Assembly: GCA_034399495.1 (NCBI GenBank)
Contig: DASCSU010000001.1
Span: forward strand, 1-39,137
Length of the DNA: 39,137 nucleotides
Direction of reading: 5' to 3'
Source: Candidatus Thalassarchaeaceae archaeon
Lineage (GTDB): Archaea > Thermoplasmatota > Poseidoniia > Poseidoniales > Thalassarchaeaceae
Positions 1 to 39,137 of this stretch are shown here, piece after piece (the first letter of the stretch is position 1; every line of letters starts with the position of its first letter). The translations under genes were made by a program, and so were the position numbers. The notes below the pieces were generated by a model. It ran no database searches. It was not told the DNA's origin and saw only the letters and a program-made list of their open reading frames with translations.

Positions 1-172
1 CAAGTTTCGGTAATTCGCATATTTTACCCTAATGTGTAATAGTAAATAATGGAATCCCAAAAGGTTACCCAGTGATTAGAGATTGTAAACACACCATATC
101 CCTTGAAATAGGTGAAAAACGCACTAATTAAAGTAGTACGACTCAGAGGGTACCGGGTGCTCAGCCTCGCAG

Positions 173-1492
173 TCATTCGATTCTTGAAAGGAAGTTTGGA
201 TCGGATACAGCAAAACAGTTGGGATGCGTGAGTGTAGCACCTACTTTGCTTGCAAGACAAGCCGCAGTCATCCATAGCCGATGGTCAGCATGTGTTTCCA
301 CTATGCCTTCAGGGCTTGTCGGAGTTTGACTCCCTTCCACCGAAATGCCATCATCATTAGCCACTGCTTTGATACCAAAATTAGCTAGCAATTCAACAGT
401 TTTCTCAATCCTGTTTGACTCCTTATGACGGGCATGAGCTGCTCCCGTAATTGTCCCACCACCACCTAAAGCAAGAATTGCAGATAGTGGTGGCAACAAA
501 TCGTTTGCATCTCTCAAATCAATTTCCATAGGGCCCTCTTGTGATTCTAGAGATTCTAGAATCTCTGAACCAAGTGAATCTTCTTTGGATGGGGGATTAT
601 CGATGTTGATCTGTACCCCATGTACTGCGCCATAGAGAATTGCAAAAGATTCCAAACTACGATCAGAAGGAATCTCAACAATATCTGGGCATTCGACATC
701 CCACGGTTTCATGATAATGTGTGGGCGCCAGTCTATCTCGTTCTCAGAGCCGGTCTTTCTAGCAAGTTCAAACGAAAGTTTAGCATGTCTGCGAGATACT
801 CCTTCACCTGCTAGATTCACCCTTATTGGACCTTCAAGTGCTGGCATAGATAGAAGAAGTGCTGAGAGTGGCTGGCTTGAGCGATTCACATCTATGGTCA
901 CTTCACCCGGCTTCAATGGCCCATGGACAAGGTAGGGTAGTGACTCCAAACCAGTCCCGTGACTAACTTTTGCACCTAGATATTCGAGTATACGAAGCAA
1001 AGTTTCAGAATGTCGTTTCCTCAATGTTCTGTCCCCATCTAGCATTACAGGGCAGTCTAGACGAGCAGCAGCGATTGTAAGGAGCCGCAATGCTGTACCA
1101 GAATTACCACAGTGGAGTATAGAAATCGGACGTTTAAATCCTTCAGAACCAACGCCCAAAACAGTCCACCCATCTTCACTCATGTCAATCTCTACGTTGA
1201 GTTGACGAAGGCAGCGCGCCATGGAAATAACATCTTCACCTGGGCTTCCTGAGAAATTTAGAGTAACGGTTTTGTCCCCTTGTGCTGCTAGTAGGAGCCA
1301 GCGAATCATATGGCTTTTTGATGGGGCTAGACTCCACTCCTGAGGGGTAGTAACTGGGTTAGGGGAAATGGTCAGAGACCCACCTTTACCCTTGTCACCC
1401 TGCTTAGAGTGCCAAGGCTTCCAATTCTCTAGATTCGACATGCTCCCCAAATACGCCTGTGGGTATTTAGCATTCAAGCCCTTTGGGGCCAT
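173..1492 (-). CDS. aroA: 3-phosphoshikimate 1-carboxyvinyltransferase (EPSP synthase)
   Basis: 439-aa ORF. Carries the EPSP-synthase signature 'LHCGNSGTALRLL' and the C-terminal 'DHRLWMTAACLA' (DHR-x-AM-type motif). Length is typical for the family. Confidence 0.9.
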   Translation of the reverse strand: MAPKGLNAKYPQAYLGSMSNLENWKPWHSKQGDKGKGGSLTISPNPVTTPQEWSLAPSKSHMIRWLLLAAQGDKTVTLNFSGSPGEDVISMARCLRQLNVEIDMSEDGWTVLGVGSEGFKRPISILHCGNSGTALRLLTIAAARLDCPVMLDGDRTLRKRHSETLLRILEYLGAKVSHGTGLESLPYLVHGPLKPGEVTIDVNRSSQPLSALLLSMPALEGPIRVNLAGEGVSRRHAKLSFELARKTGSENEIDWRPHIIMKPWDVECPDIVEIPSDRSLESFAILYGAVHGVQINIDNPPSKEDSLGSEILESLESQEGPMEIDLRDANDLLPPLSAILALGGGGTITGAAHARHKESNRIEKTVELLANFGIKAVANDDGISVEGSQTPTSPEGIVETHADHRLWMTAACLASKVGATLTHPNCFAVSDPNFLSRIE

Positions 1493-2004
1493 TAATTAGA
1501 GGCAGGGAGTGTTACGGCGAAGATTTCACCACTACTTCTTCCACCTGCGCCCTCGTAAATCATCCTAAAAGTCCAGTCTCCAGAATCGCTACCAACTGCC
1601 GCCGCATCGATTACAAAGTAATCTCCAGTATTGACAGTGAAGCCTGCATCTCGATCTTGGAATGACACGTTCTGTCCTGACACGCCATATACTTCAGAAT
1701 CAGAGGTAAAACCAGAGATTGTGTCTGTATTTACACCATCGGGTGGAATCAGTTGGAATTTGCATTTGAAAGTCTCAACTTGGGCATTCATCTCACTGAT
1801 GGTCACAACCTGATAGCCATTGTCAAGAATTCGTACACTGGCCTTAGCAATTGGGACACCCTTGTTTGGAGCTTGCACACCTGAAGCCATCATCATGTAA
1901 ACTGCTCCAGTTAACAATACGGTGATTGCAAGCAGAAGGATGGTTGCGATAACAGGTGAAACCGCCTCAGTAGTGGCAGTTCTATCCCTCTTGCAGCCGT
2001 CCAT
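1492..2004 (-). CDS. Archaeal type IV pilin-like protein (class III signal peptide)
   Basis: 170-aa ORF. A charged leader is followed by 'EAVSPVIATILLLAITVLLTGAVYMMM', the canonical archaeal pilin N-terminal (Pilin_N/DUF1628-type) hydrophobic helix. The rest is predicted beta-rich. Its stop overlaps the aroA start by 1 nt. Confidence 0.75.
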   Translation of the reverse strand: MDGCKRDRTATTEAVSPVIATILLLAITVLLTGAVYMMMASGVQAPNKGVPIAKASVRILDNGYQVVTISEMNAQVETFKCKFQLIPPDGVNTDTISGFTSDSEVYGVSGQNVSFQDRDAGFTVNTGDYFVIDAAAVGSDSGDWTFRMIYEGAGGRSSGEIFAVTLPASN

Positions 2005-2013
2005 ATTGTTCCC

Positions 2014-2817
2014 TCAAGCGACCCTGTCCACAGTCTCTGGAGTAATTCCTTCCTCATCAGTCACACGGTAGGTGTAAACTCGGAGATTTTCTGGCGCATT
2101 TCTAAATTTGCGAACTACCATTCGAGTCTCGAAGGTGTTAGCAATCATCTTGACTTCAAAATCAAACACGATATCACTAATCAGTGCCAATTCTCTTTGA
2201 ACATTGTCTGGAACTGAACCACTAGATGTTGATAATAGAAGTAAGCCACGATTTAGTTGAGTATGAGCTTGCATAACCCTAAGCATCGAAATTACTCGGT
2301 GTGATTCATTTCTTTGGAAGAAGAAATCGAGGTTATCTACAGCACAACGGAAGAATGGCCCTAGTGAAGTAACCTGACTTGCTAGGGAAATTAGGTAGTC
2401 GGTGTTATCCTCCTCAACGAATCTAGTTTGAGCGAGTCTCTGAATATCTTGCATTGAAAATCCTTCAAGGCGAAAGCGACTAGCTTCCAAGTCCTTCTCA
2501 AGTACTTTCTCGTTATATTCCTCGCCAATAGTCCTCACTTTCAAGTCGAGTGGCCATCCGAAGCGTCGGAAAACTTGTAGGATTTCATTTTGACTTTCAG
2601 CTGTTGAAACTAAAATTGTATTTTCAGGATCTTCTGCCACAGAGGTAAATTGCTTCATGAACAAATCCATTCCACCACCTGGCTCTCCAATACAAAGGAT
2701 GGTGAAGCCGCGAGGAATACCGCCTTTCATCATCTTGTCAAATTTTGGCGAACCAATACTTCCTCTGCCTCCAAAGAATTCCTCATCATCTTGGTCAAAT
2801 ACAACTTTTCTTGCCAT
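2014..2817 (-). CDS. KaiC/RecA-superfamily ATPase-like protein with inactivated Walker A
   Basis: 267 aa. 'GGIPRGFTILCIGEPGGGMDLFMKQF' aligns by eye with 'GGIPYGATVLVGGTCGSGKTTLTMEF' of the paralog at 3409-4170. The P-loop Lys-Thr is replaced by Met-Asp. Confidence 0.7.
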   Translation of the reverse strand: MARKVVFDQDDEEFFGGRGSIGSPKFDKMMKGGIPRGFTILCIGEPGGGMDLFMKQFTSVAEDPENTILVSTAESQNEILQVFRRFGWPLDLKVRTIGEEYNEKVLEKDLEASRFRLEGFSMQDIQRLAQTRFVEEDNTDYLISLASQVTSLGPFFRCAVDNLDFFFQRNESHRVISMLRVMQAHTQLNRGLLLLSTSSGSVPDNVQRELALISDIVFDFEVKMIANTFETRMVVRKFRNAPENLRVYTYRVTDEEGITPETVDRVA

Positions 2818-2827
2818 ATTTTACACC

Positions 2828-3412
2828 TCAGGAAATTACCACTTGACCACGGTCTACTAAGTCTGTACAATATAGGTCTAGATTTGCTAGAACGCTAGGA
2901 GGGGTTTGGTCAGGCACAGTTACTACACCACTCAAAATATCTCGGGCACGGAATGTGTTGATGAATGTGTGAAGATATTCTGCTAGCATTCTTTCTTCAT
3001 TGTAAATTGCCAATGCATTTACCGAATCTAGAATCACAAAGTTTTGCTCAGTAGGCATCTGTCTAAGGTGGTATAGAGTTCTCAGTAGAATACTTTCAAG
3101 CATAATTGGGCTGTCAATATACGAGATGTTAGTATACGGGTTTTCAGTGCCTCCAAGAAGAGCTGATGAGACACAGTCAACAAATTGGATACTATCTGTA
3201 GGGACTCCAATTTCATCAAATGTTGCAATCAATTCCGGTGCAGGTCTGCTAGCAGAGATGTAGACTCCACCCATCTGAAATTCGTTGATGAGCGGCTCAA
3301 CTAAAGAAGCGGTCACTAGGAACGAGTTGCTTGAGCCACAACGAACTTGCATGGAAGAATTGAGAGTAATCTCAGTAAGTTGCTCAGCAATTCTCTGGTC
3401 TAATTCAATCAA
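2828..3412 (-). CDS. Short KaiC/RecA-like domain protein without a recognisable P-loop
   Basis: 194-aa ORF with a TTG start that overlaps the upstream stop (TTGA). It resembles a RecA/KaiC core ('GGVYISASRPAPELI', 'FVILDSVNAL' Walker-B-like strand) but has no GxxxxGK[ST]. The family call is tentative and the start is uncertain. Confidence 0.5.
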   Translation of the reverse strand: MIELDQRIAEQLTEITLNSSMQVRCGSSNSFLVTASLVEPLINEFQMGGVYISASRPAPELIATFDEIGVPTDSIQFVDCVSSALLGGTENPYTNISYIDSPIMLESILLRTLYHLRQMPTEQNFVILDSVNALAIYNEERMLAEYLHTFINTFRARDILSGVVTVPDQTPPSVLANLDLYCTDLVDRGQVVIS

Positions 3413-4170
3413 TCTGAATCAACTCCCCACTTCAACATCGGTGTCATCATCACACCCAATGGTGTCAATTCAATTGCATATTTTGCTCTTGAATGGTCTG
3501 TACCACGCATCTTCACAACCTGTAGGAATCTGAGAAGGTGACCCATTCTGTCGATATCCCCCATGACCATGATGCCGTCAAGAATAGCTTCCTCTACACC
3601 GAAAGATGACCAGTGAGCTTTGGCACCAGCAGAAGTAATTTCAGCAACAAGGAATGAGGTACATCCCTGCGTAGCCAAGGTTTTACCCAGTGTAAAAAGG
3701 AAGTCACGAATCAGTTGGTCGTTTGGAATTTTGTAACAGAGAGTAGTTACCGAATCAATCACTAGTCTAGTGACACCAATTGTGTTTACAATATCTGTAA
3801 TCGCCTTCACCAGCGAATTGATGTCATCACGATCAAAGGTTGCTTTAGTTAGGCCTAGCCAAGAGTAAACGACATCCATATCAAAGACATTGATTAGGCC
3901 CTTGTCGACCATATCCATATCGAAAAAGGTGTATTGTCGGATGTTTTCAAGTAGTTTCACTGAGGGTTCAGTTGCTGCAAAGTAGGCACATGCCTCGCCC
4001 ATTTGCGCCCCATGAACAAGGAACTCCATGGTCAAGGTAGTCTTACCTGAACCACAAGTACCGCCCACTAGGACAGTTGCGCCATATGGGATTCCACCTC
4101 GGGTGATTTCGTCCAATCCGTGTATACCTGTGATACAACGGTCACGAGTGTACTGTGGGGTCCCGAGCAT
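3409..4170 (-). CDS. KaiC/RadA-like single-domain ATPase (ArlH/FlaH-like)
   Basis: 253 aa. Has 'GIHGLDEITRGGIPYGATVLVGGTCGSGKTTL' (intact Walker A) and 'RLVIDSVTTL' (Walker B-like), the typical KaiC-family single-domain architecture. Confidence 0.85.
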   Translation of the reverse strand: MLGTPQYTRDRCITGIHGLDEITRGGIPYGATVLVGGTCGSGKTTLTMEFLVHGAQMGEACAYFAATEPSVKLLENIRQYTFFDMDMVDKGLINVFDMDVVYSWLGLTKATFDRDDINSLVKAITDIVNTIGVTRLVIDSVTTLCYKIPNDQLIRDFLFTLGKTLATQGCTSFLVAEITSAGAKAHWSSFGVEEAILDGIMVMGDIDRMGHLLRFLQVVKMRGTDHSRAKYAIELTPLGVMMTPMLKWGVDSD

Positions 4171-4222
4171 GCTAACGAATACCCAACGGCCGACCTCCGC
4201 TAATAACTCGTTGCTATGGGGA

Positions 4223-4238
4223 CACGCCTTTAGGCGTG
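4223..4238. repeat. Inverted repeat CACGCC-TTTA-GGCGTG (6-bp stem, 4-nt loop) between the LTD-pilin gene and the first KaiC-like gene
   Basis: Read directly from the sequence. It lies in the 123-nt gap inside an otherwise tightly packed minus-strand gene string. Function unknown (operator, processing site or weak terminator). Confidence 0.5.
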
Positions 4239-4293
4239 AAATAATGGCTAAGATAACTATGGCGTTTTTATCAAAATTCGCAGTATGGTAATA

Positions 4294-5364
4294 TCAGATT
4301 GAACCAGGTGTTCCGCCATTGCTTCGAGCCCAATTAGATGAGTTTGAAGCAGGACCGCCATTCCATTGAAGAGAGATGTCGCTTTCAATCTCCCAGCCAT
4401 CATCCCATGAAACATCCATGGTGCTGTATGTCTGTGCTGTTCCAGGGTATGTCCAAGTGAGGCTCAATGTATCAGAGTACATGTTTAGTCCATCTACTGC
4501 ACCACGTCCCAAAATACTAGATTGCCCTAAATCTAGAACAGTCTCTGCACCTTGATTTTCTTGCAGGTTTGGTTTACCCGAGCATAGGATGATACTTCCT
4601 CCAGCTAGTGCTCCATCTCCAATGAGTGTGTGTAGCCCTCCACCAGAAGAGCGCCCTAACCCCCAACCAGTCAGATTTGCCGCAAAACCATCCTTGTTTT
4701 CTAACTCAACCCATTCAGGAAACCCTGTATCTGGTTCAGCCATGAATTCAGTAATGACTAGATTTGCAGGAGTGCGACCAGCATCGTGTACCTCAAAGAT
4801 GATCTCCACAGTCTCATCATTAAGCACCATCATTCGATGGGCTACGGCTCCGTTTGCGGCAGCATTACGACTAGCACCATCTTGGAATAGTAGGACATCA
4901 ATTCTAGATGAATTAAGGCTCTCAATAATGCGAATTGTGAGGTTGATGCTGCTCCATTCTGGTAACCCCAATCCTCGAATGAAGTGATCTTGGGTGACAT
5001 TTGAAATCGCATTCAAGCGGGCTTCATCAAGGCGTCCAAAGTCACCAGCAATACCTGGATGAACTGACCCTTCAAGCAATTTTGTCGCATTGTAATGGTG
5101 CCAGTCAGCAGTCCCATTGGCAATGTCTCTGTCACCCCACTCGTCTATTGGCACATACCAGCCCGAGTCACCAGTCAATCTTTGCAAACCTTGTAGTGCA
5201 TAATCATCCAATTGATCTGATTTGGGGTGATTGGAACCAAGTTGTAATCCTGCAAGCGAAAAGAAGGCAGTCAAGACGATGAGAAAAAGGACGAAAGCGG
5301 TCAGAAATTCAATGACTGCAGTGAGTGCGTCCTCAGAGTTTGCCAAACGTTTGACTCTCTTCAT
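4294..5364 (-). CDS. Pilin-like (class III/TadE-like N-terminus) protein with C-terminal lamin-tail domain
   Basis: 356 aa. The N-terminus 'SEDALTAVIEFLTAFVLFLIVLTAFF' resembles the TadE/archaeal pseudopilin helix. The C-terminal part 'LVITEFMAEPDTGFPEWVELENKDGFAANLTGWGL...' matches the lamin-tail-domain consensus (InE...eWvEL.N....vdLsGw.L). Confidence 0.7.
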   Translation of the reverse strand: MKRVKRLANSEDALTAVIEFLTAFVLFLIVLTAFFSLAGLQLGSNHPKSDQLDDYALQGLQRLTGDSGWYVPIDEWGDRDIANGTADWHHYNATKLLEGSVHPGIAGDFGRLDEARLNAISNVTQDHFIRGLGLPEWSSINLTIRIIESLNSSRIDVLLFQDGASRNAAANGAVAHRMMVLNDETVEIIFEVHDAGRTPANLVITEFMAEPDTGFPEWVELENKDGFAANLTGWGLGRSSGGGLHTLIGDGALAGGSIILCSGKPNLQENQGAETVLDLGQSSILGRGAVDGLNMYSDTLSLTWTYPGTAQTYSTMDVSWDDGWEIESDISLQWNGGPASNSSNWARSNGGTPGSI

Positions 5365-5414
5365 CTACTTCACCCACACTATGCGACCCTTTTGTACACC
5401 ATCAATTCTATGTT

Positions 5415-6416
5415 TCACGGCAGCCCTACCAAATTGAGCAATAGTAACACGGGGTCACCAAACAAAAGCATTGGAAGAATCCCTACCATTAGGAATGCCA
5501 TGAATGGATATTTTTCAGTAGTCCAAGCCTTTTCAGCTCCAAGTTCTGCTAACTCATCTAGCACCTCATCCAATGCTGTTTCACTACGGCTTCCACGGCG
5601 TGGTCGCATCTTAGTGACGATTTTCTTTTCACCATCGTGACCTTCCATTACTTCATCCAACAGCCAGACATGGCGACCAGAAATTGTGGAGAGTGGAAGT
5701 CGGCGCGCGTGCCAAGCCATTCGCCATTCACCAGCATCACCACTGATGGCATTTTGAATAAACACATAGAATGGCAGAATTAGGAATGTCAGTGCCCCCC
5801 AGATTAGGAGTGAAAGTGCTGGTGGCATTAGAGCAGCATCTGCTGGTGGAAGGGTCCCCCAACCGGGCAAACAGAGAGCAACGAACATCATTGCCTTAGC
5901 GTCTGCTCCACCGTGTAACATTCGTAGTTGGTAGCACATTTCGAAAAAGAGTAATACAAGGCCTATCATAATCATTTGACCCCAAAGGTATGCTGCTTCA
6001 ATCTCAGCGGTGCTAGAGCAATAATTACAACCAACAAGCGAGCCAAAACCAATACCGTCCATTAGGGGTGTAAAGTGGAGCATTACTCCGCCAACAAGTC
6101 CGACAAAGGATACTAGGTACCAGATACTTACAATCAGGTCTTCGGGAGAACCATTTCGTGCATCCTCTAAGGTAGGCCGGCCAATTACAGCAGTTGATGC
6201 ATAAGCAACCATTGCTGAGGCAGTAAGCCAGATGGTCCAATCTGCTTCTAAAACCCACAATTCAAGACATAGGACGAAGAGTGCAGGCTTTGCCCAAGAG
6301 ACCCACCAATCATTAGGAACGCGTCGAATTTTGAGATCCAGATAGGTCGCTCCTGCTATGCAGAGAACTAGAGTTGTAACGCGCGCATACGTGAGTATCT
6401 CAGGGGTCGTGACCAT
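5415..6416 (-). CDS. A24-family prepilin/preflagellin peptidase (PibD/FlaK-like)
   Basis: 333-aa polytopic membrane ORF. Both catalytic Asp motifs are present: 'YLDLKIRRVPND' and 'HGGADAKAMMFVAL' (GxGD/ADxK type). A soluble insert sits before the last TM helices, as in FlaK. Confidence 0.85.
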   Translation of the reverse strand: MVTTPEILTYARVTTLVLCIAGATYLDLKIRRVPNDWWVSWAKPALFVLCLELWVLEADWTIWLTASAMVAYASTAVIGRPTLEDARNGSPEDLIVSIWYLVSFVGLVGGVMLHFTPLMDGIGFGSLVGCNYCSSTAEIEAAYLWGQMIMIGLVLLFFEMCYQLRMLHGGADAKAMMFVALCLPGWGTLPPADAALMPPALSLLIWGALTFLILPFYVFIQNAISGDAGEWRMAWHARRLPLSTISGRHVWLLDEVMEGHDGEKKIVTKMRPRRGSRSETALDEVLDELAELGAEKAWTTEKYPFMAFLMVGILPMLLFGDPVLLLLNLVGLP

Positions 6417-6501
6417 GCTCTTCAGGGCCTGTCACAGGTAAGTGCCATAAATGAGGCGCGGTTCGGAAAGGCCGTAAGCATGCTTTCGGAGGTGTTGTTA
6501 G

Positions 6502-6765
6502 TTGACCATAGAGACCAAACTAGAGCAGATATCCTCAGTAATTCTTCAATTAGATGACTCCAAGGTTCCTAGGAACATTCGTGCTGGAGCTAAAGAATCA
6601 GTTGAGATGTGGTTACTCAACAAATCCAAAGACATGGATGTAAGAATTGCAATGGCTCAAAACAAATTGGAAGAATTGTCTGAAGACCCAAACATCCCAA
6701 TGGAATACGGAGTACTTATTCTCCAAGTTTTGACTGCACTTGAGCAACTTCTTGGCGAAGTGTAA
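6502..6765 (+). CDS. UPF0147 family protein (archaeal)
   Basis: 87 aa. 'LDDSKVPRNIRAGAKESVE...DVRIAMAQNKLEELSEDPNIPMEYGVLILQVLTALEQL' matches the conserved UPF0147 pattern (VPRNIR...DPN.P). Uses a TTG start. Confidence 0.8.
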   Translation: MTIETKLEQISSVILQLDDSKVPRNIRAGAKESVEMWLLNKSKDMDVRIAMAQNKLEELSEDPNIPMEYGVLILQVLTALEQLLGEV

Positions 6766-6767
6766 TT

Positions 6768-7139
6768 CTATGCTGCTGATTGATCATCAGCATCTTCCAA
6801 GAGAACAAATTTGTATTCTCCTGTTGAACTATCATAATCTATGATAGAGAATAGAACCTTCATCTGTCTCTCTTCAAATGGGTCATGGAACCATGGTTGT
6901 CCACCACGAAAAATGGTTAGGATCTTCTTGTAGGTATCCATATTCATATTTCCACTAATTGTATAGACTGCGCTTTCTGCGCCTTCATCAAACAAATCAT
7001 CACCCTCTCCGCCACGAATAACGGTACGTTGTACTCTTCTAGAAACGGTCATATGGACATTGCAACCATCAATTTTCACCCATTCTTCAGATTCTTGTCT
7101 AATGTAACATTCATTTACTTGCATTTTTCCTCTGCTCAT
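6768..7139 (-). CDS. Hypothetical protein
   Basis: 123-aa ORF that fills the gap between neighbours. I recognise no family. Acidic C-terminus. Confidence 0.45.
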   Translation of the reverse strand: MSRGKMQVNECYIRQESEEWVKIDGCNVHMTVSRRVQRTVIRGGEGDDLFDEGAESAVYTISGNMNMDTYKKILTIFRGGQPWFHDPFEERQMKVLFSIIDYDSSTGEYKFVLLEDADDQSAA

Positions 7140-7233
7140 GCCTATGGCATGGAGGTTGTTGAATTAACTCATTCGCTTTTCACTTTCAGTTTCAGACACC
7201 CCTCCGTTAGAAAAGTAGGTAGTGTGACAGCGT

Positions 7234-7815
7234 TTGATTCTCAACATGGTAGCCCAAGTAGTCAGAAGTATCGTAATGCCAAATGGAATTGTAACTGCGC
7301 ACGCAGATAGGAAAATAATTTTCAAGCCAGTGAACGGAAGAGAGCGAATTGCCAAACTGCCCCGCAGAGTGACGGTTATGATGGGGTGTCCAGGTCCCCA
7401 AGGAGTAATTTTCCGACTGCTTGTTGGTGATGCATCTGGAGCAGTTCATCTTATCTCCTTGCCCGAATTACAATTGATTCAATCAACTCGATTATCCATG
7501 AGTCCAGTTACTGCACTCGCTCTACATGAGCCAAGTGGGAAGAAAATGGTAATCGCAGGCCTAGATAATGGAGAGATTCATGCCATTAGTGATAATCTTC
7601 CAGATCGCTCGTTAAAATTGTTCAAACTTGAATCTTCAATTGGTTTGATCTGCTCAACAGAAGAAATCCTCACTATTCATTCTGGTTGGACTAGAGATGT
7701 TAGGCACTGGAATGGCGATGCTGTCGAGCCTGCAAGGAGATGGTTCGAGCCACCAACTCCGCCAAACCGTAGGAAAAATACCCAACTTACTCTGCCAATG
7801 GCGGCTCCGGCGTAA
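7234..7815 (+). CDS. Hypothetical protein with beta-propeller-blade-like segments
   Basis: 193-aa ORF with a TTG start; a start at the internal 'MMGCPG' is possible. 'GDASGAVHLISL' and 'IAGLDNGEIHAISD' look like WD40/PQQ-type blades. Its 3' end overlaps the convergent MBL gene by 29 nt. Confidence 0.35.
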   Translation: MILNMVAQVVRSIVMPNGIVTAHADRKIIFKPVNGRERIAKLPRRVTVMMGCPGPQGVIFRLLVGDASGAVHLISLPELQLIQSTRLSMSPVTALALHEPSGKKMVIAGLDNGEIHAISDNLPDRSLKLFKLESSIGLICSTEEILTIHSGWTRDVRHWNGDAVEPARRWFEPPTPPNRRKNTQLTLPMAAPA

Positions 7816-8539
7816 ACCAGTTGCAAGTTGGATGTGGTCTAGGCCATTCTTCTGGCCGCATACCTTTTGCATCAAGAATCTGTGAAAGAATTTGTTTCTG
7901 CTGTTCAAGTTCTGCTAGCACTGCTGCTGTTCCAACTATGGTTTCTCCATGGCCCGGTACAAGCTGCTCAATTTCCATCTTGAGTAGATATTCAATGCTT
8001 TCAACTAGGTCTGGTAAACATCCCGTGGGTAAATCCCACCTTGAGATATGAGCGCGCTTTGGAATTAGATCTCCCGCCAGTAGTATCTTTTCATTTTCTA
8101 TCCAAAAGCAGCACGAGTCCGAGGTGTGACCAGGTGTATGTATCGCTTCAATAGAGCCGCCCCCTAATTCAAACGAGGCACCATCTTCGAATGGTTCTGC
8201 ATTGAAGGCTGGCATATCAGAGTTGAACCTTGAGGCCCATGTGGTGAATAAATCGCCTCCGCGTAAGGCGTTGACGCCATCACTGTGTATATGGCCGGAA
8301 ACTCCCCAATGCTCTGTAAGGTGCTTGGTTGCACCAGCGGTGTCATAGTGCCTATGAGTGAGCAGAATTTTACTGATTTTAGGTTGGTCAACTAATTTTG
8401 CTTCTATTCTTTCAAGAACATTTGCCTGATACCAAGAAGTCCCTGGGTCAACAACTACTGTTTCCTCATCACCCGAAACTAAGATGCAAGAGGCATCGTG
8501 ATGAATCCCCGGAAGCCTCACTACTCGCATGGATATCAA
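7787..8539 (-). CDS. Metallo-beta-lactamase fold hydrolase
   Basis: 250 aa. Has 'ILLTHRHYDTAG' (HxHxD-type motif), 'IHTPGHTSDS' and 'LVPGHG', the standard MBL metal-ligand series. Confidence 0.85.
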   Translation of the reverse strand: MISMRVVRLPGIHHDASCILVSGDEETVVVDPGTSWYQANVLERIEAKLVDQPKISKILLTHRHYDTAGATKHLTEHWGVSGHIHSDGVNALRGGDLFTTWASRFNSDMPAFNAEPFEDGASFELGGGSIEAIHTPGHTSDSCCFWIENEKILLAGDLIPKRAHISRWDLPTGCLPDLVESIEYLLKMEIEQLVPGHGETIVGTAAVLAELEQQKQILSQILDAKGMRPEEWPRPHPTCNWFTPEPPLAE

Positions 8540-8591
8540 TTAGTTGCGGGGGGCTTTGGGCTTATATATCGGGAGCAGGTCGGCCGCCTCG

Positions 8592-8738
8592 ATGGCAAGG
8601 TTCCCAGAGGCTGAGAAGCGTCTACTAGAGGTTCGCGTGTGCATGAAGTGCAACGCTCGCAACGGGCTCAAAGCTGCTAAGTGCCGCAAGTGTGGCTACA
8701 AGGGTCTAAGACTCAAGAACAAAGAACGCAGAATCTGA
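8592..8738 (+). CDS. rpl40e: 50S ribosomal protein L40e
   Basis: '[47 protein letters not shown]' is the L40e zinc-ribbon sequence. The ATG at 8592 is preferred over the ORF-track start at 8544. Confidence 0.9.
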
Positions 8739-8753
8739 ATCTGTCTTTGGTTT

Positions 8754-9032
8754 TCAAGACCACTCGGTCTCATCGTCCTTCTTGGATTTCTTCCACTCTT
8801 TGTAGTGGGTTCTGCAAATTTTGACTCTCCTTGGTCCTTCAGGAATACTGTCCCAGACATCGATAGCGTTGTCATAAGCAATGGAGCGGCCACCAAGGGC
8901 AGTATCAGCGAATTCCTTACACTTGGGAACTTGACACGGAACTTCTGGATCAATTGCTGCTTTAGAGCGTGAACTCTTAGGTTTGTTCCCCTTTGGTTTG
9001 GGTTTTCTTCGCTTACCTGGTCTGCCTGACAT
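8754..9032 (-). CDS. Small highly basic protein with a putative CxxxxC...CxxH zinc knuckle
   Basis: 92 aa. The Lys/Arg/Pro-rich N-terminus (MSGRPGKRRKPKPKGNKPKSSRSK) is followed by 'CQVPKC...ICRTHYKEWKK'. I recognise no family. Confidence 0.5.
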   Translation of the reverse strand: MSGRPGKRRKPKPKGNKPKSSRSKAAIDPEVPCQVPKCKEFADTALGGRSIAYDNAIDVWDSIPEGPRRVKICRTHYKEWKKSKKDDETEWS

Positions 9033-9069
9033 ATTTTTCCCTCCTAGTGCTCTGCTTTGATTCTAACGC

Positions 9070-10380
9070 TCATACTTTGTAGACAGTTGCCTCACGGTCA
9101 GGCCCTACACCTACCGAGGTTATCGAGATTCCAAGCCATGCCTCAATTTTTTCAACATATTCCCGTGCCCCATCTGGAAGCGCCGAGTATCCTAACCCCT
9201 CACCATTCGCTTTGCGCGCTAATTCCAACCACTCACTGGTTTCCATGTGAGGGAATCCTGCCACTTTTTCTGTGACACAGGTGACTCGTGCTTGGTCTTC
9301 AGCACAAGCAGGCATTTCACTGAGGTGCTGACCATCTAAATCGTAACCAACCACTACTTCTAACTCATCAAGACCTCCAAGAACATCGAGTTTTGTTAGA
9401 GTCAGTTGAGTAAATCCGTTGAGACGGTGTGCGTGCCTTAGGACAACTAGGTCTAGCCAGCCACATCTACGAGGTCTTCCAGTGGTAGTTCCAAATTCAT
9501 GACCCATTTTGCCCATATATGCTCCGACATCATCAAACAATTCACTGGGGAATGGTCCGTGCCCCACACGCGTGGTGTAAGCCTTGACAACTCCAAAGAC
9601 CTCACCCAAGTGGCCTGGGTGAATACCCGCTCCATGGGTGGCGTTAGCCCTGCTTGTAACTGATGATGTGACGAAGGGGTAGGTTCCATGGTCAATGTCT
9701 AAGAGACATCCCTGTGCTCCTTCAAGGAGTACATTTTGCCCCTGCCTTAGTGCCAAATCAAGCATCAATCCTGTTGGTTTGATGGATGAGCCATAACGTT
9801 CTGAAACCCAGTCGAGAGATGCTTTGAGATCAGCACTTGAGATTTCTCCCTCTACTCCATGAGCTGCTAGTTGGGAAGTCATACGTGCAGCGTGCTCTTC
9901 GAGCCATTCAGAATCAGCGCGCCGATGTTTCAAATCACAGAATCTAACCCCTACCCGTTCAATCTTATCTCGATAGGTAGGTCCGATGCCCCGTCCGGTG
10001 GTTCCAATTTTCTTATCAGCGCTATCGTAAAGACGATGGAAGGGTAGGTTGACATGCGCTCTTTCTGAAATCCATAGCCTCTCTCCTTCAGGTGATTCAC
10101 CAGACGATTCTTTCCATCGATTGAGTTCATCTTCCAAGACCCATGGATCTACTACCATGCCAGCACCAAGTACTAGTTGACAATCAGGATTGGTTAATCC
10201 AGAGGGCAATTGGTGGAGTTTCAATACCTGGTCTCCTAGGACAATTGTGTGGCCAGCATTATTGCCACCTTGGAAGCGCGCAACCCATTCGGCATCTTGT
10301 GCCAATTGGTCGACCAATTTTCCTTTTCCTTCGTCCCCCCATTGGGCACCTAAGACCACTTGCGCAGGCATGTTGAACAC
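9070..10380 (-). CDS. purA: Adenylosuccinate synthase
   Basis: 436 aa. Has 'GAQWGDEGKGKLVD' and 'GGNNAGHT', the PurA GTP-binding signatures, plus the 'GTTGRGIGP' motif. Confidence 0.95.
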   Translation of the reverse strand: MFNMPAQVVLGAQWGDEGKGKLVDQLAQDAEWVARFQGGNNAGHTIVLGDQVLKLHQLPSGLTNPDCQLVLGAGMVVDPWVLEDELNRWKESSGESPEGERLWISERAHVNLPFHRLYDSADKKIGTTGRGIGPTYRDKIERVGVRFCDLKHRRADSEWLEEHAARMTSQLAAHGVEGEISSADLKASLDWVSERYGSSIKPTGLMLDLALRQGQNVLLEGAQGCLLDIDHGTYPFVTSSVTSRANATHGAGIHPGHLGEVFGVVKAYTTRVGHGPFPSELFDDVGAYMGKMGHEFGTTTGRPRRCGWLDLVVLRHAHRLNGFTQLTLTKLDVLGGLDELEVVVGYDLDGQHLSEMPACAEDQARVTCVTEKVAGFPHMETSEWLELARKANGEGLGYSALPDGAREYVEKIEAWLGISITSVGVGPDREATVYKV

Positions 10381-10446
10381 AGTCGTACCGCGACCATCAA
10401 ATGAACTTCACTATTGACTCACTAGCAGTTTAGGGTCGGCCTCACT

Positions 10447-10484
10447 ACACACCCCCCCCACCGTAGGTGGAGGGGGGGGTGTGT
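10447..10484. repeat. GC-rich hairpin with C8/G8 arms (13 contiguous bp, 1 mismatch, then 2 bp)
   Basis: ACACACCCCCCCC(A)CC-GTAGGT-GG(A)GGGGGGGGTGTGT, read directly. It lies in the 350-nt divergent intergenic region between purA (-) and tfb (+). Confidence 0.8.
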
Positions 10485-10681
10485 GCTACTACCAATTAAT
10501 CAGACTAGAAAAGGAGCTTCAAAAGAAGTTATTTTTGAATCTCGCAGATGCAATAAGTGTATTTCCAAGATGGTTAATTGTTCAAATAGTGTCACTTGCC
10601 TAAATGTAACGTTGGGACCCAATATATCTGCCTATTTGGCGTTTATTCCGGGAATATGGGGTAAACAGCAAGAACCACAGG

Positions 10682-10690
10682 TTTATATAA
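10682..10690 (+). promoter_or_regulatory. Candidate archaeal TATA box for tfb
   Basis: TTTATATAA lies 41-49 nt upstream of the ATG at 10731. This fits a TATA element about 25 nt upstream of a short-leader transcript. No experimental support. Confidence 0.4.
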
Positions 10691-10730
10691 TAGGGGCACC
10701 AACTAACTATGTAACTCGGGGTTGTAAAGT

Positions 10731-11774
10731 ATGAAAGAAGAAGAGAAGAGCAGCGAAATGAAGAAAGACAAGAATGAAATCAAGAAGAGAGCCCACGCAA
10801 GCCGAAATGCAATCGGCCCTGCAAGGCGACCTTCTCAGGTTAGAAAGATGGTTGGCCATGAAGGTCCTTGTGAAGAGTGTGGCGCCATTGAGTGGGATCA
10901 AGACGATGTTAGAGGCGAAGTAGTTTGTCAAGCATGTGGATTGGTTGTAGAAACAGATGTTATTGACAAAGGTGCAGAGTGGGTGAACCATGGTGATGGA
11001 CCCGACAGGTCAAGAGTGGGTGCTCCATCCACATTGACTCTTTCTGATAAGGGTTTGAACACCACTATTAGCAAGGGTGATTTGATGGGTTCAAAAGCTA
11101 AGATGCACGGTATATCTGGTAAGGCTCTAAGAGATTGGAGACGAAGAGCTGTCATTGATGACAGGTCAAAGACTAGAAGCAGCCGCGCAAGAAACCTTGT
11201 CAAGGCAATGCAGTTCATTAGAGACAAGAGTGGCTTACCAAAGACAATTCAGGAGCAAGCCGCAGGTTTCTACAGAAAGGCTGCTGAAATGGGACTTGTT
11301 ACAGGTAGAAGCATTCAGGGCGTCGCAGCCGCATGTACCTATGTTGCAGCAAGAGAAGCAGGAATTCCAAGAAGAATTGAAGATATCGCAGAATCTTTTG
11401 ACATGGAAGATGAAATGAAGATGAAAGAGTTGAAGAGAACCATTAGGCTTGTTTCAAGACAACTCGGTGCCCACAGAATCACAGGTCCTGCTGAATATCT
11501 TGACAAGTTCACAAGTGACCTCGGTCTGCCCGCACCAGTTCTAGGTGAGGCCAACAGACTTTGGGATGTTGTTGGTGGCTCTCTAGAATGGCAAGGTAAG
11601 AAGCCAAGCGGTGTAGCGGGTGTTTTGATTTACAGAGCAGCTCAAAATAGGGGTGCTGCTAGAACACAAGCAGATGTTTGCAAAGTTGCAGGTGTTAGTG
11701 AAGTTACACTAAGGGGCTTGCTAAGATTGCTTGAGGCACTGCTTGAAAAAATGGGTGAAGCACCTTTCAACTGA
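10731..11774 (+). CDS. tfb: Transcription initiation factor IIB (TFB)
   Basis: 347 aa. Has the Zn-ribbon 'CEECGAIEWDQDDVRGEVVCQACGLVVE' and two cyclin-fold repeats ('RSIQGVAAACTYVAAREAGIPR', 'KKPSGVAGVLIYRAA'). An alternative start (ATG 10848) would remove a 39-aa Lys/Glu-rich extension. Confidence 0.93.
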   Translation: MKEEEKSSEMKKDKNEIKKRAHASRNAIGPARRPSQVRKMVGHEGPCEECGAIEWDQDDVRGEVVCQACGLVVETDVIDKGAEWVNHGDGPDRSRVGAPSTLTLSDKGLNTTISKGDLMGSKAKMHGISGKALRDWRRRAVIDDRSKTRSSRARNLVKAMQFIRDKSGLPKTIQEQAAGFYRKAAEMGLVTGRSIQGVAAACTYVAAREAGIPRRIEDIAESFDMEDEMKMKELKRTIRLVSRQLGAHRITGPAEYLDKFTSDLGLPAPVLGEANRLWDVVGGSLEWQGKKPSGVAGVLIYRAAQNRGAARTQADVCKVAGVSEVTLRGLLRLLEALLEKMGEAPFN

Positions 11775-11845
11775 ATTAGTTGATTGTGGTTCAGTTCCAC
11801 TCGTTCTCATCTGAAATCTTGTGAGGCTTGACCCTACGAGGGGAG

Positions 11846-11919
11846 TGGACGTTGGGGGATTTGAACCCCCGGCTTCTTGGTTGCAAACCAAGCGTTCTTC
11901 CAAGCTGAGCTAAACGCCC
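11846..11919 (-). tRNA. tRNA-Ala (anticodon UGC)
   Basis: The reverse complement folds by hand into a 74-nt cloverleaf: GGGCGTT acceptor with the G3:U70 alanine identity pair, anticodon arm CTTGG-TTTGCAA-CCAAG, T-arm GGGGG-TTCAAAT-CCCCC, discriminator A. There is one C11:A24 mismatch in the D-stem. CCA is not encoded. Confidence 0.85.
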
Positions 11920-11991
11920 TTGTAGACCGCCGACTAACGGTTCCGATTTGAGGCTTTGGACAATAATTGGATATGACTCAGAAGAAATACA

Positions 11992-12819
11992 TCACTCTTC
12001 TTCGGCAATATCATCAATATCAGAATCTGTTTTTTGTTCTTCTTTTTCTTCATTTTCAGTGCCAAGTGCACTTTCTTTGCCACCTAACAAAAGAACACCA
12101 ACTAAGAACAGAGCAATCACTCCCGAACCCGCTGCAACCCAAAGTAACCATCCGCGAGGTGGTTCATCTTCATTTTCGGCATCCAGCTCTTGTTCATCTT
12201 CATCAATTCCGTACTCGTAACCACCTATGGGGGGTGAATCACCATCACTTGGATGCTCATCAGGCTGGACAATGATGGTGCCATTGTTAACTACCCCATT
12301 GGATAAAATGTCCTGATAATTGTAGGTCCCTGGCCCCCAAGTTCCATTGAATGGAATTTCATATGTCACTCTGCAATCTGGATCGGTTTGATTCCCGAAT
12401 TCATCTTTTTCACATTCATAAGATAGGTTGCCTGAATCCCAATCTAGAGTTCCATTGTAGAGTCCATCTCCGTCTTCATCGTAGACAATTCGATGGGTAA
12501 TATTCTCTGTGGAATCTACATTGTACCACCAAACTGAATCGTTGAAAACGAGTTGTGGTGTGTTAGGAGTTAGTTGGTTAGCCTTGGCTAGTATTGTGAA
12601 GGTTCCAGCATCATGGGCAACTGCTGAAGCAGGAAGAAACGCTGTGAAAGCAAGGAGTATTGCGGCAAACCACGCGACCACACCGACTTTCGCCACGAAT
12701 TGTTTGGCGTTGCCCACCCATAAATAAAAGGTGACAGCACAGGTCGAGCGTTCTATGGATAACAAGGTGGTTGCAGCCGCCGCTTTATTGGACAAGAAGG
12801 TGGTTGCTGCAGCAGCCAT
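11992..12819 (-). CDS. Exported, C-terminally membrane-anchored acidic protein, possibly cupredoxin-like with degenerate copper ligands
   Basis: Has a signal-like segment 'VVAWFAAILLAFTAFLPASAVA' and a C-terminal TM 'WLLWVAAGSGVIALFLVGVLLL' with an acidic tail. 'QLVFNDSVWWYNVDSTENITHRIV' and 'GTYNYQDILSNGVVNNGTIIV' resemble cupredoxin strands, but the Cys/His/Met ligand positions are not conserved. The true start is probably the GTG near 12717, and the ORF-track N-terminus is likely an artefact. Confidence 0.55.
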   Translation of the reverse strand: MAAAATTFLSNKAAAATTLLSIERSTCAVTFYLWVGNAKQFVAKVGVVAWFAAILLAFTAFLPASAVAHDAGTFTILAKANQLTPNTPQLVFNDSVWWYNVDSTENITHRIVYDEDGDGLYNGTLDWDSGNLSYECEKDEFGNQTDPDCRVTYEIPFNGTWGPGTYNYQDILSNGVVNNGTIIVQPDEHPSDGDSPPIGGYEYGIDEDEQELDAENEDEPPRGWLLWVAAGSGVIALFLVGVLLLGGKESALGTENEEKEEQKTDSDIDDIAEEE

Positions 12820-14542
12820 CCTAGCCTTGGGGATATTTTCTGCAAGTCTCTATGCTCTGACAACTTCTCTAATTGACAACAACGGGGGTGAAGATGCATG
12901 GGTGATGATAGACCCTCTAATCCAAGATGAGGAACATGATCATCGCAATTCAACTCAGCATGATTTCGGCACTCCGAACATCGATTTTGTAAATTATAAT
13001 CCATTAACAATGCCTGGTAATGCAGAGGTCCAGGTGGCAGATTCACCTGATGGTCATACGTATGCATATCAAGCAGGTTGGAAAGAAATGCACATCACAG
13101 ATGTTACTGACCCCTACAATACTTCAGTTGCGGGTGTTTACAATGACCCGTACACTCAGGTATTAGATGTCAAGTACCTTGAATACAATGGGCGAGAGTA
13201 TGTCATTCTTCAGAACCAATTGGTTGACCCGGGAAACTCTGACCCCAATGTCGGAGAGTGGGAAGATCCTGCTCAGGTGAGTGTTACTTTAGTTGATGTA
13301 ACTAACAAGGCAGACCCTGAATACATTGATTCTTGGTATGATGTTGACCATCCTTCTGGGCCGCACAATCTCTACACACACATGATTGATGGAGAATGGT
13401 ACATCTTTGTAGCCAATCCCGACTACGATCAATGTGATGTAGGAACCGGTGATGCTTGCGGAGGCGTAACCATTGCTCACCTCAATTTCGCCGCCTATGG
13501 TGACTTACCGCGCATTGTCAAGGTGGGCGAAGCAGAAGTCAGTTGGGAGACTACTAACGGTGGTTGGATTTACATTCATGACATGACTGTTCAAACTTGG
13601 CCAGGAGAAGATACAAACGACCCAAGGTTTGGTCATACCTACGTTTATGGAGCATATTGGGAAGCGGGTTTGAGAATTTTTGATGTTACTGACGTACCTC
13701 ATCCACAGCATAATCTCGCTGAATATCTCTGGCATGGTTCTCTATGCCGCGCTTCGGGGGGCAGTCAAGCAGGATGTCTATGGCGAGCACCTGAAGTTGG
13801 ACTTTGGATGAATTTCTCTGATTTGAATGATGATGGAGAACCAGATGCAGGGTGGTCAAGCAATGAAAATGGTGGCAGAGCTTCTTACATTCACTATGCT
13901 GAACCATTTGACAAAATGGTTGATGCAAGCCACCTTGGCTATCCTTCAGGAAAGATGCATCTCACATTCCTTGCTACTGAAGTTCTTGAGACTACGGTTG
14001 GAGTTGGTTTGGGCTATCTCATAGATACAACACCTTACGAGATGATTAATGGGAAATTAACTTTCAAACCGAAGGTGATTCATGACTGGGAAATTCCCTT
14101 TGCAGAGGAGCATTTCATCCCAGGTGGGGAAGAATGGTTGCTATTCAGCCCACACAACGCGGATTTAGAAATATTTCAGACCGGGATTCAAGGAAAGCCT
14201 GACACTAGTCTTGGAGGTGCTTGGGACGGTAGAATATACCTATCTCATTATCACAGCGGCGTTTGGGTAATTGATGTAGAGACGCTGATGCAGGCGGGAT
14301 TGGCAGATCACAACAAGACAGATGTTTACTTCGATTCAACGGTAGCATACTATCTACCGCATGGGGCAGATGGAACTCCTCTAGAATCACAGTATTACGA
14401 CTTCGGTTGGGTGCCATTCCTATGGGCCGCTGAATATCATAAGGGCTACATTTACACCTCTTGCATAACTTCTGGCCTCTACATTATGCAGTTAGATATT
14501 GACAAACCATACGAAGGACAAATTAGTACTCAAAATACTTGA
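12731..14542 (+). CDS. LVIVD-repeat beta-propeller protein, N-terminal signal anchor
   Basis: 603 aa. Contains repeated LVIVD-type motifs ('MHITDVTDPYN', 'AGLRIFDVTDVPHP', 'SGVWVIDVETL', 'SGLYIMQLD') and the N-terminal TM 'VVAAAAILALGIFSASLYAL'. ATG 12755 is a likely alternative start. Confidence 0.7.
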   Translation: MTAQVERSMDNKVVAAAALLDKKVVAAAAILALGIFSASLYALTTSLIDNNGGEDAWVMIDPLIQDEEHDHRNSTQHDFGTPNIDFVNYNPLTMPGNAEVQVADSPDGHTYAYQAGWKEMHITDVTDPYNTSVAGVYNDPYTQVLDVKYLEYNGREYVILQNQLVDPGNSDPNVGEWEDPAQVSVTLVDVTNKADPEYIDSWYDVDHPSGPHNLYTHMIDGEWYIFVANPDYDQCDVGTGDACGGVTIAHLNFAAYGDLPRIVKVGEAEVSWETTNGGWIYIHDMTVQTWPGEDTNDPRFGHTYVYGAYWEAGLRIFDVTDVPHPQHNLAEYLWHGSLCRASGGSQAGCLWRAPEVGLWMNFSDLNDDGEPDAGWSSNENGGRASYIHYAEPFDKMVDASHLGYPSGKMHLTFLATEVLETTVGVGLGYLIDTTPYEMINGKLTFKPKVIHDWEIPFAEEHFIPGGEEWLLFSPHNADLEIFQTGIQGKPDTSLGGAWDGRIYLSHYHSGVWVIDVETLMQAGLADHNKTDVYFDSTVAYYLPHGADGTPLESQYYDFGWVPFLWAAEYHKGYIYTSCITSGLYIMQLDIDKPYEGQISTQNT

Positions 14543-14550
14543 GCAACTCA

Positions 14551-14562
14551 TTTTTTGTTTGT
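14551..14562 (+). terminator. Oligo-T tract (TTTTTTGTTTGT), candidate archaeal terminator
   Basis: The T6-containing tract lies 9 nt after the stop of the first LVIVD gene. Archaeal intrinsic termination commonly uses oligo-T. Confidence 0.35.
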
Positions 14563-14643
14563 GAATTGAGATTTCGTTTGTGCGTAAGCGTCATCAATGG
14601 ATTGAGTGAGCGGTTGATGCGCCCGTAGGGCGAGTGGGGTTAT

Positions 14644-16641
14644 TTGATGCGGAGAATGATGTTTGATGATGAATCTGCAGCCACTCAAGAGCAGATGATT
14701 GTTTACGCTCTTGTTGGCTTAGTTTCATTGAGCCTTCTTTCATCTGCTGCTTGGTTTGCTTTTAGCTTTGGAAATGATGATACATCTGAAGATCCGATGG
14801 AAAATTGGGTTGATCCGGTTACAGAAATTGAGGATGATAATCACAGTCATACTGACTTAATGGCACACAGATTGAAGACTGACAATATGCAACTGATTGA
14901 TTATCATAATCTCAATTGTGACGGTAATGAAAAGCCTCCAACTGAATTAGACAATATTGCTGGACGTCCTTGTTTTCCCGAATATAAGAACACAGGGCCA
15001 ACACCAGGTGATAATTCAGAAATTGCCATTCAAGGAAATTTCTTGGATGATTGTGTAATCTATGGTGATGGCACTGGTGGATGTTATGCTTATGTTTCAT
15101 CATACAATCAGTTTGAGATTCTTGATATCTCAAGACCCAACAACATCACATTATTGTCGACTTACTACGCTGAAGTAGCCCGAATAATTGACATCAAGGT
15201 GACACCAGACAATAACTGGGTACTAATCAATCACGAATTGACCAATAGTGAATTAGATCCTATTCCAAATGACGATGATGCTAACAGTGGTACTAATCGA
15301 CTAGACGTTGTCTATGTGGGAAATAAATTGGAGCCTGTAAAAGTTGCAGAATGGAATAATCCTCCCGCAGGATTCCATAACCAAGATGTCCATGTATACT
15401 GTGATTGGGAGCCTGCAAACCCTATGTGGTCAGATGAGGAGTGTCATCTCTTCTTGTTCGGTGCTGACCCTTATCCCGAAATGATGGAAGGTAGTTCAGG
15501 GACTTACTACAAAGGGACTCAAATTTTCTATGTACCACTTGGCTTAGAGTCGTGGCTTCCAACTCAGAGTGATGAGCAGCAAAATCAAAGTCGTGAGATT
15601 GTTAGATGGGGTGGCTATTCTCCAGAAATTGATACCACCTGTGGTGGAGCAATTTTCAATCACGACAATGTATACGCAGTACATCCAATTACTGGCCAAA
15701 AACTTCTCTATATTTCTTATTGGGGAGCTGGCTTGAGAATCGTTGATGTCACTAATCCACCTGATGTCCCTGATCCAGAAGGTGTATCATGGCCACAGAA
15801 CAATGAGGTTGGCCGCTGGCTAGGTTGTCCAACAGCCGATGACGGCTGGTATGGTCCTGATGGTGGCGGCCACGCCGACATGTCGGCAGAAGAGTGGCTT
15901 GATGCCAATCAAGGAAATGACAACATTCACTACGCTGTGCCATACGACCACCTCATTTGCAATGGAATAAGCGAATATGTCCCAGAGGCAACTTGGCCAG
16001 CATCTTGTGGTACTGGGCCAGATGATGAAACACATGGTGTCAATTGGAGACATTATACTCTTATCGCACCCGAATATGGTTCTAACTCTAATCATACTGG
16101 ATATGTATGGACAATTGATACAACAGACCCGGCCAAACCTTTCCTTGTAAGTAAGTGGAAATTACCCGGTGAAGGAACTTTAGCAAATGGCTCAAAACAT
16201 CCACAGCACTACATACCTGGGGGGTATATCTTCAGCCCACATAATGGTGATACGGGGCTAAATGGTATGGTTTACTGGGCACATTATCATGCTGGAACTT
16301 GGGTTACTGACCATGGTCATATCTGGGAAGATCTTGTTTGGGAAGATGGAGTACCTGCTCCAGAATTTGGATTCAAGGCTATCAAGGAGTTAGCAGAGAC
16401 TCGCACAATGGGGTATTACATTCCCGCGGGTCCAACTTGGATTGATGATCCTACAAACACGCTTGAGTATGACATGGCAGATTGTTGGGCATCCTGTGTG
16501 ATTCCATTTGATTGGGGCCTACAATATGACCCTCGAGGATACATATTAATTTCTGAGATGGTTAGTGGAATCTATGTTGTGCAAATGGAATCTGATAAAG
16601 ATGCAAGATATCCATACCCCCCGCTTTATCCCTCTGAGTGA
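14644..16641 (+). CDS. LVIVD-repeat beta-propeller protein, paralog of 12731-14542
   Basis: 665 aa. Has the N-terminal TM 'IVYALVGLVSLSLLSSAAWFAF' and LVIVD-type motifs ('FEILDISRPNN', 'AGLRIVDVTNPPDVPDP', 'SGIYVVQME'). It shares a 'FSPHN...H(Y)H(S/A)G(V/T)WV' block with the upstream paralog. Confidence 0.7.
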   Translation: MMRRMMFDDESAATQEQMIVYALVGLVSLSLLSSAAWFAFSFGNDDTSEDPMENWVDPVTEIEDDNHSHTDLMAHRLKTDNMQLIDYHNLNCDGNEKPPTELDNIAGRPCFPEYKNTGPTPGDNSEIAIQGNFLDDCVIYGDGTGGCYAYVSSYNQFEILDISRPNNITLLSTYYAEVARIIDIKVTPDNNWVLINHELTNSELDPIPNDDDANSGTNRLDVVYVGNKLEPVKVAEWNNPPAGFHNQDVHVYCDWEPANPMWSDEECHLFLFGADPYPEMMEGSSGTYYKGTQIFYVPLGLESWLPTQSDEQQNQSREIVRWGGYSPEIDTTCGGAIFNHDNVYAVHPITGQKLLYISYWGAGLRIVDVTNPPDVPDPEGVSWPQNNEVGRWLGCPTADDGWYGPDGGGHADMSAEEWLDANQGNDNIHYAVPYDHLICNGISEYVPEATWPASCGTGPDDETHGVNWRHYTLIAPEYGSNSNHTGYVWTIDTTDPAKPFLVSKWKLPGEGTLANGSKHPQHYIPGGYIFSPHNGDTGLNGMVYWAHYHAGTWVTDHGHIWEDLVWEDGVPAPEFGFKAIKELAETRTMGYYIPAGPTWIDDPTNTLEYDMADCWASCVIPFDWGLQYDPRGYILISEMVSGIYVVQMESDKDARYPYPPLYPSE

Positions 16642-17312
16642 ATGAAATGTCTCGCATTATAACGGCGCTGCTTCTTGCTAGTACTCTAATAATGGCTGGT
16701 TGTTTAGGGGGAGATACTCCAATTCCAGATGATTTCAATGGTGATGATATCTATCCATTTGTGGAAGTTAATTCATTTGAATTACTAAATCAAGATAATA
16801 TCACTATCAATAGTTCAGTTTACGAAGATAAAGTGTTGATTGTAATTTTCATGTTCACCCGTTGTCCTGATGTCTGCCCAATAGTTTCATCTAATGTCAA
16901 ATGGCTTTATTCACAACTAAGTGATGAAGAACAGGAACAAGTAGAAGTCATCTCGATTACTGTTGACCCATGGGAAGATGACTCCGAATTACTAACACTG
17001 TATCGCGAATACATGGCACTAGATTGGGATCATTTTACGGGTGAATTAGAACAATTAGAGCCTGTATGGGGCAACTTTGGAGTTGGCCTAAAAACAGTAT
17101 CTAGTGATGAATATGGGGCTAATTATAGCAATTCATCAGATAGTGAGAACACTAGTGGCCGCCATCACCCCGAACTTGATTATTTAGTGGACCATTCTAC
17201 TGGTACCATATTGGTTGACAAAGATGGATTTCAGAGAGTATGGTGGGGCGATACTGAATGGGTACCCGAACTTGCACTACAAGATGTAAAGAAATTAGTT
17301 GAAGATAGTTAA
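16638..17312 (+). CDS. SCO1/SenC family copper chaperone / thiol-disulfide oxidoreductase (lipoprotein-like signal)
   Basis: 224 aa. Has 'FMFTRCPDVCP' (the CxxxC copper-binding motif), a downstream 'VDHSTGTILVDKDG' His motif and the lipobox-like 'LIMAGC'. The GTG start overlaps the upstream stop (GTGA); ATG 16647 is an alternative. Confidence 0.85.
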   Translation: MNEMSRIITALLLASTLIMAGCLGGDTPIPDDFNGDDIYPFVEVNSFELLNQDNITINSSVYEDKVLIVIFMFTRCPDVCPIVSSNVKWLYSQLSDEEQEQVEVISITVDPWEDDSELLTLYREYMALDWDHFTGELEQLEPVWGNFGVGLKTVSSDEYGANYSNSSDSENTSGRHHPELDYLVDHSTGTILVDKDGFQRVWWGDTEWVPELALQDVKKLVEDS

Positions 17313-17327
17313 TTTAGCACTTGTATA

Positions 17328-17339
17328 CGAACATGTTCG
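17328..17339. promoter_or_regulatory. Perfect 12-bp palindrome CGAACATGTTCG next to a TATA-like GTATATTA
   Basis: Read directly. The palindrome sits just upstream of the TATA-like element at 17343-17350, which is 42-49 nt upstream of ATG 17392. That placement fits an operator overlapping the BRE/TATA region. Confidence 0.35.
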
Positions 17340-17391
17340 CTTGGTATATTAGTCATAGTGATTGATAAACTAATTTTCCTTCGCTAACATC

Positions 17392-19815
17392 ATGGATAGT
17401 AAAACAGCCATCATGAGTGCTTTGTTAGTTGGGTTGTTAATCAGTTCAAGTTTAGCTGTATTTTTTGCAGTAGATAATCCCGATTCTAATCTACAATGTG
17501 AAGGTGAAGGAGAAACTTGGGGGCCTGGGATAGGGCCACCTCCAGAAGGTTGTGAGGACGGAAATCCTCCTGAAGATGGCTCACAAAACAATGATGGCGA
17601 GACATCAACCGATGACAGAACACCCACGCTTTTTGTTGGGGGAACTAATTTCTCTTGGGGTGAACCGGTATTATTGAGTGGCTGGGTTGTAGATGAATTT
17701 CCTAGTTCAACAACAATTACTGCATCTGTTTACAGTGCTGATTCTCTAAGCACGCCTTCGATAGTAAAATCTTCATCATCTAATGAAGAAGGAGTTTGGG
17801 AAATATTGCTACCGTATGATATACCTGGCACATGGGCTGTTCAATTTGTGGCTACAGATGAAGTAAATCAATCCAGTGAAACTAAGATTGTAAATGTCAA
17901 TCTAAATTTTCCTATTGAGGAGATGGTGCTTGTTACTTTGCGATATCAAGCCCCTCAAGATAACGATACAACAGGTTTGATTATGGGTGATTTAGTTCAT
18001 TTATTTCCCTCATCGTGCGCAGTAGAATATTGGCCAGAAGGGCAATCAACAATTGATGGTTTTGTTAATGGAAGTGATGGTACATTCCAAATCCCAGTTG
18101 ATATTACAACTGTAGCTAAGCAAGGGGATTTTTGGGTTACTTGTGGACTTTATGATGTAAAAACAAGAAATATCTCATATCAATTGCCAATTCCAGATGA
18201 GCCTTCAGAAGATACAATTTCAGACCAAGATAGTGATGGGATTGTTGACGCAGATGATATCTGTCCTGATACACCAAATGATCAACCAGTTTGGCCAAAT
18301 GGCTGTGCAGACTCTCAACTTGATAGTGATGGAGATGGAATTACAGATGACAAGGACTTGTGCCCTAACACTTATTCTGGAGAAATAGTTGATACTGATG
18401 GCTGCTCTGACACACAGAAGGATGCTGATGGAGATGGTATTTCTGATGCGGGTGATCAATGTGCAAACACGCCTGCACAAGAGGTGGCTGATGCCAATGG
18501 GTGTTCAGATTCACAGAAAGACCAAGATGGAGATGGAGTCCAAGATTCGCTTGACCAATGCCCAAACACACTTCCAGGCACTACTGTAGATGCTAACGGC
18601 TGTGAGATAACTTGGGTACCACAAGATTCGTGGCTTTGCCAAAATGGCCAGGGTCCTTGGGTCAAGGACTTCAATTCTGAAGAGGGTTACAATGCTAACA
18701 CAAATGGGGCAAGTAGTGCAGGGGCAAGCAATGACAATGTTGGACCTTGGTTCCAATGTGAAGTCACAGTAAATACACAGAACGGTGAGATGGTTGTTGA
18801 TGCTAATGGAATTCCTAATCATGATTTTGTGTCAACAATGGGTTGCTGTGTGGATGAAGTGGATTTAGAATGGCACATCCCATTAAATCCTGTCAATGAC
18901 ACTAATGGTGGACATAATACAGCTAATTGCCCTGCTTCTGCAGGACGCTGGGAATGCGCCCCTGACAGGGGTCCGGTTGCAGTTTCAGTCAATGGTGCTC
19001 CAATTTATGGTGTTGAAGAAGGGCCAGGAGGGGATGCAATTGCTTTGAATTTCAAATATTTCGTAGAAGATAGGCAACCCATTTTCTTAGGGTACTGTAC
19101 TGCACATTCAGCAGGAAATAATTACCATTACCATTATGATGCCCAGTGTTCAACATGGACTCCTGGGGTTGGTGAAACAATTTCTGATTATGATTGGACA
19201 AAATTGGACAGTACCCAACATAGTCCAATTATTGCTTGGTCATTTGATGGATATCCTATTTACGGAATGTATGGTAATGATGGTAATGGTGGCATTAAGG
19301 CAATAACTTCTTCATATGAAATTGATAGAACTGAAGAGGGTGGCGATCAAGGTTACAATGGAATTGATGATTGGAATTATGTTGCTGATATGGGCGATTT
19401 AGACGAATGCAACGGTCGTTTTGGGCCGACTCCTGAATACCCAAATGGCATTTACCATTACGTGAGCACACCTCTATCTGGTTCTACTAAACTAGTAACT
19501 GATACTGATGGTAATCAGGTGCCGATGATTGGGATGCCATATTTCCTATTATGCTACCATGGAGTGGCTGATTTGGATGCTCAACCCTCTGGCGGGCAAG
19601 GGGGCGGAGGTGGTGGGCCACCACCGGGTGCAAATGGAAGATCTTACGAGTACAATACTGATGCATTGTTTTTGTCAGAGCCTGTACGCATTGAGTCAGA
19701 AAATAGTGAAACAATTCCAATTTGGTTAGATTTCAGCGTCACTATGGTTTTGCTTGCAATCTTATTTGGTGTAGGGAGCATCTTGACTGGGCGCCGTGAT
19801 TATAATACTGGCTGA
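17392..19815 (+). CDS. Exported protein with thrombospondin type-3-like Ca-binding repeats and a YHYH domain, C-terminal TM anchor
   Basis: 807 aa. Has an N-terminal TM/signal, four D-x-D-G-D-G-x-x-D-x-x-D-x-C-P-(D/N)-T repeats, the later 'HSAGNNYHYHYDAQC' (YHYH family motif), a Gly/Pro-rich linker and the C-terminal TM 'VTMVLLAILFGVGSIL'. Confidence 0.75.
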   Translation: MDSKTAIMSALLVGLLISSSLAVFFAVDNPDSNLQCEGEGETWGPGIGPPPEGCEDGNPPEDGSQNNDGETSTDDRTPTLFVGGTNFSWGEPVLLSGWVVDEFPSSTTITASVYSADSLSTPSIVKSSSSNEEGVWEILLPYDIPGTWAVQFVATDEVNQSSETKIVNVNLNFPIEEMVLVTLRYQAPQDNDTTGLIMGDLVHLFPSSCAVEYWPEGQSTIDGFVNGSDGTFQIPVDITTVAKQGDFWVTCGLYDVKTRNISYQLPIPDEPSEDTISDQDSDGIVDADDICPDTPNDQPVWPNGCADSQLDSDGDGITDDKDLCPNTYSGEIVDTDGCSDTQKDADGDGISDAGDQCANTPAQEVADANGCSDSQKDQDGDGVQDSLDQCPNTLPGTTVDANGCEITWVPQDSWLCQNGQGPWVKDFNSEEGYNANTNGASSAGASNDNVGPWFQCEVTVNTQNGEMVVDANGIPNHDFVSTMGCCVDEVDLEWHIPLNPVNDTNGGHNTANCPASAGRWECAPDRGPVAVSVNGAPIYGVEEGPGGDAIALNFKYFVEDRQPIFLGYCTAHSAGNNYHYHYDAQCSTWTPGVGETISDYDWTKLDSTQHSPIIAWSFDGYPIYGMYGNDGNGGIKAITSSYEIDRTEEGGDQGYNGIDDWNYVADMGDLDECNGRFGPTPEYPNGIYHYVSTPLSGSTKLVTDTDGNQVPMIGMPYFLLCYHGVADLDAQPSGGQGGGGGGPPPGANGRSYEYNTDALFLSEPVRIESENSETIPIWLDFSVTMVLLAILFGVGSILTGRRDYNTG
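18223..18606 (+). repeat. Four tandem ~33-codon coding repeats (TSP3-like)
   Basis: The four units are DQDSDGIVDADDICPDT..., DSDGDGITDDKDLCPNT..., DADGDGISDAGDQCANT... and DQDGDGVQDSLDQCPNT..., each ending ...(D/P)(A/T/N)(N/D)GC. These are coding repeats, not a CRISPR array. Confidence 0.8.
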
Positions 19816-21389
19816 TTACTTAACCATTCTAAATCTGAAATGTATAGTTGACGAATGTCATCAAGTCCAAGCACTAACATGGCCAATCTCTCTAGACCCA
19901 TACCCCATGCACACACGGGCCATTTAGCTCCTAAAGGTTCAGTCACTTCAGGGCGGAAAATTCCAGCCCCTCCTAACTCTAGCCACTTGCCTCTCCATTT
20001 GACTTCAATTTCTAGAGATGGTTCGGTATATGGGAAGTAAGCGGGACGAACTCGAACTTCAGGGTAGCCCATTTTGGCATAGAACTCTTTGAGTGTGGTC
20101 ACTAACATTGGTAAACTTGCATGAGGCTCCATTATGATGCCTTCAATTTGGTGGAACTCAGGTAGGTGGGTTCGGTCAATGCTTTCTTTGCGGAAGACTC
20201 TGCCAATTCCAAAGACACGGCAAGGCGTCTCTGGATTTTCCGCAACATGCTTTACAGTGTTCACGGTGGTATGGGTTCTTAGCATGCCTTTTTGTGAGAT
20301 TTCTGCTGAAAATCCTCCACCCCAACCACTACTTCCAGTTTGGCCCCCATTCTCGTGAACTTGTGACCACTGTTCGGTCATCTCATTTGGAATGTGTATT
20401 GATTCTGGGTTGTCAAGGTAGAAGGTGTCTTGCATTTCTCTTGCGGGGTGATCTTGTGGAATGAATAGTGCATCCATGTTCCAACCCGCTGTTGTTACGT
20501 AATCACCTTCAATTTCAGTGAACCCCATCTCAAGGAATATTGCGCGGATACGCTCGATTAAAGCCTGCATTGGGTGTGATTTCCCTACTGGTGGAGTAGA
20601 TGCTTCTCTAGTGACATCGTATGGCTTGAAGTCAGCCCCTCGCCATTCATCTCCTTGCAATAACTCAGGGGTGATATCTGCGATTAGTAAGTGCTCTTCT
20701 AGGTCTTCTGTTTTGACAGAGTTGCCTTGAGGCGTGAGTTGCCAAGTTCTTACGACTTCTTCACTAGATGTGATGATGCCTTTTCGCCTTGCAAAATAAT
20801 CTACTTGGCCAACATCTAGAACACTCTCTAGTGCGCCGTTTTCACCTGTATCTGACAATGAAGAAATGAACTGTTTTCGCATCTCTAGTGTTGCTTCGAT
20901 TGCACCAGTTGCTGATGGCACCTCAAATTGGCCTCCAATCAGTTGAATTCCTAGGTCTTTGAGTAGTCCGATTCCAGCTCCGGCTTCTCGATTTTCAATA
21001 ATGCTGGAAGATTGCAAATCTTGCATTCCTACTTTTTCTTCTTGGGTTGAAAGCCAATTCCAAATTCGCTGTTCTAGAAGGCCATTTTCAGCAGCAGCAT
21101 GGCCTTCAGCGGCTAGTCGCCAAATCTTGCTACGCTGCTCTGTTTGAGTAACGAGCCCTGCTTCGGCAAGGGTTCCACCCGCTCCAGCAACGTGTGCTTG
21201 ATCATCCCATTCGCACGCAGTTAGCAGTTCGCTTAGTTGCCAGATTTTTTCTGTCTCTGAGCGCATAACTTTGAGCATTCTCCGCTCATTGTTGCTCAAC
21301 TCCATGCAATCGCTCCAACCTTCTCGACCTATCTCTATGTCTTGAAGCAATTGGAGAAGGTGTGAGTAATAGTCACTCTTCTTCATCAT
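19800..21389 (-). CDS. pheS: Phenylalanine--tRNA ligase alpha subunit (archaeal type)
   Basis: 529 aa. Has an N-terminal winged-helix region and a class II catalytic core ('LRTHTT', 'GRVFRKE', 'GAGIFRPEV', 'AWGMGLERLAM'). Its 3' end overlaps the convergent 17392-19815 gene by 16 nt. Confidence 0.92.
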   Translation of the reverse strand: MMKKSDYYSHLLQLLQDIEIGREGWSDCMELSNNERRMLKVMRSETEKIWQLSELLTACEWDDQAHVAGAGGTLAEAGLVTQTEQRSKIWRLAAEGHAAAENGLLEQRIWNWLSTQEEKVGMQDLQSSSIIENREAGAGIGLLKDLGIQLIGGQFEVPSATGAIEATLEMRKQFISSLSDTGENGALESVLDVGQVDYFARRKGIITSSEEVVRTWQLTPQGNSVKTEDLEEHLLIADITPELLQGDEWRGADFKPYDVTREASTPPVGKSHPMQALIERIRAIFLEMGFTEIEGDYVTTAGWNMDALFIPQDHPAREMQDTFYLDNPESIHIPNEMTEQWSQVHENGGQTGSSGWGGGFSAEISQKGMLRTHTTVNTVKHVAENPETPCRVFGIGRVFRKESIDRTHLPEFHQIEGIIMEPHASLPMLVTTLKEFYAKMGYPEVRVRPAYFPYTEPSLEIEVKWRGKWLELGGAGIFRPEVTEPLGAKWPVCAWGMGLERLAMLVLGLDDIRQLYISDLEWLSNQPVL

Positions 21390-21777
21390 CTAGTGGTTTG
21401 TCCCAGAGCATAGTATCACAACCTAAGCAGATGAAGGTTTGAGGGCGTAGCCCATCTACCCAAGTCAGTTCTCCACATTTGCCACATAATACACTTGTTC
21501 GAACAGGCTCGTCAATAGTGGTATCAATTCGATACATGACGCTCCCCTCTGCCCCTTCAGGAAGTTCTCCGACTTCTGGAGTCCAATCACGAATTTCTTT
21601 TTCGCTCATTGGTTTTGGTTCTTCAATTCGAACAAATGCTAGTAGAAACATTACTGCGCCTGCTAAGCCGATGGGCGCTCCAATTGCAATATATCCTGGG
21701 TCGGCAAAAATTATCCCAGATGAAAAAATGATGCATAGCCATGATGCAATGAAGAGATTGTTGCGTATATTGCTCAC
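21373..21777 (-). CDS. Small membrane protein with C-terminal zinc ribbon
   Basis: 134 aa. Has two N-terminal TM helices, then 'CGKCGELTWVDGLRPQTFICLGCDTMLWD' (CxxC...CxxC). Overlaps the pheS start by 17 nt. Confidence 0.5.
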   Translation of the reverse strand: MSNIRNNLFIASWLCIIFSSGIIFADPGYIAIGAPIGLAGAVMFLLAFVRIEEPKPMSEKEIRDWTPEVGELPEGAEGSVMYRIDTTIDEPVRTSVLCGKCGELTWVDGLRPQTFICLGCDTMLWDKPLDDEEE

Positions 21778-21789
21778 TAAATAGCCACC

Positions 21790-23145
21790 TCAAGAGGAAA
21801 GAGTATGCCACGATTCTATGAGGATTTCTGCTGCTCGAATAACATCACTGCTTCCAATTGAACAGAGACCTATTCGCACCCCTCCTTTGAGTGGTACTAC
21901 ATAGAGGTGAGATTCAGCAGCTTTCTCTGCCATAGATAGCGGGTCATCACATGGGATGAAGGCAAAATAGCCATCATCAGATGGCATCAATGGAATTTCA
22001 GATTGAGCCATTCTTTCGTTAAAAATTTCTCTTCTTGCAGTAAGCATTTCCTTCAATCGGCTTTTTTCTAAGCCCCAATCACTTGCCAATGCCTCGTCAT
22101 TATGGATTGTGACTAATGTTGATTGAGGTAGGCGCGGGGCTAGAGACCATGTGCCGCGCCCAGTTACTGCACAAATCTCTCCAAGTCTAGCAACATAATC
22201 TTCCGATGGGTGTAAGAACACAATTGCTCCACATCTCATCCCATAAATCGTGTGAGATTTTGAAGCGGAAAAGCCCCAACAAATTAGCAAATTCTCGGGC
22301 CAATCTGCCCATGAGAATTTATTATGTATGGTTTCAGACCAACCATAGGGTTCATCGGCATAAATAGCATAAGCGGTATCGAGGAACAGTGTGACTCCCT
22401 TATTGGGGTTTTTTGTAGCACAGTTGATGAAGGCGTCTAGAACAAGTTCGCGTCCTTCAGCATCCAATGATAAGCCGGTTGGATTGTGAGCAGGGTCATT
22501 TAGCCATGCAAGAACTCTTTCTTGGCTTGATGCAACATCCCCTAATTTCTCTTCTAAGGCATTGAGATCAACTTTTGGATGGTCGCTATCGCCTGTAGGT
22601 AGGATGGGCCATTCGGTGATAGGTAGTCCACATTCTGTTGCTAGTGTATCATATGGAGACCATCTTCGGGAGCGAAGGAGAATTGAATCACCAACTGCTA
22701 ACATACATCTTGCTGAGAGATAGAGGGCACCGGTGCCTCCAGGAGTGGCTACGGCGTTGCTATGTAGGCCTATGTCACGAAGGCTTGCTAGTCGAGGCCC
22801 AATTGCAAGTTCTGCTGCGAGTTTCTTGAATTGAGGTAGGCCAGGTAGTGGGGCGTAGGCTGAAAGGTCAACATCTGATTGATTACGAATTGTATCCATC
22901 ACCACTTTATTGACTGCTAATGAACCATCATTTTCTAACAAACTTCCAACGGTTCCATTGATGGCTGGTTCCCCTAGTGCTTTTGCTTGCTGGTAGCGCC
23001 CATACCATGAGAAAATGACATCAGAACCCGTTTTTAATAGGCTTTCAGGTGGCAAAAAAGTTTTCTCAAGATGGCTCAAATCCACAGAAATCACACCGAC
23101 GACAAAAGTGGTCGCCGTACAGTCCAATGAGCCGGCAGTAATCAA
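21790..23145 (-). CDS. Class I (AspC/TyrB-type) aspartate/aromatic amino acid aminotransferase
   Basis: Has 'GFSASKSHTIYGMRCG', matching the AspC-family PLP-lysine motif (SFSKN.GLYGERVG), and 'NPTGLSL'. The N-terminus is probably shorter (in-frame GTG/TTG codons near 23085). Confidence 0.8.
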   Translation of the reverse strand: MITAGSLDCTATTFVVGVISVDLSHLEKTFLPPESLLKTGSDVIFSWYGRYQQAKALGEPAINGTVGSLLENDGSLAVNKVVMDTIRNQSDVDLSAYAPLPGLPQFKKLAAELAIGPRLASLRDIGLHSNAVATPGGTGALYLSARCMLAVGDSILLRSRRWSPYDTLATECGLPITEWPILPTGDSDHPKVDLNALEEKLGDVASSQERVLAWLNDPAHNPTGLSLDAEGRELVLDAFINCATKNPNKGVTLFLDTAYAIYADEPYGWSETIHNKFSWADWPENLLICWGFSASKSHTIYGMRCGAIVFLHPSEDYVARLGEICAVTGRGTWSLAPRLPQSTLVTIHNDEALASDWGLEKSRLKEMLTARREIFNERMAQSEIPLMPSDDGYFAFIPCDDPLSMAEKAAESHLYVVPLKGGVRIGLCSIGSSDVIRAAEILIESWHTLSS

Positions 23146-23240
23146 ACCATTCGCTAAATGGGTTAGGTAAAAGAAAACCTTTCTCTAAAGAGAAAGATTC
23201 ACTATCAACCTCACACCTCGTTAACAAGGGAAGGGGTCCA

Positions 23241-26200
23241 ATGAAGAGGTGCGCAACGGTCCTGATACTTCTCATGCTAATGTCATCTTTAGCCGCTTTC
23301 ACTACAATCCCTTACCAAGGGGAAGGGCCTTTGGAGGGCGGCATTACAATGGATTCAGCATCATTAAATTCTCCAGAAATAGTTACTATCTCAAATTATC
23401 CTACATCTATTTCTAATTCCTTCAAATTAGATATTCCAGAAGATGAGGCGATACGAAATATTAGCCTTGAATTAGCTCCTTCTGTGGTTTCTCGCAGCGA
23501 CGGTCATTCATTCACTCAATCTAGTGATTTCAATCAAACAGGGGCAACTTCCCAAGGAATTGACTACAATACTTCAGGATTGCAGGTATCTGCGATTGAT
23601 GAGTACTGGTCCTTTGAAGGTACAAACGCACTACCTTCGGGATGGTCCTCAAGCAATACTAACTATGGTCTAATCAATACAATGACTTGCGGTACCAATG
23701 GTTCTAGCAGTCGTTCCTTGACACTCCGCCATGGGACTGTTTCCGTTACCTCAAACACCATTGATCTTTCTTCGCTAACACAAGGAATAATGTCCCTATG
23801 GATGACTGAGGGGCGTTCAGGATGTGGTGAAGATCCTGATTCAAGTGAGCACCTCTATGTGGAATACAAGCGTTCAACAGGAAGTTGGGGTCAAATTACC
23901 TATTACAATGCAGGGCTAGGATACCCAGGATACACTAATGTGAATTCCCAATTCAATCTCCCAAATGATGCCTTTCATTCAAACTTCCAGTTTAGATTCC
24001 GTCTGCCATTCGGTTCAGGTACCTGTTGCGATTGGTGGTTCGTTGACGATGTTAGGCTAACAAAACCAGGAGGCCAAGGGAATTGGACATCACCTGCCTT
24101 TGGACCTAGCGCTTCTAATCCCACTTACCGCTCACTTCCAGGTCCATATGGGATTATGAGTATCGATTCTGATACCTCATCAAATGCCATCACATGGTCC
24201 GTTATCGATGCTTCAAACGGTACTACTCTTGATGGATATGACCAACGTTCAGGCACTTGGGCAGATTTGGGTGGAATTGATTGGGTAAAACACCCAGCAA
24301 TTCGTTTGAAAGTGGGCCTGTCGGCACAAGGTACGGGTTCTGTATCCAAGATTAATGGCATTCATATTCAAGGTAAATATGTTAATTCCTTTGATGTAAA
24401 TCCAACAGATTGGAGTCTTTCTTCTTGTAGTTGGGATGGAGATAGCATCACAGGATCAGGATATGCCTACTCTCCGACTTTAAATTCGCGCCGGCCAATT
24501 AGTAAGGTTACAGCAGCGATTACATTCACGGGTGGCGGCTATTTGGAAGCCACGACAGATGGCTCGGCATGGTTTGCATTGAGTAACAATGGCCCTACCA
24601 ATTTGGATGATTGGACCACTCAAATTCAATTCCGATGGAATGGGCAGAGTTCAAGTTTCGATTTGCAGAAGTTTGATGTCGAACTTCATGGAGCAGGCTT
24701 ACCCTCTTCTCCAGCCATAGATTTGTTGAGCAGTAGCCGGAATGAATGGGGCATTGTAAACCAATCAATAGGTACTTGGGGTTGGCAGGATGTTCTTGAA
24801 AATGGCAATCGTTCGATTGATTTGAATTTCCAAAACCAAGAGACAGTTCCTCTTTGGATTCCAAAAGATTCAGATGGTCACTTCCTGTTTGAAGTAAGCC
24901 CTGAATTAACTAATGGAGTATCAAACTTGGATATTGAACTGTTGATAGATGGAAACACGATTTCATCATGGAATTATGGCACAGGTTTTGATTCTCAAAC
25001 TTTCCAGGTAGAAGCAAATGAGCGTTCAAATTTTGTAGCAAATGTGGTTTCAGCACAGACAGTATGGGGCAATTTCGATGTTGAATATATTCGCGCTGAA
25101 CTAGTTCTCGACGCGTCTGGTGGTAGTGCCCGCCTAGGAGGAATTGCCATTCCGCACTATCCAACTACATCTGTTCATTTTGAGCCGGAATCTGATTTCG
25201 TTTTGAATCTAAACAATATTGTCAGCAGTATGACGGCAACTAATGGCTTGGTGACAGTCCCTATTGCCATGGGTTGGGATTTTCCTGCTGCGATGTCAGT
25301 TACTCTAACTGAGTTGAATACAGGCTTAGCAACCCAAATTGAATTAGAATCTGCATCCAATCTTTCCAGTACTTTATCTCCATCATGGCAATGGTTTGAA
25401 TTAGGCCATAATCTATCTGTTGAAGAGGGTGAATTGGCAGCACTTCGCTACGATCTTGTTGGTGACAATAATGCGGTGACTTACACCGTTTGGCTTGGAG
25501 CCTCCCCCTTACCTCCAGACTTGCTTGAAGGCGATACAAATGCCATCATCATCCCAGAGAATTTCACTACTGGTGCATATACTACTGAACCGGGAGCTAG
25601 TGGGCCTGGGATATGTTGTGAATTACATCCCAATTTCAAATTCTCATTGAACTCTTCTTGGGAGGACGAGGAGTTACTGTCATTCACGCTGCGTGGTGTG
25701 ATGAAAGATGGGCTAATCTCATTACCATGGGTTCACTTGTTTGGGCCGGGTCCATCTCAAGGTGTAGAGAATGATTTGTTGATTTCTGAATGGCGCGTAT
25801 TCAATGACCGCTCACTTGTGATTCCACCCAGTACATCATATCTGAAATCTGATTCTAATATTTCAGTAGAAGTTGATCTCCAGTTTGAGGGGTTAGAGTC
25901 TATGTTTGGGCCACGTAGTAACGATGTCGAAGTCAGATTACTGGAGAATGGAGTGGTCAATATGCAGACTACCCAGTTGAATCAGGGTAGAGCCATATTC
26001 AACACTCGCACGCCTATTGCAACAGGAATAGTAGATTATTCAATAGAACTTTCATTGCTCAGTGGCGGGAGCGATGTGACTTCCATTAGCTTAAATCGTT
26101 CATTTGAAATCGATTCTGTTTCTCCTCAGGTTATCAATCAGAGTGTTGCTTCTCACGACCACCTTGAACCATCACTTGCACAAACCCTCACCTTTGAGAT

Positions 26201-28463
26201 ATCAGATCAACCAGTCCTACCAACAGAAGTGACTCTGATGCTTTGGCGGCAGTGGCAGGAAGATAGCGATGGTGATGGTGAAATTGATGCAGATGAATTC
26301 CTCCCGCAGGAATTGAATTTACCCCTAAATCTATCTCATGAAAGAGGTAATTACTCTTTTACATTCGATGATACTTATGGTATTCAAGGAGATTTTGTTG
26401 CTGGCTACTTAGTTGGTTCAGATCCAGCAGGTAACAACATTGTTGGTGGTGGCAATGAACTAAATGATTCACATTTATTCATTTATCAGTTGATGACTGA
26501 TGAGGCGCCACATATCACTAGAGAAGGCGCCATGTGGGGCGATGGACCTAGGAATTGGCTACACCCTACTACAACATATTCTCTTGTAATTCCATTCACC
26601 GAGGATAATGGTTATTCAGATGTTGAAGAAGTGACCATCAACCTTGCTGGAAATTCAGCACAAGATCAACTCACAATAGTTTGGGATTCATTGGGCGAAC
26701 ATTGTTCCAAAACTAGCCCACATTTGCAGTTGGAAAGTTGCACTATTCAGGCAAAAGAGGGTAATCTTACTGCCTTCACTAATGACATGCAAATTAATAT
26801 TTCATTCAAACTCGATTGGAATCTTCCTGACGAGGGTGATTTGAGGAGGGAGCCAAATATAGAGGTCATTGATCGAGCAGGGCAAGGTGATTGGATTGCT
26901 TTACCCGAATTGAAGTGGCGTTTCTTGGCTGACCTAGAGGTGGTTTCTGATAGCATTATTGTTGATGTTGCCGAAGGCCATCGCTCTGCAGATGGTGCTT
27001 GGGTTGTGCCGGGGAGCAATATCACAATTTCTGGAAGGGTTGCTTTTTCACCAACAGGTGATGTGCCAGAGGAACAAATTAAGGTGAAAGTTCTGTTAGG
27101 TGAAGATAGTTTAACCGTGCGTACTAACGATGGCTGGTGGACTGCCACTCTAAGGACGGCAACTAATTCTGGCCCCCCTGAATTGCTCACGTTTGAATTG
27201 ACTGAACTGCATGTACAAGCAAGAGATGTTACTGATTCAGGACTTGCTATGTTCTACATTACAGTGGACGATACTCCACCAATCCCTATCGAGGTAGTGG
27301 GTCCAAGAGTTTCCAATGAAATACACGTGTCGTCTTTGTCTTCATTGATGATTGAATTAAAAGTTCAAGAACTTGAACAATTAAATGTTGAAACATTAAG
27401 CATCAATTGGTTAGTGACACATGGCTCAAACCCACATGGTGATGAAGTTGCTAGAGGGGAAAGTGCAGTAACTTTGCCAGGCCATAATCCTGCGGGCTCT
27501 GCAATTCCAGTAAGAGGAACACTAGACTTACAATCAGCGATTCCTGCAGCAATGCTATCTGAGGAACTTTCCTTACATGTGTGGCTTACAGGCCAAGATA
27601 TGGTTGGTCAGCAGATGGTTTCAGATATTCTATTCAATTCCGAAAGTAGTCCATTCGCCTCTTGGCAAATCCAGCAATTGCAAGCGATTCTTATAGTAGA
27701 GGATTCGGACCTAAATTACTCAAATAATGCCGAAATTTATCTTGGTGATACAATCATAGTTTCTGTAGCGGTACACAATTTAGGAGAGGTGTATGGATAT
27801 GCTAAACTAACTCTAGAGGAAGTAGATTCGGAAGGTGAAAGAAGAATAATCACTGAAGTTCCTACGACAGTGGGAGTAGAGTCATCCAAGTCAAGTGAGG
27901 GCCACATTGATTGGGTTCCAGAGAAATTAGGGCATTACCACATTGTTGTCACAATGGACGGGCAAGAGGTTGCAACAGGTCCAGTAGTAACTGTCAGTGA
28001 ACCTGATTCTGAATCTGGAATTTTGGGAGATCTAAGTGCCAAAGGAATCACTAGCGAATGGCTGGGTATTTTGGGTGGATTGTTCATTATTTTGTCCTTG
28101 ATTGTTGTCATTTCATTACGTCCTGGGGGCAATACCGAAAAAGAATGGTTTGATGAAAATGCAGACGTTCTTTCTGAAGTAGAGGGTGATTCGCAAACTT
28201 CTGATTCCGGTGCAGAAATGCAAGCTTATCTTCAGTATATGCAACAAGAAAATTATGGGCAACAACAGGTTACGCCAGAGCAATATGCTCAATGGCAGCA
28301 ATACAGTGCAACTCAACAACAGCAGCAGATGACTGCGGAGCAGTATGAACAATGGCAACAATGGGCTGCTTGGCAACAAGCCCAACAGCAACAATATGCA
28401 CAGCAACAACAAGGTTGGTCAGGATACCAGCAAGCGCAGTATGATTATGGTCAAAATCAATGA
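23241..28463 (+). CDS. Giant (1740 aa) exported surface protein with C-terminal TM anchor and Q/W/Y-rich cytoplasmic tail
   Basis: Has the signal peptide 'MKRCATVLILLMLMSSLAAF' and a long Ser/Thr/Asn/Asp-rich ectodomain. An N-terminal jelly-roll-like module ends in 'CCDWWFVDDVRLT' (MAM/choice-of-anchor-J-like, tentative). Also has the TM 'WLGILGGLFIILSLIVVISL' and a Gln-rich tail. Confidence 0.85.
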   Translation: MKRCATVLILLMLMSSLAAFTTIPYQGEGPLEGGITMDSASLNSPEIVTISNYPTSISNSFKLDIPEDEAIRNISLELAPSVVSRSDGHSFTQSSDFNQTGATSQGIDYNTSGLQVSAIDEYWSFEGTNALPSGWSSSNTNYGLINTMTCGTNGSSSRSLTLRHGTVSVTSNTIDLSSLTQGIMSLWMTEGRSGCGEDPDSSEHLYVEYKRSTGSWGQITYYNAGLGYPGYTNVNSQFNLPNDAFHSNFQFRFRLPFGSGTCCDWWFVDDVRLTKPGGQGNWTSPAFGPSASNPTYRSLPGPYGIMSIDSDTSSNAITWSVIDASNGTTLDGYDQRSGTWADLGGIDWVKHPAIRLKVGLSAQGTGSVSKINGIHIQGKYVNSFDVNPTDWSLSSCSWDGDSITGSGYAYSPTLNSRRPISKVTAAITFTGGGYLEATTDGSAWFALSNNGPTNLDDWTTQIQFRWNGQSSSFDLQKFDVELHGAGLPSSPAIDLLSSSRNEWGIVNQSIGTWGWQDVLENGNRSIDLNFQNQETVPLWIPKDSDGHFLFEVSPELTNGVSNLDIELLIDGNTISSWNYGTGFDSQTFQVEANERSNFVANVVSAQTVWGNFDVEYIRAELVLDASGGSARLGGIAIPHYPTTSVHFEPESDFVLNLNNIVSSMTATNGLVTVPIAMGWDFPAAMSVTLTELNTGLATQIELESASNLSSTLSPSWQWFELGHNLSVEEGELAALRYDLVGDNNAVTYTVWLGASPLPPDLLEGDTNAIIIPENFTTGAYTTEPGASGPGICCELHPNFKFSLNSSWEDEELLSFTLRGVMKDGLISLPWVHLFGPGPSQGVENDLLISEWRVFNDRSLVIPPSTSYLKSDSNISVEVDLQFEGLESMFGPRSNDVEVRLLENGVVNMQTTQLNQGRAIFNTRTPIATGIVDYSIELSLLSGGSDVTSISLNRSFEIDSVSPQVINQSVASHDHLEPSLAQTLTFEISDQPVLPTEVTLMLWRQWQEDSDGDGEIDADEFLPQELNLPLNLSHERGNYSFTFDDTYGIQGDFVAGYLVGSDPAGNNIVGGGNELNDSHLFIYQLMTDEAPHITREGAMWGDGPRNWLHPTTTYSLVIPFTEDNGYSDVEEVTINLAGNSAQDQLTIVWDSLGEHCSKTSPHLQLESCTIQAKEGNLTAFTNDMQINISFKLDWNLPDEGDLRREPNIEVIDRAGQGDWIALPELKWRFLADLEVVSDSIIVDVAEGHRSADGAWVVPGSNITISGRVAFSPTGDVPEEQIKVKVLLGEDSLTVRTNDGWWTATLRTATNSGPPELLTFELTELHVQARDVTDSGLAMFYITVDDTPPIPIEVVGPRVSNEIHVSSLSSLMIELKVQELEQLNVETLSINWLVTHGSNPHGDEVARGESAVTLPGHNPAGSAIPVRGTLDLQSAIPAAMLSEELSLHVWLTGQDMVGQQMVSDILFNSESSPFASWQIQQLQAILIVEDSDLNYSNNAEIYLGDTIIVSVAVHNLGEVYGYAKLTLEEVDSEGERRIITEVPTTVGVESSKSSEGHIDWVPEKLGHYHIVVTMDGQEVATGPVVTVSEPDSESGILGDLSAKGITSEWLGILGGLFIILSLIVVISLRPGGNTEKEWFDENADVLSEVEGDSQTSDSGAEMQAYLQYMQQENYGQQQVTPEQYAQWQQYSATQQQQQMTAEQYEQWQQWAAWQQAQQQQYAQQQQGWSGYQQAQYDYGQNQ

Positions 28464-28466
28464 TTT

Positions 28467-28542
28467 TGGAGCCAACGGAGAGATTTGAACTCCCGACCAC
28501 CTGATTACAAATCAGGAGCACTACCAGCTATGCAACGTTGGC
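28467..28542 (-). tRNA. tRNA-Thr (anticodon UGU), CCA encoded
   Basis: The reverse complement folds by hand: acceptor GCCAACG/CGTTGGC, D-arm GCAT-AGCTGGTA-GTGC, anticodon arm CCTGA-TTTGTAA-TCAGG, T-arm GGGAG-TTCAAAT-CTCTC, discriminator T, CCA. Its 3' end lies 4 nt from the stop of the giant gene. Confidence 0.88.
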
Positions 28543-28633
28543 GCTAAGTCACCGGACTAGCCCATCAGTTTTGAATCTCACAGTCGATAACGCGCGCAAA
28601 TGGTCAAGTGTAACACTCTTCTCGTACAACTCA

Positions 28634-29509
28634 ATGGGCGCTATAGTGCTTGATGGGAAGGCGTGTGGCTTAGAGGTAGAAGCCGAAGTCAAAGCGAAGG
28701 TTTCGCACTTAGAAGCACAAGGAATTACTCCACACCTTGCTGTAGTTATCGTTGGAGATGACCCCGCAAGCCATGTTTATGTCGGGGCAAAAGAGAAAGC
28801 ATGCGCAAGAGTAGGTGTTCGCAGTACTAGAATTGATTTACCTTCTGATGCAAATTTTGCTCAAGTGGCTGATGTTGTTAAGAATTTGAATAACGATGAG
28901 TCGGTTCATGGAATTCTCGTTCAATCACCACTCCCAGATGGGATGGATGAATTGGCAATTACCGACATGATTGATCCAGCTAAGGATGTAGATGGATTCC
29001 ATCCAGTAAATCTTGGAAGATTGGTTCAAGGGAGGGTCGATGGACTAGTTCCTTGTACTCCTGCAGGTGTGGTACGACTTCTTGAGTGGGGAGGTGTTGA
29101 ACTTTCGGGCAAGAGTGCCGTGGTGATTGGGCGTTCCCGAATTGTAGGAGTTCCCGTTTCGCTCCTTCTTGCCCGTAAGGGAGTTGATGCCACTGTTACT
29201 ATCACTCATTCTAGAACTTCTGATTTGGCTGAAAATTGCAGAAATGCTGATATTTTGATTGCCGCAGTAGGTAGGGCTGAATTGGTGCAAGCAGATTGGG
29301 TGAAGCCTGGTGCTGCAGTTGTTGATGTGGGAGTTAACCGTGTAGATGATTCTAGCCGAGAGCGAGGCTATCGACTTGCAGGAGATGTCCATCCAGATGT
29401 GGTTGACGCTGCTGGTTGGCTGAGCCCAGTACCTGGTGGAGTTGGTCCTATGACTATCGCCATGCTGATGCTCAACACGGTAACTGCTGCTTCGAATCTC
29501 AAAAGTTGA
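28634..29509 (+). CDS. folD: Bifunctional methylenetetrahydrofolate dehydrogenase/methenyl-THF cyclohydrolase
   Basis: Has 'LAVVIVGDDPASHVYVGAKEKAC', 'HGILVQSPLP', 'DVDGFHPVNLGRL', 'VVIGRSRIVGVP' and 'PVPGGVGPMTIAML', the FolD signatures. ATG 28634 is chosen because the ORF-track start at 28538 overlaps tRNA-Thr. Confidence 0.92.
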   Translation: MGAIVLDGKACGLEVEAEVKAKVSHLEAQGITPHLAVVIVGDDPASHVYVGAKEKACARVGVRSTRIDLPSDANFAQVADVVKNLNNDESVHGILVQSPLPDGMDELAITDMIDPAKDVDGFHPVNLGRLVQGRVDGLVPCTPAGVVRLLEWGGVELSGKSAVVIGRSRIVGVPVSLLLARKGVDATVTITHSRTSDLAENCRNADILIAAVGRAELVQADWVKPGAAVVDVGVNRVDDSSRERGYRLAGDVHPDVVDAAGWLSPVPGGVGPMTIAMLMLNTVTAASNLKS

Positions 29510-29540
29510 ACAGAGTCAATTATTCTAACTCTGTGTGGTG

Positions 29541-29867
29541 CTAGAATATCCCCATATCCATCAGAGCATCTTCACTAGCGTGTATTTTTGGCTCCCATCG
29601 TGGTGTCCAAACCAGATTAACGTGAACTGTATCCACTCCTTCGGTGGTAAGTGCTGCTCGATGTACTGAAGCCATTATTTCAGGTGCTACAGGGCAGCCT
29701 GGCGATGTTAGAGTTAAATCAACCTCAGCGTGTACACCTTCTTCACCTTCTTCAATTCGGACGTCATAGACGAGTCCTAACTCAACTAAGCTAATCTTTA
29801 GTTCAGGATCTTCAACAGGATGGATGGCAGTTAATACTGATTCCTTAGTAACAGTCATTTGAATCAC
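29541..29867 (-). CDS. DUF59/MIP18-family Fe-S assembly protein (SufT/PaaD-like)
   Basis: 108 aa. Has 'DPELKISLVELGLVYDV' and 'LTLTSPGCPVAPEI', the typical DUF59 motif with the conserved Cys. A 4-nt overlap links it to the upstream suf gene. Confidence 0.85.
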   Translation of the reverse strand: MIQMTVTKESVLTAIHPVEDPELKISLVELGLVYDVRIEEGEEGVHAEVDLTLTSPGCPVAPEIMASVHRAALTTEGVDTVHVNLVWTPRWEPKIHASEDALMDMGIF

Positions 29868-30727
29868 AGCATCATATTGCGAGCATCCTTACGCACCTTA
29901 GTGAACATGTTTAGGAAACCATTAGCACGATTTGGAGTGAGAGTTTCTTGAAAGCCTAATTCTCTGGCAAATGTTGCAGGGAAATCTGCTACTTCTTCTG
30001 GAGTCAAACCATTGATTGCCTTCTGAGTAATTGCCATCAAGCCCTGTACAATCTGTGCATCGGCACCACCTAGCATTCGGAACCCTCCATCTTCATTCAA
30101 TGAGCAAGAAACATGTGCTTCAGATTGGCAACCGTGAACTTTGTTTTCCTCATTCCAATCTTCAGATGGCAACAGTTCACATTCTTTAGCCCAGTCATAA
30201 AGAACCTCATAACGCTCCATTGCATCATCAATTTCTTGGAATTCTTCAATGATTTTCTGTAATTCCTCCGGCCAATTCCCGGCCCCCCATGAGTCACTAG
30301 AGTCCTCAATGGTACTTTTTGGGGTGGTGCGCGTTGGTACCTCGTTGATTAGGTTCTCAAGGCGACTCCCAACATCTTCTGCTAATTCGTTGATCACAGC
30401 ATCATCTAACATTGCCAACATTTCTCTTGGCTCCATGACTGAAACGATGACATCATCACCTTCAACATGAATAGCAACATTGCATGGTAACAGTACACCA
30501 AGGTCAGGTCTTGCTTCAAGCCCGCGAGCGGCGTGCTTTGGCATACATGCGCCTAATATTAGGTAGGGGCGGTAAACCTCGCCCATTGATTGAAGGATAT
30601 TTCCAGAAACGTCAATTTCACTGATGACTCCAAAGCCAGCCTCAGAAATCAGTTCTCTAACGATATCTACAGTCTCATCGAATCCAGTGTTACTCTTTGC
30701 ATGCCGTTCAAATTGCATAGTGTTCAC
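29864..30727 (-). CDS. sufE: DUF302 domain fused to SufE-like sulfur acceptor
   Basis: 287 aa. The N-terminal half 'FGVISEIDV...YLILGACMPKHAARGLEARPDLGVLLPCNVAI' matches the DUF302 pattern. The C-terminal half 'RYEVLYDWAKE...KVHGCQSEAHVS...ADAQIVQGLMAI' matches SufE, including the persulfide-acceptor Cys. Confidence 0.75.
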   Translation of the reverse strand: MNTMQFERHAKSNTGFDETVDIVRELISEAGFGVISEIDVSGNILQSMGEVYRPYLILGACMPKHAARGLEARPDLGVLLPCNVAIHVEGDDVIVSVMEPREMLAMLDDAVINELAEDVGSRLENLINEVPTRTTPKSTIEDSSDSWGAGNWPEELQKIIEEFQEIDDAMERYEVLYDWAKECELLPSEDWNEENKVHGCQSEAHVSCSLNEDGGFRMLGGADAQIVQGLMAITQKAINGLTPEEVADFPATFARELGFQETLTPNRANGFLNMFTKVRKDARNMML

Positions 30728-31968
30728 CTCGTTAATCTACCAACTACTCTTTCAAGGTGTGCAATGAAGGAGTCCGCTTCTTCTTGTGTATTGTAGAGGT
30801 AGAAGGAAGCACGGTTTGTCGCAATTATCCCAAGTTTTCTCATCAATGGTTGAGCGCAATGGTGGCCAGTGCGAACGGCAAATCCACCTAGGTCTAGGAA
30901 ATGTGCTAAATCTTCAGCATGGATGCTTTCGTGAAGAAATGACACTACCCCAGAGCAGGAAGGGTCAGAGTGGTCACCATACACTTTGATTCCAGGTATC
31001 TTTGAGATTTCATTAGCAGTATGGGCGGCCAAATCATGGATATGTTTGTGCACCTCATGCATGTCAAATTGGGACAGCCATTCTATTGCAGCACCCCAGC
31101 CTATAGCCTCAGCAATTTTTGGGGTGCCTGCCTCAAAACGGTACGGACCAGTCTGGAAAGTTGAATGATCAAGAAATACATCCTCAATCATATCTCCCCC
31201 GGCCATAAATGGTTGCATTTCATCCATTACCTCTGAAGTTACGATTAGGCTTCCAATTCCAGTAGGGCCACACATCTTGTGTCCACTTACTGCTACGAAA
31301 TCAGCCCCTAAATCTGTAACATCTAGTCGCTCATGAGGGGACGCTTGAGCGCAATCAATGAGTACTCTAGCTCCTTTGCCGTGGTTTCCTCTTTCATGTG
31401 CCATTTTGATGATATCTTCAACAGGGTTTCTAGTGCCAAGGACGTTACTAGTGTGCACGCAACCAACAAATTTTGCCTCTTCAACAGAGGCTTCAAACTC
31501 GTCCATATTAAGACGGTAAGTTTCAGGGTCGACAGAGACAAAACGTATCTCGATCCCTCTTTCTTTAGCAATCAGTTGCCATGGGACAATATCAGCGTGG
31601 TGTTCCATTTCTGTGACTAGAACCACATCGCCTTTCTCTAAATTTGCTCTGCCCCAACCATGGACAACGAGATTGATGGCCTCCGTTGTGCCGCTAGTGT
31701 AGATTACTTGGTTTCGCTCTACATTGAACCATTCAGCAATCGTGTCACGAGATTTTTCGTAAGCAGCAGTAGCCTCACCGGCTAAAGTGTGTACTGCTCT
31801 ATGGACATTGGAATTATTTTGTTCATAGTAATCAGACATTGACTTGATTACTTGCCGTGGTTTTTGGGTAGTTGCGGCGTTGTCAAGGTAAACAAGTGGC
31901 CTACCTGATGGCATGATTCGTGAGAGAATGGGGAAGTCTGCGCGGATTGCTTCAACATTTAATGGCAT
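30724..31968 (-). CDS. sufS: Cysteine desulfurase, SufS type (class V aminotransferase)
   Basis: 414 aa. Has 'FVAVSGHKMCGPTGIG' (PLP-Lys) and 'AVRTGHHCAQPL' (the group II active-site Cys loop). Confidence 0.92.
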   Translation of the reverse strand: MPLNVEAIRADFPILSRIMPSGRPLVYLDNAATTQKPRQVIKSMSDYYEQNNSNVHRAVHTLAGEATAAYEKSRDTIAEWFNVERNQVIYTSGTTEAINLVVHGWGRANLEKGDVVLVTEMEHHADIVPWQLIAKERGIEIRFVSVDPETYRLNMDEFEASVEEAKFVGCVHTSNVLGTRNPVEDIIKMAHERGNHGKGARVLIDCAQASPHERLDVTDLGADFVAVSGHKMCGPTGIGSLIVTSEVMDEMQPFMAGGDMIEDVFLDHSTFQTGPYRFEAGTPKIAEAIGWGAAIEWLSQFDMHEVHKHIHDLAAHTANEISKIPGIKVYGDHSDPSCSGVVSFLHESIHAEDLAHFLDLGGFAVRTGHHCAQPLMRKLGIIATNRASFYLYNTQEEADSFIAHLERVVGRLTR

Positions 31969-32034
31969 CAGAAACTCCTCCAGACAGTTGACTCCATTCG
32001 GCTTCGGGTTATCAATCCATTCAAGTCTAATTAA

Positions 32035-33138
32035 TCAATAAGTATCAGCAATTAATCCAAGAGAAAGTTGTTTGTTCAGCCATGAATGCATGGTTTTACT
32101 CCCCATTTCTTTTACGGTGGCATTTAGAAAAGCCGCGATAATAATCCCCTTCGCCCCTGCTTCAGTAAAGCCACGAGATTCGAGATAGAACATCTGTTCC
32201 TCATCAACAGGGCCGTTAGCTGTTCCATGGCCACATCCAACAACTTCGTTTTCTAGTACCTCAAGTTCTGGTATTGAATCAGCCTCTGCATTTCGTGAAA
32301 GTAGAAGATTGTTGAATAATTGAGCTGAATCAGAACCTTTTGCTCCCTTGGCAATTTTTAGCATTCCTGTCCCTATTGTTCTGCTTTTACCGGCACAGGA
32401 TGAATGCCAATTGAGGCGGCTGAATGTATCTGGGGCTTCGTGTAATATTTCGATATGGTGATCGTTATGCTGACTTCCGGCAGAAAAGATAGACCCATTT
32501 ACTATGAGATTACAACCTCTGCCATTGAGTAAGTAACGCAAATCTGCTTTGGTTTGAATCCCTCCAATGCCGAATGTACCAATTTTCACTTCACTATCAT
32601 GACCTAGAGAAATGCGCTCCCATCTTAGGAGCCTACTTGCCCCTAATCTGTTTACAACAACATCATTGAATTTTGCTCCTTCTCCAATGATTCCTGTTCT
32701 TAGAAGTCCAAACCAATTCGAGCCACTTTCTATCATTGTAATTAACTCACAATCAGCATTGCGGCCGACATTCAATTCTACTTGGAGACCGCATACATCT
32801 CCTTCACTTTCTAGAGTGAGCAACAAAGGTTGCTCAAAGACAGCTCCTTCATTCACATTTATTTTGATTGTTCCATCAGTGGCGATGGCTCGAATAAAGG
32901 CTGAGGCAACATCATCTTCATACTCATTTTCTGATGTTTCCGTTGCCACTGAAATTGTTATGTCATTTGTTAATTCAGTACCATCAAGGAACGTTAGCGT
33001 GACTGTTGCTGGGGAAATTTCTTCTGGCATATCTGAAGGGGTGCCACTAGGGTGAATATGTCGCCATGGCGTGTAACGCCAGAGGTGCTGCGCTCGGTCT
33101 GGCACCGGTGTGGAAAGATAGGATTCTACAGCATTCAA
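32035..33138 (-). CDS. sufD: Fe-S cluster assembly protein SufD
   Basis: 367 aa. Has a SufB/D beta-helix C-terminal region ('[36 protein letters not shown]'). Positioned between sufB and sufS. Confidence 0.85.
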
Positions 33139-34541
33139 CCGATACTCCCCTCCATTTCAAGTGCCATTAATTTGTTTAATTCAACAGCGTATTCCATTGG
33201 TAATTCTCGAGTAAAAGGCTCAAAGAAACCGTTGACAATTAGTGCCATAGCCTCATCTTCAGTGTGCCCTCTACTCATTAGGTAGAATACCTGTTCATCA
33301 CTTACTTTGCTAACGCTAGCTTCGTGTTCACTTCGGCATGTTGAGTTTGAAACCTCCATTGTAGGATAGGTATCTGACTGACTTTCGTCATCAAGAATCA
33401 ATGCATCACAAACAACATTGACTCTACAGTTTTCAGCCTTATTAGCGACTTGAATTAATCCACGATAACTCCCTCGTCCTCCATCTTTTGAGATACTCTT
33501 GGAGAGTATTTTACTAGTTGTGTTACTTGCTAAGTGGTGCACCTTTGCTCCAGCATCTTGGTGTTGACCTTTTCCAGAATAGGCAACTGAAATCACTTCA
33601 GCATGCGAGCCTTCCCCCTTGAGAATCACTGCAGGATATTTCATTGTCAGTTTTGAGCCAATGTTACCATCGACCCATTCCACTGTAGCGTTTTCATATG
33701 CCAAAGCCCTCTTGGTTACAAGGTTGTAAACATTTGTTGACCAGTTTTGCACTGTAGAATAGCGAATCTTAGCCCCCTTATGAGCGATAATCTCAACAAC
33801 AGCACTGTGCAAACTTTCTGTAGAGTATGCCGGAGCAGTACAACCCTCAACATAGTGTATTGATGCACCTTCATCTACGATAATTAGAGTTCGCTCAAAT
33901 TGCCCCATATTCTTGGCATTGATTCTGAAATATGCTTGTACAGGCATTTCAACACTAACGCCCTTTGGAACATATATGAAAGAACCACCAGACCAAACAG
34001 CCGTGTTAAGGGCACTGAATTTGTTATCCTGATATGGTACAACCGAACAGAAGTACTGCTTTACTATGTCCTCATGTTCCTTAAGGCCACGATCCATATC
34101 GAGGAAAATGACTCCTTGTGATTCTAAATCTTCTCTAATCGAATGATATACTGCTTCAGACTCGTATTGTGCGGTAACTCCGCCTAACCATTTTTGTTCT
34201 GCTTCAGGTATTCCAAGCCGATCGAAAGTTCGTTTGATGTCTTCTGGCACATCATCCCAGTCACGCTCAGTACCTTTTCCAGAACGAAGGAAATAAGTGA
34301 CTGCATCAAAATCTATGTTATTCAGAATTTCTGAATTGCCCCAAGTAGGCATTGGTTGATTAACGAAATGATGGTATGACTTGACGCGGAGGTCAGTCAT
34401 CCATTTTGGTTCATTTTTTAGTTCAGAAATATCTCTAACAACTTGTTCAGAAAGCCCGTTGTCAAAACGTATAGTCGCGTTTTCAGGGTCGTGCCAGCCA
34501 GCTTTGTAATCACCGACAACATCGCGGGCATCATTACTCAC
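33135..34541 (-). CDS. sufB: Fe-S cluster assembly scaffold SufB
   Basis: 468 aa. Has '[27 protein letters not shown]' and '[23 protein letters not shown]', the typical SufB blocks. Confidence 0.93.
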
Positions 34542-35293
34542 TCAGATGCCCCCTCTTCTAACCAATCGTATCCCCTTTCTTCTAATTTGGTAGCAAGTTC
34601 AGGTCCATCAGTGGCAACAATTTTTCCATCAATAAGGACATGTACAAAATTGGGGTTCACATGGTCTAGTATTCTTTGATAGTGGGTAATGATTAGGCAG
34701 GCGGCATTGTCCACCGATGCATTAATTCCGGTAGAAACAGTACGCAAAGCATCAATATCAAGGCCAGAATCAGTCTCATCAAGAATTGCAATTTGTGGCT
34801 GAAGCAACATTAATTGAAGAATTTCTAGACGCTTTTTTTCACCACCACTGAAACCATCATTGACATAACGGCCCAAGAATTTTTTATCAACATCTAATTT
34901 TTCCATGCAAGCATTCAATTCTTTTCTAAATTCTCGCGCATTAGGTGCATTTTCGCCTCGAATAGCCTGTACTGATTTTCGCAAAAAATTTCCCACTTGA
35001 AGACCAGGTACTGCTTGAGGGTACTGGAATGACATGAAGACTCCTAGGCGTGCTCTTTTCCATGGTTCCATTTCAAGGATATTTTGCCCATCAAGTGTGA
35101 TAGTGCCAGAAGTTACTTCATAGTCGGGGTGTCCCATGATTACCTTTGCAAGTGTTGATTTCCCACTTCCATTTCTTCCCATTAGAGCGTGAACTTCACC
35201 TTTCTTTAATATCAGATTGATACCTTTGAGAATCTTTTCACCTTGGATAGAGGCGTGAAGATCATGGATCTCAAGAATGCCATTTCCTCTCAC
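34538..35293 (-). CDS. sufC: Fe-S cluster assembly ATPase SufC
   Basis: 251 aa. Has Walker A 'GRNGSGKST', the ABC signature 'FSGGEKKR', Walker B '[12 protein letters not shown]' and the 'ITHYQRIL' H-loop region. Confidence 0.95.
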
Positions 35294-35373
35294 GAAGTAT
35301 CCCCCTCTACTTTTCTTGGCTTAACCGGCCCTTATCAAAGCGTGTTTGCTATTATTAGCCACAAGTTGAGTAG

Positions 35374-35922
35374 TTGGCAATGTATCTATCCCGAATACCT
35401 TCGGCTAGAGAGGGAAATCCCTCAAAGCAGACCTACTCATTCGCCGGTTTGATGGGGGGGGATGAACTCGCTGCACGGTATCAAGCCGAAGTGGCTTCCA
35501 GCATTGCTGATGAATTAGATACACGATTATCAGAAATCACAAATCCTGAAGAAGATGGACGTTTTTCGGCTCTATCCTTGATTAATTTAGTAAAAGAAGG
35601 CCAGAGTTCTGATTTGGTTTCTGCATTGATGGTTAGGTTAGGTGGGGTGCGAGCGTCTCTAATTGGCCATGGCGGCAGTATCATAGTTGACAAAGTGGAA
35701 GTTATTGTCGTAGGTGGGGTGGAATCTGTTTCTTTGCAATTGAATCTGGATGGTGCTTGTATTGCATGCGGTGCTGCCCCCGGGACGCTTCAAGGGATAC
35801 AGAACGATTTATTGGAGGATGAAGAGATTTCATCGGTACTTTTCAGTGCATCAATGCTAGATGCTTTCGATGAATTAACTAGAGAATTCTTGAAATTGCA
35901 TGGGAATGTGACTTTTGTTTGA
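35374..35922 (+). CDS. NifU C-terminal (Nfu)-like Fe-S carrier domain protein
   Basis: The C-terminal half 'LQLNLDGACIACGAAPGTLQGIQNDLLED' matches the Nfu CxxC motif. The start is ambiguous (TTG 35374, ATG 35380 or ATG 35452, the last followed by a G8 run at 35454-35461). Confidence 0.7.
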   Translation: MAMYLSRIPSAREGNPSKQTYSFAGLMGGDELAARYQAEVASSIADELDTRLSEITNPEEDGRFSALSLINLVKEGQSSDLVSALMVRLGGVRASLIGHGGSIIVDKVEVIVVGGVESVSLQLNLDGACIACGAAPGTLQGIQNDLLEDEEISSVLFSASMLDAFDELTREFLKLHGNVTFV

Positions 35923-36015
35923 GGTGTTTGTATTCCAGCGAAACCTAGTCCTTGGCATTCTAATCTGGAGAGTTCACTTGCTCTAGCAGATTTCGGCCTT
36001 CCAGAGAATTATGAA

Positions 36016-36258
36016 TTGCGTTGGTTACCACTTCCACCATTCGATGATTGGATAATTCATGTTTCTTCAAACGGCCACGAAGCGGCTGTAATCGTAACTG
36101 CTAACCAAATGTTTCTGAGTGAAAATCTAGTTGCTCTATTAGTTGACAACGCAGCAGGGCGTCTCATCAAGATTGTAGCTACTCCGGAAGTTAGAGAAGT
36201 TGAGGATGAAATGCTTGAAATTCTAAAATCTTCTTCAATTCATCTCTTGCTATATTGA
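36016..36258 (+). CDS. Hypothetical protein (same frame as the upstream Nfu-like ORF, separated by one TGA)
   Basis: 80-aa ORF from a TTG start. The open frame actually extends back to the TGA at 35920-35922. I recognise no family. Confidence 0.35.
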   Translation: MRWLPLPPFDDWIIHVSSNGHEAAVIVTANQMFLSENLVALLVDNAAGRLIKIVATPEVREVEDEMLEILKSSSIHLLLY

Positions 36259-36294
36259 GAGAAATGATATTCCGAAGGAGGCGTTCCGCCCCTG

Positions 36295-36675
36295 ATGGTC
36301 GAAGATGACGCGGCGCAATCTGCAATCGCCGATGCAACTTCCAAGACCGATATAGATGGCTTAGATCGCAAAGTAACTGTCGAAGTAATCCACAAGCAAG
36401 AGGGATGGGGCGCTGCTGCTTGGACAGCAATTGGGATGCTGTTGATGGTAGCATTCATTGGTTCTTGGTACATGATGTCTAGCGATGGCTCTAGTAGCGG
36501 AATTGGCTTATTTGGCAGCGATGGAAATTGTGGTGATGGGGTTGACAATGACAATGATGGCAGAACTGATGAAGCGGATGGGGATTGTTACGATCAAGTC
36601 AACCCTTCTTTCCAAGGTTACAACAAGGGTCATTCAGAAGATGGGCGAAACGACCCCCCTAGTGGCGAAGCATAA
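36295..36675 (+). CDS. Small membrane-anchored protein with one MopE-like putative metal-binding motif
   Basis: 126 aa. Has the TM 'AAAWTAIGMLLMVAFIGSWYMM' followed by 'CGDGVDNDNDGRTDEADGDC', which resembles the C-x-DG-x-DNDCDG-x-x-DE 'putative metal-binding (MopE)' repeat. Confidence 0.55.
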   Translation: MVEDDAAQSAIADATSKTDIDGLDRKVTVEVIHKQEGWGAAAWTAIGMLLMVAFIGSWYMMSSDGSSSGIGLFGSDGNCGDGVDNDNDGRTDEADGDCYDQVNPSFQGYNKGHSEDGRNDPPSGEA

Positions 36676-36699
36676 CCTAGCGATGGCAACAAAAGGAAG

Positions 36700-38838
36700 G
36701 TGCTACCCCGCATTGTTAGCGGTGAGGGTGTGGCAGGTCATCAAGGACGTATAGCGAAGCCTTGTCGCGATGGTGACCATGGCAAATTTGAGGTCAAGTC
36801 TAGCGATGGCTGGGCACGTCTTGGGTTATTCCATACATCCACCCATATGTTGGCTACTCCTACTCTATTGCCAGTAGTTAACCCAAACATTAAGACAATT
36901 TCACCAAAAGAGATGTGGGATATCGGTTTCGAGGCTTTAATCACCAATTCATACATCATTTGGAAAGGAGAGGAACTCAAGGCACGTGCACTTTCAGAAG
37001 GGGTGCATGAACTACTGGATTATCCCGGGGTTGTAATGACTGATTCTGGAGTTTTTCAGCAGTATGTGTATGGTGATGTAGAGATTGGGGAGGTCGAAGT
37101 AGTAGAATTCCAGCGAGATATTGGAGTTGATATAGCCACAATGATGGATGTTTTTGGTCGCCCAGATATGACGCATGAAGAACTGAATGATGCAGTAAAT
37201 GAAACTGTATCTAGGGGGCCAGCAGCCTTAGATGCTGCAAAAGGTACTCTCCTAAATGGTCCTATTCAAGGAGGCACCAATCAGGAACTAAGAGCAATAT
37301 CAGCATCAAAGATGTCTGCAATGGATTTTGCAGTACACCCAATTGGAGGGATTGTTCCTTTAATGGAAAATCAAAGATATACTGATTTAATCAAGATCAT
37401 AGTTGCTAGTAAGTCTGCACTTACTCCTGAAAGGCCGGTCCATCTCTTTGGTTGTGGTCATCCAATATTATTTCCAATATGTGTGGCGCTAGGAATTGAT
37501 CTATTCGACTCTGCAGCATACGCTTTGTTTGCAAAGGATGACAGAATGTTGACTCCTACAGGTACAGTAAAGTTAGCAGAATTATCTGAATGGAATCATG
37601 TTTCACCTGCACTTTGGGGCAAGACTACTGAAGAGGTAAGAGGTCTACCAAAAGAAGAGAGAGCAGAACTTCTTGCAAGACACAATTTGCAGGTTACTGT
37701 GGCAGAATTAGCTCGATGCCGCGAGGCAGTACGCAGTGGTACAATCTGGAATCTAGTTGAGCAGCGTAGTCATTCTAATGCTGAGTTGCGTTTGGCTACT
37801 CTTTGGCTCTATGATAATATGCCAGATGATTTGGTTCATAATTCCCCACCATGTAGGCAAGGTGGAGTTAAATTTTCAGAAGAATTGGCGCTCCATCCTA
37901 GAATTATTAATGCTAATAGATGGTTGAAATGGAAGATGCCTCCAGCAGATCATCTTGGAAACGCTCTCGAGCCATCCGACCGAGTGGCGGTAATATTACG
38001 GGGCAGGCCAGGGCCTTGGAGGGAATCATACGGGCCTCTTGTATCTTCAATGGTTAGGGATTGGCCACAGATTATTCCTTTTATTTACACTCCAATATCA
38101 TTAATTCCGTATCAACTGGAAGATCTCAACCCATTTGCTCATCTAATGGCTCCACGACCTTATTGGAAAGGATCACATCAAGAATCAGAGGAAAATGAGA
38201 TATTTTCCTTAGTACATCACAGTAATTTTTTCAAAGACTATTCAGGAGATACTCATTCCTTCTATGTTGGAGATTGTGAGGATGATTTCTTTGAAAGACT
38301 TGAATCCCAATTGGGTGAAAAAAGACCTAAATCAGAGGGCACTAAACAAGATGTAAAGCGCCACCATCAACTCTATGCAATATGTGATAAGATAACTTTA
38401 TTTTCAGGACTTGGGTATGATGTAGTCCATTCTATAGCAAATAGTCTTTCATTTGTAATGAGTCGTACTAGGAGAGTAAACAACATTTTATTAGACGGCA
38501 TTCATATTTTCAGCCAAAGGCTAACCGATGGCGGTTTGAGTATTACAAATGAAGGAGCAAAATGGATCCATCAGCAGATGGTAGAGGGTGGAGAGGTTCC
38601 TTGTGTAATCATTGACAGCGACGCAGAACCCTTCATTCGTGATGGGAGAAATGTGATGCATGGGTTCATTCTTGGTAGCAAGGGCCCACTCCGAAATGGT
38701 ATGCCATGCTTGCTGGTAAATGAAGCTGGTGAACTTGTTGGGCATGGCATATCTCAGTGTGGGCAAAGGGAACTATTGTCATTCCGCAAGGGGATTGCAG
38801 TCAAGGTCAGAGGCGGCATCAATCTTGCAGGGGATTGA
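36700..38838 (+). CDS. tgtA: Archaeosine tRNA-guanine transglycosylase (ArcTGT) with C-terminal PUA domain
   Basis: 712 aa. Has 'FEVKSSDGWARLG...ATPTLLPVVNP', 'VVMTDSGVFQ', 'PVHLFGCGHPILFP...GIDLFDSAAYALFAKDDR' and 'LLARHNL', plus a C-terminal PUA-like 'AEPFIRDGRNVMHGFI...GMPCLLVNEAGELVGHG'. The start is GTG at 36700 or 36730. Confidence 0.88.
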   Translation: MLPRIVSGEGVAGHQGRIAKPCRDGDHGKFEVKSSDGWARLGLFHTSTHMLATPTLLPVVNPNIKTISPKEMWDIGFEALITNSYIIWKGEELKARALSEGVHELLDYPGVVMTDSGVFQQYVYGDVEIGEVEVVEFQRDIGVDIATMMDVFGRPDMTHEELNDAVNETVSRGPAALDAAKGTLLNGPIQGGTNQELRAISASKMSAMDFAVHPIGGIVPLMENQRYTDLIKIIVASKSALTPERPVHLFGCGHPILFPICVALGIDLFDSAAYALFAKDDRMLTPTGTVKLAELSEWNHVSPALWGKTTEEVRGLPKEERAELLARHNLQVTVAELARCREAVRSGTIWNLVEQRSHSNAELRLATLWLYDNMPDDLVHNSPPCRQGGVKFSEELALHPRIINANRWLKWKMPPADHLGNALEPSDRVAVILRGRPGPWRESYGPLVSSMVRDWPQIIPFIYTPISLIPYQLEDLNPFAHLMAPRPYWKGSHQESEENEIFSLVHHSNFFKDYSGDTHSFYVGDCEDDFFERLESQLGEKRPKSEGTKQDVKRHHQLYAICDKITLFSGLGYDVVHSIANSLSFVMSRTRRVNNILLDGIHIFSQRLTDGGLSITNEGAKWIHQQMVEGGEVPCVIIDSDAEPFIRDGRNVMHGFILGSKGPLRNGMPCLLVNEAGELVGHGISQCGQRELLSFRKGIAVKVRGGINLAGD

Positions 38839-38853
38839 TTCAAGGGCTCATAT

Positions 38854-38872
38854 CCCCTCACACAGTGAGGGG
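38854..38872 (+). promoter_or_regulatory. 8-bp hairpin CCCCTCAC-ACA-GTGAGGGG overlapping a Shine-Dalgarno-like GAGGGGG
   Basis: Read directly. It lies 16 nt after the tgtA stop, and its 3' arm ends about 10 nt before ATG 38883. It could act as a terminator or RNA-stability element, or could occlude the ribosome-binding site. Confidence 0.4.
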
Positions 38873-38882
38873 GTCGGCTGAT

Positions 38883-39137
38883 ATGACTGGAACAATCATT
38901 GAAACTGACCAACTAACCAAGATGTACGGTCCCCATGTTGCTCTTGACGACATGAGTTTGAAAATCAATAGTGGGGCTACAGGACTTCTTGGTCCAAATG
39001 GGGCTGGAAAAAGTACTCTCATCAAGACACTACTTGGTCTGATTCAACTTACCTCTGGGGAAGGAAAAGTGCTTGGGTATGACATTCGAACTCAGGGGGA
39101 TAGCATTCGTCAAAGAATTGGTTACATGCCTGAATAT
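38883..39137 (+). CDS. ABC transporter ATP-binding protein (5' fragment, runs off the window)
   Basis: Translation from ATG 38883 gives 'MTGTIIETDQLTKMYGPHVALDDMSLKINSGATGLLGPNGAGKSTLIKTLLGL...', with Walker A GPNGAGKST. There is no stop before the window end. Confidence 0.85.
   Translation, partial: MTGTIIETDQLTKMYGPHVALDDMSLKINSGATGLLGPNGAGKSTLIKTLLGLIQLTSGEGKVLGYDIRTQGDSIRQRIGYMPEY

Follow-up and report, generated by a model that had tools for sequence, protein, structure and literature searches.

The window analysed here, a 39-kb stretch of DNA from a Marine Group II (MGII) archaeon, contains six ORFs encoding a peptidase, an LTD protein, three KaiC-fold proteins (K1, K2 and K3) and a pilin precursor (Table 1). 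We confirmed that all of them are present on the minus strand, as the first-pass annotation had reported for six co-directional genes, and at the positions it gave. In the window the start of K2 overlaps the stop of K1 by 4 nt, and across related loci the median gaps are −10 nt for K1/K2 and −4 nt for K3/pilin, overlaps which suggest co-translation. A 1-nt overlap also joins aroA (173 to 1492) to the stop codon of the pilin gene, and thus tight abutment alone sets no operon boundary.

The widest gap among the six genes (123 bp) separates the LTD gene from K1; within it lies a conserved hairpin together with a promoter-like motif. The hairpin was found in 9 related LTD-K1 spacers, with TAAA, TTAA or TATA as the loop, and could be a terminator or a regulatory element. 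Within the window's clade, 11 spacers keep the element CAACGAGTTATTAG, and a related one, ATCGTTCATTTAG, occurs at the same position before K1 in Poseidoniaceae; both may function as promoters. Since K1 is preceded by such an element and six species have K1-K3 turned round with respect to the LTD gene, the pilin gene and the gene for a large membrane protein described below, co-transcription with the LTD gene is not required.

Table 1. Features of the locus and the basis of their assignment (positions in the window)
Feature	Position	Strand	Basis or remark
Type IV pilin precursor, canonical archaeal, class III signal peptide	1492..2004	-	Pilin_N, TIGR02537
K3, KaiC-like paralog, degenerate Walker A GEPGGGMD (without Lys-Thr)	2014..2817	-	Pfam KaiC and DUF7125
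K2, KaiC-fold, without P-loop, DUF7504/DUF7090-like	2828..3412	-	AF2 model and Pfam matches of relatives
K1, single-domain KaiC-like ATPase (predicted)	3409..4170	-	Pfam KaiC 169.6 bits; intact Walker A and B
Promoter-like element CAACGAGTTATTAG, BRE/TATA-like	4200..4213	-	About 30 nt 5' of the K1 start codon
GC-rich hairpin CACGCC-TAAA-GGCGTG, T-rich stretch before	4223..4238	-	Between LTD gene and K1
LTD protein, N-terminally anchored, lamin-tail (Ig-like) domain	4294..5364	-	356 aa; Pfam LTD
Peptidase, FlaK-type (A24B), divergent	5415..6416	-	333 aa; Pfam and family-profile matches, invariant Asp

Features of the encoded proteins

The Walker A (GTCGSGKT, residue 37) and Walker B (LVIDS) motifs of K1 are kept in every ortholog, and the Walker A also in the orthologs of Methanomassiliicoccales type; K1 is predicted to be the only active ATPase of the trio. 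Its identity across MGII families is 76 to 80%, compared to 39 to 49% for the LTD protein. KaiC models score K1 at 125 to 170 bits, whereas the RadA, RadB and RecA models score it at about 20 to 27 bits; with the NCBIfam ArlH equivalog, whose cutoff is 215 bits, K1 and K3 reach 33 to 35 bits (33 for K1). K3, which bears the NCBI product name "RAD55 family ATPase," matches Pfam KaiC (62.9 bits) and DUF7125 (38.5 bits), and hhalign aligns it with K1 at a probability of 96% (E = 2.3e-9).

The alignment of K2 with K1 is below significance in hhalign, and in Pfam K2 matches KaiC at E = 0.017 only. Its AF2 model (pLDDT 66, pTM 0.70) matches PH0284, KaiC, PH0186 and FlaH in Foldseek, with query-normalised TM-scores of 0.53 to 0.66 and a best E of 3e-6; the PH0284 and KaiC chains come on top with up to 0.66, and FlaH of S. 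acidocaldarius (4YDS) reaches 0.57. Furthermore, relatives of K2 match Pfam KaiC, DUF7504 and DUF7090, and the JGI automatic annotation of K2 is "archaellum biogenesis ATPase FlaH." A faint match to Pfam Iki1/Elp5 (Elongator) could be noticed in K2 (E = 0.068) and in its relative P0373 (E = 0.0075). K2-like domains are also found at the C-terminal end of large proteins with TPR/SNAP and CARDB/Ig-like domains and in DUF835 fusions, which suggests an adaptor role for the domain, presumably in the cytoplasm. A P-loop or Walker A is absent from every ortholog of K2 and K3, and the two proteins are, judged from their sequences, catalytically dead pseudo-ATPases. No membrane segment is predicted in the K proteins, and neither a KaiB partner nor an output domain (e.g., DNA-binding) was found in the MGII loci.

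Two pilin-like proteins had been proposed at this locus. The pilin indeed matches Pilin_N (34.9 bits) and TIGR02537, with the N terminus TTEA/VSPVIATILLLAITV, and is the ortholog of the pilin that comes after K1-K2 across Thermoplasmatota; the same N terminus lies beside K1-K2 in 33 of 47 non-marine loci, where the leader MKKxWKxRKxxEA is unusually conserved. For the LTD protein, the proposal holds as regards a conserved prepilin-like N terminus (NSEDA/LTAVIEFLTAFVLFLIVL), the motif [DE]x[AG]-[LV]TAV[IV]EFLxAF being kept order-wide in all MGII orthologs; however, this N terminus matches none of the pilin models of Pfam, even at E<=1. The protein has one TM helix at the N terminus (residues 13 to 31), its LTD match lies just at threshold (34.4 bits; cutoff, 34.3), and the confident part of its model is the N-terminal helix (11 to 44) only. 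It may thus be regarded as a candidate modular pilin-like surface protein, in which, as in the modular type IV pilins, among them PilB as described in Streptococcus sanguinis, an Ig-like module would be grafted onto a prepilin-like N-terminal helix; different from those pilins, the N terminus of the LTD protein matches no pilin model. Non-filament class III substrates are represented by the sugar-binding proteins of the Sulfolobus bindosome, and, to our knowledge, the known modular pilins and the bindosome all depend on a PilB/PilC-type pair.

In most species, the LTD gene has upstream of it a divergently transcribed gene for a type I membrane surface protein of about 1,000 aa. In about 50 of 59 species, the TM segment of this protein is followed by a basic stretch and by a conserved, cytoplasmic, acidic-aromatic tail (D[DE]FxDFFx-COOH), which could plausibly serve as a docking site.

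As for the peptidase, Arc_PepC_II is its sole Pfam match (30.3 bits; cutoff, 29.9), and PF01478 is matched by 7 of 20 relatives; a profile built from 20 family members matches FlaK 3S0X (E = 3.3e-5), and D27 (LDxKxRRVPN) and D172 (HGGADAK) do not vary in the family. It probably cleaves both the Pilin_N pilin and the LTD protein precursors.

Conservation of the module and distribution of secretion ATPases

Species loci were detected in 285 cases, and the comparison set consisted of the loci of 80 GTDB Poseidoniales species, in which gene order was counted, of 22 other MGII loci and of 80 non-marine relatives. The order and orientation of K1-K2-K3 are the same in 80 of 80 Poseidoniales species loci, as far as the contigs extend. 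The exact six-gene order, which the first-pass annotation had put forward as an operon, occurs in only 9 of the 80 species, all from a single shallow clade, and three loci from equally close species (L026, L037 and L038) have another gene 5' of the LTD gene. The same 9 of 80 species are the only ones in which the peptidase adjoins the module co-directionally, and its proposed membership is not upheld: its ancestral, conserved partner is UPF0147, the divergent UPF0147-peptidase pair being kept in L019 to L022, whereas in Poseidoniaceae the gene stands well away from the module, and in another lineage of Thalassarchaeaceae it is transcribed convergently with K3. This housekeeping gene encodes the general prepilin peptidase of the cell, and its adjacency in the window's clade is incidental, owing only to a recent local rearrangement.

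The K1-K2-pilin triad is the deepest linkage of the locus, as it also occurs in Methanomassiliicoccus sp., in other Methanomassiliicoccales and in soil Thermoplasmata, where the flanks are wholly different (Fae-Hps, AglB) and the pilin N terminus is near-invariant. Thus, the linkage of KaiC-like proteins and pilin is ancient, and the core is not a six-gene pilus operon but a Thermoplasmatota module in which the predicted active ATPase K1 is encoded with one or two inactive KaiC-fold paralogs (K2, K3) and a pilin. To this module Poseidoniales added the LTD protein and, in most species, its large neighbour as partners; the neighbourhood of the large protein, LTD and K1-K3 genes is retained even where K1-K3 is inverted. 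In several lineages mutS, mutL and gyrAB are among the flanking genes.

The window had been described as devoid of PilB(ArlI) and PilC(ArlJ), and we found no T2SSE or T2SSF Pfam match among its scanned ORFs. No such gene was detected within about 10 kb of about 100 related loci, and neither a T2SSE-type Walker A nor T2SSE/T2SSF matches flank the 80 Poseidoniales, the 22 other MGII and the 80 non-marine loci (about 180 in total), nor does a conserved polytopic platform protein occur in or near the module. These results support the view that the locus is not a piece of an ordinary type IV filament cluster. At the genome level, the available surveys (2016 to 2019) cover few genomes and incomplete MAGs; according to them, Methanomassiliicoccus-type genomes belong to the small number of archaea that have no T4P secretion ATPase at all (Makarova 2016), the archaellum operon with ArlH/I/J is present in all MGIIa and some MGIIb genomes (Rinke 2018; Tully 2019), and FlaHIJ are missing from most MGIIb subclades (Tully 2019). 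It follows that the module coexists with ArlI/J in many genomes. It is kept order-wide, including in the subclades reported to lack FlaHIJ, and in Methanomassiliicoccales.

Possible functions of the module

Canonical archaeal filament loci (archaellum, Aap, Ups, Epd, PilA) share with this locus a class III pilin and a FlaK/PibD-type A24 peptidase but have PilB/ArlI and PilC/ArlJ/TadC, which the window and all related loci examined lack. Hetero-oligomers of RecA fold with active and degenerate paralogs are known in the Elp4/5/6 ring, in Rad51-paralog complexes and in KaiC CI/CII. The grouping of several RecA/KaiC-fold paralogs, some without a functional P-loop, resembles them as an architectural analogy only, the trio not being associated with genes for tRNA modification or recombination. 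Closer to the module are the KaiC-like ATPases predicted as archaeal T4P regulators in or near T4P operons (Makarova 2016) and CirA of Haloferax volcanii, which controls archaellum genes and influences pilin-dependent motility: here, too, a KaiC-like protein is associated with T4 pilins in the genome and a switch or signalling role has been proposed. However, the cases described lie in or beside loci with a VirB11/FlaI ATPase and TadC, genes not found near the module. In the literature searched, we found no description of a fixed set made up of a single active KaiC paralog, one or two inactive ones and a pilin.

As the most likely function we tentatively favour, at somewhat less than an even chance, a hetero-oligomeric switch of the KaiC type that is linked to pilin-like surface proteins. 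It is possible to hypothesize that K1, K2 and K3 form a KaiC-type hetero-oligomeric ring on the cytoplasmic side of the membrane, the state of which would be toggled by ATP binding, hydrolysis or autophosphorylation of K1. Physically coupled to membrane proteins, the ring would act as a switch over production, membrane pool or display of the surface proteins with class III signal peptide and, where ArlI/ArlJ are encoded elsewhere in the genome, may work together with them. This reading is suggested by the invariant K1-K2-K3 order, by the K1 motifs always kept while the P-loops of K2 and K3 are always lost, by the high identity of K1 across MGII families, by the K1/K2 and K3/pilin overlaps, by the triad recurring amid different flanks, by the domain settings of K2-like domains, by the tail of the large protein as a plausible docking site, by the incidental place of the peptidase, and by the precedents of KaiC-like T4P regulators, of ArlH modulating ArlI and of CirA. 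On the other hand, the inversion of K1-K3 in six species, the promoter-like element before K1, and the lack of an output domain or KaiB partner in the MGII loci count against it. The tight, possibly translationally coupled linkage of an ATPase set with a structural pilin, as well as the retention of the module in a lineage reported without T4P ATPases, is unusual for a pure regulator and would suit a direct mechanical or chaperone function just as well. Such a ring, an ATP-driven motor or chaperone independent of PilB/PilC as in the stronger form of the first-pass interpretation, would act on the N termini of the pilin and LTD proteins, matured by the peptidase, to give a minimal filament, a pseudopilus or a surface array. 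We consider this improbable, because the platform protein and membrane segments in the K proteins are missing, two of three subunits are catalytically dead, all MGIIa genomes also retain ArlI/J, and KaiC-family proteins are known as slow switch ATPases rather than as translocation motors. In its favour are the absence of T2SSE/T2SSF genes from the surroundings of the module in about 180 loci, the triad in genomes reported without a T4P secretion ATPase (Makarova 2016), the lack of FlaHIJ in most MGIIb subclades (Tully 2019), which still keep the module, the pilin and the peptidase, the overlap of the K3 and pilin coding regions and the unusual conservation of the leader in non-marine pilins.

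K1-K3 might instead be ArlH-like modulators acting in trans by docking on ArlI/ArlJ encoded elsewhere, with the adjacent pilins as ordinary substrates, a reading that we regard as unlikely. ArlH, described as a single-domain KaiC-like protein that binds and modulates ArlI, resembles the trio in fold and size (about 230 to 270 aa), in lying beside genes for filament subunits with class III signal peptide and in the superposition of K2 on FlaH; moreover, an arl operon is available in all MGIIa and some MGIIb genomes, KaiC arCOGs occur in or near T4P operons (Makarova 2016), and K2 carries the JGI FlaH label. However, the scores of K1 and K3 are far from the ArlH cutoff, the trio consists of three paralogs, two of them without P-loop, the module never adjoins arlI/J at any locus examined and persists in the lineages reported without FlaHIJ, and, as indicated in a figure legend (Rinke 2018, Fig. 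S18) and in Tully 2019, the MGII arl operons contain a FlaH of their own. A complete lack of coupling, with a general KaiC-like signalling or RadB/Rad55-like DNA-repair trio as a chance neighbour in compact genomes, appears quite improbable. The abutment of aroA and pilin, as tight as between module genes, the flanking mutS, mutL and gyrAB, the RAD55 name of K3 and the capacity of the K1-K3 block to invert independently would agree with it, whereas the K1-K2-pilin adjacency common to Poseidoniales and Methanomassiliicoccales amid otherwise different flanks, the neighbourhood that survives the inversion and the much higher scores of K1 with KaiC than with RadA, RadB and RecA models argue against it.

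Composition of the cluster and the KaiC-like proteins

The window belongs to a MAG of a Candidatus Thalassarchaeaceae archaeon (Marine Group IIb, Poseidoniales). Six minus-strand ORFs fill the interval from 1492 to 6416 exactly as the first-pass annotation had described them, and the remaining window genes are housekeeping genes (aroA, purA, TFB, PheRS, the SUF operon, FolD, and archaeosine TGT), together with several large secreted proteins. The proposal that three of the six products are KaiC-like paralogs (K1, K2, and K3) was borne out. In fact, K1 and K3 exceed the Pfam KaiC cutoff, and K3 aligned to K1 in hhalign with 96% probability (E = 2e-9). K2, which is 100% identical to the NCBI TPA protein with locus tag QF802_00020, falls below the cutoff, and its hhalign comparison with K1, based on shallow alignments, was not significant, so that its KaiC fold was settled by structure prediction and Foldseek. 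In particular, the AF2 model of K2 (pLDDT 66, pTM 0.70) matched the archaeal KaiC-like proteins PH0284 and PH0186, KaiC, and FlaH, with a query-normalised TM-score of up to 0.66 (0.57 for FlaH) and a best E of 3e-6. Moreover, two K2 relatives (P0381 and P0386) pass PF06745 with 33.5 and 30.3 bits, and its distant relatives match KaiC, DUF7504, and DUF7090. An intact Walker A/B nucleotide-binding site is present in K1 and absent from K2 and K3 in every ortholog examined.

Features of the window and of related loci (L numbers)
Feature	Coordinates	Strand	Characteristics
Pilin	1492-2004	minus	Canonical Pilin_N/TIGR02537 prepilin; Pfam Pilin_N 34.9 bits versus 25.2; TIGR02537 31.1 bits versus 20
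K3	2014-2817	minus	Pfam KaiC (PF06745) 62.9 bits versus 26.6; Walker A Lys/Thr missing
K2	2828-3412	minus	No P-loop; Pfam KaiC (PF06745) 14.9 bits, below the cutoff of 26.6
K1	3409-4170	minus	Pfam KaiC (PF06745) 169.6 bits versus 26.6; Walker A GTCGSGKT and Walker B LVIDS, both intact
CAACGAGTTATTAG element	4200-4213	minus	Roughly 30 nt before K1; conserved among members of the window's clade
GC hairpin CACGCC-TAAA-GGCGTG	4223-4238	minus	Perfect 6-bp stem; loop differs among relatives; conserved in the window's clade
LTD protein	4294-5364	minus	Pfam LTD 34.4 bits versus cutoff 34.3; one N-terminal TM helix
A24 peptidase (predicted)	5415-6416	minus	333 aa; PF06847 (Arc_PepC_II) 30.3 bits versus cutoff 29.9
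UPF0147	6502-6765	plus
ORF adjoining UPF0147	6768-7139	minus	No Pfam match
First tandem anchored protein	12731-14542	plus	603 aa
Second tandem anchored protein	14644-16641	plus	665 aa
Large secreted protein	23241-28463	plus	1740 aa
Large membrane protein, L011	4454-7486	minus
Large membrane protein, L016	4365-7271	minus
Large membrane protein, L018	4347-7271	minus
Large membrane protein, L019	14488-17808	plus
Short ORF after pilin, L103	11297-11542	plus	About 80 aa
Short ORF after pilin, L109	11167-11409	plus	About 80 aa
AglB/STT3 fusion, L140	13107-19634	plus	2175 aa
Transposon nuclease-like ORF, L131	14265-15539	plus	424 aa

A scan of 1.8 billion representative proteins with the K2 profile gave 1020 matches. 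The K2-like domain (DUF7504/DUF7090) occurs in three forms, namely, stand-alone proteins of about 190 aa, the C-terminal portion of very large proteins, and fusions to DUF835. The large proteins (780 to 1780 aa), one of which belongs to Candidatus Altiarchaeota, carry N-terminal TPR/SNAP repeats and CARDB/Ig-like domains, and the K2-like domain is also fused to small membrane anchors (examples of these architectures are P0405, P0420, P0433, P0422, P0410, and P0408). These fusions suggest that the P-loop-less domain is widely used as an adaptor by transmembrane proteins of archaea, presumably on the cytoplasmic side. Genome and metagenome scans with another related protein, P0373, as the query found nothing.

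Two products of the cluster had been described as pilin-like, which stands for the one matching Pilin_N and TIGR02537. The LTD protein has an N terminus ([DE]x[AG]-[LV]TAV[IV]EFLxAFxLFL) that is conserved throughout the order and resembles a class III/TadE-type prepilin in shape, but no pilin model matched it even at an E of ≤1; the term is therefore a motif-level statement only for this protein. Its match to Pfam LTD is marginal and consistent across orthologs (23.6 to 32.7 bits), and a single-sequence AF2 model was unusable (pLDDT 38).

The identification of an A24 peptidase was likewise upheld. The window protein alone matched neither PF01478 (Peptidase_A24) at an E of ≤0.1 nor any PDB sequence; the profile of its 20-member family matched FlaK (3S0X) with an E of 3.3e-5, and 7 of the 20 relatives matched PF01478. 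Two aspartates are invariant in the family, D27 (LDxKxRRVPN; LDLKIRRVPN in the window) and D172 (HGGADAK), and there are 4 to 6 hydrophobic segments. The protein thus shows the features of A24 enzymes, i.e., two catalytic-type aspartates, the second in a GxGD-type motif, a polytopic topology, and a match to a model or solved member, and we accept it as a predicted divergent FlaK-type A24 peptidase. One MGII-type (Marine Group II, i.e., Poseidoniales) peptidase, P0278, is labeled "Planctomycetaceae bacterium" and probably derives from a mis-binned contig in a public MAG.

Gene order within and outside Poseidoniales

Since aroA and the pilin stop codon share 1 nt, the tight packing of the genes is no guide to the limits of a functional unit. 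The widest gap in the cluster (123 bp) separates the LTD gene from K1 and contains the GC hairpin and the CAACGAGTTATTAG motif, which are likely to form a candidate terminator/promoter pair dividing the cluster into two transcription units. At the equivalent position, Poseidoniaceae show a similar element, ATCGTTCATTTAG; the conservation of these elements upstream of K1 suggests that K1-K2-K3(-pilin) may have its own promoter.

Ten marine metagenome contigs from the window's own population carry the identical six-gene locus. More distant MGII contigs have a different conserved core, which consists of a divergently transcribed protein of 940 to 1100 aa followed by the LTD gene, K1, K2, and K3. 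The scan of GTDB species representatives with the K2 profile returned 285 loci, nearly all labeled as Poseidoniales or with generic archaeal names, of which the best 80 were analyzed. (One module contig of MGII type, CAXRJJ010000005.1, lies in a MAG labeled "Yoonia sp." and is probably mis-binned.) Among these best 80 of 285, K1-K2-K3 have a uniform order and orientation in every locus of sufficient length, and the dominant arrangement is the large protein (minus), the LTD gene (plus), and K1 to K3, with 59 large-protein ORFs. In 22 loci, a subset of Thalassarchaeaceae, K3 is followed by the pilin gene and aroA, and the K1-K3 block is inverted between pilin/aroA and LTD/large protein in six species. 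The arrangement of the window, with the peptidase gene adjoining the module co-directionally upstream of the LTD gene, was found in nine of the 80 species only, in each of which K2 identity is 89% or higher, whereas three equally close species (L026, L037, and L038) carry the large protein upstream of the LTD gene instead.

The exact six-gene order is therefore not generally retained, and the six-gene operon of the first-pass annotation is ruled out as a conserved unit; the ancestral context of the peptidase comprises UPF0147, lactamase_B, TFIIB, and purA. UPF0147, transcribed divergently, is its conserved partner. Poseidoniaceae have the peptidase gene away from the module, with lactamase_B, TFB, and purA, and in another Thalassarchaeaceae lineage the peptidase and K3 are convergent. 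It follows from the UPF0147 partner and from these separate contexts that the peptidase is a housekeeping gene placed beside the module by rearrangement. The divergent UPF0147/peptidase pair occurs in all loci examined (the window, L001 to L003, and L019 to L022); because it spans both MGII families, it hints that the uncharacterized UPF0147 family has a functional link. A conserved ORF of 118 to 123 aa adjoins UPF0147 in every close relative.

In most MGII species (59 GTDB loci), the large protein (about 940 to 1100 aa) is encoded beside the LTD gene and transcribed divergently, and tblastn found no homolog of it in the window. A signal peptide precedes its large ectodomain, which matches CARDB weakly, and a TM segment toward the C terminus is followed by a basic stretch on the cytoplasmic side. 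The acidic-aromatic C-terminal tail D[DE]FxDFFx-COOH is present in about 50 of the 59 species, and one clade has the acidic variant …DEDEDDY or close variants of it. Judging from the sequence, it is plausible that this tail is a docking site for a cytoplasmic complex.

Outside Poseidoniales, the metagenome scan with stand-alone non-marine K2 forms gave 222 loci, with source names including Methanomassiliicoccus sp., Methanomassiliicoccales archaeon, and Thermoplasmata archaeon. The longer loci contain K1 (35 to 53% identity to the window K1, Walker A intact), K2, and then one or more Pilin_N pilins, and L131 has the order K1-K2-K3-pilin. The pilin N termini are near-invariant (MKKxWKxRKxxEA followed by VSPVIATILMVAITVVLAAVLYVMV) and agree with that of the window pilin. 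Since K1-K2-pilin is retained amid flanks (Fae-Hps, PHP, AIR carboxylase, and AglB) unrelated to those of MGII, the deepest conserved link is that of an active KaiC-like ATPase, a dead KaiC-like paralog, and a pilin. In five Methanomassiliicoccus-type loci, the pilin gene is followed by an ORF of about 80 aa (…LTTxELExxL…CPDDLARTLNxMRRxGLIxG…WVWW), a small winged-helix-like protein that might act as the module's regulatory output.

Secretion ATPases, platform proteins, and the possible role of the module

The first-pass annotation had noted the lack of PilB/ArlI and PilC/ArlJ genes, and we found neither a T2SSE (PilB/ArlI/VirB11-type ATPase) nor a T2SSF (PilC/ArlJ/TadC platform) domain in any scanned window ORF. 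A motif screen, combined with Pfam annotation of flank gene clusters, detected no T2SSE-type Walker A in the ORFs of the 80 GTDB MGII loci (up to ±10 kb), where the flanks encode V-ATPase, CtaA/CtaB, GyrAB, MutSL, PurA, MoaA, and similar proteins. Furthermore, the flanks of 80 non-marine loci contained no T2SSE-like ATPase, T2SSF matched no scanned ORF, and no conserved polytopic protein adjoins the module. Two upstream genes of non-marine loci (430 and 290 aa), considered as a hidden ATPase/TadC pair, encode Fae-Hps (RraA plus OMPdecase) and a PHP-domain protein. With no T2SSE-type Walker A in the GTDB loci and unrelated flank genes, the prediction of a standard-locus fragment fails, and a fragment of a type IV pilus (T4P) or archaellum locus is ruled out for all neighborhoods examined; a conserved adjacent ArlI/ArlJ pair, which the annotation had named as the sign of such a fragment, was absent from them.

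The module thus resembles type IV filament systems in its class III signal-peptide subunit (the pilin) and A24 peptidase (adjacent in 9/80 species) but differs from them in that the ATPase and platform were not found in the window or related flanks. Different from the KaiABC oscillator, with its double-domain KaiC plus KaiB/KaiA, K1 to K3 are all single-domain proteins (194 to 267 aa), and no KaiB or thioredoxin-like gene was present in the annotated neighborhoods. A defense system was rejected (no PADLOC membership; the only match was P-loop-local, K1 versus mad8, E = 8e-4, 17 bits), as was the arCOG01314/MoxR-vWA "novel secretion system" (Makarova 2015), whose components are unrelated. No publication describing this particular module turned up in our literature searches.

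The best-supported reading, which we advance tentatively, is a KaiC-type hetero-oligomeric switch functionally coupled to class III signal-peptide surface proteins, in which K1 would be the active subunit and K2 and K3 would serve as scaffolds, while the peptidase would act as a general maturation enzyme and only incidentally be a neighbor. ArlH and CirA provide earlier examples of type IV filament functions under KaiC-like control, and KaiC arCOGs in or near T4P operons have been considered likely regulators (Makarova, Koonin & Albers 2016). It is unlikely that the trio instead acts in trans as an ArlH-like accessory of ArlI/J whose genes lie elsewhere, since K1 and K3 score 33.2 and 35.1 bits against the ArlH model NF052589 (cutoff, 215) and are thus not members, arlI/J adjoins the trio in none of the loci, MGII arl operons carry a separate FlaH, and the module is kept in lineages reported without FlaHIJ or any T4P ATPase. 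In this regard, the archaellum operon (FlaHIJ) has been described in all MGIIa and only some MGIIb lineages (Rinke 2018; Tully 2019), and three Methanomassiliicoccus-type genomes have been listed among the few archaea without a T4P secretion ATPase (Makarova, Koonin & Albers 2016).

The Methanomassiliicoccales result favors a machine independent of PilB/PilC. In Thermoplasmatota without PilB/ArlI and PilC/ArlJ (Methanomassiliicoccus-type genomes and most MGIIb clades), KaiC-fold subunits, one of them active and one or two dead, would form a hetero-oligomer that is the dedicated cytoplasmic machine for type IV pilin-like proteins. It would drive or gate the extraction of these proteins from the membrane, their assembly, or their display, and would represent a second, RecA/KaiC-based way to operate class III signal-peptide proteins. 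However, no platform protein was found and KaiC proteins are switch-like in nature, and we regard such a machine as improbable. Likewise improbable to us is a pure coincidence of the KaiC-like trio and surface-protein genes, against which stands their conservation between orders that have no other flanking genes in common.

Whether as the switch that we prefer or otherwise, the module brings together a fixed partner set (active KaiC-like ATPase, pseudo-ATPase paralogs, canonical pilin, LTD surface protein, and tailed large membrane protein). At least 285 MGII species retain the module, and it recurs in cultivable Methanomassiliicoccales. It offers a concrete, testable handle on the function of archaeal KaiC-like ATPases, a long-standing question, in the most abundant planktonic archaea of surface oceans. 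It also raises the question of the role of type IV pilins and prepilin peptidase in lineages reportedly without a pilus-assembly ATPase, and the answer bears on particle attachment and cell-surface organization in these uncultured archaea.

Other genes near the module and in the window

About 2 kb downstream of K1-K2-pilin, one non-marine locus (L140) encodes a fusion of an AglB/STT3 oligosaccharyltransferase with CarboxypepD_reg repeats, and ORFs of 1000 to 1965 aa are similarly placed in several other non-marine loci. About 3 kb downstream of K1-K2-K3-pilin in L131, an ORF contains a Cas12f1-like TNB domain (TnpB/IscB-type transposon nuclease). In the window, the two tandem proteins are N-terminally anchored and alike at their C termini, and the second contains LVIVD repeats; SCO1/SenC and then an 807-aa YHYH/TSP3 protein lie downstream, and together they may form a copper-related surface cluster. 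The large secreted protein of the window has a signal peptide, no significant Pfam match, and a low-complexity C terminus that is extremely rich in Q, W, and Y (…QQQQQMTAEQYEQWQQWAAWQQAQQQQYAQQQQGW…).
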